A DNA stretch of 58,347 nucleotides, from NCBI GenBank assembly GCA_963754945.1, contig CAVWIG010000027.1:1-58347 (forward strand). The letters are read 5' to 3'. Every line of letters starts with the position of its first letter. The first letter of the stretch is position 1. This DNA comes from Methanotrichaceae archaeon (GTDB lineage: Archaea; Halobacteriota; Methanosarcinia; Methanotrichales; Methanotrichaceae). Made by a program: the position numbers and the translations under genes. The notes below the pieces were generated by a model. It made no database searches. It was not told where the DNA came from and was given only the letters and a program-made list of their open reading frames with translations. This document shows positions 1 to 58,347 of the stretch, piece by piece.

Positions 1-178
1 TAATCACGATGTCAATGTTCGGACGACCTCCGCGGCTAGTTTTATTTTTGTATATCAATGGTTCCAAAAATCTGAAACGCTCCCAATTGATCAACGATCC
101 GATCTCGGATAGATCATCTCCGAGGGCTTTTACTCGAGCATATTCTGCTCGAATGGCAAAATCAATGAGAGTCCTCAT
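1..178 (-). CDS. IS5-family transposase, N-terminal part (partial; not in ORF track)
   Basis: Hand translation MRTLIDFAIRAEYARVKALGDDLSEIGSLINWERFRFLEPLIYKNKTSRGGRPNIDIVI: the L.EI..LI.WE.FR...GGRP pattern of IS5 transposases. Confidence 0.8.
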   Translation of the reverse strand, partial: MRTLIDFAIRAEYARVKALGDDLSEIGSLINWERFRFLEPLIYKNKTSRGGRPNIDIVI

Positions 179-240
179 GCATTATATTATAGTATTAATA
201 GTATATAAGTATTTCGATTGATTAGTTTTTCGAAACTCTC
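1..240 (-). mobile_element. IS5-family insertion sequence, left end (element continues beyond window)
   Basis: Putative terminal sequence GAGAGTTTCGAAAAAC starts at ~240 on the minus strand, exactly where the HEAT repeat pattern breaks; followed by AT-rich promoter region and a transposase ORF. Confidence 0.75.
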
Positions 241-1045
241 CTTTGTCTTTATCCCCGGTAAGCCTGTGGAGGTCCTGCCATGCTTGATCTTTGTCAGGGA
301 CTTGGCTGAAAACCCATCCCAAAGCTTCCGTAGCTTCCTCTCGTACATCTCTGTCTTTATCCCTAGTAAGCCTGTGTAGATCCTGCCATACTTGATCTTT
401 GTCAGGGACTTGGCTGAAAGCCCATCCTAAAGCTACAGCAGCCTCCTCTCGCACATAGCTCTCCTCATCCATTGTAAGGTTGTGGAGATCCTGCCAAGCT
501 AGATTTTTGTCGGGGACTTGCCCAAAAACTATTTCCATGGCTTCTGAAGAAGCTCTACATACAAAAAAGTCTTCATTCTTAATCAATCTGAGGAGATCTT
601 GCCATGCTTGCTTTTTTTCTGGGATTTGACCGAAAAGCTGTCGCATAACTAATACGGCAAAATATCGCACGTTATGGTCTTCATCCGTAGTTAGTCTGTG
701 GAGTTCCTGCCATGCTTGATCTTTATCAGGAACTTGCATGAAAGTGTGCCCCAAAGCTAATGTAGCCGTAATACGCACATCTTTGTCTTCATCCTCAGTC
801 AGCCTTCGGAGGTCTTGCAACGCTTGATCGTTGTCAGGAATTTGGCTAAAAGCCCGTCCCAAAGCTAAAGCAGCTCCCTCTCGCACATTGCTATTTTCAT
901 CCTCAGTTAGCATGTGGAGATCCTGCCATGCTTGAACTTTATCAGTAAGAATTGAGAAATTTATTTTCAGATAATTGACAGCATCCTTGCGGTCCTTATT
1001 CTTATTGCTGGTACTTTTTTTATGGATTTCCGCCTGGTCCGGCAA
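241..1045 (-). pseudogene. HEAT-repeat protein, truncated at 3' end by IS5
   Basis: ~38-aa repeats (PDKDQAWQDLHRLTxDED.xVRxxAAxALGxAFSQ); last repeat stops at GDKDK and reads into IS sequence (stop at 182). Confidence 0.75.
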
Positions 1046-1163
1046 CGAGCTTCACCAAGCACTTATTACTGATCAATGCTAATAATTTATCCCTATAAAT
1101 TTGAGAGACTGAAGAGTAGAGCTGTAAACGAAACCCAGCTAACAAGATGGCGATTAAAGGCTG

Positions 1164-1988
1164 CTATGCAATTAGTAATTCCTTGGATCGGCTCTTCTTG
1201 CTGTCGGGCTTTGCGTTTTCGTAATCAACAATGGCTTTGACTAAACCCTGGCCGGGGCCTACTATCCCTGAGATATCCCCATCGGATGCGCAATTCTGCG
1301 GATTACAGTGCTTCTGGGCGAAGTACTCTGAGATAGTGTCATCCAGCTCCATGAGCTTCTTCACAATGGGGTTTCCTTTGTTTAACTTGTACATCTTGGC
1401 TCTGCCGACCTCTCGTGTGGCCGTAATCAGGTCCAATGCCTCTAACTTCGACCATACCTTAAACAGAGTTGCCCTGCTGAGATCTGTTCCTTCTGCAATT
1501 TCCGTCTTCGAGTAGTCAAACGCCTCGTTGTCCATTAAGAAATCCAACACTTTCAGCATGGGACTTTTGATCCCAAGCTCCCTGATAAACAGGGACTCAC
1601 CGAGAGATGCTTCGTTGTCGCTCCCTCTAACACGGTCACAAGACACTGAAGCATGCTTCGTCCAATACTCCCCAACCTGAGCTAGCTTTTCTTGCCCTAG
1701 TATTTGCTCTACCAGGCGGTTGTTGAGGACTTCGAAAACTCTTACGAAACCGGAGTCCTCATTTAGTGCATAGTATTTGGTCTTGCCGTGGGTATGGGCG
1801 ACCTTCATAAGGCCCCATTTTACGAACTTCTTCACTATGCGGTCCACCGTTGGTCTGGAGACGCTCACCTCCTCCGCAAGCTCGGTGAGGTTGAACTCCA
1901 TATCCTTCAACGGCATGAGAAATTCGATTAGCTTTAACTCACAACCACTTCCGAGCAGACCTTCAAAAGGCACAGGCACCAGTCTCAC
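1164..1988 (-). CDS. tandem winged helix-turn-helix protein (two wHTH modules)
   Basis: Two homologous modules: FNLTELAEEVSVSRPTV...GKTKYYALN and YSKTEIAEGTDLSRATL...GRAKMYKLN. Confidence 0.8.
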   Translation of the reverse strand: MRLVPVPFEGLLGSGCELKLIEFLMPLKDMEFNLTELAEEVSVSRPTVDRIVKKFVKWGLMKVAHTHGKTKYYALNEDSGFVRVFEVLNNRLVEQILGQEKLAQVGEYWTKHASVSCDRVRGSDNEASLGESLFIRELGIKSPMLKVLDFLMDNEAFDYSKTEIAEGTDLSRATLFKVWSKLEALDLITATREVGRAKMYKLNKGNPIVKKLMELDDTISEYFAQKHCNPQNCASDGDISGIVGPGQGLVKAIVDYENAKPDSKKSRSKELLIA

Positions 1989-2045
1989 CTCTAGATCTCT
2001 ATCCTCTTGATATAAAAGTTATTTGTCGATAGTGTAAAATTAATT

Positions 2046-2333
2046 TTACAATCTTTTTATTCGGCCTTGTGTGACAGAATAACCATGCTGACCTAAGGCA
2101 AAGAACGCTCTGGGAATGTCGTTTATATAATATTTAGGTGGGCTCTTTCCAATCCGTGATAGGTAACTCTCGTTTACTAGGACCCTGAGTGTATCCTCTG
2201 CATCTTTTCCGAATTTTCTCTGGTATAGTTTATTTAGCTTATCAGAATGGTATCCCCTATTGGACCTGAGGTTCCTGTTCGAATAAAGAAGATAGAGTAC
2301 AAAGAGTTCTTCCTCTGTCAGGCCACAGGTCAT
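2046..2333 (-). CDS. small basic hypothetical protein
   Basis: 95-aa ORF, AT-rich, co-oriented and directly upstream of the wHTH gene. Confidence 0.65.
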   Translation of the reverse strand: MTCGLTEEELFVLYLLYSNRNLRSNRGYHSDKLNKLYQRKFGKDAEDTLRVLVNESYLSRIGKSPPKYYINDIPRAFFALGQHGYSVTQGRIKRL

Positions 2334-2357
2334 CGCGTCTTAATTAATATCTAATTA

Positions 2358-3755
2358 CTATTTACGCCTGACCTTCAGCACTGCTCCATCCTTCCCGACT
2401 ATCACAACCTTCTCCCCTTTCTCCATAGTCTCCTCCGCCTCGGCCTTCCAGTACTCGCCCTGGAAGCTGACATAGCCATCAGGCGCTAGCCTGTCCAGCG
2501 CCTCGGCCTCTTCGCCGATGATCATGCCGATAACCGGCGGGGCAAACCTGATGCGGGCTATCTTATAGACTGCAAAGGCCAGGAAGCCGCCAAGGATTAG
2601 AGACGGCAGGATGAAGGCAGCGGCAAGCGACCTCTGGTACTCTCCAGGGATGTACCACTGGGGGTAGCTTGTAGGAATCAGCAGGATGCTCCCGATTGTA
2701 ATGCAGATCAGCCCTGCGGCTGCCAGGATCCCAAAGGAATGGCTGTGCAGCTCCACCAGGATCAGGGCCACACCTACGAGCATCAGGAACAGGCCGCCGA
2801 GGTTCACGTCGAACCCCTGACCTATCAAACCAAGCGCTAGGGAAATCACACCGAATGCCTCCGCTCCCCAACCGGGGCTGGATAGGCCGAAGATTATGCC
2901 GTAGAGGCCGACAACTATCAGAAGCCCGGCGATCATGGGGTCCGACAGCAGCTTGAGGAACTGCAGATTTAAGGGCGGCTCGAAGAAGATAACCTCAGAG
3001 CTGTTTGTGGATAGTGTGACGTTCTTCGCCCGTTGGCCGTTCACCTGGCGGAGCAGATCCTGGGGATCGGGGCTGACGTACTCGATGGAGCCGAATTTCT
3101 TAGCGTCGTCAGCGTTTAGGTTCAGGTTGGAGAGCACGAACTCTCTGGCAGCCGTGCTATTTCTTCCGTGCTTTTTTGCCTTCTCCTCAATCATGGCGAC
3201 TATGGCGTTGATGGTCTTGCTATCGTTTATTGGAGTTGTTCCGCCCGTGGCCGATAGCTGGACCGGCTGGGCAGAGCCGATTATCGTGTGTGGTGCCATG
3301 GCAGCCACGTCAGAGCTCATCAGGATCAGAGTGCCTGCAGACCAGGCCTTTGCTCCGTCTGGGTAAACGTAGCCTATCACCGGAAGCCTTGTCCTCTCCA
3401 CGCTGTCGATGATGGAAAAAGTCTCTGTCAGGCCACCGCCTGGAGTGTCCAGGATTATCAAAACAGCCTGGTAGTTTCCTGACTCGGCTTCCTGGATGGC
3501 TGCAGAGACTATGTCATCGCTTGCCGGGGTTATGGCGCTGTCCAACTTTACTGCAAGGACTGGTCCATCCGGTGAAGCCGCCGCTGCCAAGGATGAACAG
3601 ATCAGAAAGAGCGAGCTTGTCAGCAAAAACAAAAGGAAAAATGAGCAGGTTGTCGAGCAGACTAGGTTGGGTTCTGCCGAAGAGCAAGACCCTAACCTAA
3701 CTCCTCTAATTCTGCCGACTAACCCTTTCGGGCTTGAGAGGAGCGAGCGTTTCAT
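2358..3755 (-). CDS. nfeD: NfeD-family membrane-bound serine protease (ClpP-like domain)
   Basis: LDTPGG, AWSAGT (catalytic Ser), IGSAQP, TM segments, C-terminal OB fold GEYWKA; overlaps the slipin gene. Confidence 0.92.
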   Translation of the reverse strand: MKRSLLSSPKGLVGRIRGVRLGSCSSAEPNLVCSTTCSFFLLFLLTSSLFLICSSLAAAASPDGPVLAVKLDSAITPASDDIVSAAIQEAESGNYQAVLIILDTPGGGLTETFSIIDSVERTRLPVIGYVYPDGAKAWSAGTLILMSSDVAAMAPHTIIGSAQPVQLSATGGTTPINDSKTINAIVAMIEEKAKKHGRNSTAAREFVLSNLNLNADDAKKFGSIEYVSPDPQDLLRQVNGQRAKNVTLSTNSSEVIFFEPPLNLQFLKLLSDPMIAGLLIVVGLYGIIFGLSSPGWGAEAFGVISLALGLIGQGFDVNLGGLFLMLVGVALILVELHSHSFGILAAAGLICITIGSILLIPTSYPQWYIPGEYQRSLAAAFILPSLILGGFLAFAVYKIARIRFAPPVIGMIIGEEAEALDRLAPDGYVSFQGEYWKAEAEETMEKGEKVVIVGKDGAVLKVRRK

Positions 3756-4537
3756 TGCGCTCTTTTCGAGGCTTCTCTGTTGAGGGCACTGGTTAGACCA
3801 GCCACCGCACCCGTGCTAACATCACCCGCAGGAGTTACTATTATGAGGTTCTTCTCCCTGGCTATCTCCGCAAGAGTCTGCAGCTCTCTCAGCTTGATGG
3901 CCACAGGTGCCTCGCCGTATAGCTTGGCAGCCTCGGTCATTAGCTTGGAAGCCTGGAACTCTCCATCGGCAAGGATTATCCTGGACCTCTTCTCCCTCTC
4001 TGCCTCTGCCTGCTTGGCAATTGCCCTCATCATAGACTCGGGCAAGCTCACGTCGCGCAAGGTTACGGCGACGACCTTGATACCCCAGGGATCGGTGTGC
4101 TGGTCAAGGATCTCCTGAAGCTTCTTGTTCAGCTCTTCGCGTTTGGACAGCAAGTCGTCCAGTTCAATCTGGCCCAGGACGTCCCGGAGAGTGGTCTGAG
4201 CCAAGAGGCTGGTGGCCATCCTGTAGTTCTCCACCTGAATGACCGCTCTGCCCGGGTCCACAACTCGGTAGTAGATGACAGCGTCCACATCTACGCTTAC
4301 GTTGTCCCTGGTTATGACCACCTGCTTGGCCACATCTATGGTCACAACCCGCAAGTCAAGCTGCACAACCCGGTCAATGATTGGAATTATGAAGAATATG
4401 CCCGGCCCCTTCACTCCGCTGAAACGCCCCAGCCGGAAGATCACTACACGTTCGTACTCTCGAACTATCCTGATGGCCTGGGACAAGATGATGACCACAA
4501 CCAACAGGCCGATCAGAGAACTTGGATCAAACGCCAA
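3752..4537 (-). CDS. stomatin/slipin (SPFH) family protein
   Basis: EYERVVIFRLGR, QTTLRDVLG, DPWGIKV, AKQAEAERE. Confidence 0.95.
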   Translation of the reverse strand: MAFDPSSLIGLLVVVIILSQAIRIVREYERVVIFRLGRFSGVKGPGIFFIIPIIDRVVQLDLRVVTIDVAKQVVITRDNVSVDVDAVIYYRVVDPGRAVIQVENYRMATSLLAQTTLRDVLGQIELDDLLSKREELNKKLQEILDQHTDPWGIKVVAVTLRDVSLPESMMRAIAKQAEAEREKRSRIILADGEFQASKLMTEAAKLYGEAPVAIKLRELQTLAEIAREKNLIIVTPAGDVSTGAVAGLTSALNREASKRAQ

Positions 4538-4615
4538 ATAGACACCTAAAGCTAGTTCGTGCTTATTATCTTAAATAGCTACTGACAAAAGGCAGGGCAA
4601 ATAAGCCTAAGAGAT

Positions 4616-4765
4616 CTATTTCTTGAACTCCGTATATCCACACTTGCCACAGCTCAGCCTCTCGGCGTGCTCCGCCAAAAATACACCCTGGCCGCACCTA
4701 GGACAGACCTGTTTCTTAGCCTTGACTGAATCTCCGCTGACCTCGTAGTACTTGTTTATGGCCAT
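4616..4765 (-). CDS. rps27ae: 30S ribosomal protein S27ae (not in ORF track)
   Basis: Hand translation [49 protein letters not shown]; Zn ribbon, follows S24e. Confidence 0.95.
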
Positions 4766-4768
4766 CGG

Positions 4769-5080
4769 TTAAGCCTCCTTCTTGGCTTCTTCCGGGGCTA
4801 CAAAGGTATTTCTCTCTATTATATGCGGCCTCTCCACCTGTTTGGCCCTCTCCTCAGTCTCGTAGATCTTGGCATACCCGATAGTCTCACGCTTGCCGAA
4901 CTCAGTCTTGAGGTTGTCTACGATGACCAAGCCTTCCTTGGAGTTCATTGTGGCAGCGATTCTATCGACGATGCTCTTCCTGGACGGAGTAGCGCTCTCG
5001 TGGTCGACCTTGAAAACTACCTCTCTCCTGTTCAGCAGAGGATTATTCTTATCTTCAATAATATGTATATCCAACTTCAT
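4769..5080 (-). CDS. rps24e: 30S ribosomal protein S24e
   Basis: NPLLNRREV, ATPSR, GYAKIYE; conserved gene context. Confidence 0.95.
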   Translation of the reverse strand: MKLDIHIIEDKNNPLLNRREVVFKVDHESATPSRKSIVDRIAATMNSKEGLVIVDNLKTEFGKRETIGYAKIYETEERAKQVERPHIIERNTFVAPEEAKKEA

Positions 5081-5607
5081 TCCTCCAAAACCATTCTTTT
5101 CATTAGATCCTTGATTTGTTCTTTCTTCTCTAGGGTTACTTCTACCAGAACGCTCCCCTCATTGGGCTGTCCATAGACTACTGCCGATCCGAGAGGTGCA
5201 TAGAGAATAGCAGGCAGGGTTGCCAAATCTTCTTCTCCATCAACTACGATCTTTATGCGCTCAGCTCCGGCCAGGGAGTCCTTGATCAGCTCAATCAGCT
5301 CGGGGTTCAAAGTTGCCGCCGGGTTCTTGACTTTGATAGTCTTATAGCTATCGTACTCCAGTCTGTGCTGGACGTGATCTGGTGCGGGCATCCTCTTGGT
5401 CTTGTTATCAACGACGGTCAGGTCTGGAGTTATTGACGCCTCAAGAAGATAGAAAGCAGTCATATCGCCCACTGCAGCAATCTTTTTTGCAGCTTTAAGC
5501 TCCTTGCCCATTGCTTTTATGCACTCGACGCCGTTACCTTTGCACAGCTTACCGAGAGGGCTTTTCAGCTCAGAGCGCAGCTCTTCTGGTAGAACCAGCA
5601 ACATCAA
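5077..5607 (-). CDS. GTP-dependent dephospho-CoA kinase (DUF359)
   Basis: VGD, VDNKTKR, NPAA, VDGEEDLATLP, YGQPNEG; canonical position between spt4 and rps24e. Confidence 0.9.
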   Translation of the reverse strand: MMLLVLPEELRSELKSPLGKLCKGNGVECIKAMGKELKAAKKIAAVGDMTAFYLLEASITPDLTVVDNKTKRMPAPDHVQHRLEYDSYKTIKVKNPAATLNPELIELIKDSLAGAERIKIVVDGEEDLATLPAILYAPLGSAVVYGQPNEGSVLVEVTLEKKEQIKDLMKRMVLEE

Positions 5608-5608
5608 T

Positions 5609-5794
5609 CTATCGCACCTTCAGAGCGTACCTGCCCGGAAGAGTTATTCCAAGCTTGGTCGCGATTACCGATCCCTTGGGATCGATGACGATGACGTACC
5701 CTCCCCAATCCTTGGATAGCGATGACGAGCCACATATGGGGCACACCAACCCTTCGACTATCCTATGGCATTCCCTGCAGGCCTGGTCGGTCAT
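5609..5794 (-). CDS. spt4: transcription elongation factor Spt4 (RpoE'')
   Basis: ACRECH...CPICGS, W.GYVIVIDP..S.IA, PGRYALKVR. Confidence 0.95.
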   Translation of the reverse strand: MTDQACRECHRIVEGLVCPICGSSSLSKDWGGYVIVIDPKGSVIATKLGITLPGRYALKVR

Positions 5795-6369
5795 TTCGCC
5801 TCAGCCTCTGCGCTCTGGGACTCTGCCTTTTGAACAGTGTCAAGCCAGTCCAGCTTTCCAAGGCCGGTCTGCCTCATGGTCAACCCGATCTTGCTCTCCC
5901 TGGGCTCTTTCTCGTTAAGGCTGACAGCAATTACCCTGGCACGAACTTTCTCCCCCTCCCCAAGGGCTTTGTTGGACTCTTTGCTGACCAGGCGAGCGTT
6001 CTTTTCATCGTAGGATATGTACTCGTTAGTGATCTGGCTTACATGCAACAGGCCGTCAAAAGGCCCTATGCTCAAGAAAGCACCGAACTTCACTATCTCG
6101 ACAACTTCGCCCTCGACTATCTCCTGCATCTCCGGCTTGAAGACAACAGCCTCGAAGTCCACATCGTAGTAGACAGCTCCATCCCCTGCCAGGATTTTGC
6201 CTTCTCCAATCCTATCAGCGCTCAACACTGCAACGATTGTCCCCAGCGTCTTGTCCACCACGGCCTCGTATTTATTGCGCAGTGCAAGCTCAACTGCTTC
6301 CTCGAGAGGGTTTCCCATCTGATCCGGTGGTATCCTGACAATCCCCTCAAGCTTCATCTTCTTGTACAT
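5791..6369 (-). CDS. rpoE: RNA polymerase subunit E' (Rpo7)
   Basis: VRIPP, GDGAVY, S1 domain FGAFLSIGPFDGLLHVSQ, KIGLTMRQ. Confidence 0.95.
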   Translation of the reverse strand: MYKKMKLEGIVRIPPDQMGNPLEEAVELALRNKYEAVVDKTLGTIVAVLSADRIGEGKILAGDGAVYYDVDFEAVVFKPEMQEIVEGEVVEIVKFGAFLSIGPFDGLLHVSQITNEYISYDEKNARLVSKESNKALGEGEKVRARVIAVSLNEKEPRESKIGLTMRQTGLGKLDWLDTVQKAESQSAEAEAK

Positions 6370-6749
6370 CAGAACTCCTTCTTCGTTGCCTCTAGATATC
6401 GACTCTGGCGCAGGTAAATAACGGTTATGCCCTTTCTAATTAATCTTTTCTTAAGCTCTTTATCGTTGGTGAAGACAGCTGCCTTCTCACGGATGGCCAG
6501 ATCCTCTAGGGCAAGATCTGCGTCCTCACCTGAGCTGATGACTTTGCATCGTTCCGCCAAACCCAGGCCTACCCTGGCCGCCAGCTTATCACGCCCTTTG
6601 TCGGCCTTTTCCGTAAGATGCCGAAGCTCTCTTAGCACCGGTCCCGGCACCAAGCATTCCACATACCCCAGGCGCAACATCTCCGAGAAGATGTCCACTC
6701 CGAACTGCTCAGGCACCATCAGGGCGTTGGTATCAAGAAGCACTTTCAC
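6369..6749 (-). CDS. PIN-domain protein (Fcf1-like)
   Basis: VLLDTNAL, V.REL, TNDKEL; conserved position after aIF2gamma. Confidence 0.9.
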   Translation of the reverse strand: MKVLLDTNALMVPEQFGVDIFSEMLRLGYVECLVPGPVLRELRHLTEKADKGRDKLAARVGLGLAERCKVISSGEDADLALEDLAIREKAAVFTNDKELKKRLIRKGITVIYLRQSRYLEATKKEF

Positions 6750-6753
6750 AACT

Positions 6754-8031
6754 CTACTCGATTATCGTCCCAACGCCGATGAGCCGCCACCTGGCCCCCA
6801 TCCGCCTTGACACGGCAACTCTGTCTCCCACTTCAGCACATACAGGCCTCTTGAGCTGGACCTGGACGACTCCTCCTTCCCGGGCGCTGGACACGACGCC
6901 CACAGTCGTGGCCGTTCCCACGTTCAGCATCAACGGCTCGTTGGAGTGGATGGGCTCAACAGTTGACTCGTCTGTAACGCCTACAACTCGCTCGAGGAGC
7001 TGCATCTCCATTATGAAAGAGTTCTTGACAGGAGGGAGCTTGCCGGGCTCGCCTGCGACCTGGCCGACCAGGGTATCGCTCTTTGTCATAACGGGGTCGA
7101 GCATTGTTCCCACGCCGACCAAGCCGCCAGGCGTAATCTCGTCCTGGACCTCACTGCCGGCAAGAAGGGTGACCACCTTAGTCTCCAGGGGAACCCACTG
7201 CTTTCTCCCCTCGGATTCGACCAATCTACCCGGACAGATCTCCAGCTTGTCTCCCGGATGCAGCATGCCCTGGCTGAGGGATCCGCCTATGACGCCTCCC
7301 TTGAGGTTATCCGGCGATGCCCCAGGACGGTTTACATCAAAAGACCTGGCGATCTTGAGCAGGGCAGGCTTCTGTACGTCTCTAGGTGGTGTGGGTATCA
7401 TATTCTCGATGGCCTGAATGACCATGTCGATGTTGATGTTCTGCTGGGCGGAGATGGGGATTATCGGCGCGTTCTCCGCAACTGTGCCCTTGACAAAGTT
7501 CTTGATCTGGTTGTAATGCTCTACTACCTTATCTTTGGAGATCAGATCGACCTTATTCTGTACGATTACGATCTTGTTTATCCCTGTGATGTTGAGGGCC
7601 ATGAGGTGTTCCTTGGTCTGGGGCTGGGGGCATGCCTCGTTGGCGGATATTACCAGCACTGCTCCATCCATGATCGCCGCTCCGCAGAGCATTGTGGCCA
7701 TAAGGGTCTCGTGGCCTGGGCTGTCCACGAAGGATACCGTGCGTAACACCTCGGTCTCTGTGCCGCAGTGAGGACACTTCACCTCAACTGTGAAGCAGTC
7801 TGGCTCGGGACATTGAGGGCACCTTCTGAAGGTGGCATCGGCGTACCCCAGGCGGATGGAGATGCCCCTCTTGATCTCTTCGCTGTGCTGATCGGTCCAC
7901 ACTCCTGAAAGTGATTTGACCAGGGTGGTCTTTCCATGGTCAACGTGCCCCACCATGCCTATGTTGACCTCGGGCTTTTTAGCTATGGTTTTTTTAGCTT
8001 CAGATTTGACTTCCGACTTAACTTCAACCAA
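6754..8031 (-). CDS. eif2g: translation initiation factor aIF-2 gamma subunit
   Basis: [18 protein letters not shown], Zn knuckle, DSPGHE, QNKVD, RWRLIG. Confidence 0.97.
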
Positions 8032-8290
8032 ATTGAGATCTCCTTGGTAATTGTAATGACCTAGTAGTGGTGGAGATCACTATATAAATACTTCATGGTT
8101 TTGGTCAAAGGATCTCAGGCGTATCCGCGATCGGACTCTTTCAAGTCGCAGCTTTTGGTCCGGAAGCTGCTTATAGTCCTCACAGTCAGCTCTCTATCAG
8201 CCATGGCATGTCGGCTAAACTGATGGACGCGTCCTTGGCAACTGACAGGAGCCAGCCCCCATAATCGTTCTTAACGTCTGCCAATCTAGC

Positions 8291-8515
8291 TCAGGCACTC
8301 TCCACCTTATCGAGGACAACTCTGTCCAAGACCTCTTTGAAGGCCTTCCACTGGTCTACAGGTATTCTCAGGCCGTTCTTGGACCAACCGGTATATTTTT
8401 CGGAGGTGACGTACTCTCGGATGTCGATTCCTACAGATCCTTTAAACTCGGTCTTGCGGACTACGACCTCAGTTGTCTCGTTCTTGCGAACCCTGCCGAC
8501 CTCTGCATCTGTCAA
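8291..8515 (-). CDS. PC4/p15-family ssDNA-binding protein
   Basis: EFKG...DIREY.......GWSKNGLRI pattern of the PC4 fold. Confidence 0.8.
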   Translation of the reverse strand: MTDAEVGRVRKNETTEVVVRKTEFKGSVGIDIREYVTSEKYTGWSKNGLRIPVDQWKAFKEVLDRVVLDKVESA

Positions 8516-8614
8516 TGAAGATACCCCAAACTAACTCCTATTTTTAGGTATAATAGAGTAGCGTCAAATTTAAATATGCCATATGTTAACATGATACATG
8601 TTAGCATTTAAGAG

Positions 8615-9421
8615 ATGAGCGCATTGAGCGAAATCGGCAAGAGCGTAAGAATTGAACGGATAATGAATAGAGACAGCGGCAACACAGTCATAATTCCTCT
8701 GGACCATGGAATATCTGTAGGACCCATCAAAGGGTTGGTAAACCTGGCAGACATGGTGGACAAAGTGGCCAAAGGCGGTGCAAATGCCGTCCTCCAGCAG
8801 AAGGGCATGGTCAGGCACGGGCATCGCGGCTACGGAAGCGACGTGGGCCTGATCGTACACATGTCCGGGTCAACATCGCTAGGGCCAGACCCCAACAACA
8901 AGGTCCAGGTTTGCCAGGTAGAGGAGTGCCTTAAGATGGGTGCCGACGCCGTAAGCGTCCACATAAACATAGGTTCCGAGACAGAGTCGGACCAGCTATG
9001 CATTCTCGGCAGTACGGCGGAACGCTGCGACTTCTGGGGAATGCCTCTTATTGCCATGATGTACCCGCGCGGAAAGAACATCTCTAACCCAAATGCTCCT
9101 GACGTCGTGGCCCACGCCGCCCGCGCTGGAGCAGAGCTAGGCGCTGACATCGTCAAGACCAACTATACCGGAGACCCTGATACCTTCAAGCACGTTGTGG
9201 AGGGCTGCCCCGTTCCTGTAGTCATTGCCGGCGGACCCAAGACTGAGACTGACATGGAGTTCCTGCAGATGATCGAGGGTGCCATCGAGGCAGGGGCCAG
9301 GGGTGTGGCCATCGGAAGAAACGTCTTCCAAGCTGAGGACCCAACCAAGATGACCAGGGCGATCTCGGCCATTGTCCACCTGGACAAGACTGCCGAGGAG
9401 GCAATCAAGATCTTGAAGTGA
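8615..9421 (+). CDS. aroA': 2-amino-3,7-dideoxy-D-threo-hept-6-ulosonate synthase (DhnA-type class I aldolase)
   Basis: [33 protein letters not shown]. Confidence 0.85.
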
Positions 9422-9648
9422 AATTTAGGACAATATTCAAGACAATATTTGAGCAAAAGATCAAGAAACCAGCTTAGATGGCACATCTTCAGCATCTGCG
9501 AGGATATGGAGAAATTCAAACCGTTGAACATGCTTGGAGTCATGGGTTCAGAAATTTTTGATTTAAACCTGAGATCTCCACGAGCCCCCTTTAGGCATGT
9601 CTCGTTCATCACCTTAGACCAGGCAATTGAATCTTGGTCTGCGTATCA

Positions 9649-10344
9649 TCAGAACGGACGAACAGCGCCCCAGCCCATGACATCATCCGCCCCGCCAGAT
9701 ACCGTGATCCTCCCATTCTCTAGAAGGCATGCTCTGTCCCCAATGCATGCCACGTCCCTCAGGTCGTGGGTGACGATGATGCTCGGAACGCCACAAGAAT
9801 GAATCCTCTCCCGAAGATCCCTTCTCATGGCCGCCTGTTTCCTGACGTCCAAAGCAGATAGCGGCTCATCCAGCAGAAGCAGATGCGGCTCTATTATCAG
9901 CGCCCTGGCTAGGGCCACGCGCTGCTTCTGCCCTCCAGAGATGCTCCCTGTTTTGGCCTTTCTGATATCCCAGAGACCGGCAGTTTCAAGATGATCTTTA
10001 ACTAAAAAATCGATCTCTTGCTTAGAGACCTTGCGTGTCCGTAGGCCGAAGGCCACGTTGTCGTAGACGCTCATGTGAGGAAAGAGCGCGTAGCTCTGGA
10101 AGACGTATCCGACATTGCGTAGCTCAGGAGCCACGCTAATTTTCAGGTCGGAATCATAGAGCGGCCTTCCATTCAGCGCTATCCTGCCAGAGTCCGGGCT
10201 GGTCAGACCCGCTACGAGGTTCAGTAGGGTCGTCTTGCCGCAGCCGTTGTCTCCGACAAGCATCAGTATCTCGCCCTCTGCCACTTCGATCTTCACTTCC
10301 AGTTTGAAGTCCCTGAGCTGCTTCTCGACATCAATCTCTAACAT
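9649..10344 (-). CDS. modC: molybdate ABC transporter ATP-binding subunit
   Basis: Walker A GDNGCGKT, SGGQKQR, LLLDEP; adjacent to modB. Confidence 0.9.
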   Translation of the reverse strand: MLEIDVEKQLRDFKLEVKIEVAEGEILMLVGDNGCGKTTLLNLVAGLTSPDSGRIALNGRPLYDSDLKISVAPELRNVGYVFQSYALFPHMSVYDNVAFGLRTRKVSKQEIDFLVKDHLETAGLWDIRKAKTGSISGGQKQRVALARALIIEPHLLLLDEPLSALDVRKQAAMRRDLRERIHSCGVPSIIVTHDLRDVACIGDRACLLENGRITVSGGADDVMGWGAVRPF

Positions 10345-11209
10345 TCTTGTACATCCTTCTGGTTAGCATCTTCACCAGGGCTATGACCACGAAAGAGATG
10401 ACCACCAGTATCAGGGCCAGACAGAGGGAGACGCTCAGATCACCCTGCATGGCGGTGTAGATGGCCAGAGGCATGGTCTGAGTCCTTCCCTGGAAGTTCC
10501 CGGCGAACATGATAGTGGCTCCGAACTCACCTAGGGACCGGGCAAAGGCCATGATCGCTCCTGATATGAGGCCGTTTGAGGCGATGGGCAGGATCACGTG
10601 GAAGAACGTGTAGACCCGGGAGGCTCCCAGGGTGCGGGCCGCGTCCTCAAAGGCCAGGTCCACGTCCTCGAAGCTCGTCCTAGCCTGGCGGATGTAAAAG
10701 GGCGAAGAGACGAAGACCTGGGCTATGATCACCGCCAGGGTTGTGAAGGCTATGCCAAATCCGAAGGCGTTCAGGTAATGCCCCAGGACGCCCATCCTGC
10801 CGAATGCCATGAGGAGGGCGATGCCTGCCACGGCCGGAGGCATGATCACGGGCAGATCGATCAGCGAGTCAGCAATCTCTCTGCCGAAGTAATGGAACCG
10901 TGCGTTGACGTAGGCTATGGGCGTTCCCATTAGTACAACTGTCAAGGTGGTCAGGGTCGAGGTCATCAAGCTCAGCTTGAGGGCATCCGTCACCACAGGA
11001 TCGGACAACGACCGAAGGGTCAGATCCAGCGGACTCTTGATGAAGAGTGAGACCACCGGCAGGGCTATGAAAGCCATAGCCAATATCAGCGTTAGTCCCA
11101 GGACTGTCTTCAATACCATCTCCTTCGCTCTGGAGGGAATGACAATGACTTCCCGATCTTGTCCTGGAAGCTCGTTCGTGTAGCCTACCTCAACTTGATT
11201 CGAAGACAT
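10331..11209 (-). CDS. modB: molybdate ABC transporter permease
   Basis: DLPVIMPPAVAG, EDAARTLGAS, FARSLGEFGATIMFAGN. Confidence 0.93.
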   Translation of the reverse strand: MSSNQVEVGYTNELPGQDREVIVIPSRAKEMVLKTVLGLTLILAMAFIALPVVSLFIKSPLDLTLRSLSDPVVTDALKLSLMTSTLTTLTVVLMGTPIAYVNARFHYFGREIADSLIDLPVIMPPAVAGIALLMAFGRMGVLGHYLNAFGFGIAFTTLAVIIAQVFVSSPFYIRQARTSFEDVDLAFEDAARTLGASRVYTFFHVILPIASNGLISGAIMAFARSLGEFGATIMFAGNFQGRTQTMPLAIYTAMQGDLSVSLCLALILVVISFVVIALVKMLTRRMYKNVRD

Positions 11210-11309
11210 GATCCTCAAGACTTGCATTCAATCGCTCTACTCTCATCTGGTCCGGCAGGAGCGCAGGGATTTCAAAGAAGACCCGTGTCTCCTTCAAACT
11301 GCACTCCGA

Positions 11310-12170
11310 TTATGCTGTCGCCTTAGTTGCCGTTGCTGTTACGGTGGCGTTTGCATTGACGGCGGGCGTTTCCGGGGTTTTTGGCGACTCAAAGCCATAC
11401 TTCTCCAGGACTGCCATGCCCTTATCCGACTCCACTAAGTTCATGAACTCCTGGGACAGCGCAGGATATTTGGATTGCTTCAGTATGCCCATGGGATACT
11501 CGGCAATCACGTTGTACTTATCTGGTATCTCGATCTTTGTGATCTTCGCGGCCAGATCTTTTGTGATGTCTGACCTATAGGCGATGCCCGCATCAGCTTC
11601 TCCCAGGGCCACTTTGGATGTGATGTAGTTGACGTTGGTCTCATTAGAGACAACGTTTGCTATTACCAACTTCCTGAACTCCGGGCCAAAGGCCGAATCA
11701 TTGGCAAGCCTTGCCAGGATCTGCAGAGTATAATCGCCAATGGGAACGTCCTTGGTTCCTATGACGATCTTGAGGCCAGGTTTGGCTAGGTCAGAGATGT
11801 TTTGGATCTTCGCAGGATTGTCCTTAGGAACTATTATTACAGGCTTTGTTTTAGTGAAGACTATAATGCTGCTGTTGTTCGTGAAACCCTCGTTCTTCAG
11901 AAGGTTCATCTGCTTCTTGTTTGCGGATACGAAGATGTCCGAATAGGCTCCGTTCTCGATTTGAGTGCGCAACACCTGTGATCCGTCGAAGTTGAAGACT
12001 ACACTGATATTGGTTTCATTCTTGTACATCTGGCCTATCTCGCCAAAAGCGCCCGTGAGCGAAGCTGCACAGAAAACGGTAAGCTCTTTTTGCTGCTCTG
12101 CACAAAAGCCTGCCGTCGTGGACAGAACTAGGGCTGCAAGCACCATTGCAAATATTCTTTTCTCTATCAA
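11310..12170 (-). CDS. modA: molybdate ABC transporter substrate-binding protein
   Basis: Signal peptide, VFCAASL, GSQVLRTQIENGA, VPIGDY, GEADAGIAY; start codon uncertain (TTG after GAGGGTGA). Confidence 0.9.
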   Translation of the reverse strand: MIEKRIFAMVLAALVLSTTAGFCAEQQKELTVFCAASLTGAFGEIGQMYKNETNISVVFNFDGSQVLRTQIENGAYSDIFVSANKKQMNLLKNEGFTNNSSIIVFTKTKPVIIVPKDNPAKIQNISDLAKPGLKIVIGTKDVPIGDYTLQILARLANDSAFGPEFRKLVIANVVSNETNVNYITSKVALGEADAGIAYRSDITKDLAAKITKIEIPDKYNVIAEYPMGILKQSKYPALSQEFMNLVESDKGMAVLEKYGFESPKTPETPAVNANATVTATATKATA

Positions 12171-12296
12171 AGTTATCACCCTCGATTGATACAACTGGCT
12201 ATTAGGTAAGCGTAAACGCTCACTTTTTACCAGTTTAGTAATCATATACGTAAAACGCATTAATCCTTGCGCTTATCCGGGCAGATAACCAGCCGT

Positions 12297-12671
12297 TCAG
12301 ACCTTAATGGCAAAGACCGCCCAGTCAAGCTGCTTAATAGCGCCCCACAGGTCGAAGGACATCTTCTTCAGGCCGTACTTGCGATAGAGGAGCTGGCTGA
12401 TTTTGATCTCCTTGTCTCCGTCCACCCGGACGGCCGTTCCTTCGATGGTGACACCGTGGGGTTTTCCCATGGCATCCAAGGGCGCGATCTTCACATAAGA
12501 GTTGTTTCGCATGCGCTTGACCTTGCCGCTGTTGGCGTAAGATCGGACAAAGATGGTTCCGTCGTCCACTACGAACCATACAGGCGTGACAACGACCTGG
12601 CCGTTCCTCTTGAAAGTCTCGAGGCGGATGTATTCCTTGTTAAGGAATTGATCAAATATGCTGTCACTCAT
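12297..12671 (-). CDS. PPOX-class (split beta-barrel) putative F420-dependent protein, Rv2061-like
   Basis: LETFKRNGQVVVTPVWF, SGKVKRMRNN.YVKIAP; starts 4 nt after nifN stop. Confidence 0.8.
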   Translation of the reverse strand: MSDSIFDQFLNKEYIRLETFKRNGQVVVTPVWFVVDDGTIFVRSYANSGKVKRMRNNSYVKIAPLDAMGKPHGVTIEGTAVRVDGDKEIKISQLLYRKYGLKKMSFDLWGAIKQLDWAVFAIKV

Positions 12672-12675
12672 TCTT

Positions 12676-13977
12676 TCACCTGCTGTCCAGCAGCAGATTC
12701 ACCATGTCGTCCACGAGCCTCATCGCTCCAGCATACCCCAGAACCATCTGTCGCGCCGCCCCGAAGCGGTCGTGGTTGGGCAGGCCTACCCTCAGGAGAG
12801 GTATCTTCTCCTCCTTTGAGATCTGCCTTCCAGTCGAAGGACCGATCATCAGGTCCACATCGTTGCTGATCATCTCCTTGTGAATGTCATCAAAGTCCAC
12901 TCCGCACAATGCCGATGAGCGTGGTGCGATCTCTGCAGCCCTTTCGGCGAACTCATGGTTCGCCGTACCTGTGGCCAGGATCCTGGGGTCCATGCCAAGT
13001 TCTGTCATGAGCTTGGCTATTCCCAGAACCATCTCTGTGTCTCCGTAGATCGCTGCTTTCACCTTCGCAAGCTGCTTATGGACGTCCACCATGGCGTCCA
13101 GCAACCGTCCCCTCCCGTTCTCGTACTTTCCGGGGAGTTTTGACCCGGTGAACTCTTCCAGCTTTGCGATCATGAGATCCGTGTATTCGACGCCGATGGG
13201 CAGGGGCAGGACTGTGTGGCGTACATTGAATTCCTTTTCCAGATAGGCGCCAGCGCTGGCTTTCTGAACTCGTCCTCCGAGGGTTACTGTCGACACGGAG
13301 TTGGCCATGTCCCGGATGTCGTTCAAAGGCGTGCCGCCCTTCGGGATTCTGGGTGGGTTTTCACAGAGGGGCGCATCGAAGGTGTCCGATGTATCCGGAA
13401 GCATCAAGTAGCCACACCCCCAGCAGTCGAGCAGATCTTTGAGGTACCTAACCTCTGCAGGCGAGACGACCGATCCGAGGATCAGGTTGACTTTTCCGTT
13501 TGGTTCAGTCCTCTTGGCAAGGGCCCGAACAGTCGCCAAGAGCGCTCTGTCGTAACCATCCTCATGTGACCCTGAATAGCTCGGCGTGTGGACTGATATT
13601 ATTGGAACGTCCTTGGCGATCTGTTGTTCCTCTGCTCGGAACTCCCTGATGATCTGATCAACGTCGTCTCCGATGGTCTCAGCAAGGCAGGTGGTGGCCA
13701 CTCCGATGACCTTTGGGCTGTATCCCTGGATTACGTTTTTCAAGCCCTTCTTGAGGTTGGCCGCCCCGCCGTAAACTGCTCCTTTTTCGCTCAGGGCTGA
13801 GGATGCTATGTCCACGGGCTCACGGAAGTGGTGCGCCAGGTAAAGACGCATGTAGGTGGAACACCCCTGAGAGCCGTGAAAGATGGGCATGCACCCTTCG
13901 ATTCCCTTGAAGGCGAGCACCATGCCCATTGGCATGCACATAGAGCAGGGGTTAACAGTCGCATAGCTCTCGGACAT
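12676..13977 (-). CDS. nifN: nitrogenase FeMo-cofactor scaffold NifN
   Basis: NPCSMCMPMG, HGSQGCSTY, HFREP, TTCLAETIGDD; follows nifE. Confidence 0.92.
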   Translation of the reverse strand: MSESYATVNPCSMCMPMGMVLAFKGIEGCMPIFHGSQGCSTYMRLYLAHHFREPVDIASSALSEKGAVYGGAANLKKGLKNVIQGYSPKVIGVATTCLAETIGDDVDQIIREFRAEEQQIAKDVPIISVHTPSYSGSHEDGYDRALLATVRALAKRTEPNGKVNLILGSVVSPAEVRYLKDLLDCWGCGYLMLPDTSDTFDAPLCENPPRIPKGGTPLNDIRDMANSVSTVTLGGRVQKASAGAYLEKEFNVRHTVLPLPIGVEYTDLMIAKLEEFTGSKLPGKYENGRGRLLDAMVDVHKQLAKVKAAIYGDTEMVLGIAKLMTELGMDPRILATGTANHEFAERAAEIAPRSSALCGVDFDDIHKEMISNDVDLMIGPSTGRQISKEEKIPLLRVGLPNHDRFGAARQMVLGYAGAMRLVDDMVNLLLDSR

Positions 13978-15388
13978 TGTCCTGGACCTCCGGTGTAGCA
14001 ATATTCGTCTCCGAATCTGGCTTGCTCATCCTATCGAACGGGCTTGACCTTCTAACTGGAAGTTCCCAGACAGGACTATTGATGGTCGTCTCCACCTCCC
14101 TGGCGAAGTTGATCATTCCGTTGTAGCCCTCGAAGGTCGTGGTTCTGTCGTGGTTGAAGTCGCAGAAGGCAATTCCCAGCTTGTATGCCAGGAACCTTTC
14201 CTTGACACCTGCCACCAGCAAGTCCGCCTTCTGGCTAACCAGCAGTTCGCAGAGCTCCAGGGGGTTGGCGTCATCGATGATGACAGTCCCGTCCTTGACG
14301 ATGTAGCTTATCTTCTCGTAGTCATCACGATCCCCGGTCTGAGTGCCGATGATCACCACTTCCATTCCCAGCTCCTGGAAGCCCTTGACAAGGGACACGG
14401 CCTTGGCTGCCCCGCCCATGTATATCGCAGCGCGTTTTCCTGCAACTCCTGCTCTGTACTGCTCAATCTGTCTTCTTGTCCTTCTTTCCTCTGTGCGGAT
14501 CATCTCCTCCGCCTTTTCCATCATGCCAGGCTCCCCAAAGAACTCGGCTGCAGTCCGGAGGGCAGAGGACATATCCTCTATGCCGAAGAAGCTGACACGC
14601 TTGTACGGTATGCCGTACTTCTCCTCCAGCTTCTTGGCGAGGTATGTCATGGAACCGCTGCACTGGACAAGGTTCAACCTGGCAGTGTGGGCCCTCTGTA
14701 TCTCCTCAACTCTGGAGTCGCCCGTAAGCGTTGCCACAACCTCGATGCCCATCTCCTCGAAGTAGGGCTTGATTGACCACAGGTCACCTGCCACGTTGTA
14801 CTCTCCGAGGAGGTTCAGGGTGTAAGGGCTCCTCGGTGTGTAATTCCTTGTCCCGATCAGCTCATAGAGAGCATTGCATGCGGCCTTGTAGCCCTCGTTC
14901 TTGTTGCCCCGAAACCCTTCGGACTTGACTGGTACCACAGGGATTCCAAGCTCCTGGGAAGCGGATTTGCAGACTGCTCGAAGGTCGTCGCCAATGACTC
15001 CAACGATGCATGTCGAGTAGACGAAGATGGCCGGAGGAGTGAACCTGATAGCCAGCTCGCGGATGGCGCTTGCCAGCTTCTTCTCTCCTCCGAAGATGAC
15101 GTCCATCTCCGACATGTCGGTGGAGAAGCTGCTCTTGTAAAGAGCGGGACCGCTTGTGCTGCTGCCGCGGATGTCCCAGGTATAGCTGGCGCATCCTATG
15201 GGCCCGTGGACAAGGTGCAGGGCGTCGGTTATTGGGTTTAATACAACCCTTGCTCCTGAGTAGACGCAGGCCCTCTGGCTGACAGCACCCGCAAGGCTCT
15301 CGTTGCTGCAGGCCAGAGGAAGGGAGGCTATGCCGCTCTTTTTCTGGATGTGGCTCTCCCGACCCTCAAAGACGCTTACTATGCCCAT
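13952..15388 (-). CDS. nifE: nitrogenase FeMo-cofactor scaffold NifE
   Basis: SQRACVYSGARVVL, HGPIGCA, VIFGGEKKL, STCIVGVIGDD, VQCSGS. Confidence 0.95.
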   Translation of the reverse strand: MGIVSVFEGRESHIQKKSGIASLPLACSNESLAGAVSQRACVYSGARVVLNPITDALHLVHGPIGCASYTWDIRGSSTSGPALYKSSFSTDMSEMDVIFGGEKKLASAIRELAIRFTPPAIFVYSTCIVGVIGDDLRAVCKSASQELGIPVVPVKSEGFRGNKNEGYKAACNALYELIGTRNYTPRSPYTLNLLGEYNVAGDLWSIKPYFEEMGIEVVATLTGDSRVEEIQRAHTARLNLVQCSGSMTYLAKKLEEKYGIPYKRVSFFGIEDMSSALRTAAEFFGEPGMMEKAEEMIRTEERRTRRQIEQYRAGVAGKRAAIYMGGAAKAVSLVKGFQELGMEVVIIGTQTGDRDDYEKISYIVKDGTVIIDDANPLELCELLVSQKADLLVAGVKERFLAYKLGIAFCDFNHDRTTTFEGYNGMINFAREVETTINSPVWELPVRRSSPFDRMSKPDSETNIATPEVQDNVRELCDC

Positions 15389-16747
15389 CTAGAGCACCAT
15401 CTCGAAGTGTGCGTCGTCCGCGTCCCTGTCCAGCCTCTCCAGGAAGGTGTTTCCTATCATCTCCACCAGCCTGGCAGCTCCTGCGTACCCTACGATGGGG
15501 AAGTAGTGCATGTTGGCCCTATCCGTGATAGGGAACCCTACGCGCACCAGAGGGATGTCCTCGGCCCTTGCGATCAGCTTGCCGAAGGAGTTGCCTATCA
15601 GCAGGTCCACCTTTCTGGACTTGATCTTCTGGTGGAGCAGGAACAGGTCTCCTACGATGGCCTCGCAGTCCGGGGCGATCTTGTGGACCTCTTCAGCAAA
15701 CAGCTTGTCGGGCGTGCCCGTAAGGGCATAGACTGGGTTCATCCCCATCTCAACCACCAAGCTGAGCATGCCCAGCACAGTATCGGGGTCACCGAATATG
15801 GCAACGCTCTTGGCGTGGAAGTGTGGATGGGCGTCAGTCATCATGTCCACTAGACGGCCGCGTTCGTCCTCGATCTCTTTGGGCACAGCAACCTCCATTA
15901 GCTTCGAGACGTTCATCACGAAGGTGTCGGTGTTTCTGATGCCTATGGGCATAGGTCCGATCACCGCAGGTATTCCGAACTTTCCTTTCAGGACGATAGC
16001 TCCCGATGCGCCTGCAGTCCTGCCCAAGGCCACGGTTCCTCGGGAGTTTCCCGCATCCACAAGGTCAGGGATGGTTGTGCCTCCTGGAGGGTACAGGCCG
16101 CCGGACTCCGGCGTAAGCGGAGCGTCGAAGACCCCCGTAGTGTCCGGGAAGACGATGTAAGGAATGCCCATCATGCCCAGGATCCTCTTGATCTCGCGGA
16201 TGTCTCCCGGGTCCACAAAACCTGGGATGATGTTCAGTTTTCCGTTGGGCTTGGTCTTCCTCGGGAATGACTGGGCCATGGCCTTCACTGCGTTGTCGTA
16301 GCCCGTTACGTGCGATCCCACGTAGCTTGGAGTGCTGGCTATGACCACCCGAACCTTGGGGTCGAAGAACTCCTCTTCCTTAATCTCCTCCATGAATGAG
16401 GAGACATCGTCGCCTATAGTCTCCGAGGAGCAGGTGGTGTGGATGGCCAGGACGTCGGGATGGTAGATGTTGACGATGTTGTCGACAGCCTCGCGCAGGT
16501 TGTTCCTGCCGCCGAAGACCACCGAGTCCTCGGTGAAGGAGCTGGTAGCGGCTATTGTCGGCTCCCTGTAGTGCCGGGCCAACATCATGCGCAGGTAGGA
16601 TGAGCAGCCCTGGGAGCCGTGGGTAAGGGGCATGCAGTTGTGAATGCCTTTGTAGGCGAGGATTGCCCCGATGGGCTGGCAGATCTTGGCCGGGTTTATG
16701 ACCAGATTCTCTCTTGCGGCTACATCTTTCGTTGTGTAATCAAGCAT
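15389..16747 (-). CDS. nifK: nitrogenase MoFe protein beta chain
   Basis: NPAKICQPIGA, HGSQGCSSY, TTCSSETIGDD, TPSYVGSH. Confidence 0.95.
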   Translation of the reverse strand: MLDYTTKDVAARENLVINPAKICQPIGAILAYKGIHNCMPLTHGSQGCSSYLRMMLARHYREPTIAATSSFTEDSVVFGGRNNLREAVDNIVNIYHPDVLAIHTTCSSETIGDDVSSFMEEIKEEEFFDPKVRVVIASTPSYVGSHVTGYDNAVKAMAQSFPRKTKPNGKLNIIPGFVDPGDIREIKRILGMMGIPYIVFPDTTGVFDAPLTPESGGLYPPGGTTIPDLVDAGNSRGTVALGRTAGASGAIVLKGKFGIPAVIGPMPIGIRNTDTFVMNVSKLMEVAVPKEIEDERGRLVDMMTDAHPHFHAKSVAIFGDPDTVLGMLSLVVEMGMNPVYALTGTPDKLFAEEVHKIAPDCEAIVGDLFLLHQKIKSRKVDLLIGNSFGKLIARAEDIPLVRVGFPITDRANMHYFPIVGYAGAARLVEMIGNTFLERLDRDADDAHFEMVL

Positions 16748-18356
16748 GTATCTCCTCCCTCCAGGGCGGAGTTATGAACTTCCAGGTTGGGCTGTTCACG
16801 GCCATGTCCATGTCTCTGGCAAAGTTGACGAAGCCCTCGAAGCCTGTGTACGGTCCGCTGTAGTCGTAGGAGTGCATCTGGCGCGAGGGGATGTGCATCT
16901 TCTGGAAGACGTACTTGTCCTTGACTCCTGAGCAGAAGATGTCTATCTTCAGCTCTTTGACCAGGTGCTCGCACTCCTGGTGGCTGTAGTCGTCGATCAT
17001 TACCTGGCCGTCTCTCATGTGGGGCAGAAGCCCTTCGTAGTCCATCAACCTCGGAATCGTTTCTTTCTTCTCCTGGATTGCAGAGTCGTCATAAGGCGAT
17101 TTTACGCTTGGGTCCCTTTCGTAGTGTATATCCGCCAGGACCTTCGACATTCCTGTGTGAACTATCTCCGGTATGACTTTGCGGCCTTCGTAGTCGTCTC
17201 TGTGGCCGAACTCGTACCCGGCAACGACAACGTCCATCCCCAGGGTCTCGAACATGTTCTTGACATGGTGGGCGCGAGAGCCTCCGACAAGGAGCATGAC
17301 CCTCTTTCCTGCCAGGCGCTTCCTGTACATGTCTACAATCGGATTGATCTTGGTCGTCTCCTCAGCGATCACCTGCTCTGTCTTTCTGGTGAGCTCGGGA
17401 TCGCCGAAGAACGCCGCCATGTCCCTGAGAGTTTTGACTGTATCCTCTACCCCCAGGTAGTTGACCTTCAACCACGGAATGCCATACTTCTCTTCCATCA
17501 TGCGGTTGGTGTAGTTGATGGACCGGTGACATAGGAGGATGTTCAGCTTGGCCCGATGCGCCTTGGCGATATCGTGGAAAGAGGCATCACCTGTGAAGGG
17601 GCTGACTATTCTGTAGCCTATCCTCTCCAGCAGCTCTTTGATTACCCAGTAGTCTCCACCGATGTTATACTCGCCGAAGACGTTGACGTCAAAGGGGCCT
17701 GGGTCCTCCAGCTCCTCAGTCCCCACAAGGTGCTCCATCAGAGCGTTGGAGGCAATGTGGTGGCCAGCCGACTGGCTGACGCCCCTGTAGCCCTCGCATC
17801 TCACAGGTATGACTTTTATCTTGAGGTCGTCCTCTGCCTTTCTGCAAACAGACTCTATGTCGTCGCCTATGAGACCTATTGGACAGGTGCAGAATACTGA
17901 GATGCACTCGGGCTTGAAGATGGAGTACGCCTCCCTGATGGACTTGGCCAGCTTCTTCTCAGCACCGAAGACTATGTCAGTCTCTTTTACGTCCGTGGAC
18001 AGGCAGTAGCTCGCGAAGTTGTCCTGGCCTTCCTCTGCCCTTGCCAGGTTCCTTCGCATTCCCCAGGTGAAGTAGGCGCATCCAATTGGACCGTGGGTTA
18101 TGTGGAGTATATCCTTGACGGGTCCGAAGACCACTCCCTTGGAGCCAGCATAGGCACAGCCGCGGTTGGTCAGAATCCCTGGGATTGTCCTCTGGTTGGC
18201 CTCGATCTTCTGCTCCACCTCGCAGGAGTCTTTCACCAGCACGTGCTTCTTGCGGATCTCGCCGGTCTTCTTGGGGAGCTCTTTCAGGATTCCGTTCACG
18301 ATCTTCTTGCTCTCCTCTACGCTGACCGGTTCCCTTTCGTTTGCGATTCCGCTCAT
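16740..18356 (-). CDS. nifD: nitrogenase MoFe protein alpha chain (group II-type internal insertion)
   Basis: RGCAYAG, GPIGCA, CTCPIG, SQSAGHH, FeMo-co ligands LLCHRS and RQMHSYD; insertion after GHRDDYEGR. Confidence 0.96.
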   Translation of the reverse strand: MSGIANEREPVSVEESKKIVNGILKELPKKTGEIRKKHVLVKDSCEVEQKIEANQRTIPGILTNRGCAYAGSKGVVFGPVKDILHITHGPIGCAYFTWGMRRNLARAEEGQDNFASYCLSTDVKETDIVFGAEKKLAKSIREAYSIFKPECISVFCTCPIGLIGDDIESVCRKAEDDLKIKVIPVRCEGYRGVSQSAGHHIASNALMEHLVGTEELEDPGPFDVNVFGEYNIGGDYWVIKELLERIGYRIVSPFTGDASFHDIAKAHRAKLNILLCHRSINYTNRMMEEKYGIPWLKVNYLGVEDTVKTLRDMAAFFGDPELTRKTEQVIAEETTKINPIVDMYRKRLAGKRVMLLVGGSRAHHVKNMFETLGMDVVVAGYEFGHRDDYEGRKVIPEIVHTGMSKVLADIHYERDPSVKSPYDDSAIQEKKETIPRLMDYEGLLPHMRDGQVMIDDYSHQECEHLVKELKIDIFCSGVKDKYVFQKMHIPSRQMHSYDYSGPYTGFEGFVNFARDMDMAVNSPTWKFITPPWREEIHA

Positions 18357-18709
18357 GAGATTGCCTCGTTTCCGCGTTCCCCAGTTCTTATTCTTACAGC
18401 CTCATCGATCGGGCAGACGAAGATCCGGCCGTCACCGATGTTGCCTGTCCTGTTCACCTTGGTGATCACGGCAACTACTGCTGGCACGAACTCGTCCTCG
18501 ACCATTATGGATATCATCCTCTTTGGAATGTACTTCATGCTCTTCTTTTCTGATTCTTCAAGCTCTGAGGGATGAGGGATCTGCAGCCCTCGCTGCTTGC
18601 CTCTTCCGAAGACCTTGTAGGCTGTGATGGATGGTATGCCGATCACGTCCAGAGCGTTTTTGGTTGTCTCCATCTTGTTCATCTGGATGATGGCCAGGAC
18701 TTCTTTCAT
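18353..18709 (-). CDS. nifI2: PII-family nitrogenase regulator NifI2
   Basis: MKEVLAII, GRGKQRG, TGNIGDGRIFV, RIRTGE; between nifI1 and nifD. Confidence 0.92.
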   Translation of the reverse strand: MKEVLAIIQMNKMETTKNALDVIGIPSITAYKVFGRGKQRGLQIPHPSELEESEKKSMKYIPKRMISIMVEDEFVPAVVAVITKVNRTGNIGDGRIFVCPIDEAVRIRTGERGNEAIS

Positions 18710-18710
18710 T

Positions 18711-19849
<1,139 letters not shown>

Positions 19850-19860
19850 CTATTTGGGAT

Positions 19861-19990
19861 AAAGCAGGTGCGCTGCTTTTTGGTCACGGGTCTCATCCTG
19901 TGCGCCGACCCCGAGTGAGTCGAGAGGTGCGCTGTCGATCTGCGGCCAGTTCATTCTTTTTTTGCACCTCTGGAACTGGACATTGCGGCC
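19861..19990 (-). promoter_or_regulatory. candidate structured 5' leader of the nif operon (four hairpins, repeated CGCAC loops)
   Basis: GC-rich island in AT-rich intergenic DNA; stems at 19861-19879, 19884-19918, 19920-19938, 19946-19979. Confidence 0.55.
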
Positions 19991-20015
19991 CCCTTATATT
20001 GAAGTATTTGAGGGG
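19990..20015. promoter_or_regulatory. imperfect palindrome, candidate nif operator
   Basis: CCCCTTATAT-N6-ATTTGAGGGG, ~20-45 nt downstream (minus sense) of a TTTATAAT TATA-like box at ~20034-20041; near-identical core at 24531 and 25548. Confidence 0.45.
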
Positions 20016-20117
20016 TATGAGTACAAATTGAGAATTATAAAGGATAGATTCTCAAAAAAGAAGTTACTTTCTCAAAAGATGATCGGTTTTCTGAAAAAAT
20101 AAGAAAATGACATAAGA

Positions 20118-20185
20118 TTAGAGAAGAACCAAAAAAAGAGTCTCGGGAATTGATGAAATTCAAGAAGTACCTTTAATAGTAGACC
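20118..20185. repeat. ~65-bp dispersed repeat, copy upstream of nifH
   Basis: GAGAAGAACCAAAAAAAGAGTCTC...GATGAAATTCAAGAAGTACCT...AGACC also at 24761-24830 and ~27056-27118. Confidence 0.85.
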
Positions 20186-20362
20186 GCATCACACTCATTT
20201 GGTTGGAGTTCCTCTATATCTGTTAAATCAACCAATCCTTCTTTTGGGATCGGCCTTGGGCTAACTTCATCATCATGTGCAAGTAAGATGGGAGGATATT
20301 TAAGATATCATATCTATGTCAAAAGGCGGATTAAGGCTGGGGACCTCTAAGGAAGGATAAAA

Positions 20363-20527
20363 ATGGATCTAAGTCAGACTTTGAATCTCATATTTCAATC
20401 AGCCCAAGCATCAATAACGTATATCGTATTTGGTGCATTTATTGCTGTATTACTCATAGGTATTTTAAGTATCATTAGGGATTGGTGGAATAGGAGAAAA
20501 GATAGAGAAGATGAAAGCGATAAATAA
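20363..20527 (+). CDS. small single-pass membrane protein (54 aa; not in ORF track)
   Basis: AGGAAGG RBS; MDLSQTLNLIFQSAQASITYIVFGAFIAVLLIGILSIIRDWWNRRKDREDESDK (TM helix then WW/RRK). Confidence 0.55.
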   Translation: MDLSQTLNLIFQSAQASITYIVFGAFIAVLLIGILSIIRDWWNRRKDREDESDK

Positions 20528-21034
20528 TTTGGAAGAAATAAGAACGATCATATGCCGCTAATAGTTACTTTTAGGGACACTGACATTTCGTTTCCGCCGT
20601 CTCACCGCCCCAGATAGCTAACACTACAACCACAATCACCCATGCGATCAACCCAACCAAACCGAACATCCCCATTAATAAGATGAGTGTAACACCCCTA
20701 ATATAAATAATATATGATAATATATGAATCGGGAGGCTTTTTCAACGTAGCTGGTCATTTCATCACTCCTATACCTGCTATCTGACCTGTTGTGGTATTA
20801 TTCAGGCATGTTTGTCTCTGAGGGTACTGCCCGTACCTCCCACAGCTTAGTCTATCTGACAAATAGACGCATAGCAGTGTGGTTCTGATATGACTGTGCC
20901 TCAATATAGTCTGGCTTGATCCCGCCATAAATTAACGGCGTGATAATCATAGTCACAATCAGAATTGCCTAGAAGAGGTAGAGTGCTGGATCAAATCGAA
21001 AAAGAAAAAGAGAGAAGAAAGGTGGCTGTTTGGG

Positions 21035-22818
<1,784 letters not shown>

Positions 22819-23058
22819 TCCAACCTCCTCGATAACTGATGAACGGTATCGCCTATCTATGCTATAAGAACTTTGTTAAAATAATCTCATAATCCTTATG
22901 AAAAGCCCTCAAATAATCATATCATATAAGAATTAATGGTTTAAATGCTACAAAATAGGTATTATAAACAACGAAAAAAGAAGCATAAGGCTCTTCAAAG
23001 GACGACAAACCTTTTCTATTACTGAACTAAGAGGGTGTCAAGCCACTGGAGAAGTAAA

Positions 23059-24450
23059 TCATCCCAAGGCCGAATCTGAATCTTTAGGACTTTCAGGATT
23101 ATCGAATTTACTCTCCTTTTTGACAGTAAGCTTTCTCGTAGATTTATTCATAGCCGCGTTTATCTCTCTGGCCAAATTTGTTATTCCGTTAAATCCTTCA
23201 AAAGCAAATGTTCGATGACAGCTAATATCACAGAATGGTATGCCTAGCTCTTGCGCTAGGAACTGTTCCTTTATCCCTCCAAGGAGCAGGTCCACCTTTC
23301 TCTTGACCAGCAGCTCTTCCAGATCGCAAGTATTCAGGTCGCTCTGGATGATCGCATTACAGCCAGCAGCATTGCAGATCTCTTGGCGATCTACCCAATC
23401 TCCTGGTAAACTGCTGACGAGTGCAGTCTCTATCCCTAGTTCCTGGAGTGCTTTAATTAAAGATGCGGCCTTTGAAGCCCCATTTACGTAGATCGCGGCC
23501 TTTTTTCCTGTTAGCTTTGCCCTGTGATGCTTTATCTGTCGCATGATTCTCTTTGTCTCTCTGGAGATCATCTTCTCGCACTCATCGATCATGCAGGGAT
23601 TATCGAAGAACTCGGCCGTATCTCTAAGAGCTGAAGACATCGCTCCAATGCCCAAAAAGCTCACACGCCGGTAAGGTATGCCGTACTTTTTTTTGAGTTC
23701 CATTGCCAGAATTATCATAGAACTGCTGCAATGAACCAGGTTGAGCCCAGCACGGTGAGCCCTTTGAATCTCCTTTACTCTCGAGTCGCCGGTCATTGTA
23801 GATACGACTTCGATCCCCATCTCCTCGAAGTAGGACCTAACTGGCCATAGACCTCCCGCGATGTTGTATACCCCAAGGATGTTTACTGCGTAAGGGCTCC
23901 TGGGCATGTATGTCTTGCTTCCTATCAGCTTCAACAGAGCATTGCATGCCAATTGATATCCCAATTCTTTATTTTTTGAAAAATTCCCCGAGCCTACGAT
24001 TACGACAGGAATCCTTAGCTCTTTGCCCGCAGTTTTGCATATTGCCTTGATGTTTTCGTCTATTTTTCCTATTACACAGGAGATATAGACGAAGATGGCT
24101 GCAGGCTTGTGAACTGCATAAAGCGTTCGTATGGTCTGGGCAAGTTTTCTCTCGCTATTTGAGATGTCATCGTGTTCGTCTATGTTCGTAGAGAACCTAT
24201 TTTTATAAAATGTACACCCGCTGGAGACACATCTGCGGGCGTCCCAGGAGAAGCTAGCACATCTAAGCGGTCCATGGATGAGGTGAATGGAATCAGATAT
24301 GGGGCTTAAAACAGATATCGCCTTTAAACAGGGGCACGCCTCTAGTGTCAGATCTCGCCCGGAAATGTCATCATCGCATGCTAGATGCATCGACTCATTC
24401 AATATCAGAATTCGTTCGCCTCCGACCTCAATTGACTTAGATGCAGTCAT
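23059..24450 (-). CDS. stand-alone divergent NifE paralogue
   Basis: Colinear with nifE (e.g. PRSPY..N.LG.YN.AG.LW....YFEEMGIEVV.T.TGDSRV.EIQRAH); open full length; start ATG 24450 chosen by alignment (ORF track gives 24492). Confidence 0.85.
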   Translation of the reverse strand: MTASKSIEVGGERILILNESMHLACDDDISGRDLTLEACPCLKAISVLSPISDSIHLIHGPLRCASFSWDARRCVSSGCTFYKNRFSTNIDEHDDISNSERKLAQTIRTLYAVHKPAAIFVYISCVIGKIDENIKAICKTAGKELRIPVVIVGSGNFSKNKELGYQLACNALLKLIGSKTYMPRSPYAVNILGVYNIAGGLWPVRSYFEEMGIEVVSTMTGDSRVKEIQRAHRAGLNLVHCSSSMIILAMELKKKYGIPYRRVSFLGIGAMSSALRDTAEFFDNPCMIDECEKMISRETKRIMRQIKHHRAKLTGKKAAIYVNGASKAASLIKALQELGIETALVSSLPGDWVDRQEICNAAGCNAIIQSDLNTCDLEELLVKRKVDLLLGGIKEQFLAQELGIPFCDISCHRTFAFEGFNGITNLAREINAAMNKSTRKLTVKKESKFDNPESPKDSDSALG

Positions 24451-24498
24451 GATCCTTTTCGATAATGCCTTAGTTCCAAACGTCGTTCCCAAACTTGC

Positions 24499-24849
24499 TA
24501 AACCATCATGAAAAGACTTTAATCCCTTGTCTTTATATTGAATTATTTGAGAAGCTTACACACAATATCCCAACATCGCAGAAAAATTATGCGTTTCGAG
24601 CGTGCATTATATTCGATTGCAATTTGTTCACCATATTGCTTCTGAACAGCAGATGCTATGCAGATCTGATGCTAAACTATTCCAGTTCAAACTTTCGATT
24701 TTAAGCCCAAATTGCAGTTCGCCTCATTCTCATTCCGGACTTCTTGTAAACGACACAATATTAGAGGAGAACCAAAAAAAGAGTCTCAGCGATCGATGAA
24801 ATTCAAGAAGTGCCTTTAGTTATGTAGACCTTTCAAAGATGGATCGGGC
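24499..24849. repeat. ~350-bp diverged direct repeat, copy A
   Basis: Aligns by eye with 25518-25575 plus 26855-27137 along its length. Confidence 0.9.
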
Positions 24850-25058
24850 TGTGTCGCTTGCAGGATTGAAGGGAGATGAGAATGCTCCTGGATAACTGGC
24901 CTGGGGCGTTGCTGGCAACAGTTGGCTAGTCCGCAATTTGAAATCGCACATTTCTTACAATCACTTATTTGTTCTTATCAGATCTCAAATAGACTAATTA
25001 ATCTCGATAATCTAAAACTGCAATACTCTAGTTAACACGAGCTATTTGAGGGAAAAAT

Positions 25059-25460
25059 ATGAGAAATTTGATAGTATTCGGTCTGATCCTTTCGTTATTG
25101 GCTTTGAACTGCGCGGCAATGGCACCAGTGCAGCTCACTGGAACTGGTGGTAAAGATATCTTGACACAAATAGCCAGCACGAAAATAACCACACAACCAA
25201 CCAATGCTTCATCGGCAGGTCTTTGGAGTTGGGGATCGGTTCCCTATGGGAATATAATCTCAAACGGCAAATTGGTATCGACAGGGGACGATGGTAGTAC
25301 TATATTGGTCTATCCAGCATTTCCAATAAACGATACTCCAATCTACAGGCTCTCAGATCCAATGACGTCTAAATATGTCGCAAGCGACCTTAATGACCCT
25401 GATTACAACCGGGACTCATGGGCCATGGCTCAAGCAACTAATCAGCCTGTGTTATACTGA
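25059..25460 (+). CDS. secreted hypothetical protein
   Basis: GAGG RBS, N-terminal signal peptide (MRNLIVFGLILSLLALNCAA), LWSWG motif. Confidence 0.7.
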   Translation: MRNLIVFGLILSLLALNCAAMAPVQLTGTGGKDILTQIASTKITTQPTNASSAGLWSWGSVPYGNIISNGKLVSTGDDGSTILVYPAFPINDTPIYRLSDPMTSKYVASDLNDPDYNRDSWAMAQATNQPVLY

Positions 25461-25575
25461 AGCCTTTCAAGCCTGGTTTTGCCCATTTATTTTTTATATG
25501 TTCTTCGCTTAAGACTGTAAACCATCATGAAAGCTTTAATCCCTTGTCTTTATATCGAATTATTTGAGAAGCTTA

Positions 25576-26846
25576 GGCAGTGTAACGATTTTTCTGTACT
25601 TTGATAATAAGAATGATTATCGGCCCTGTATCCTATCCAATCTTGAGAAAAGGAGGACACAGGACCATGATACCCATAGCACTCTTGGAAGATTACCTTA
25701 TCGATCAGGAAGATGGACTAAAGAAGCTTCTGACCTGGTTCTTGAACCTTGTAATGCAGCTAGAAGCGGCGCAACAGGCAGATGCAGAACCGTATCAGAG
25801 AGTCGAATCCCGAAAGGCACATAGGAATGGCTACAAGGAAAGATCTCTGAAGACGCGAGTTGGAGAGCTCCGACTCAAGAAACCTCAATTCCGTGAAATT
25901 TCCTTCGAAACCAAGGTGTTCGACAGATTTTCGCGCGTAGAGAAGGCTTTGGTCAACGCTGTACTCGAATCGTATCTCCAGGGGGTTTCAACCAGGAGAA
26001 TCCAAGATATTGTCTCTCGATTTGGCATCGAGAATTTATCTGCCTCTAGCGTTTCCAGGATATCCAAAGAGCTTGACGAGAAGGTAGAAGAATTCCTGAA
26101 GAAACCTATCGAACGTCCTATTCCTTATCTTTATGTAGATGCAAGCTACTTCAAAGTAAGAACAGAATCAAGATATGTTACCAAAGCTTTCATGATCGTC
26201 ACAGGTGTTAGAGATGACGGTTATCGCGAGATACTTGGCGCAAGAATAGCTGACAGTGAAGATGAACTCTTCTGGTCGGGATTATTTCAAGATCTGGCGG
26301 ATCGTGGGTTGTCCGGAGTAAAGCTCGTGATATCAGATGGTCATAAGGGAATCCAGAAAGCGGTTGAGAAATCATTTCTTGGTGCTTCATGGCAAATGTG
26401 TCACGTTCACTTTTCAAGAGCGGTCTTGAGAAACGTTGCCAAGAAGTATCATAAGGAGATCGCCGATAAGATCAAGATCGCTCTGGAAGACGAAATCAAG
26501 ATACAGGACTTAGCGAAAGAATTGAGGGAAAGAGGTTATGCGAAATCTGCTGACACTATCGACCGCTTCAGATTCAGTCTGTGGAATTACAGGGCATTCC
26601 CCAGAGGTCACTGGAGAAGGATTCGGACTACAAACGGGCTGGAGAGGATCAACAAGGAGCTGAAAAGAAGATCCAGGGTAGTCGGTGCCTTCCCAAGTGA
26701 GAGCTCGTTCATGAGGTTAGGGGTTTCGATCCTCATCGATATCAACGAAGAATGGCTGACCGCTAAAAAGTATTTATCTATGGATGCTGATTGAGTATGT
26801 TGGGATACAGGGCAACTCCAAATTACAGAAATCTCGGCACACTACC
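25576..26846 (+). mobile_element. complete IS256-family element (1271 bp)
   Basis: TIRs GGCAGTGTAACGATTTTTCTGTA / GGTAGTGTGCCGAGATTTCTGTA; 8-bp target duplication GAAGCTTA at 25568-25575 and 26847-26854. Confidence 0.95.
25667..26794 (+). CDS. IS256-family (Mutator-type) transposase
   Basis: RNGYKER, GVSTRRI, YVDA, VISDGHKG, WQMCHVHF, IRTTNGLERINKELKRR. Confidence 0.95.
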   Translation: MIPIALLEDYLIDQEDGLKKLLTWFLNLVMQLEAAQQADAEPYQRVESRKAHRNGYKERSLKTRVGELRLKKPQFREISFETKVFDRFSRVEKALVNAVLESYLQGVSTRRIQDIVSRFGIENLSASSVSRISKELDEKVEEFLKKPIERPIPYLYVDASYFKVRTESRYVTKAFMIVTGVRDDGYREILGARIADSEDELFWSGLFQDLADRGLSGVKLVISDGHKGIQKAVEKSFLGASWQMCHVHFSRAVLRNVAKKYHKEIADKIKIALEDEIKIQDLAKELRERGYAKSADTIDRFRFSLWNYRAFPRGHWRRIRTTNGLERINKELKRRSRVVGAFPSESSFMRLGVSILIDINEEWLTAKKYLSMDAD

Positions 26847-27121
26847 GAAGCTTACACACAATCTATCCCAACATCGCAGAAATATTATGTGTTCGAGCAT
26901 GCTTCGTCGAATTGCAATTTGCGCCGATATTGCTTCTAACAGCGGATGATATGTCCGATCTGGTGCTAAACTATTCCAGCTTAAACTTTCGATTTTGAGC
27001 CCAATTGCAGTCCGACTCATTCTCATTCCGGACTTCTTGTTAACGACACCGAAATGGAGAAGAACCCAAAAGAGTCTCAGCGACGGATGAAATTCAAGAA
27101 GTACCTAGGTAGCAGACCATT

Positions 27122-27931
27122 TCAAGATGGATCGGGCGGCCCAAAAGTATGACCCTGCTCTACCGTCATGTCTCGTTTGGGCATCGCTGGTCCGGCTACT
27201 CCGCTCATTATCTCTCCACCCAAAGGCTGACCATCGAGGAGAACTCTGTAATCCCCGAAGTATTTTCCACTTTTAATTAAAAGTGTGCCCTGGCTGACCA
27301 CCCTTTCATCCTTTCCGCTCAATGATACATTCAGGTGGCCGATTGTAGTTGTGGTGTTGTTCTGAGCAGATCCGAACTTTGGCAGAGAGACGTCGGCATC
27401 CAAAACCGTTTTGTTTCCTTTTGGTGACATCGATATGCTGTCCAGCCTATAGATGTCACTTCCGATCCTCAGAACTCCGCGGTGAATTACTTCGCCTTCA
27501 TCTTTCCTTATCTCATTCCTTATCTCCTCTAGAGTCAGGTTGGACGCCATCAGCTTCCTGATGCTCATGACTTCCACAGGCCTCGAGCTCTCGATGCTGA
27601 CCCTAATCGAGTGGGATTCATTGCCTTTCAGGGCAAATCCACGCCAGCTCTGGAAGCTCACACCGAGAGCGCCATCCATTCCCCTAAATGGCTCGGCTGA
27701 GGAGTTATTTTCAGCTTCCTCTACAGAGGCGGAACAAGGCCAGAATCCTTGCCCGCCCCCGGGCGAAAGTAGATACGCCCCATCAGTGCCCCCTGCCCAA
27801 CCCTCATGCATCAACTCTTTTAGGACGGCTTTCTCCTCCGCTGCCTCTGCATGCAGGCCAGAGCAGGCTACGTACAGGATCATGAGCGCCAGCGCCGTGA
27901 ACTCAAGGGAGAGAATGATAGGTCTTAGCAT
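27122..27931 (-). CDS. secreted hypothetical protein
   Basis: N-terminal hydrophobic signal; 269-aa ORF downstream of the membrane-anchored HTH gene. Confidence 0.7.
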   Translation of the reverse strand: MLRPIILSLEFTALALMILYVACSGLHAEAAEEKAVLKELMHEGWAGGTDGAYLLSPGGGQGFWPCSASVEEAENNSSAEPFRGMDGALGVSFQSWRGFALKGNESHSIRVSIESSRPVEVMSIRKLMASNLTLEEIRNEIRKDEGEVIHRGVLRIGSDIYRLDSISMSPKGNKTVLDADVSLPKFGSAQNNTTTTIGHLNVSLSGKDERVVSQGTLLIKSGKYFGDYRVLLDGQPLGGEIMSGVAGPAMPKRDMTVEQGHTFGPPDPS

Positions 27932-27990
27932 CAGATTCCTCTACAATACCATTCCATAACACTTCGTCGTGATGGCCGATTTCCATACAA

Positions 27991-29238
27991 TTATTTTTTC
28001 TGTTCAAACTGCTCTTTTTTGGACAAGAACCAATCAGATAGCTCTATTGCATTTGTTCTGCCCCTCTCCTTCTTGGTTATCAGCTTCCTACGCTCCAGGG
28101 AGAGAAGAATGCCGGTCAAGGACGATTTAGGAATGCTTGTTTCGTATCTTATGTCCGCCTGGTTCATCTTTCCGTTATGCTCTATTAAAGTGGACAAAAC
28201 TGCCCTTTCCCTGGCGGTAAGCGTTTCCATGACAGCAGCCATCTCGCTGGTGATCTCAATGCCGGTGATCTCCAAACCAGCTTGAACACGCTCATCTCTT
28301 TTTGCGATCTCTTCGTCATCGTAATGTTGATCACTGCCGAATTTGAAGGACATCTCGCCCTGTTTCTCGACGTCAGCATCCTTCAGATCAACTGGAATCT
28401 CATCCGGTGCCGATGGCCCAGGGTTGGTCTCGTCGGGCAGATCGTCAACCTCTACGAAGTAATCTACGGGTTCAGGCGATTCGTTCTCGGCAGGTGTCTG
28501 GTTGACGTCGTGAGCTAGGTTTGACACGACGGGAACTTCACCGGACTTGCCCTGGGGCTCGCCTATCTGGCTTTTAGAATCTATGTTCTGATCGGTCACA
28601 GAAGATTGCGATGCACCCCTTCTTCTGATCCAGAAAAACAAGGATACAGACACAAGAGACAATCCCAATATCGCCGCCAGTGGAACAAGTGAGCTGGTGT
28701 TTGACGCTTTAGGTGCGCCTGCCCCTTGTAGCGGCAGCTGATAATCCATGGTGATGGTTGGGCTCTTTACATCATACCCGTGAAAGTCCACTTGAAAAGA
28801 ATCGTTAGCCGCCGACACAAGATAATCGAGTCCTGGAGAGGAGTCGATCTTGCTAATCCTCACCGATGCTGGCAAATAGAATATAGAATGGTACTCGCTG
28901 TAGTTTCCGTGGGCGGGGAGCGTTGTTTCCCAATCGTCCCCCGATTTGTCCGTCAGCGAGTTGGTAAGGGCGTACAGTTGTTTGGTATGATTATCGTACT
29001 TGTACTGGGAACCATTTAGAAAAGGCATACCGTCTATGCTGTCGGCATACCCGGTAATCAGGGCCTTGCCTCCCTCATCGATGTAGATGTTGAGAACGAG
29101 GTTACCAGGATAAGTGCCGTTGTTCTGAGTGCTATTGTAGCCCTGACTCGTGGCCCCAATCATCATCGTCGTGGCTATGACACCTATGATAACGACGTTG
29201 AGCAAGCCGGTGTTGATAGGTTCAGTCTTTTTCGTCAT
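27991..29238 (-). CDS. membrane-anchored protein with C-terminal wHTH (COG2512-like membrane transcription regulator)
   Basis: Signal peptide, extracellular beta domain, TM (LAAILGLSLVSVSLFFW-IRRR), acidic linker, LTARERAVL...QADIRYETSIPKSSLT...LERRKLI...GRTN. Confidence 0.8.
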   Translation of the reverse strand: MTKKTEPINTGLLNVVIIGVIATTMMIGATSQGYNSTQNNGTYPGNLVLNIYIDEGGKALITGYADSIDGMPFLNGSQYKYDNHTKQLYALTNSLTDKSGDDWETTLPAHGNYSEYHSIFYLPASVRISKIDSSPGLDYLVSAANDSFQVDFHGYDVKSPTITMDYQLPLQGAGAPKASNTSSLVPLAAILGLSLVSVSLFFWIRRRGASQSSVTDQNIDSKSQIGEPQGKSGEVPVVSNLAHDVNQTPAENESPEPVDYFVEVDDLPDETNPGPSAPDEIPVDLKDADVEKQGEMSFKFGSDQHYDDEEIAKRDERVQAGLEITGIEITSEMAAVMETLTARERAVLSTLIEHNGKMNQADIRYETSIPKSSLTGILLSLERRKLITKKERGRTNAIELSDWFLSKKEQFEQKK

Positions 29239-29419
29239 TTCGCGAAGTCCAGCCCTTTGATCATCGACATCGAATGATACTTAATTACCTACTTAAAGTT
29301 TGAGCCTCCGGGCTTAGAACTTGAATAGGATTTCTCACTTGTAAATACTTTGCTAGCTTTATCGTGTTCACTTATTCGATAATGAGAAGTGCGTCTTGTT
29401 GCTAATCACAATTCGGGGT

Positions 29420-31060
29420 CTACTTCAAGCGGGTCCTGCTGGCCACCGGCATCCTCCAGCCGCTGCCGAAGGCCCGGTCCGTGACCTTAATTCCAGGGGC
29501 GGCTTGCTTCCTCTTGAACTCCGCAGCTTTGACTAGGCGCAAGACTTGGCGAACGATCGATGGATCGTTGCCCGCACCCGTTATTTCCTCAGCGGACTGA
29601 TGCTGTTCGATGTATCTGGCAAGGATCTCATCCAGGACATCGTAGGGCGGCAGGCTGTCCCTGTCGGTCTGGTTGTACCGCAGCTCTGCGGATGGCGCTT
29701 TAGTCAGGATTGCCTCAGGAATGATCTCTCTGCTTCGGGTCGAGTTAAGCCATCTGGCTATCCGATACACCATGGTCTTGGGGACATCAGATATTACCGC
29801 CAGGCCTCCGGACATGTCGCCGTAGATGGTGCAGTAGCCAACTGCCAGCTCAGACTTGTTGCCGGTCGTGAGGAGAATGGATCCGTACTTGTTGGACAGA
29901 GCCATGAGCAGGTTGCCTCTGATTCTTGCTTGAATGTTCTCCTCAGTCACATCGTGAGGATGGCCCTCAAAGGCCGGACGAAGCTGCCGATCGATGGACT
30001 CCATTATATCAGTGATGGGAATTCTCAATGTCCTTATTCCCAAGGTTTGAGCCAGATGCTCTGAGTCCTTAATGCTGCCTTTGCTCGAATAGATGGAGGG
30101 CATGAGGACTCCCAGAACGTTCTTTGGGCCCAGGGCCTCGGACGCGATTGCCGCTGTCAGCGCAGAGTCGACTCCTCCGGACAGTCCAAGAAGAACCTCC
30201 TTAAATCCGCACTTGTCCACGTAGTCTCTGGTGCCTAAGACCAGAGCCTTCCATATCTCCGCCTCAGGGGTGAAATCGTCCTCTGCGATGATGCCTGACA
30301 TGGTGTCCATGTCAACGGTTACCAGGTCCTCCTGGAAGGCCTTTCCGCGGGCGATCAAGCGGCCATCATAGTCGAAGGCGCAGCTTCGGCCGTCGAAGAC
30401 CAGATCGTCGTTCCCGCCCACCTGGTTGACGTAGATGAAAGGAACCCGATACTTGCGAGCCATACAGCCCAACATGGCCTCGCGGTGGAGCTGCTTGCCT
30501 ACTGTGAAGGGGGATGCTGATAGGTTGATGACTCCTCGGGCCCCCGCCTTCACCAGCTCCTCGATCGGATCCGTGTGGTAGCGCCTCCGTTTCCAGAAGT
30601 CCCTGTCGTTCCAGATGTCCTCGCAGATGGATATTCCAAGCCTGGCTTTGCCAAGATCGAGAATCTGGGGCTCCGAGGCAGGCTCGAAGTAGCGGTCCTC
30701 ATCGAAGACGTCGTATGTAGGAAGCAGGGTCTTGTGAAAGGTACGCTCGACCTTGCCTTTGCGTAGCAGCGCTGCAGAGTTAAAGAGCGGCCTGCCTTCC
30801 TCACCTGGATTGGACTCGGCCAGGCCGACCAAGACAGGAGGTGCGTCTACCAGATCGGACGCCAGCGATCTTGCAACATCCCAGCTCTCGATGATGAAGT
30901 CCTCGTGTAAGAGCAGATCGCGAGGAGGGTATCCGAGAAGGGACAGCTCGGAGGTGATGACCAGGTCTGCATCTGCCTGGCGTACGGATCGAGCGATGAG
31001 ATCTGCGTTGCCCTTTAAGTCTCCCACGGTTGGGTTGAGCTGCAAGAGAGAGATTCTCAT
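29420..31060 (-). CDS. nadE: glutamine-dependent NAD+ synthetase
   Basis: Nitrilase domain (SEL, K.LLPTYDVFDEDRYF, ICEDIW) plus synthetase (GLSGGVDS, ENIQARIRG, TGNKSE, PSAEL). Confidence 0.95.
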   Translation of the reverse strand: MRISLLQLNPTVGDLKGNADLIARSVRQADADLVITSELSLLGYPPRDLLLHEDFIIESWDVARSLASDLVDAPPVLVGLAESNPGEEGRPLFNSAALLRKGKVERTFHKTLLPTYDVFDEDRYFEPASEPQILDLGKARLGISICEDIWNDRDFWKRRRYHTDPIEELVKAGARGVINLSASPFTVGKQLHREAMLGCMARKYRVPFIYVNQVGGNDDLVFDGRSCAFDYDGRLIARGKAFQEDLVTVDMDTMSGIIAEDDFTPEAEIWKALVLGTRDYVDKCGFKEVLLGLSGGVDSALTAAIASEALGPKNVLGVLMPSIYSSKGSIKDSEHLAQTLGIRTLRIPITDIMESIDRQLRPAFEGHPHDVTEENIQARIRGNLLMALSNKYGSILLTTGNKSELAVGYCTIYGDMSGGLAVISDVPKTMVYRIARWLNSTRSREIIPEAILTKAPSAELRYNQTDRDSLPPYDVLDEILARYIEQHQSAEEITGAGNDPSIVRQVLRLVKAAEFKRKQAAPGIKVTDRAFGSGWRMPVASRTRLK

Positions 31061-31186
31061 TTCTTCTTTTGGATATTCATCTTACGGAGATTAAACCATT
31101 TCGCAGATATTGGACTACGTGTTGGCATTATACAACAACTTCAAAATAGTTTAAGCAGTAGAGATAAATAGGGTCGATGTTTGGTA

Positions 31187-33256
31187 ATGGAAATGAAGTT
31201 CGTTCCCACCACCTGTCCGTACTGTGGAACAGGCTGCAGTTTTTATCTTGTTGTGAGGGATAACAAGGTGCTCGGGATAGAGCCGTGGCATACACCACCC
31301 ATAAATGAGGGTAAACTGTGCCAGAAGGGACGGTATGCCCACGAGTTCATCCACAGTAAGGACCGACTCACAAAGCCGCTGATAAAAAGGGACGGGATCT
31401 TCGTGCAGTCCTCCTGGGATGAGGCGTATTCGTTGATTGCGGAAAAATTCAGATCCTACAAGCCAGAGGAGTTCTGCTGCCTGGCTTCTGCCAAGGCCTC
31501 GAATGAAGACAACTACATCATGCAGAAGTTTGCCCGTGTGGTGCTGAAGACCAATAACATAGACCATTGTGCGAGGCTTTGCCACTCCTCTACGGTTTCA
31601 GCCCTTACCGAGGCGTTTGGCTCGGGAGCCATGACCAATTCAATACTGGATCTGCAGGAAGCTAGGTGCATACTCGCCATAGGAAGCAACACCTTTGAAC
31701 AGCATCCCCTGATAGCTAGGAGGCTTGTCCTGGCGAAGAAGAAGGGCGCGAAGATCATCTGTGCTGATCCGAGGTACACACCTACGGCGAAGCATGCAGA
31801 CCTCTACCTTTCCATGTACTCAGGAACAGATGTGACGTTGCTCAACGGTCTCATGCATCACATCATAGGGAACGGCTGGGAGGATAAGGACTTCATCGAA
31901 AAAAGAACGAGGAATTTTGATTCTGCAAAAGAGACGGTAATGAAGGACGACTACGATCTCAAGAACGTTTCAAGGATCACAGGCGTTCCTGAATCCGACC
32001 TGGCAACGGCTGCGGAATGGATCGCGAAATCCAAACCTTGTGCTCTAATCTATTCGATGGGAATAACACAGCACACCGTCGGTGTGGACAATGTGTTATC
32101 CGTGGCGAACCTGATGCTGCTGACGGGCAACATAGGAAAACCCGGCAGCGGAGTCAATCCCTTAAGAGGACAGAACAACGTCCAGGGTGCCAGCGATATG
32201 GGTGGTCTGCCGAATGTGTACAGCGGATACCAGAAGGTCACTGATGAAGAAGCCCGCAGCAGGATGATGAGTCTGTGGGGTGTGGAGGAGATCGCAGAGG
32301 GCAAGGATGGCCGCACATTAACGGAGATGATGGACGTCCTTGCAGATCAACCAGGCAGAATAAAATGCATGTACCTGCTCGGCGAGAACCCCATGATCTC
32401 AGACCCTGACCTCAACCACGTCAGAAAGGCAATGGAAAACATCGAGTTCATGGTATCCCAGGAGATCTTCCTTAGTGAGACCGCAGAGTTTGCGGATGTT
32501 GTCCTTCCTGCGGCCTGTTACGCCGAAAAGAATGGTACGCATACCAACACGGAGAGACGTGTGCAGAGGTGGAGAAAGGCAATCGATCCTCCGGGGGAGG
32601 CAAAGCCCGACTGGCTCATAATCTGCGAGATAGCAAGGAGGATGGGATACGAAAAACAGTTCCCCTATAAAACCGAAGAAGAGATATTCGACGAGATCGC
32701 AAAGGTCACGCCCACATATTCAGGCATGAACTACGAACGTCTAGAGCATCCTTACGCACTCCAATGGCCGTGTCCAGACACGAATCATCCAGGAACTCAA
32801 ATACTCTATACGGATAGATTCGCCACTGGTGATGGCCTAGGTGTCTTCTCGACTGTGGAGTGGAGACCTACCGCTGAGATCACGGATTACGCGTATCCTC
32901 TTATCCTCACCACTGGCAGGAGCATCTGGCATTGGCACACAGGTACAATGACCCGCAGATCCCCCACGCTTGACAACGAAGTAAAGACGGGCTGGGTGGA
33001 GATCCACCCAGAGGATGCTGAGAGGCTTGGCATAGACGACGGCGAGATGGTCAGGGTAACATCGCGCAGGGGTGAGATCGAAATTCAAGCGTTGGTGACT
33101 GAGGACATCAAAGTGGGAGAAGTCTTCATACCGTTCCACTTCAAGGAGTGTCCTGCCAACATCCTGACCAACAATGCAGTCGACAGCATCTCAAGGATTC
33201 CTGAATATAAGGCGTGCGCAGTAAAGATTGAAAAGATAAAGGGGCGAACGGGATGA
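31187..33256 (+). CDS. fdhA: formate dehydrogenase alpha subunit (Mo/W-bisMGD, Cys-type)
   Basis: CPYCGTGC..LCQKG Fe-S motif, DHCARLCHS, PLRGQNNVQGA, TNTERRVQ. Confidence 0.93.
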   Translation: MEMKFVPTTCPYCGTGCSFYLVVRDNKVLGIEPWHTPPINEGKLCQKGRYAHEFIHSKDRLTKPLIKRDGIFVQSSWDEAYSLIAEKFRSYKPEEFCCLASAKASNEDNYIMQKFARVVLKTNNIDHCARLCHSSTVSALTEAFGSGAMTNSILDLQEARCILAIGSNTFEQHPLIARRLVLAKKKGAKIICADPRYTPTAKHADLYLSMYSGTDVTLLNGLMHHIIGNGWEDKDFIEKRTRNFDSAKETVMKDDYDLKNVSRITGVPESDLATAAEWIAKSKPCALIYSMGITQHTVGVDNVLSVANLMLLTGNIGKPGSGVNPLRGQNNVQGASDMGGLPNVYSGYQKVTDEEARSRMMSLWGVEEIAEGKDGRTLTEMMDVLADQPGRIKCMYLLGENPMISDPDLNHVRKAMENIEFMVSQEIFLSETAEFADVVLPAACYAEKNGTHTNTERRVQRWRKAIDPPGEAKPDWLIICEIARRMGYEKQFPYKTEEEIFDEIAKVTPTYSGMNYERLEHPYALQWPCPDTNHPGTQILYTDRFATGDGLGVFSTVEWRPTAEITDYAYPLILTTGRSIWHWHTGTMTRRSPTLDNEVKTGWVEIHPEDAERLGIDDGEMVRVTSRRGEIEIQALVTEDIKVGEVFIPFHFKECPANILTNNAVDSISRIPEYKACAVKIEKIKGRTG

Positions 33257-34427
33257 GCGCGAAGGGCGATCTGATGTTGGCCTGGGCCGTCGATCCTCTG
33301 ATAAGAGAAAGAGGCGAATCGGGAGGAGCAGTCACAGCTCTCTTGACGTTTGCACTTGCGGAAGGCATTGTAGATGCTGTGGTCGGGGTTAAGAAAGGCG
33401 CGGACATTTACGATGCCAGGCCAGTCCTCATAACCGATCCTCACGAGGTTATGGACACGGCAGGTTCTATCCTCGGGAGCACGCTTCTGCTCTCCAAGCT
33501 TTTTGGGAAATACCTGAAGGGCTTGAAAGATTTAAAAGTAGCAGCTGCCCTCAAAGGATGCGATGTGATGGGGGTCTACGAACAGGCGAAGAGAAAGCAG
33601 CTAAATCTGGAAAATATTTTGATGATCGGCCTGAACTGTGGTGGTGCCACAACTCCAGCCACTATGAGGCGTATAATGTCCGAGGTTTTCGAGGTGGATC
33701 CAGACTCTGTGATAAAAGAATCAATGTACAAGGGACATTTGCACATCAAATATGATGGCCAAGCGAAAGATGCCTCTATTCCCAAGCTTGAAGATGCCGG
33801 TTATGGCCGAAGAAGCAATTGCAGACGTTGTAAGATGAAGATTCCCCGGCAGGCTGATCTCGCCTGCGGACAATGGGGTGTTCGGGAAGAGATGGTGGGG
33901 AAGGCCACCTTCGTCGAAGTATGCAGCCCGCGTGGAGCCGAGCTGATCAATGGGGCTCTGGATGCTGGAGTAATTGGCACGGTTGTTGCAGATGCCTCGT
34001 GCATCAAGGCCCGCAAGAGAAGGGAGGAAGCGACATTGAACCTGGCCGACGAATGGCGCAAGAAGGATTTTGCGCCATTGAGCGGCAGCAGGGAACGCCT
34101 AAAAATGATGATCGAAGAGACCTCCAGGTGCATAAAATGCTATACCTGTGTAGAGGTATGTCCAGCCCTGTTCAACAGCGTCAGCCCTATAAAACCGCAT
34201 TTCCAGGTAAGGTTCCGCCGGAGTTTGCATTCCATCTGCTACGCTATGCCCATGTTGCCGATTCTTGCATAGACTGTGGACAGTGTGAGGAACTATGCCC
34301 CATGGATATTCCAAATGCGCTGTTCATGCATGCGATCGAAGCCGACCTTGAAGAGCTGTACGGTTATCATGCAGGTGAGGACATGTCGCTGCCCGCGATG
34401 GCAATCATGGATGAACCGGATGGTTAG
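33253..34427 (+). pseudogene. fdhB: F420-reducing formate dehydrogenase beta subunit (FrhB family), frameshifted near 34180
   Basis: GESGGAVT, KGCD, IGLNCGG, GRRSNCRRC, CIKCYTC in one frame; PGKVPPEFAFHL..HVADSCIDCGQCEELCP in another frame. Confidence 0.85.
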
Positions 34428-34497
34428 AGCATAGTTGGAGCATAATAGTGATAAGCGTATGAACAAATGACTTAAACTCTGCCGATTAACAGCATAT

Positions 34498-34555
34498 GGC
34501 GCGATGATGACAAGGCCTGTCTGATCCGTGATGAGGATATTGAGTTCTGAGCGCC
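34498..34555 (+). ncRNA. archaeal C/D-box sRNA (2'-O-methylation guide)
   Basis: GGCGC stem, C ATGATGA (34504-10), 10-nt guide, D' CTGA, C' GTGATGA, 12-nt guide, D CTGA (34547-50), GCGCC; TTAAA box ~25 nt upstream. Confidence 0.9.
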
Positions 34556-34825
34556 GTTGTTCATTCGGTCACCTCATCAGATCAACATCTATTGCCATCG
34601 AGATATATGGAACCGAACCTGAACTCATTAAGTCGGTACGGTATTAAGTCATGCGAGTTTTGTCAAGCTCATCAAACTTACTTATCCTAAAATTCTTCCG
34701 CTGGTAGAGCACCCTGGGTAAAATGGCTTTCCGGCTTTGGAGAAGCTGTAAAAAAGAAAAGAGGTTCTTGCGAACCTAAATCATCCGGAGTGAAAAATGG
34801 TATTCTGAGAGATATCCTCTCTAAC

Positions 34826-35374
34826 CTAAGCGCTCTTCACTACGTTGATGCTCTTAAGCAGGTTCATGGTTACGTCTTGTGGATAGGTCGAAGATATGAA
34901 GACGCTCGTCGTGCCCACAGAAACTGCACCGCACTCGCATTGCTTGCTATCAAGCCAGTATTGGGCATGATAGAGCTTGAATCCAGCAGGGACGTTTGAA
35001 CTGGAGAAAGGAGCACCAGAGATCATGAAGCCATTCTTGCCATTAATGGTCTGGTTCATCATAGTTGTGGCATTGATACCACTTGCTCTCATACTCCACA
35101 AGTCAAGGGCTCCTTGCATTTGTAGCGTCGAGTCCACTGGGTTTTTGTACTCTGTTATGGCTATTGAAGCGCCGGTTGAATTATCTGTTTTTATTTCCAG
35201 GAGGTAGCCAGTAGCCATAGAATTTCCTTGCGTATTCGGTGTCAGAATCTGGTACTTCGTGTTCGTGTTCATGTCAAACGATACCTTGTACGGTCCAACC
35301 TGATGAGTCTCTGGGGCTGCTAGTGCCACAGATGAGAGCATCAGCGCTAATACTGCTGCTAGCAATAATTTCAC
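34826..35374 (-). CDS. secreted hypothetical protein
   Basis: Signal peptide MKLLLAAVLALMLSSVALA, CEC motif. Confidence 0.75.
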   Translation of the reverse strand: MKLLLAAVLALMLSSVALAAPETHQVGPYKVSFDMNTNTKYQILTPNTQGNSMATGYLLEIKTDNSTGASIAITEYKNPVDSTLQMQGALDLWSMRASGINATTMMNQTINGKNGFMISGAPFSSSNVPAGFKLYHAQYWLDSKQCECGAVSVGTTSVFISSTYPQDVTMNLLKSINVVKSA

Positions 35375-35495
35375 TGAATTTTCACCACGTCAATTAACGT
35401 AAGTCATCCTAGAAAAGGCTTGCTCTGATATAGATCTCGTATTATCCTTTCGTGAGCGCCAATCTCAAGTATAACCCTCACAAGCCAAGCCTATT

Positions 35496-35915
35496 ATGGA
35501 CCCAGGAATCTATACTCTCGTGCTTTCGCTTGGCCGGGCTCAAGAGATAGAAGTCGGTTCCCTGGGCATTGTTCAATTTGTTGAAGGCTACTACTCCTAT
35601 ACAGGTTCGGCCAGAGGTCCAGGCGGCCTAAAACGGTTGGAACGGCACAAGAGAGTATTACTGGGTGCCAGTTCGGTCCGGCGGTGGCATATAGATTACC
35701 TTCTGCCTTACACTTCCCTGGTGGATGCTGTGGTCACCCGCACGTCCGCTGACCTTGAGTGCCGGATAGCCAGAAGAATAGGATCTGAGCTAAAGGTGGT
35801 CCCCCATTTTGGATCCACCGACTGTCGATGCCCCGGCCACCTTCATTTTTCCATAAGCCTGGAGCAAATCCAAGACGTCGTTCGCAGAGCCCACCGATAT
35901 CATGAAACCGAATAG
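35496..35915 (+). CDS. GIY-YIG/Uri-superfamily (DUF123) protein
   Basis: GIY.L, Y.YTGSA, RH, WHIDYLL, FGSTDCRCPGHL. Confidence 0.88.
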   Translation: MDPGIYTLVLSLGRAQEIEVGSLGIVQFVEGYYSYTGSARGPGGLKRLERHKRVLLGASSVRRWHIDYLLPYTSLVDAVVTRTSADLECRIARRIGSELKVVPHFGSTDCRCPGHLHFSISLEQIQDVVRRAHRYHETE

Positions 35916-36158
35916 GGAAAATCGGGTTACAAAATCGTGGCGAATAGAACGGCCAAGGATCAAGTCCATTAATATAGAAACCTGAAATCATCTATAAGAA
36001 TTTGATTATGCTGGGCCGCAAAGCATTCATCCATCCGAAACGCATTTATACAGAGAAAACAATAAAAAAATATCAGAAGGGAATTAGAGCATATCATCGG
36101 CATCGTTTAGAAGGGACGTTGCCCATCAAGGGATTTTGAGGGATTAGAAGGGAGTAGA

Positions 36159-39100
36159 ATGAAGGGATGGCCCAACAGGCGTAGGCTACTCTGGGGTAGA
36201 AGTAGTCTCTTGAAGGGATTAGCTCTGCCTGCAGCTCTGCTGTTGGTTATCACTGTGGCAGCCGGATTCTATTTTGTCATTCCCCTCTTCTCCGGGTCCC
36301 AAAATCACAGCCATGAAGTCGCTTCTGGTGCATCAGGTCCCTTCCAGGACGAGAGCGCCCAAGACCATCTCTCTCCCAGCCAAAATACTTCAAACCAGAG
36401 TTCCTATCGCGACGTCCTCAAGATTGCCTCAGTGCGGCCTGCACTATCAGCTCTGATAAATACATCTTCCAGTTCGGGTCAGCCGGTGACCTATGCTGAG
36501 CTGGTGAATACAGGCCAGGATACCCTCAGGCAGGTTAAGATAGCAGACGAAGGCGGCAAATTAATCGGAGTCCTTCCCCAGCTTGCCCCAGGAGAAAGAA
36601 AGACCCTGGCCCTAAGTGGGGACGTGGAAAAGGCCAATGTCACGGCCATTGATTCATCCAACGGTCTTGTTGTGGCTACGATCCAATATGCAAAACCCGC
36701 TCAGTCACCTGCCACGTCCGGCTTCGGGCTATACATAGGCGGTGGCTCTAGCGTCAGCGAAAACTCAAACCCAGAGCCGGTTGTTACCCAAGGACCAGTA
36801 ACCGATGAAAGCAGCTCAAAAACAGAAGCTGCCAGCAATCAAGCAAATAGCCCTCAAAGAAATGCCTCTCAGATAAATCGCCAAAAAATTAACGTCTCTC
36901 AGACAAATATCTCTCAGACTAACTTAACACAAATAGCTTCGACGAAGATGGACAAGAACATTAGCGATAATAACTACAGCTAATTAATAATAATACAGAT
37001 AATAAAATCGATAATAATAACCGAGAAATAATACTCAGTTCTGAACCGAAGTTCAACCTCACCATCAGAACCAACCAATCGGAAGGCCATAAGGGCGATT
37101 CCATTTCATACGAATGCACAGCGTTGAACTCGGGAAAAGAGGATCTTTCCAACCTGGAGATGGTGTGCGGAGATAAGAGGACATCCACTACCTATTTGAC
37201 TCCAGGAAAGGAGATTCAAATCGATGGAGCTTTCACCCTCAATGACAACGCCTTGTTGAACGCCACTGTGAAAGGCAACGACACCCAAGGAAATGTCTGG
37301 AAGGCGAATGCTACAGCCCGGGTTTGGATGATATCTCCCGATCTGAAGCTCAGAGCGCAAGTACTCCCGGACAGTGTGCACCGAGGTGACCAGATCTCCT
37401 TATCCGTCGAGGTGGAGAACGCTGGAAAAAGTCGCCTATCCAATATAACCGTATCCGACTCCCTCGGCGGAATCGGCCTGATTCCCATTCTAGACCCCGG
37501 AAAGTCGGCTGCACTTCAGAAGAACATAACGGCCAGAGAAAGCCTTCTCGACCAAATTGCCGTTACGGCTAACCAGCCGAACGGCCAAAAAGTGTACGAA
37601 TCCGCGAAGGTCCAGATAAAGGTCTTGGGCTCCGGCTTGAACCTGACAGCGATGCCAAAGGAGGCGGTGGTGTATCCGGGCCTGCCCGTGGATGCAACAT
37701 GGGTCCTTAACAACACCGGTGAGGAGATCCTGAAAAACATAACCCTAAACGGGGGCGACTCTCAGTACAGGCTGAAGGAGATCGCGCCCGGAAACTCCAT
37801 CCGTATGTCCACTATATATGTCCTCAACAAGTCCGCCAGAATCAATGTTACAGCCAAAGGCCACGATTCCAGAGGCTATACTGTCCAGGATAGAGGAAGC
37901 ATCCACATCAGGGTAATCTCTCCGGGCATAAGCCTGAAGGTTACGCCTTCAGATGTGGAAGCTTTTGTCGGGGAAGGCGTCAATCTCACCTGCCTGGTTA
38001 CGAACACCGGCAACGATGCCCTGACCAACGTCGTCCTGACCGAGAATAGCGACACTCTGGACATGATAGAGGGTCTGGCTCCAGGCGAGTTCCACGTATT
38101 CTCACCAAACATGAAGATAGCATCTAACTCTACTCTTGATTTCAGCGTGCAAGGGACGGATTCCCTGGGTCGGACCTGGTCAGACTCGTCCAAAGCCAGG
38201 GCAAGCCTGGTTACGTCGTCCGTCAAGATATCCGTGAGAGCTCCTGAATCTGTTAAATCAGGTGACGTCGCTAGGATCACGTGCACCCTGGATAACCCTG
38301 GAAGTGTTCCACTTTACAACATCCTTGCAAACAGCAAGACATTCGGCCCTCTGGGGCTGGTCGATTATCTTGCACCCAAACAACAGAAGACCCTCACAGC
38401 AGACGAGCCGGTGAATGAAGAGATAAAGGACGTGATCAAAGCGGAAGGCGTCACCTCTGCCAAGTTGCCGGTTACAGACAGTTGCAATCTTCATATAGCG
38501 GTTGTGGGCCAGTCCACTGCTGCCTCTGGACAACAGAAGCCAACGGCTGATAGGGAAGTCGGATCAACGCTGGAAAGCAAGAACGATTTTAAGCAGAATT
38601 CTGTGGCAGGTTTGAATTCTGGGGGAACAGCATCGGAACCAATATCAGTCGGAAAAAAGAGCAGTGAATTGAATCTGAAGACACAACAAGCAACTTCAGA
38701 AGCGTTCGCAAGCCCTCCCGCCAAGAAATCCATGTCGAAAAATAGTTCAGTTCAGGTCACCGACATTTCTTCGGCCAAAAAAGGAAATGATGTCGTTGAT
38801 GAGATATCGGGACTGGTCCAGTACATAAAGAAAATATTAGAGCGCATGGGTCACAGAACGGAAGCCGTCTCCAGCGCTGAGAACCCTTCAGCTACAGAGA
38901 GCGGGAATGATATAAGGGCTTCCAAGAACTACGAACTCGCCATCGAGAGCGCCAAAGGCTCGGACCACGGTAGGATTAAGGTCATGGACGTGAGCGCCTC
39001 TCCAACCAACCCGTCCGCGGGAACTCCTGTAAAGATAACAGTCCACATCCAGAGCGAAACCGGGATAGAATCGGCCTCGGTGAAGTTTGGAGTAAAAGAC

Positions 39101-39853
39101 ACTCCTATAACAAAGACGCAGATGCTATCGGTGAATAGGATATACACCATACCTATGGCTCTCGAAAGCGGGGATGCCAAGAACGGCTACTGGTCGTGCT
39201 CCTTGCCCGGCCGGGCAGCAGGGACCTACATGGTCCTGTCGGTAGCCCTTAAAGACGATGCCGAAGCGGTGGACGACGGGCCTTACATGATCCACTGGTC
39301 CGGAGTCAATCAGCAGGACTCCATATCCGGCGTCGTGACTGGTCAGGCTTCCCCGGATCTAGGGAAGCTATACATCGAGTCTTCGGTAGTAAGAGGAACG
39401 GGAGAGATCTCCGTCAAAGATGACTTTAATGACAATGCAATGGGCTACAACGACTGGATGAAGGGGAGCGGGTCTATAAACATGGAGTCCCAGCGCAGCA
39501 TTGACAAGAACCGCCCTATGGTGAACTTCACCCAGAGAAGCGATCTGGTCTTCGAGGGACAACTTAAGGGCGAGAAGAGCCTGGAATCTCCTGCATTTTA
39601 CGGTGGCATTGGTGCAAGCGTCACAGAGAGGTTCAACCTGAGCCACGTGGACAAGAGCGAGACAGACATGATCAGATCCATCAACAGTTCGGATAACACT
39701 CTGGCCTTCAATGCAGATCAGGCCTTCAACGGTACCTGGAACATAAAGACCCAGTACGCCCAGATGTTCAAGAAGATGAAGGGGGACCAGCAGTACTCTG
39801 GCTCCTTCCAGACCCAGAAGAATATCAAGTTCCAGGATTTGGGGAAAAATTAA
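36159..39853 (+). pseudogene. large secreted multi-Ig/CARDB-like surface protein split by one frameshift at ~36974-36980
   Basis: ORF1 (36159-36983) has the signal anchor; the ORF2 frame is open from 36974 (before ORF1 stop) to 39853; repeated V.N.G...L.NI.V modules. Confidence 0.7.
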
Positions 39854-39929
39854 GCTGAAATGGCACTAAGGCACTGAAGTTGATGCTGATTTGGGCGTAT
39901 GGTTATGTCGAAAATAATCGGGCCGAAGA

Positions 39930-40286
39930 TCAGGATCTTCCGGCCTGGACAGCTTTTTTCCAGATCTCGTCTGAACCATCAATGGCTTCTATCTGGGCCC
40001 GGATGTCCAGTCTGCGCTTGATCTCTCCGGCCCTAATAGTATTCTCGACCGACATTCTCAGCATCTCTTTGCTCTCGTCCAGGAGACGCTCGGCCTCCAG
40101 CCAGATCAGCTCTGCGTCTTCTGGATCCGATTGCCTTGTATCAATCGACTCTCTGCGCAGCTCCTCAATCTTCTGTTGGGCCGCATCGTACTCGGCTCTA
40201 AGCTTGGAAGCCTCAACATGTAGGCTTTCTATCTCCTGTCGCATATCCTCAAGGCTTTTGGTAACCAATCCCTCATCGGAGAACAT
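39930..40286 (-). CDS. coiled-coil hypothetical protein
   Basis: 118-aa E/R-rich helical ORF starting 1 nt after pdxT stop. Confidence 0.7.
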   Translation of the reverse strand: MFSDEGLVTKSLEDMRQEIESLHVEASKLRAEYDAAQQKIEELRRESIDTRQSDPEDAELIWLEAERLLDESKEMLRMSVENTIRAGEIKRRLDIRAQIEAIDGSDEIWKKAVQAGRS

Positions 40287-40287
40287 A

Positions 40288-40878
40288 TCACTTCACTCCT
40301 ACAGTTTCCAGGAACAACTGATGGAACCTCAAATCTTCGGTCAGCTCTGGGTGGAATGCCAGGCAAAGCACATTCTTCTGCCGGGCAGCCACAGCGTTTT
40401 CTTCCACCCTTGCCAGGACTTGAACGCCTTTTCCGACGCTCACTATTGCGGGAGCCCTGATGAAGACTGCCCGGAAGGGCCGGTCGAACCCCTCAACATC
40501 TAGGTCAGCCTCAAAGGACTCTCTCTGGGAGCCGAAGACATTTCTGCCGATGGTCGAGTCCATCAGCCCTAGAGGATGGACCTTAGAGTCTCCCTGGATT
40601 ACTCGGGAGACCAGCACCAATCCAGCACATGTGGCGAGCACAGGAATCCCGGATGCTGCGGCCCTCTTTATCTCCTGGTCGATCCCGGCATTGGCCAGCT
40701 GGCGGGATAGGGTTGTGCTCTCGCCCCCCGGAAGCACCAGCCCGTCGCAATCAGGGACGATACCGGCTCGCCTTACCTGGACTACAGATCCCCGGCCGCA
40801 CAGGGCCTTTTCCATGGCAGCAACGTGCTCGGAGACGTCCCCTTGAAGGGCAATGACTCCTATTTTAAACTCTACCAT
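40288..40878 (-). CDS. pdxT: PLP synthase glutaminase subunit
   Basis: [30 protein letters not shown]. Confidence 0.96.
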
Positions 40879-41765
40879 CCCCTGGTCTGGAGAATCTCGC
40901 CCTCAGGTATAGTGCTCGCGTCCAGCCCTTTCATAGCTGCACCAAGGCCCTTTGACACCTGGGCCAAAAGCTGGGGGTTGTCGAAGTTGTGCACCGCCTG
41001 GACTATGGCCGATGCCATGGCCTGGGGATTCTCAGACTTGAAGATCCCCGAGCCCACGAAAACGCCATCAGCTCCTAGCTGCATCATCAGTGCCGCATCT
41101 GCTGGTGTGGCCACGCCGCCAGCAGCGAAGTTCACTACGGGCAACCTTTGCAGCCTTGCGCACTCCGTCACAAGATCACAGTTAGCCTCAATGTCCCTGG
41201 CCACCTTCATGAGCTGCTGTTCATCCATGCCTTTCAGGCTTCTTATCTGGCCCAAGATCAGCCTCATGTGCAAAACGGCCTGGCTCACATCGCCCGTGCC
41301 TGCCTCGCCCTTGGTCCTGATCATGGCCGCTCCCTCCGCTATTCGCCGGAGGGCCTCGCCAAGATTCCTGGCTCCGCAGACGAAGGGTATAGTGAACTTG
41401 GTCTTGTCTATGTGGAACTGGTCAGCCGGCGTCAATACTTCCGACTCGTCCACCATGTCCACGCCTAGAGCTTCCAGGATCTGGGCCTCCACGAAGTGTC
41501 CGATTCTGGCCTTTGCCATGACCGGTATGGTTACAGCCTTTATGATCTCCTCAATTATGACCGGATCGGCCATCCTGGCCACTCCGCCCATCTTTCTTAT
41601 GTCAGCGGGAACAGCGTGAAGCGCCATCACAGCCACCGCTCCAGCCTCCTCGGCTATGATCGCCTGCTCGGCGGTGGTGACGTCCATGATGACACCGCCC
41701 TTCTGCATCTTTGCAAAACCGCGTTTAAGCAGCTCCGTGCCAAATCTGAGATTTTCAAGCTCCAT
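40872..41765 (-). CDS. pdxS: PLP synthase lyase subunit
   Basis: [49 protein letters not shown]. Confidence 0.97.
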
Positions 41766-41905
41766 GAATAGCCCCAATGTTCTTAAGTGCCCTCCTAATG
41801 TGTTCGGCTTTAATAAACTTTGCCTAGCGGCAGCTCGATATCATCACGAAATTTTTAGACAAAAAAGACAAAAGATGATGAGACGGCCGTATGCCGCCTC
41901 GTCCT

Positions 41906-42146
41906 CTAAGACACATAGTTCTCGTAGATGTAGATGTCCTTGTTCTCGCCCAAACTGTCCCGTCCAGACGATCTTTCCAGCCCCGATCCGAGGTTCGGTC
42001 TGATCGCCCGCTGCTTTGCAGATGATCTTCTCTTTGTTCGTGTTGAGATCATAGGCGCATATATCCCAGTTGCCGTTGCGCTTTATCCTGCCAGACGATC
42101 ACTCCGTTCTCCACGTCCGGATTGGTGCGTTCTGCAGGACCCTCGG
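41906..42146 (-). pseudogene. degenerate 3' fragment of a beta-propeller repeat surface-protein gene
   Basis: Close match to 49812-50050 including the YIYENYVS-stop end, with extra bases (ctgtcccgtcc, cgctttatcc) breaking the frame. Confidence 0.85.
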
Positions 42147-42334
42147 ATCCAGAGTTTTTCCGGCTTTGGGTGACACTCCAGGCAGCTTTTTAAGCATTGA
42201 AGACTGTAAGTTTGGAGTATGGATTGCAATCCGCGCTACGCGATCACCTCATCGAGTAGCAGGTGTATTCACAATTGATCGCCTTCAATAAATTCTGTGT
42301 TATCGAACACCAACCATAAAAGGAGATAACATAC

Positions 42335-42748
42335 ATGATGAGATTTGATGGCTTACTCGAAGAAGCTGTTTCAGGCTATGAAGGAAAGTTCAGCGACCTC
42401 ATCCATGAGGCTCCTGCATTTTACAGGCTGATGGTGCGGCTGGTTGATGATCCAAATCTTCCAAAAGATTTATCCCCGCTAGTGATTGCAGCAATAGCAT
42501 ACTTCATTATTCCCGAGGAGAAAGACGCCATTCCCGAACAGGGTCCCCTCGGCTACGTTGACGATATCTTTTTGTGTGCCTTTGTCGCGGACCGCGTGAT
42601 GAATGAGTCTGGATCGAAAGATATACTGATCAGGAATTGGGTCGGTGAAAGGGCTATTGTTCCTTTAGTAAAGGAGATCCTCGATCGTGAAAAAGAACTG
42701 ATTGGGGACAAGAGGAGCCTAATAATGAAGTACGTCGAAGAGGAGTAG
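42335..42748 (+). CDS. DUF1232/YkvA-family protein
   Basis: AAIAYFIIP..DAIPE..GPLGYVDD motif; AGGAG RBS. Confidence 0.85.
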   Translation: MMRFDGLLEEAVSGYEGKFSDLIHEAPAFYRLMVRLVDDPNLPKDLSPLVIAAIAYFIIPEEKDAIPEQGPLGYVDDIFLCAFVADRVMNESGSKDILIRNWVGERAIVPLVKEILDREKELIGDKRSLIMKYVEEE

Positions 42749-42798
42749 CCTGATTAGCAGGTTAGCTTACCTTTAGATCATCGCGATCGAATCTTGAG

Positions 42799-44310
42799 CT
42801 ATCGGATAAATATGCCAACTAGGATAACCACGAAGAGCATTATTAAGAACCAACCCATTATAATTTCCAACATCGCCAACTGCCTGCTAAAACCCACTGG
42901 ATAATAGTTAACAGGTCCCTCCGCTGACTTGAACTGAGCGACGCTAAAGTACATGGCGTCGACAAAGGAAACATGCTGTTCCTGGATATCTTCTGTACTG
43001 CCAGGATTTTCTCCGGTCCGCTCGAACCTCTTCATTCCGTTGGTCCCCCAGTAAACAACACCGAAGAAGAGGACTGTGAAGATGCACCAGAAAGCAGCGT
43101 AGCTCACGCGCACGCCGTAGCCACAGGAGAGCCAGGCGACCACATCTGCCAGCTTTGCCCAGCCCAGTGGCTCGTTTGCCCGGCTGATCTGACGGTACTG
43201 ATAGTAACAGTCGTCTGCATCATTGAACCACTCAAGATTCTTGTAGTTTTTGACCAAGGCCAGGTAGGCGGCACCATTGAACTCCAATCTGTCCTTTATG
43301 GTTGACCAGGGTACGACCAACCGTGTGAAGTCCGCATCCTTTAGACTAATTGTCGAATTCTTCCCGAAGGTAGCATTTTCGAGCTGCATGTTGTAGATCC
43401 TGGCGCTCTCAAGGACAAGGTCTTTATTGAATTTCGCGTCAAGGAAGTGAGCATTATCATCGAACTTTGTAACGGCGAAGAACGCAGTGTTTTCAAAAGT
43501 CACGTTGGCAAAGTCAGCAAATCCGCCGAAGCTGGCAAGGCCGAAGCTGGACCCTCCGTAAAAATGCGACGATCGGAAAATGGCGTCTCTGACGAACTGA
43601 GTTCCCGCAAAGTCGGCATCCCCCTTGAAATTGGAGTTCATGAAGATGGTAGTTCCACTGAATTGGGAGTTGGTAATGCTCGCATCTCCGGAGAAGATGG
43701 CACCCATGAAGGTTACGGGCCGGGAGAACTGGACCAGGTCGAATTTGGCTTCTGAATCAAATTTTGAGCCTTCGAAGACGGCATTTCCATCGAACTGGGA
43801 GTTGGCAAAGCTGACCACACCATCGAACCTCGCTCGGCTGAAGGAGACTGCACTGTCGAACCTGGCAAACCTGAAATCCGTATTGCCATAAAATCTCGCA
43901 CCACCAAAGTTCACATCTCCCTGGAACTGGGCTTTAGCAAAGCTTGCATTGCTCTGGAAAGTCGTTCCCCAGAAGTCAATAAGGTCCCCAAAGGTTACCC
44001 TCTCGAAGTTCGCAGGTCCTTGGATTGTGGAGTTGGTTATCGTTACCGACTGGCGGACCGGCCCTGTTAGTTTGCTCAGATCCAGGTTCCCTGAGATGTA
44101 GACGTTATCATAAGACACCGCCTGGTTGGCTTCGATCTCGGTCAGGATCTGGGCTGCTTCGACCTCTTGCTGGTGGCTGATGCTATCCTTCGTCCCTTTA
44201 CTTGGATCCTGCAAGCTCGATGCCTCAGCAGCAGAGGCCAAAAGCAGGAACACAAATAACGCAACAATCCACCTAGCTGATCCGAACATGCCCATCTCCC
44301 GGGTAGACAC
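42799..44310 (-). CDS. pentapeptide-repeat protein with C-terminal 2-TM channel-like domain
   Basis: Signal peptide, many F..A.F...A.F repeats, SCGYG, then TM-DAMYFS-pore-TM. Confidence 0.85.
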   Translation of the reverse strand: MSTREMGMFGSARWIVALFVFLLLASAAEASSLQDPSKGTKDSISHQQEVEAAQILTEIEANQAVSYDNVYISGNLDLSKLTGPVRQSVTITNSTIQGPANFERVTFGDLIDFWGTTFQSNASFAKAQFQGDVNFGGARFYGNTDFRFARFDSAVSFSRARFDGVVSFANSQFDGNAVFEGSKFDSEAKFDLVQFSRPVTFMGAIFSGDASITNSQFSGTTIFMNSNFKGDADFAGTQFVRDAIFRSSHFYGGSSFGLASFGGFADFANVTFENTAFFAVTKFDDNAHFLDAKFNKDLVLESARIYNMQLENATFGKNSTISLKDADFTRLVVPWSTIKDRLEFNGAAYLALVKNYKNLEWFNDADDCYYQYRQISRANEPLGWAKLADVVAWLSCGYGVRVSYAAFWCIFTVLFFGVVYWGTNGMKRFERTGENPGSTEDIQEQHVSFVDAMYFSVAQFKSAEGPVNYYPVGFSRQLAMLEIIMGWFLIMLFVVILVGIFIR

Positions 44311-44369
44311 TTAAGGATATGGTATTTTTGTTCTGCTATTTGATCAATGCTGATGACGAACTCCACTGA

Positions 44370-45593
44370 TCATCTCTTGCTGGTCATGTTTCCGAGAGGC
44401 TCGCCAGATGCGGACGTGACGTTCTCCAGCCCCACTTTGACCAGCCAGGCGTCCTCAGCTCCTGCACCAAAGGAATTTGTTATGCCCGCCATGACGTATC
44501 CACCATCGATGCTCTCAACAACTGAGGTGCCAATATTATCTCCAGGTCCGCCCAGTGGCATTATCCACTGTTCGTTCCCGGAGGGATCCGTCTTTATCAG
44601 CATGGCATCTTTTCCTGCAGCTGGCGAATTCATGCTTCCTGCAATGATGAATCCTCCGTCGTCCGTTTGCTGCAGCGATATGCCGGAGCCATTCTGGCCG
44701 TAATATCTCTCCCACAGCTCCTTTCCGTAGAAGTCTGTCTTCATGAGAAACGCCTTCCTGCCGCCAGAGTCGGCAGACTCCGTCCTGCCTGTGAGGGCAT
44801 AGCCGTCCTTGAGCTCGATCACCTGGAGGGCCACATCATCCTTCTGCCCGCCGAAGGTCCTGTTCCATTGCTCGCGACCCTTGGGGTTGACTTTCAACAG
44901 CCAGATATCGTCGCCTCCTGAGCCAAAAGATGCCGTTCTGCCAGCCACGATGTAGCCTCCGTCTCGTGTCTGGACCACGGACATGCCCACATCGTCTTTA
45001 GGTCCTCCGAAGGTTTTGTCCCACTGCTTATTGCCGACTGAATCGGTCTTTATCAACCAGAGATCCTTTCCTCCCGCACCATAGGATTTGGTGTAGCCGG
45101 TAACGATGTATCCGCCGTCCGTTGTCTGGTCTACAGCCCATCCACCATCCCCTGATGAGGAGACAAAGCCTCCGAATGTGTGATCCCACTCTTTGCTCCC
45201 ATTTGAGTCGGTCTTCAAGAGCCACAGGCGCTCCTCACCGATGCCGTACGACCTGGTGCTGCCGGTTACGATATAGCCTTGGTCCCTGGTCTGTTTGACG
45301 AAATACCCCACATCTTCTTGCGATCCGCCAAAGGTTCTGTTCCACAGTTCGATGCCGCTGGAATCAGTCTTTATCAGCCAGAGATCGCTACCTTCGCCCC
45401 TTGAACTGGTGTAGCCTGCAACTATGTAGCCACCATCATCAGTCGCTTGAAGAGACCAAGCGCCGTCATCGTGGGGACCTCCGAAAGTCCTGCTCCACTC
45501 TGCACGAGGCAACTGGGACCCGTTGGCTGAGGTCGGTAAAAAGGCGATGGCGAGCAGTAGAATCAGCCCACAGGACAATCTATTAATGCGCAT
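44370..45593 (-). CDS. secreted beta-propeller repeat protein
   Basis: Signal peptide and ~7 repeats of W.RTFGG..DD....V.QT.DGGYIVAG.T.S.G....D.WL.KTD..G. Confidence 0.85.
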   Translation of the reverse strand: MRINRLSCGLILLLAIAFLPTSANGSQLPRAEWSRTFGGPHDDGAWSLQATDDGGYIVAGYTSSRGEGSDLWLIKTDSSGIELWNRTFGGSQEDVGYFVKQTRDQGYIVTGSTRSYGIGEERLWLLKTDSNGSKEWDHTFGGFVSSSGDGGWAVDQTTDGGYIVTGYTKSYGAGGKDLWLIKTDSVGNKQWDKTFGGPKDDVGMSVVQTRDGGYIVAGRTASFGSGGDDIWLLKVNPKGREQWNRTFGGQKDDVALQVIELKDGYALTGRTESADSGGRKAFLMKTDFYGKELWERYYGQNGSGISLQQTDDGGFIIAGSMNSPAAGKDAMLIKTDPSGNEQWIMPLGGPGDNIGTSVVESIDGGYVMAGITNSFGAGAEDAWLVKVGLENVTSASGEPLGNMTSKR

Positions 45594-45851
45594 AATCAGT
45601 ATTCATCTGCATCGTTACCAATTTGTAGTTATCGACTAGCATCTGAGATCTGTCTGATGGTGGAACTGTCATCGCTCCAAACCTACATATATGGAGATTT
45701 GTCCGACATCTGGTTGAGGCGATCAGGATAAAGACTGCTGTCATGATCAGAATTGAGATGCTGGACTGAAACATCAATTTGTAATCTAGCCCTTGATGTT
45801 CCGACAAGCTGATCCGCATAGGCATCAATATATGACGGTGAGGTCGATCGA

Positions 45852-46490
45852 TTGATGTTGAATATGAAAAGCTCGTTAAATTCGAGAATTAGACTGATTG
45901 TGCTTATTTTGACAGGCATTGTTCTTATATCGGGCTGCATTCAACCCAAGACGGCGTCATCCAATTTTACCGAACATAAGATCTCTCAACCCTGGAATCC
46001 TGATGGCGTCATCTCCGATGGCGAGTATTCCCGCAACCTGACAATGACTGAGGTGGGAGGATCCGGCAGATCCTTCGAAGTTTACTGGAAGAACGATGCA
46101 CAATATCTGTACATGGCCATGAAAGCTAAGACAACCGGCTGGATTGCCGTGGGTTTCGAGCCTTCCGAATGGATGAAGGATGCAGAAATAGTAATGGGCT
46201 ACGTCCATGATGGAAATGTCACTGTCCAGGACCAATACTCTACAGGTAACTACGGGCCGCACGTCCCGGTCACAGAGCTTGGGGGAACAAATGACATACT
46301 GGAATACGGTGGAAAGCAGGAGAACGGTTATACCATCATCGAGTTTAAGAGAAAGATGGACACCGGCGATAGATTCAACAAAGCTTTCTCGTCGGGACAG
46401 GTGGTGCCCATAATCTGGAGCTTCTCTGATTCAGATTCTATCGAGGTCAAGCATGTTGCTGATGGAAAAGGGAAATTGTATCTTGAATAA
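45852..46490 (+). CDS. DOMON-domain lipoprotein
   Basis: Lipobox-like ISGC; GWIAVGF....MKDAEIVMG, TIIEFKRKMDTGD, IIWS...KH; start codon uncertain. Confidence 0.8.
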   Translation: MMLNMKSSLNSRIRLIVLILTGIVLISGCIQPKTASSNFTEHKISQPWNPDGVISDGEYSRNLTMTEVGGSGRSFEVYWKNDAQYLYMAMKAKTTGWIAVGFEPSEWMKDAEIVMGYVHDGNVTVQDQYSTGNYGPHVPVTELGGTNDILEYGGKQENGYTIIEFKRKMDTGDRFNKAFSSGQVVPIIWSFSDSDSIEVKHVADGKGKLYLE

Positions 46491-46633
46491 TCTTTTTTCT
46501 TCTTCGAATATAGGTATAATTTTCTCCAGGCGAAAACATCTCCGTGATCGCTCGTGGACCGAAAAAAATGATTATTGGGAATCCGCCATTTTCGCCAAGT
46601 AGGTAAAAAAATTTCAATTGACTTTGGGTAGAT

Positions 46634-47347
46634 TCAAATCGATATCCTGATATCGTTTATAGTGACCGTCGAGAAAGGATACTGAGTAGCCAAATAGATC
46701 CTGTCTCCAGCATCGTAAATAGCCCATCCGCCGTTGTTTATATTCCCGTTTGCATTGTAAAAAGCGAGCTTTCCGGGAAGAATCGTTGTAGGCTTGCCGC
46801 TGTCCAGATCCGAATCCCTCACCCTGCTACCAGCTTCATACCCCATATAGCTGGTCAGTCTGATGTCTCCGGAAGTCACTGTGCCAGGATTGGTATTCAG
46901 ATAGACTGGATCGTCGAGACTGTAGCCCTTGTTCCCGTTCACGTCAAAGTACCGCACCTCAGCACTGGGGGAACCGCTACTTCCAAAATGAGATAACGGA
47001 TACCCGAGATCCGGGTCGCCTATATTTACTTGGCTACCAGCCAGGAAGCTACCGAAGGGTGTGAGACGAACATCGTTTTCGTTGACTACTGGTTCATTCG
47101 GGTTTATGTGTATGTAAGCCGGATCACCAGGTTCGAACAGCCCTCTGCTATTCCCATCATAAAAGGCGAACTCAGGATCTACACAAAACAGACTGAGTGA
47201 TTTGCTCTCGTCTGTGTCATGCGGCTCTACCTTGGAGCCAAACCTTAACACGTCTTGAGCAATAGCCGAAAATGAAAGCAAAATAAGGACCACTGCCAGC
47301 AGAGCTAACCGGTGATTTGAAAGGTACACCACTTTTACCCCCATCAA
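46634..47347 (-). CDS. secreted protein with threefold internal repeat
   Basis: Signal peptide; three GS.V...D.D / F.D.NG...Y...D..Y. / V...D.RL units. Confidence 0.75.
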   Translation of the reverse strand: MMGVKVVYLSNHRLALLAVVLILLSFSAIAQDVLRFGSKVEPHDTDESKSLSLFCVDPEFAFYDGNSRGLFEPGDPAYIHINPNEPVVNENDVRLTPFGSFLAGSQVNIGDPDLGYPLSHFGSSGSPSAEVRYFDVNGNKGYSLDDPVYLNTNPGTVTSGDIRLTSYMGYEAGSRVRDSDLDSGKPTTILPGKLAFYNANGNINNGGWAIYDAGDRIYLATQYPFSTVTINDIRISI

Positions 47348-47386
47348 TACTGTAACATAATCTACTTGGAGTGATTTATACTTTTC

Positions 47387-49243
47387 TCAATGCTTGGAAT
47401 CTAGCCTGAAAGGAACGGATGACGACGATGTTTCTCCGTACATCCCAATTAGGTCGATCTCGATCTGGTATTTTCCGGGCTTCCAAAAGCTGGTTTCCCA
47501 GGGAGCTGAGAAAATTCCGTTGCCATCGAAGTCAGCAAGTGGGATCTCCATTGTCTTGTCCGGACCTATGATCCGGCTGTTGACCTCTTTTACATCCCCG
47601 GAAACCTTGGCCTCAATCATAACAGAATCACCCACGGTAGTATTGTACCGGCTGAGATCAACGCTCATCAGCTTTGCACCAGCTAACCAGTCAGGTTTGA
47701 CACCTAAGTCTGTTAATGCGGAGGTGAGGTTCATGGCCCCATAGCCGTAAGTGTCATCAGGTCCGAGATCGCCAAGATCGTCAGCGGTCTTCAGCAGGAT
47801 TCTCTTTACATCCGATGGCTTCAGGTCTGTCTTGGCCTCCAGAAGCAAAGCTGCTGCGCCTGAAACCTGGGGGACGGCCATTGAGGTGCCGCTCATGGGG
47901 CTGTATTGATCCCTGGTCCCTGATAGTGCTGAAACCACGTCCACGCCCAAAGTCACAATGTCCGGCTTTATATCTCCGTTAGGGGCTGGGCCGCGCGATG
48001 ATTGTTCGAAGATGGTTCCCCGGTTGTCGATGGCCCCTACTGTAATCACCTTCTCCGCATCACCAGGTATGACTATGGACCTGGGAGCAGGCCCTGAGTT
48101 GCCAGCAGCCACGCACGTTACAAATCCTTTATCCACCATGTTGTTGCAAGCAAGGTCCAAAAGAGAGGTTCCATCCGCTGGACCCTCGCCCCCCACACTA
48201 AAGGATATCACTTTTATCCCGTAGCGGTCCTTGTTCTCCAGGCACCAGTCCAGTGCCCTGACGGCATCCGAGATATAACAAGCCCCATCTCTATCCATGA
48301 CCTTCACGACCACCAATTTGGCATCCGGGGCCACACCGCCCTGGTCGCCATCACCGGCTATGAGGTCAGCGCAATGAGTGCCGTGGCCATTGTCGTCGTA
48401 AGGCCTGGTTTGGTTGTTCACGAAGTCTTTAAAGGCTATAATTTTCTGGCCCTTGAGAGACTCGTGCTGAGGATCGGCACCTGTGTCCAGTAGGGCAACG
48501 GTCACTCCGTCACCCTTCAGGCTATGCCCTTTCCTGGGGTCGTCTATGCCTTTGGATGGCTGCGAATAATTCCCAGGTGATGCCAGAACCTGAAGCTTCT
48601 TGTCCTCATAGATGCCCTTCACTCCTTTGAGATGAGCAAGCTCGTCCAGCTTGCTGCCGGGGACGGTCGCCGAACTTGCCGGGAGTATGTTGAACCTGTC
48701 CCCACCAGGTATCGAAAGGTTAGCATCGTGAAGAACTATCACCCGAAGGTCCTCATTCATACGGTTCTCAAGGCTGTTCTCGATATGGTTAGCGTTAAGG
48801 CTGGGATCGAGGATGGTCAGGTTGGTGGCCGATTGGGCCTGTGCAGCATTACCAGCTCTATCTATGGCGACAATAGTTACCCTGTAGGTCCCCGGCGGGA
48901 GGTTCGATCCGCAGTAGCCTGTGTATTGGTTTGTTCTCATGAGGTCCAGCATTAGGTTCATGCGATTATCTACCAGGGCATAGACAGTCCTTATGCCTGC
49001 AGGATCGTACACGTTGGCGGTGATCTCGGCCGTGGGATCGCCCACCTTCAGAAAAGATGGCACTACGGTCGCCAAGGTAATGGTAGGTGGAGTAGTATAA
49101 TTTAAATTGGGTTTGAAGAAATTGGCGTACTCAGAGTGGAACCACTCTAGCGCTCTGTCCTCCTGGCCATTTACATGAAGAGCCATGCTGCTGATTACCA
49201 GGCATACCAGAACGAGATAAGGGAGAACATTACGGAAGTTCAC
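47387..49243 (-). CDS. secreted S8 subtilisin-like serine protease with flanking Ig-like domains
   Basis: Catalytic triad LDTG, HGTHCA, GTSMA; oxyanion AAGNSG; signal peptide. Confidence 0.92.
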   Translation of the reverse strand: MNFRNVLPYLVLVCLVISSMALHVNGQEDRALEWFHSEYANFFKPNLNYTTPPTITLATVVPSFLKVGDPTAEITANVYDPAGIRTVYALVDNRMNLMLDLMRTNQYTGYCGSNLPPGTYRVTIVAIDRAGNAAQAQSATNLTILDPSLNANHIENSLENRMNEDLRVIVLHDANLSIPGGDRFNILPASSATVPGSKLDELAHLKGVKGIYEDKKLQVLASPGNYSQPSKGIDDPRKGHSLKGDGVTVALLDTGADPQHESLKGQKIIAFKDFVNNQTRPYDDNGHGTHCADLIAGDGDQGGVAPDAKLVVVKVMDRDGACYISDAVRALDWCLENKDRYGIKVISFSVGGEGPADGTSLLDLACNNMVDKGFVTCVAAGNSGPAPRSIVIPGDAEKVITVGAIDNRGTIFEQSSRGPAPNGDIKPDIVTLGVDVVSALSGTRDQYSPMSGTSMAVPQVSGAAALLLEAKTDLKPSDVKRILLKTADDLGDLGPDDTYGYGAMNLTSALTDLGVKPDWLAGAKLMSVDLSRYNTTVGDSVMIEAKVSGDVKEVNSRIIGPDKTMEIPLADFDGNGIFSAPWETSFWKPGKYQIEIDLIGMYGETSSSSVPFRLDSKH

Positions 49244-49787
49244 GATCTACTCCATATTGAGTTCACATCTTTCTATATAAATAGTGCAGGGAGTGATATT
49301 AGCCGGGTGTTTTGAAGCTCATGTCCCTTCCTAAGTAGGCGCAGAGCATACAACTTCGGAATGAGTCCATTCATCCAATCGTTCAAGGTTGTAAATGCAC
49401 CCGACAAGACACTTTATGTGACTGACACTTTTGATCCTTCTAACCATTTTGGTAACATCAGCCTTGATCGCCAAGCCAGATCGAGAACGAAACTAATCGG
49501 AACATAACTCGGCCGTCGGAGAGCAATGAGACATGTGCTTTAGCGTATCAGACAAAACATGGCTACCTCAGTCGGGGAAAGCAAGGGTGGATACGTATTC
49601 GAGGCATGACAAACGCTCATGGAGCTGGAACTTAAGGAAGCTGGCTAGCCAAAGTTAAGAGAAAATTGTCACATTTGTTGCAAGCTTATTGGAAATTGGA
49701 AAGCAAGAATACGGATTCAGTTTAGCATCAGGAAATGCCACTCTGGACTATAAGCAAAATACAATAAAATTGGACTGAAAAGATTAG

Positions 49788-49803
49788 GGCGGCATCAGCC
49801 GCC
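49788..49803 (-). terminator. hairpin just downstream of the beta-propeller gene
   Basis: GGCGGC-ATCA-GCCGCC, 8 nt past the stop; a related stem follows the 41906 remnant. Confidence 0.4.
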
Positions 49804-49811
49804 ATCCCTTC

Positions 49812-52800
49812 TCAGGACACATAGTTTTCATAGATGTAGATGTCCTTGTTCCCGCTTCTGCTGTCCGTCCAGACGATCTTTCCTGCGCCAATCCGAGGTT
49901 CTGTCTGGTCTCCTGGAGCCTTGCAGATGACCTTCTCTTTGTTCGTGTTGAGATCATAGGCGTATATGTCCCAGTTGCCGTTGCGCTTATCCTGCCAGAC
50001 GATCACTCCGTTCTCCACATCCGGATTGGTGTGCGCGGCTGGCCCTTTGGTTATCCGCATCTCCTTGCTTGTATTGAGATCGTAGGCGTATATGTCCCAG
50101 TTGCCGTTGCGGTTGTCCTGCCAGACCACGGTGCTGCCGTCTGTGGCCGGATTGATGTGGTCTCCCGAGCCTTGGGTGAGCTGGGTCTTCTCCTGGCCGT
50201 TCCACATAAACACGTTCCAGTTTCCGCTGGTCTTGTCCTTTTCCTGGAAGACTACTTTATTCTTCCCTGCCCGGGGGTTGACTCCAGCCGGAGGTATGAC
50301 CTCCCTGGTCTCCATGCCGAATAGGAGCTTCTTGTATACCGACCATCCGAAGTCGGCAAAAGTATCGGCCCATGTCAGATAAGTGTCGCTAATGGACGGC
50401 GCTGACGGCGAGTTCAGCGCCGATACCAGCTCTGAACGGTTGTCATTGGAGGTGTCGAAGGTCCTTATGGCCCAGGATTTCTTGGAAGGATCAGCTTTGT
50501 CCGGAGTCTGAGCCATCCAGGCTATTACAGTGCCAGAGATGGCCGGATACATGTTGTCATACGGCCCCGCGGCCAGAGGCAGCTCGATCTCCTGACCTAA
50601 GCTGTAAACGTACACTTCGGGCTGACCGCTGCGGTTGTCCATCCAGGTCGCGTAGTAGCCCACCAGGTCGTTGCCTCCAACGGAGGGATGGCTCTTGTCT
50701 CCAGGTGCTTTACAGATTATGCTTATCTGGCCAGAGTCCAATGGCTGATACCTGGGCTTGCCCGTCAGGTAATCGAGCCACACCAGCTTCTTGTCCATGC
50801 TGGGCTTAACCTGGCCTGGACCGTCAGCCACCAGCGTGTCCTTCCATGTGCTTGTATCCAGTTTTCGTATGGACGAGCCTTGTGCGGAGTTATCCACGTA
50901 AGCGATATACTTTCCGGAGACTACCGGACTGGTCTGAACTCCCGGTCGGGGATAGGTCCTTCCCCATTTCTTATCCCACATATAATATGAGATGTCTCCG
51001 GTCTTCCTGTCCTCCCAGGCTATTATGTTCCCGGATACATCCGGGTAAACCTGATCACCAGGACCTGTAAGCTTTGTCTCCGAGCTGTTCTTGAGATCGT
51101 AGGCATAGATATCCCAGTCTCCGTTGCGATTGTCCTGCCAGACCACGAGATTGCCGCTTATGACAGGATACATCTGCTGGCCTGAACCCTCCTTCAAAGG
51201 CTTGGATGAATTCTGGTTCAAAGTGTACAGACTGACCTGCCATTTCCCGGATGAGTTGTCCATCCAGACCACTCTGTTTCCGGATATGGATGGCCATAGC
51301 TGGTCTCCCTTGCTCGAAGATAATGCTGACTCCTTGCCTGTGGCCAAGTCCTTCATGTAGACCTCAGCATGGCCACTCCGATAATCGGACCACACGACTC
51401 TACCGCCTGATGCCTTTGGGTATAGTTGATCCGCATCCGAACGGCTTATGGGTATCTCCGATCTATTGAAGAAATCGAATCCGTAGATGTTCCAGATGCC
51501 ACGCCGGTTGTCGCTCCACACCATCAGGCTTCCGTTGGTGCTGGGGAAGTCTTGTTGCAAGAGGAGCAACGGGTCTGCGATGATGTACCTCATCATTATC
51601 TGAGGGTAGCCCTGGCTGCTGTCCATCCAGACCACCTTGTCCTTGCTCAGGATCTTGGAGGACGAAGTAGGTTTTGTCTTGAAGGGGTCCCCCTTCCCAT
51701 CGTTGGGAGCCTGGATCAATGGACGGGTGGCCACAGGAACTTCTTTTGCCTTAACTAAGTCGTAAAGATAGATGTCAGGGTCTCCGCCACGTTCATCCAG
51801 CCAGGCCACATAATTGCCGTAGACACAAGGATAGCCCTGATTGGCAGCATCGGTAACCACTGCTATCTCTTTCTTGGTGGTCATGTTGTAAGAATAGATA
51901 TCCCAGTTGCGAGCATTCTTATCGTTCCTATCGACGTTCCTGCCATCGGCCCAGACTATAGTATCTTTGTAGATCCATGGCTCGATCTGATTGGCATGGA
52001 CGGGAGATATAGGGCTCTCGATGTTGGAAGTCAAATTAAATCCATATATCTGCCATTGGCCAGATCTCTTATCCGCCCAGACGATGATGTTTCCACCGAT
52101 CACCGGGGAAAGCTTTCCTCCTTTTTGAGAAGTTATCTGCCTCTCGGAACTCTTGTTTATGTCGTAAAGATAGACCTGATCGTCTCCTGTTCGTGCATCT
52201 AACCAGACCACATGGTTGCCATCGATCATGGAGTACCTATGGTCGGACTTGTCTTTCGATATCTGCTTCTCCTTTCCGGTGGTCAGATCGTAGAGGAAAA
52301 TATCCAGATTGCCGTTTCGCTTGTCTGTATAGATAACGCGGTTACCGCTCACGTCCGGACTGCTGTGGTCTATTTTGTCGTTGGTTATGTTCTTCTCTTT
52401 GAGGGTTGTTGTGTTGTAAAGGTAGACGTTGTAATGCCCGTTCCGGTTGTCTGTCCAGACGATGTTGTCCTCGGAGATGGACGGATTGGTGTGGTTGTAG
52501 GGTCCAGAGGTTATCTGTGCATCCGATAGTATCTTGAAGTCGTACATGTAGATGTCAGGATCCTTGGGCCCTCTTCTGAAGTCAGTCCACACCACACCTC
52601 GTTCGCCTATGGCTGGCTCCATCTTTATGGACCCTTGGACCAGTTGAAAGTCTTTCTTGGTCTTGATGTCATAAAGCCATACTTCGGTGCCGTTGTTCTC
52701 GTAGGCCACGTAGTCGCCGTAGATCGCTGGCGCTGTCTGGGCCCCTGGCTTGGTCAGGTGGTTGAGGCTCTTAGTAGAAAGGTCGTAGATGGCGATATTA

Positions 52801-53474
52801 GGATGCCCGGAGCTGTTGTCTGACCAGGCAACGGTATTGCCATTGATGGATGGGAAAGACTGGTCTGTCGGGCTAGCTGATAATGGCGTCTCTGTGCCGC
52901 TGGAAGCATCGTACATGTAGATGTTCCAGCGTCCTGATCGCTGGTCCATCCAGACGATTTTATCTCCGCTTATCCTTGGTCCTAGCTGATCCTTTAGCCC
53001 TGAGGAGACGCGCGTCTCCTTCTTGGTCGCCAGATCGTACATGTAGATGTTAGAATTACCATTCCGGTCATCCGCCCAGACCACCCGGTCACCGCTAATA
53101 GATGGCTGGGTTTTGTTGCCCTTCCCGTTGGCAACTATGCTCTCCGTTCTGCTAACCGCATCATACATGTAAATGTCAGCCTTACCTGAACGCATGTCCT
53201 GCCAGACTATGCGCTCTCCGGAGACCGAAGGATGCACCTGAATGAAGGGATTAACGCAGACCCATCTCTCTAGGCCGGTCTCTAGATCGTACATGAATAT
53301 GTCGTAGTTGCCGCTGCGGTTGTCGGCCCAGGTCACGATGTGGCCGTCGATCGCTGGCTGCTCCTGGGCGGACCCGGCGACTATGGCTACAGGCCGCTCC
53401 TTCCCCCAATCAGCCCCGCTGGCTGCCCCTGCAAAAAGCATGGCCGCCATCAATATCAGAATTAGCCTTGACAT
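49812..53474 (-). CDS. large secreted methanogen-type beta-propeller repeat (TolB-like) surface protein
   Basis: Signal peptide; >25 repeats of Q..P.ISG..VVW.D.R.G..DIY.YDL.T..E. Confidence 0.9.
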   Translation of the reverse strand: MSRLILILMAAMLFAGAASGADWGKERPVAIVAGSAQEQPAIDGHIVTWADNRSGNYDIFMYDLETGLERWVCVNPFIQVHPSVSGERIVWQDMRSGKADIYMYDAVSRTESIVANGKGNKTQPSISGDRVVWADDRNGNSNIYMYDLATKKETRVSSGLKDQLGPRISGDKIVWMDQRSGRWNIYMYDASSGTETPLSASPTDQSFPSINGNTVAWSDNSSGHPNIAIYDLSTKSLNHLTKPGAQTAPAIYGDYVAYENNGTEVWLYDIKTKKDFQLVQGSIKMEPAIGERGVVWTDFRRGPKDPDIYMYDFKILSDAQITSGPYNHTNPSISEDNIVWTDNRNGHYNVYLYNTTTLKEKNITNDKIDHSSPDVSGNRVIYTDKRNGNLDIFLYDLTTGKEKQISKDKSDHRYSMIDGNHVVWLDARTGDDQVYLYDINKSSERQITSQKGGKLSPVIGGNIIVWADKRSGQWQIYGFNLTSNIESPISPVHANQIEPWIYKDTIVWADGRNVDRNDKNARNWDIYSYNMTTKKEIAVVTDAANQGYPCVYGNYVAWLDERGGDPDIYLYDLVKAKEVPVATRPLIQAPNDGKGDPFKTKPTSSSKILSKDKVVWMDSSQGYPQIMMRYIIADPLLLLQQDFPSTNGSLMVWSDNRRGIWNIYGFDFFNRSEIPISRSDADQLYPKASGGRVVWSDYRSGHAEVYMKDLATGKESALSSSKGDQLWPSISGNRVVWMDNSSGKWQVSLYTLNQNSSKPLKEGSGQQMYPVISGNLVVWQDNRNGDWDIYAYDLKNSSETKLTGPGDQVYPDVSGNIIAWEDRKTGDISYYMWDKKWGRTYPRPGVQTSPVVSGKYIAYVDNSAQGSSIRKLDTSTWKDTLVADGPGQVKPSMDKKLVWLDYLTGKPRYQPLDSGQISIICKAPGDKSHPSVGGNDLVGYYATWMDNRSGQPEVYVYSLGQEIELPLAAGPYDNMYPAISGTVIAWMAQTPDKADPSKKSWAIRTFDTSNDNRSELVSALNSPSAPSISDTYLTWADTFADFGWSVYKKLLFGMETREVIPPAGVNPRAGKNKVVFQEKDKTSGNWNVFMWNGQEKTQLTQGSGDHINPATDGSTVVWQDNRNGNWDIYAYDLNTSKEMRITKGPAAHTNPDVENGVIVWQDKRNGNWDIYAYDLNTNKEKVICKAPGDQTEPRIGAGKIVWTDSRSGNKDIYIYENYVS

Positions 53475-53788
53475 CCTACCTCTATCTGATCAAGCATTCC
53501 TTATTATGCAAACTATTATCCATCGAGCAGATTTTGCGACCCAGTATAAGGAGTTTTCTCGACATTTGACGTGATTTGCATTTATGAGATATTATTTTGT
53601 TGATTAAGACGAGACGATTGGGACATGACCACAGGATATCACTTATGAATCGTGGTTAAACTAGGCCAGGGAATGCCAAGCATACCAACCGGACTAAACC
53701 TGATTTAGCATTATTCTCGCCAATTAACAATGCCTATATAGCCCTTGTGTCAACCCTTACTATACCGATACCTGGAGGGAAACGCGAG

Positions 53789-55009
53789 TTGAAGGATTAT
53801 CTCGTAATGGATGATATCATACTCGATAATAAAAGGGTCCTGGTGAGGGTTGACTTCAACTCACCGATGGACCCAGCCGGAAACATTCTAGATGATAAGC
53901 GAATAAAGAGTCACCTGGAGACACTGCGGGCCTTAGAGGACTGCCGGGTGGTCCTCATGGCTCACCAGAGCAGAGCGGGCAAGAAGGACTTCACCACTAT
54001 GGAGGCCCATGCGAAACTTGCAACCAAACTCGTCCGCAGAGAGGTGACCTACGTTGATGACATCTTCGGCTCCCATGCGCTCGACATGATCAAATCGCTG
54101 GAGCCGGGAGGGGTTCTCCTCCTGGAGAACACCCGGTTCTACTCCGAAGAGAACATGAACAGATCCCCCGCCGACCACGCGAAGAGCATCATGGTGAGGC
54201 GGTTAGCACCCCTCTTCGACCTGTTCATCAACGATGCTTTTGCCGTCTCCCACAGGTCTCATCTGTCTGTTGTGGGCTTTACAGAATTACTCCCGAGCGT
54301 TGCCGGCATTCTAATGGACAAGGAGATCACGGCCCTCGACAAAGGCCTCAAGGGTCACGAGCATCCGACGGTCTTCGCTTTAGGAGGCACAAAGGCGGAT
54401 GACTCCATCAAGGTCACTCAGAACGTCCTGAGCCGAGGTGGGGCAGACAGAGTTCTGACCTCGGGGGTTGTTGCCACAGTCTTCATGATGGCTTCTGGAC
54501 TGGACGTAGGCGAAGCAAACCGAAAGTTCGTCGAAGACCAGGAGTATCTGGATCTGATACCCATTGCTGCCAAACTTCTGAAAGAGTACCCAGACAAGAT
54601 TGCTCTTCCAAAGGATGTAGCTCTGAACAAGAACGGTGAGAGGGTCGAGGTCAGCGTAAACAAGATTCCGACCGACCTGCCTATAGCCGATATCGGTCTA
54701 GAAACCATTGTCGAGTTCTCCAAGGCGCTAAGAGAGTCCAAGGTTGCTGTACTGAACGGGCCCACCGGCATCTTCGAGAACGAGTCGTTCAAGCTTGGCA
54801 CTACTGAGCTACTCAAGGCTGCCACAGAGTCGGGATACTCGATAGCCGGCGGAGGTCACACTGTAGCTGCTATTGAGAAACTTGGCCTTGAGCCCAAGTT
54901 CTCCCACGTGAGCATCGGCGGTGGAGCCAGCATCACCTACCTGTCGGGCGATCCTCTGCCCGGTATCGAGACACTGAAGAAGGCTGCCGAAAAGTACAGA
55001 AAGACTTAA
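53789..55009 (+). CDS. pgk: phosphoglycerate kinase
   Basis: VRVDFNSP, AHQSR, LLENTRF, NDAFAVSHR, GGGHT, HVSIGGGA; TTG start after GGAGG. Confidence 0.96.
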   Translation: MKDYLVMDDIILDNKRVLVRVDFNSPMDPAGNILDDKRIKSHLETLRALEDCRVVLMAHQSRAGKKDFTTMEAHAKLATKLVRREVTYVDDIFGSHALDMIKSLEPGGVLLLENTRFYSEENMNRSPADHAKSIMVRRLAPLFDLFINDAFAVSHRSHLSVVGFTELLPSVAGILMDKEITALDKGLKGHEHPTVFALGGTKADDSIKVTQNVLSRGGADRVLTSGVVATVFMMASGLDVGEANRKFVEDQEYLDLIPIAAKLLKEYPDKIALPKDVALNKNGERVEVSVNKIPTDLPIADIGLETIVEFSKALRESKVAVLNGPTGIFENESFKLGTTELLKAATESGYSIAGGGHTVAAIEKLGLEPKFSHVSIGGGASITYLSGDPLPGIETLKKAAEKYRKT

Positions 55010-55959
55010 ACTTGTTTTGACTGGAGGATCTCAGCCACCTTTTTCCTGCACTCGGCCAGAAGTTCAGCAGGCTCTCCAGAGGCCTCCATAGCGGCAGCAG
55101 CGCGGTGACCTCCTCCTTCGCCACCATAGGCCTTGGCTACCCGACGCATCACGCCAGCCAGGTCGAGACCCGCTCTGGCAACCTCTCGGCTGGCTCTACC
55201 GCTTACCCGTGAGGAACTGCCATGCTTTCCTGCAGCCAGAGCCACATCGGCCCCGATGTCCACCAGGCCCATGGCAGCCGAGCCCTCGAAGGCATTTATC
55301 TCCGTTGTGACAATCAGCCAGTCGTCCTGACGTACCACCACTACCCTGGACGCAGCCTTCAGAACTGCAATCCTCTGAGATATCTCAGTAGGCATCCTGG
55401 ACAGCACGGCTACAGCTTCATCGTACTCGACTAGACCAGTCTCAAGAAGCTCCGCCGCAGTCCTGAAAGACTGTGGGTTTGCGCGTCTGAACCTCCCTGA
55501 GTCTGAGATCATCCCCACCAGCAGGCCCAAGACCATCTCCCTTGTCGGCACAATCTTGCTATCTCTTATGATGCTCCAAACGATCTCTGCTGTCGAACTG
55601 GTCGGCCTCTGGATATGGAACTCTGCGCTTGCCAGCAGTCCGTCATCCAGGTGGTGATCAACTACTGCATAGCTCTTCAGCTGGACCGCTCCTAGCTGAA
55701 GTCGGACAGAGGCATCGACGACGACCACGAAATCGTAGTTCTCGACCCGAGGGTTCAGTATGATCTCCGCGCTTATGGCCTTGGAGAGGGTGCTGCCAGC
55801 CCTGCTCAAGTCTTCAGCGACACCCAGAGATCCGCCGAAGGCCTGCTGGAGGGCAAAACCGCTTCCTATGGCATCGGGATCGGCATTTCGATGGCACAGG
55901 TATAGAACATTGTTGTATTTGCGGATGCAGGATTTGAACTCTGAGTCGCGAATCTCCAT
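55006..55959 (-). CDS. DHH/DHHA1 phosphoesterase
   Basis: HRNADPDAIGS, VVD, DHH, SDSGRF, GGGHRAAA. Confidence 0.92.
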   Translation of the reverse strand: MEIRDSEFKSCIRKYNNVLYLCHRNADPDAIGSGFALQQAFGGSLGVAEDLSRAGSTLSKAISAEIILNPRVENYDFVVVVDASVRLQLGAVQLKSYAVVDHHLDDGLLASAEFHIQRPTSSTAEIVWSIIRDSKIVPTREMVLGLLVGMISDSGRFRRANPQSFRTAAELLETGLVEYDEAVAVLSRMPTEISQRIAVLKAASRVVVVRQDDWLIVTTEINAFEGSAAMGLVDIGADVALAAGKHGSSSRVSGRASREVARAGLDLAGVMRRVAKAYGGEGGGHRAAAAMEASGEPAELLAECRKKVAEILQSKQV

Positions 55960-56523
55960 GCTAAGCGAAATGCCATTGGAGTAGAAATAGATTGGTCTGC
56001 TACCTTTGGGAGACGAGAATGTAACTGTGTTGCACCTCCAGGATGTAAAAAAATGCGTACCAACTGGAAGATTATGGATGAGGGTGGATTGATCTCAACC
56101 TTGAATCCAAGGGTTCTGAAGGCGGAGGAAGAAATCAAGCGAGCCACCCTCACTTTTTGAGGGTGCTAGCGTAGATTTCGACTAGCCGACCCTTGTTCTG
56201 AAGATAGCTCCCCGATCATTTAAAATCATGATGAATTGATGGTAAAGGTGGTAATAATATAGATAATGAGACAATAGATAATAATATTAATTATTCTAAA
56301 TTTGATAACTTGAAGTATGTACAGGATTGAGTATGCGATGTACTGACAGTATGTAAGGATTCCGGTAATATGTAATATGGTTTAAAATTCAGGTAGAATT
56401 TGCAATTTATTGCAGGTTTGGATTAAATGCTACTCACATGATATTGATTTTGAGAAATTCATGGATCTTGAGGAGAGGATCAGGGTACTTGAAGAGGGCA
56501 AACAATGAAAGTAACACAATAGA

Positions 56524-56799
56524 GTGGAAATTATGATGCTTGAATTGCGAACGAAAGAATATCCAAATTTAGTAATGGATGTACTTGGAAAAATGGCAGA
56601 TTCTGAACTTGATCTGATGGAAGAATATGTGAGGACCAGGGACGCAGGCTTCAATGACGAGCAGATCCAGGAATTCATGGGCGAAAAATGGAAACCTTTT
56701 CAGAAGGCAGCAGCCCATTTTGAGGATGAATATCAGGAATTGGTGAAACATGGAAGAGAATTATTAAAGCCAAGTAAAGTCAGGCGAATAAAAAGTTAA
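56524..56799 (+). CDS. hypothetical protein (possibly 5'-damaged)
   Basis: 91-aa ORF in AT-rich island; the upstream ATG at the previous ORF stop is out of frame. Confidence 0.45.
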   Translation: MEIMMLELRTKEYPNLVMDVLGKMADSELDLMEEYVRTRDAGFNDEQIQEFMGEKWKPFQKAAAHFEDEYQELVKHGRELLKPSKVRRIKS

Positions 56800-57465
56800 A
56801 CAAATGCTGGAAGAGTCGTACATATACCCATATTTAGATATTTTGATTTAGCACAGGTCACACTTTGATGAAAATACCGGATATAAAGAAGAGAAAGATG
56901 GCAGAGCGTGCTGATTTTGATGAATGCAGTAAGATAACTGGCTTCTTTAAAAGATTTTGTTTGAATCTCAAAACTAGAAATGTTTTAGATCCACCGGTGG
57001 TTGTCTCATTTATCAAATCTATTTTTTTTAAATCATAACAATGTATGCTTTGGTTGAGTAACACTAGGGAGATCAAAACCGATATCTGGGTGATAGATAT
57101 GCATTGGCCTATTCTGTGGCAAAAGTGCTTCTGACATACTTTCTACCCTCAATCCTCGGGAGTCTGGAGTATAAGGTTTGCGTATTCATATAGTCTCTGT
57201 TTGGGACGGGTTGGCAAAAGACAGATTTTAGCAGCTTTTAACTTCCTAAGGATTTCTTAGAATATGTAATACTCATGACATACTAACATCGAATATCGTG
57301 ATACTAAACTATAGTATTTATAAATTTAAATATAAAAAATATCGAATAAGAAAGTCTGATGATCTGATTTAATATGCTTATGATGTGTATATGAAATGAG
57401 GTCTAATTTAGGGGGAGTAGGAATATTCTTAAATAAGTCATTGGAAAAGGAGGAGATGACTATCT

Positions 57466-57762
57466 ATGGAAACAAGAATATGGATAAGTAAGATCGAATT
57501 TAATGATAATCAAAAAATAAATTTCGATAAAAATGATATCACAGTTTTTGTTGGACCTAATAACGCTGGCAAAAGTGCATCTTTAAAGGAGGCGGCAAAA
57601 CTTCTTCGTACAAAAAAATGAAAAGACAATAGTATTAAAATCCATTACAATTGAGAAAGAAGGAGATGAAGCCGACTTATTTTCATTTATCGATTCACAC
57701 TCAAAGAAAAGGTTTGGTGGTAATCCTGAGCCTAATTATGAAGGTTACCAATTCAATATGTA
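57466..57762 (+). pseudogene. AAA/ABC-type ATPase (OLD/AAA_15-like) N-terminus, frameshifted and IS-disrupted
   Basis: AGGAGG RBS; METRIWISKIEF...ITVFVGPNNAGKS Walker A; stop after A7 run at 57612-18; shifted frame stays open until the IS end. Confidence 0.75.
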
Positions 57763-58347
57763 CTGTACTTTCCAACTTTTTCGTATATTTATAATATCAT
57801 CAGATTAAATTAGAATATAAATTTAATAAAAAAAATAAAAAGTAAGGGTTTTATACTAGGATCAAATTCTCTCTTTTGGGAGTAGAATGATCAAAATAAT
57901 AAAGGTACCATTACAATTAGAGCCGTTCTTGAATGAATTTCAGGATCTTTTTACGAAACCGAGTTATGGATCGTTTCGAGATTTGTGTGGAGCGTTAAGC
58001 GTGTGTGATAAATCCAAGACCGTTTCCAACCTTTGTGATACTATGGCCGAATGTAGGAAAGGAAAAAAAGCACGCTCTTCGTACAATTGGTTCTTTAGCG
58101 ATGCGAATTGGGACGAGGATGAAGTTGCTCAACGCAAAGTGGACCTTTTTATTGAGAAATTATGTTTAAAAGAAAATGATAGAATGTTGTTAATAATTGA
58201 TGACACATACAATGAGAAGGAAGGAACTCAAACGGAAGGTGTAGGAAAATTTTATGATCATAGTAAAGAAACCTACATTTGGGGTAACAATTTTGTTACC
58301 TCTGTTATCCAATCCAAAGGATTATTCATACCACATAAAGCTAAGAT
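57763..58347 (+). mobile_element. IS701-family insertion sequence, left part
   Basis: Putative end CTGTACTTTCCAACT at ~57763 where ATPase coding sequence stops; AT-rich promoter; transposase follows. Confidence 0.7.
57887..58347 (+). CDS. IS701-family DDE transposase (partial; not in ORF track)
   Basis: Hand translation MIKIIKVP...SSYNWFFSDANWD...LLIIDDTYNEKEG...EGVGKFYDHS...IWG. Confidence 0.85.
   Translation, partial: MIKIIKVPLQLEPFLNEFQDLFTKPSYGSFRDLCGALSVCDKSKTVSNLCDTMAECRKGKKARSSYNWFFSDANWDEDEVAQRKVDLFIEKLCLKENDRMLLIIDDTYNEKEGTQTEGVGKFYDHSKETYIWGNNFVTSVIQSKGLFIPHKAK

Follow-up and report, generated by a model that had tools for sequence, protein, structure and literature searches.

The DNA analysed here, a stretch of 58,347 nucleotides from a Methanotrichaceae archaeon (contig CAVWIG010000027.1, assembly GCA_963754945.1; the window), encodes, besides the NifE of its nitrogenase operon, a second and strongly diverged NifE, designated NifE2, which belongs to a clade of its own, is maintained by purifying selection and has residues of its cofactor pocket replaced clade-wide. 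We put at about even the chances that NifE2 is a functional offshoot of the Methanotrichaceae NifE, which arose by duplication, is co-expressed with the nif genes and clamps an Fe-S cluster or the L-cluster. The literature searched on NifE in Methanothrix or Methanosaeta and on nifE paralogues in methanogens did not describe the NifE2 clade, nor is it mentioned in the accessible portions of PMC9012536, PMC8399215 and PMC13474568.

The nifE2 gene and the family assignment of its product

The open reading frame of nifE2 begins at a TTG codon (23059-24492, minus strand), and translation from the ATG at 24450, the Met of which is also the start in orthologues of 463-465 aa, gives 463 residues without the stop. 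A reading made previously from the letters of the DNA (the sequence-only reading) had taken the gene for a full-length, stop-free and more AT-rich paralogue colinear with the operon nifE, and the comparison agrees with this: NifE2 and NifE (13952-15388, minus strand) align colinearly with 224 of 441 positions identical (51%) and one gap (E 5e-161), while the GC content is 0.459 (GC3 0.49) in nifE2 versus 0.559 (GC3 0.71) in nifE. The GC3 of nifE2 is lower than that of the neighbouring genes in six genomes of six.

According to the Pfam search, PF00148 (Oxidored_nitro) is the only domain of NifE2, with 268.8 bits versus a gathering score of 28.6 and residues 39-434 covering positions 1-398 of the 399 in the profile; neither a DNA-binding nor a signalling domain was found by it. 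The NifE equivalog profile TIGR01283 (NCBIfam) gave 429.6 bits for NifE2, which is under the cut-off of 505.1, and 660.9 bits for the operon NifE, whereas with the NifD profile TIGR01282 the score of NifE2 was 252.9 bits, far under the cut-off of 653.55. NifE is the best family for the protein, and NifE chains are its closest solved relatives in sequence as well as in fold: the AF2 model (mean pLDDT 77.4, pTM 0.79) shares, as determined with Foldseek, the fold of NifE, the alpha-type subunit of the NifEN FeMo-cofactor maturase (3PDI, 9ONK, 9IAO, 9I0G), with TM 0.78-0.80. The database names of NifE2 relatives (NifE, 'nitrogenase component 1', protochlorophyllide reductase subunit B) are all mis-namings, and NifE2 so named can inflate nif gene counts in Methanothrix-rich metagenomes. 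Eight sequencing runs were matched to nifE2, all of DNA type and with small shares (0.04-0.11).

Table 1. Features of nifE2 and of its surroundings in the window (Av, A. vinelandii NifE numbering)
Feature	Position	Strand	Details
nifE2 coding sequence	23059-24450	-	463 aa, stop included in coordinates; PF00148 E 9.7e-80
Cys25, invariant N-terminal Cys	24376-24378	-	Cys in 7/7 group A, 14/14 group B, 38/38 NifE
Cys39-Pro-Cys41 (in TLEACPC)	24328-24336	-	Cys39 = Av Cys37, O-cluster ligand; Cys41 extra, group A only
KAISVL for GARVVL	24307-24324	-	R to I and V to S in 21/21 NifE2 vs 38/38 NifE
Cys64	24259-24261	-	= Av Cys62, O-cluster ligand
DDISNSE for D-V/I-I/V-F-G-G-E (FGG motif)	24151-24171	-	both Gly gone in 21/21 NifE2
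Cys125, then GKIDEN for GxIGDD	24052-24078 (GKIDEN 24052-24069)	-	Cys125 = Av Cys124; DD pair gone in 21/21
Cys241 and Ser243	23722-23730	-	Av Cys250 and Lys252 positions; by alignment
GDWVDRQ, clade signature, for GDRDDYE	23383-23403	-	by alignment
FCDISCHR	23212-23235	-	Ser410, Cys411, His412 align with Av Asn418, Gln419, Glu420
Promoter-like motif CTCAAATAATTCAATATAA	24533-24551	-	83-101 nt 5' of nifE2 ATG
83-nt upstream element	24748-24830	-	84-87% identity to nifH upstream region 20105-20185
Second copy of nifE2 upstream region	25518-27137	+	split by IS256-family element 25576-26846, 8-bp overlap
amtB (21370-22818) and glnK (21035-21373)	21035-22818	-	conserved neighbours, own promoter
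nifH-I1-I2-D-K-E-N operon	12676-20012	-	promoter motif at 19994-20012

Phylogeny, distribution and selection

A tree of NifE and NifD, suggested in the sequence-only reading as a check of the kinship, was built from 59 rows hand-picked from 126, with NifD as the outgroup. The relatives of NifE2 formed one clade in it (23 rows, SH-aLRT 100, stem 0.49), which is nested, with a support of 91, in the 41-row set of Methanotrichaceae-type NifE and does not group with NifD. Carriers of the clade make up 8 of the 105 Methanotrichaceae genomes and belong to three genera; the NifE2 signature pattern was found in none of 287 genomes of sister families, and a metagenome scan yielded one further close relative only (L049). 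At the DNA level the pattern GDW[VI]DRQ was found, within the class, in Methanotrichaceae alone, where 5 of its 12 matches are not nifE2: the matches in G082 and G052 displayed no NifE similarity, and those in G067, G050 and G041 are the same 21-mer as that of G052. The gene is missing from G003, a 99% complete genome of the same genus as the window genome, and the copy in G048 is interrupted by an insertion sequence (IS), being the sole such copy seen. Considering the patchy spread, the IS-cut copy and the genome of the same genus that lacks the gene, nifE2 is to be regarded as dispensable.

Open frames of 445-465 aa are kept in the three genera over about 45% protein divergence. The dN/dS values of nifE2 in close pairs (calculated by NG86) were 0.182 (window-G018), 0.180 (window-L049) and 0.197 (G018-L049), those of nifH, nifI1, nifI2 and nifD between the window and G018 were 0.053-0.066, and that of nifE between the window and G003 was 0.093. 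Distant pairs, in which dS is saturated, gave 0.12-0.26 for nifE2, 0.05-0.08 for amtB, 0.05-0.14 for nifE and 0.08-0.20 for nifN. The sequence-only reading had left the choice between a neofunctionalised protein with its cluster ligands kept and a slowly decaying duplicate, for which an absence of orthologues or a dN/dS near 1 would have spoken; orthologues in three genera and a dN/dS of 0.18-0.20 in close pairs argue for the former. Hence, nifE2 is under purifying selection and is kept in a minority of species. Its dN/dS, about twice that of nifE, together with the low GC3 would be consistent with weak expression or relaxed constraint.

Cysteines, motifs and pocket residues

Residues were compared between 21 NifE2 sequences (7 of group A, including that of the window, and 14 of group B) and 38 NifE sequences. 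The eight cysteines universal in the 38 NifE are all kept in 7/7 members of group A and in 14/14 members of group B, save Cys125 (11/14), which is replaced by Ser in two of the remaining members and by Arg in one. The O-cluster triad of A. vinelandii NifE, Cys37, Cys62 and Cys124, corresponds to Cys39, Cys64 and Cys125 of NifE2 in the window, and the equivalents of Cys250 and Arg70 and the invariant N-terminal Cys are retained as well. This last residue, Cys25, presumably matches Cys25 of A. vinelandii NifE, the pairwise alignment stopping short of it; the latter is a surface ligand of the L-cluster, and Cys250 is the strong ligand of the inward L-cluster, as stated in excerpts of PMC13031127 (for Cys25 also of PMC13128457). 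All the strings quoted in the sequence-only reading were found in the protein, i.e., CPC in TLEACPC, HGPLRCA, ISCVIG, LVHCSS, DDISNSE, GKIDEN and GVYNIAGG.

Fixed differences between NifE2 and NifE that extend over the whole clade number 15, and four of them (at positions 45, 46, 71 and 243) lie at or beside A. vinelandii Ile44, Arg70 and Lys252, which line the inward L-cluster site (excerpts of PMC13031127 and PMC13128457). Ser46 of NifE2 aligns with Ile44, the counterpart of NifD Val70 (PMC13128457, in part). The extra Cys41 is present in 7/7 members of group A, with Tyr or Phe at this position in group B and NifE. At the positions aligned with the second apex of the pocket, Cys411 (A. vinelandii position 419) occurs in 7/7 members of group A within Ser-Cys-His, while group B has Cys at 410 (A. 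vinelandii position 418) in 14/14 members, reading Cys-His/Gln. NifE reads Asn-His at A. vinelandii positions 418-419 in 38/38 sequences, A. vinelandii itself reads Asn-Gln, and the position of Gln419 is that of NifD His442. The weak or mobile second ligand (Asn-Gln or Asn-His) of NifE is replaced in NifE2, the contrast between strong and weak ligands being taken from A. vinelandii and possibly smaller here, since all 38 NifE have His.

The FGG motif, which had been considered conserved in NifE, is indeed lost in all 21 NifE2, and in the 38 NifE its first Gly is present in 38 and its second in 37; the motif is not universal, however, as A. vinelandii NifE reads VIMGRAEKRL at this site and yet works with NifH, and the loss of docking-face motifs, which the compared NifE share with NifD, is, consequently, a weak criterion. 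An inability to dock NifH, as proposed in the sequence-only reading, would agree with both motifs being gone in 21/21 but does not follow from it.

Genomic context and upstream region

The description of nifE2 as an orphan gene was correct in that amtB-glnK follows 240 nt behind it in the same orientation and no nifN adjoins it at the locus (the operon nifN is 9 kb away), but it does not hold with respect to nifH, the start of which is 3.2 kb downstream of nifE2 in the same orientation and which nifE2 directly precedes in two related assemblies. In every locus with flanking sequence nifE2 adjoins one amtB-glnK pair or nifH. The amtB-glnK pair beside it is orthologous (86-92% aa identity) in four loci spanning genera, in which gene order and orientation vary. 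The amtB promoter is conserved and unlike that of nifE2, and in G018 and L049 amtB-glnK is deleted to a 217-bp fragment with nifE2 intact (omega about 0.2). The nif operon lies beside nifE2 in the window, G018, L049 and G001, and nifEN accompanies it in seven of the eight carrier genomes.

The window genome (87.7% complete) contains only six PF00148 genes, namely nifD, nifK, nifE, nifN, nifE2 and one weaker match, which we take to be a candidate of the CfbD type. No second NifN was seen in the genome, these six genes included, and no vnf or anf system was found in the window or among them; the genome also has a NifB and three genes of NifX-like proteins. Fused NifE2-NifN forms were absent among the 11 longer matches, all of which were at most 42% identical. 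Neither PF00148 nor the operon DNA of G015 revealed nifD, nifK, nifE or nifN in the carrier G026 (76% complete), and the sequences flanking the operon in G015 are found on separate contigs in G026, synteny thus being uninformative on the absence of nif genes there.

The promoter-like motif 5' of nifE2 has four sites in the 2.97-Mb genome (none for the reversed-pattern control) and stands upstream of nifH as well. It precedes nifE2 in 6/6 genomes and nifH in 4/4 genomes with the region available, in one of them with one mismatch. The motif was rejected as a nitrogen operator, for the acetyl-CoA synthetase gene in G015 is also preceded by it. The NrpR-type operator, the consensus of which we assume to be GGAAN6TTCC, has a single site in the window, at 5637 (chance expectation 1.37), and none near nif or nifE2. 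The 83-nt element similar to the nifH upstream region occurs also in G018 and L049, in which the nifE2 upstream region is single-copy and free of IS. A search against Rfam found nothing in 19000-27000 or L040. Four observations go beyond the sequence-only reading: the pocket rebuilt across the clade, the new Cys, the nifH-type promoter motif and the conserved synteny.

Possible function of NifE2

From the NifE of the maturase NifE2 differs in its score below the family cut-off, in the lack of an adjacent nifN and of FGG and IGDD, in a pocket replaced clade-wide at A. vinelandii positions 43, 44, 69, 252, 356, 357, 418 and 419, in the extra Cys and in its own promoter outside the operon. Transcription from this nifH-type promoter would mean that NifE2 is made together with nitrogenase. 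The protein would still build the interface [4Fe-4S] O-cluster on its three kept Cys ligands, near which each subgroup has acquired a fourth Cys, at a distance of two or three residues from one of these ligands, and the 8Fe precursor (NifB-co, L-cluster) would still be taken up via the conserved N-terminal Cys. In the pocket, the precursor would meet Cys241, a rebuilt lining and, at the second apex, a newly acquired pair of Cys and His, owing to which it may be clamped rather than relayed. The face at which the Fe protein docks has lost FGG and IGDD, so that NifH-driven insertion of Mo and homocitrate would probably be lost too. NifE2 could therefore keep an all-iron cluster permanently in place, serving as a precursor reservoir or buffer or as a redox module and working with the operon NifN or alone.

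The available text of PMC13031127 relates that the L-cluster of NifEN stays mobile for want of a second strong ligand, whereas in NifD (the MoFe protein alpha subunit) and MarD-type methylthio-alkane reductase subunits strong Cys and His ligands fix the large cluster from either end, so that it stays put. The inward cluster of canonical NifE, of whose two ligands Cys250 is strong and the other weak, can leave, and structures published in 2026 have led to the argument that NifEN is able to relay the precursor because the inner site has a single strong ligand. NifE2 resembles NifD and MarD in that the second apex is furnished with a strong residue, Cys next to His, but the second ligand would be a Cys in place of their His, and neither a cognate beta subunit nor a dedicated reductase gene lies near nifE2; moreover, it scores far under the NifD cut-off and branches inside NifE. 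Diazotrophs with NifE and without NifN exist (Chem Rev 2026, PMC13474568, in part), and NifE2, a protein of NifE type, likewise has no NifN gene dedicated to it. The lone NifE is, however, the sole maturase candidate in those organisms, while NifE2 is a diverged extra copy accompanied by complete nifEN in most carriers.

A small but real chance may be given to NifE2 being an alternative maturase subunit, which would form a second E2N2 assembly with the operon NifN and mature the nitrogenase cofactor under particular conditions (other metal supply or carrier). Retention of the O-cluster triad, Cys241 and the N-terminal Cys, the nifH-type promoter motif, the co-occurrence with nifEN and the adjacent nif operon in four loci all agree with it. 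The predicted fold of NifE2 with NifN also weakly suggests such pairing (ipSAE 0.39, best of three controls 0.01; contact agreement between runs at least 49%, partner pLDDT at least 83). The ipSAE mark applied is attained in 116 of 157 solved complexes against 2 of 215 mismatched pairs, and only 18 of these solved complexes, together with both passing mismatches, score 0.60 or less; since NifEN structures are already solved, the score may reflect likeness to them and not binding. The same fold would also be compatible with a decoy competing for NifN, as considered in the sequence-only reading. The docking-face motifs gone and the pocket lining replaced in all 21 NifE2, the carrier G026 with no nifD, nifK, nifE or nifN found (76% complete) and the absence of vnf and anf from the window and the six PF00148 genes speak against a maturase, and the extra Cys by an O-cluster ligand could stand in for the contribution of NifN.

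The idea of clamping can be carried further, to a version that we consider rather unlikely: NifE2 as a former maturase, and a hitherto unrecognised L-cluster protein, that permanently holds an all-iron 8Fe carbide cluster between two thiolates. NifH would not be needed for this, nor perhaps NifN, with a homomer supplying the fourth Cys of the [4Fe-4S] site itself, and the protein would provide Methanothrix relatives under nitrogen stress with a new low-potential module for redox or catalytic work. The genome G026 would fit this version, as nifE2 is kept and no nifHDKEN was found in this 76% complete genome.

It seems improbable that NifE2 is a regulator or sensor of Fe-S, precursor or redox status for GlnK/AmtB or NifI1I2, or a decoy for a nitrogenase-binding regulator. 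Such a role would be in line with the lasting adjacency to an orthologous amtB-glnK pair despite changes of order and orientation, as well as the surface altered at the partner docking site; but gene adjacency by itself is weak evidence, amtB has its own conserved promoter unlike that of nifE2, nifE2 remains intact where only the 217-bp remnant of amtB-glnK is left, and the protein shows PF00148 matches only, with no DNA-binding or signalling domain. It is quite improbable that NifE2 is a functionless duplicate in slow decay, for, although the patchy distribution, the IS-cut copy in G048, the IS and local duplication just upstream of nifE2 in the window, the GC3 under that of the neighbours, the elevated dN/dS and the score below the NifE cut-off would suit it, the frames stay open in three genera, dN/dS is well under 1 even in distant pairs, the promoter motif is conserved in 6/6 genomes, and 15 clade-fixed new residues with subgroup-conserved new Cys are not a pattern of decay.

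Returning to NifE2 as a functional, cluster-clamping offshoot of NifE, the protein is a natural variant in which the second position is now Cys or Cys-His and the pocket has a new lining; its Fe-protein face and its link to NifN have altered alongside. It thus opens the clamp-versus-relay idea to a direct test on a protein provided by nature. Should the cluster remain bound, NifE2 would be added to the few proteins with L-type clusters outside nitrogenase assembly, together with methylthio-alkane reductase and the MCR activation complex.

The nifE2 gene and its family assignment

Pfam family PF00148 covers NifE2, the product of the second nifE paralogue, from end to end (E 9.7e-80), and the top NCBIfam model is NifE with 429.6 bits, below the curated cut-off of 505.1; the operon NifE reaches 660.9 bits. 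NifE2 aligns colinearly with the operon NifE, with 224 of 441 residues identical and a single gap, and its gene is lower in GC than the neighbouring genes (GC 0.459, GC3 0.49 vs. 0.559 and 0.71 for nifE). Its start Met is shared by orthologues of 463–465 aa. A full-length, stop-free frame, colinear with operon nifE, more AT-rich and lying upstream of amtB-glnK, had been described in the sequence-only reading; all of this is borne out, and every motif string quoted there was located. The genes lie on one strand in the order nifE2, 240-nt gap, amtB, glnK, spacer, nif operon, PPOX-class gene, modABC.

Location of nifE2, its neighbours and related features (window positions unless a contig is named)
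Feature	Position	Strand	Remark
nifE2	23059–24450	-	463 aa from ATG; in-frame TTG 14 codons upstream too
amtB	21370–22818	-	downstream of nifE2 after 240 nt
glnK	21035–21373	-	with amtB
Spacer glnK to nifH			1.2 kb, AT-rich
nifH-I1-I2-D-K-E-N	19840 down to 12676	-	
Operon nifE	13952–15388	-	
PPOX-class F420-dependent oxidoreductase	12297–12671	-	TIGR03666, 103.6 bits; right after nifN
modABC		-	beyond the PPOX-class gene
133-aa ORF	25059–25460	+	hydrophobic N-terminus, no Pfam match
Second leader copy, parts	25518–25575, 26847–27137		flank the IS256-family element
Intact motif of duplicated leader	25550–25568		faces ORF-poor 0.7-kb stretch
IS256/Mutator-family element	25576–26846		transposase ORF 25601–26794; splits second leader copy, 8-bp overlap
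Window end	56001–58347		sharp GC fall to 0.31–0.38; GC skew positive
217-bp amtB fragment	L027 (G018:C114) 3790–4004; L049 5208–5422		between nifE2 and nifH leader
Fourth CTCAAATAnnTCnnTATAA site	L040 (G000:C52) 1501–1519 = C52:13432–13450		
Truncated nifE2 homologue	L032 (G048:C1) about 9700–10552		
NifE match in 919-aa open frame	G097:C10:126890–128230		
4–5 more PF00148 genes	G015:C27 about 2271–4734, 31960–34592		one with two in-frame TGA codons

The PPOX-class gene also follows nifN in genomes G038 and G003; in Methanosarcina operons this place is occupied by nifX. NifB and three NifX-like genes are located elsewhere in the window's genome.

Phylogeny and distribution

Protein search returned two subgroups, group A, 80–89% identical to the window NifE2 (matches P0001–P0007), and group B, 50–57% identical (P0008–P0015, P0018, P0028, P0056), with ordinary NifE ranking next. 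In a tree of 59 rows chosen from 126, with NifD as outgroup, both groups are united with P0070 and P0018 in a single clade (SH-aLRT 100, stem 0.49), which is nested with support 91 in a 41-row Methanotrichaceae-type NifE set, in which the tree fixes no exact sister; a phylogeny had been proposed earlier as a check, and this one places NifE2 inside NifE. Database names of clade members vary (NifE, "nitrogenase component 1", protochlorophyllide reductase subunit B), and searches of the literature on NifE, including methanogen paralogues, yielded no description of the clade.

The family's 105 species genomes were all searched with a group B query, which revealed a NifE-like gene in 50 and the NifE2 type in eight, belonging to genera g1 (the window's genome G000 and G018), g15 (G026, G015) and g2 (4 of 59 genomes: G001, G038, G065, with a copy truncated by the contig end, and G048). 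No NifE2 was found in G003, a 99% complete genome of the window's genus. When the 392 genomes of the class were screened with a DNA pattern encoding GDW[VI]DRQ, a signature of the clade, 12 gave a match; all 12 belong to the family, and the 287 genomes of the seven other families gave none. Seven matches are nifE2 genes, and the two examined among the remaining five are unrelated. Metagenome contigs yielded one more close relative, L049. Within the family, G097 appears to have a fused NifEN, as its NifE match lies inside a 919-aa frame, and G015 carries additional PF00148 genes that are a separate nitrogenase-like system.

Cysteines and the cofactor pocket

Residues were compared in an alignment of 22 clade rows (P0070 excluded from the counts for group A, n = 7, and group B, n = 14) and 38 NifE, and equated with the A. 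vinelandii (Av) NifE chain, in native numbering, by phmmer alignment. Eight Cys are shared by every one of the 38 NifE (window positions 25, 39, 64, 125, 138, 169, 241, 407). All eight occur in the window copy and in 7/7 of group A, in agreement with the retention claimed earlier, and in 14/14 of group B, except Cys125 (11/14). Window Cys64, Arg72, Ser46, Cys125, Lys161, Cys241 and Ser243 correspond to Av Cys62, Arg70, Ile44, Cys124, Lys160, Cys250 and Lys252, and Ser410, Cys411 and His412 to Asn418, Gln419 and Glu420.

According to PMC13031127, Cys37, Cys62 and Cys124 of NifE ligate the O-cluster, while the inward L-cluster (the 8Fe FeMo-co precursor) is held by Cys250 and weakly by Gln419, at the site of NifD His442, close to Arg70, Lys252 and Lys357; its mobility is ascribed there to the missing second strong ligand. 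PMC13128457 describes Cys15 and Cys25 as a surface site and Ile44, Lys160 and Asn164 as cavity residues. Fifteen differences between NifE and NifE2 are fixed (R45I, V46S, I71A, K205R, G243S, M252L, F266L, P304R, G323N, Y355R, T366A, E376D, A386V, R396Q, V430I), four of which (45, 46, 71, 243) coincide with or adjoin these named pocket residues. At Av 418–419, Asn-His of NifE is replaced by Ser-Cys followed by His in group A (Cys in 7/7) and by Cys-His/Gln in group B (Cys in 14/14); at Av 356–357, Gln-Thr gives way to Leu-Ser/Pro and Arg-Asp/Asn/His, respectively. Each group has an additional Cys flanking one of the O-cluster ligands. In group A (7/7) the Cys37 site reads Cys-Pro-Cys; in group B (14/14) a three-residue insertion at the Cys62 site creates Cys-Ala-Thr-Cys. 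Further conserved Cys occupy positions 74, 286, 291, 359, 364 and 375 in group A and those of window 29 (12/14) and 154 (11/14) in group B.

The Fe-protein docking face

An aromatic-Gly-Gly motif (Phe in 31, Tyr in six, His in one; Gly in 38/38, then Gly in 37/38) and an invariant IGDD characterize the 38 NifE; none of the 21 clade members retains either Gly or the DD pair, so that the loss claimed for the window copy extends to the clade, and group B additionally lacks 11 residues ahead of the FGG position. Both motifs flank the Fe-protein docking site, where NifD Phe125 plays a role. A. vinelandii NifE itself has VIMGRAEKRL instead of FGG; consequently, loss of FGG alone does not prove that NifH docking is lost.

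Partner and structure

As stated in the sequence-only reading, no nifN was found beside nifE2. The window's genome (87.7% complete) holds six PF00148 genes, namely D, K, E, N, NifE2 and a weaker match presumably of CfbD type, and hence no second NifN. No fused NifE2 form occurred among 11 longer matches, all at most 42% identical, and no divergent NifN clade among the best 120 NifN relatives. G026 (76% complete) has two PF00148 matches only, NifE2 and a weaker one, which we assume to be of the CfbD kind; against its DNA the G015 nif operon matched nothing but nifE2, although at this completeness not found does not mean absent.

The AlphaFold2 model of NifE2 (mean pLDDT 77.4, pTM 0.79; weak at 1–37, 69–74 and 441–463) is nearest in fold to NifEN structures (Foldseek: 9i0f_A, 9ian, 9onk_A, 3pdi_A, 9i0g_A; TM 0.78–0.80), followed by NifD chains. 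Folding with the operon NifN gave an ipSAE of 0.39 (best of three controls 0.01; contact agreement at least 49%, partner pLDDT at least 83), which lends weak support to pairing: 116 of 157 solved complexes attain the mark, as against 2 of 215 mismatched pairs, and scores up to 0.60 comprise only 18 of those complexes and both passing mismatches. Since NifEN complexes are already solved, the score may reflect likeness only. A second maturase subunit paired with NifN is an unlikely, if the strongest, alternative.

Promoter motif and synteny

A motif of 19 nt, CTCAAATAnnTCnnTATAA, is located 83–101 nt before nifE2 and 154–172 nt before nifH. With up to one mismatch it has four sites in the 2.97-Mb genome (reversed-pattern control 0): nifH, nifE2, the IS-split duplicate leader and one on another contig, where about 900 nt without a sizeable same-strand ORF, then a VTT/DedA-domain gene, follow; no Rfam match was found at this last region, a candidate non-coding RNA. 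The core TTCTCAAATAnnTC precedes nifE2 in 6/6 genomes with an upstream region and nifH in G015 and G038 (one mismatch in G018; the window nifH site is CCTCAAATAC, C replacing the first T), and occurs 1–6 times per genome (controls 0). Because an acetyl-CoA synthetase gene of G015 has this core upstream as well, we read the core as a promoter type in shared use and not as an established nitrogen operator. In the window, G018 and L049, the leaders of nifH and nifE2 have an 83-nt element in common, situated farther upstream.

Across genera, the only neighbours that stay with nifE2 are those of a single orthologous amtB-glnK pair (86–92% identity). The gene precedes the pair in the window, G026 and G015 (nifE2-amtB-glnK) and follows it in G038 (amtB-glnK-nifE2); in G001 the arrangement is convergent, with the nif operon next. 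A regulator or sensor linked to GlnK/AmtB would be a reading of this neighbourhood, but we regard it as improbable: amtB has its own conserved promoter, unlike that of nifE2, and in G018 and the independent contig L049 the pair is shrunk to a 217-bp fragment, with nifE2 about 0.5 kb from nifH; the remnant, present in these two independent assemblies, shows that amtB-glnK were lost by deletion there.

Selection and insertion elements

By the Nei-Gojobori method, dN/dS of nifE2 was 0.182 (window-G018, dS 0.37), 0.180 (window-L049) and 0.197 (G018-L049, dS 0.03, few changes), that of nifH, nifI1, nifI2 and nifD 0.053–0.066 (window-G018) and that of nifE 0.093 (window-G003, dS 0.33). Distant pairs gave 0.12–0.26 for nifE2 (rough, dS mostly >1), 0.05–0.08 for amtB, 0.05–0.14 for nifE and 0.08–0.20 for nifN. 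The gene is under purifying selection, with constraint about twofold looser than on nifE. The G018 nif proteins are nearer to those of G001, from another genus (nifH 98%, nifK 97%, nifD 92% aa), than to those of the window, which suggests exchange of the nif operon between genera; such exchange would explain the lower dS of nifE2.

The nifE2 leader is locally duplicated upstream of the gene in the window, its second copy being split by the IS element; the relatives have a single copy without IS. The 133-aa ORF sits in the window-only segment between the two copies. In G048, complete in two contigs, nifE2 breaks off after about residue 290 and an IS256-like transposase frame follows, so this copy was disrupted by an IS. 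Apart from it, none of the signs named beforehand as speaking against a functional gene (no orthologues, dN/dS near 1, stops) was encountered. Conservation of the novel residues in two subgroups only about 56% identical indicates a changed function and not decay; a decaying duplicate is the least probable of the readings.

Proposed function of NifE2

The best-supported account, to which we give an even chance, is that NifE2 is a NifE offshoot, presumably co-expressed with nif, which would keep binding a [4Fe-4S] cluster at the interface as well as an L-type one and would no longer serve the NifH-driven maturation step. The L-type cluster would be clamped by Cys241 on one side and by the new Cys-His on the other. 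Any single physiological role is less probable than this general reading; NifE2 may act as an accessory holder or buffer of the precursor, or as a redox module.
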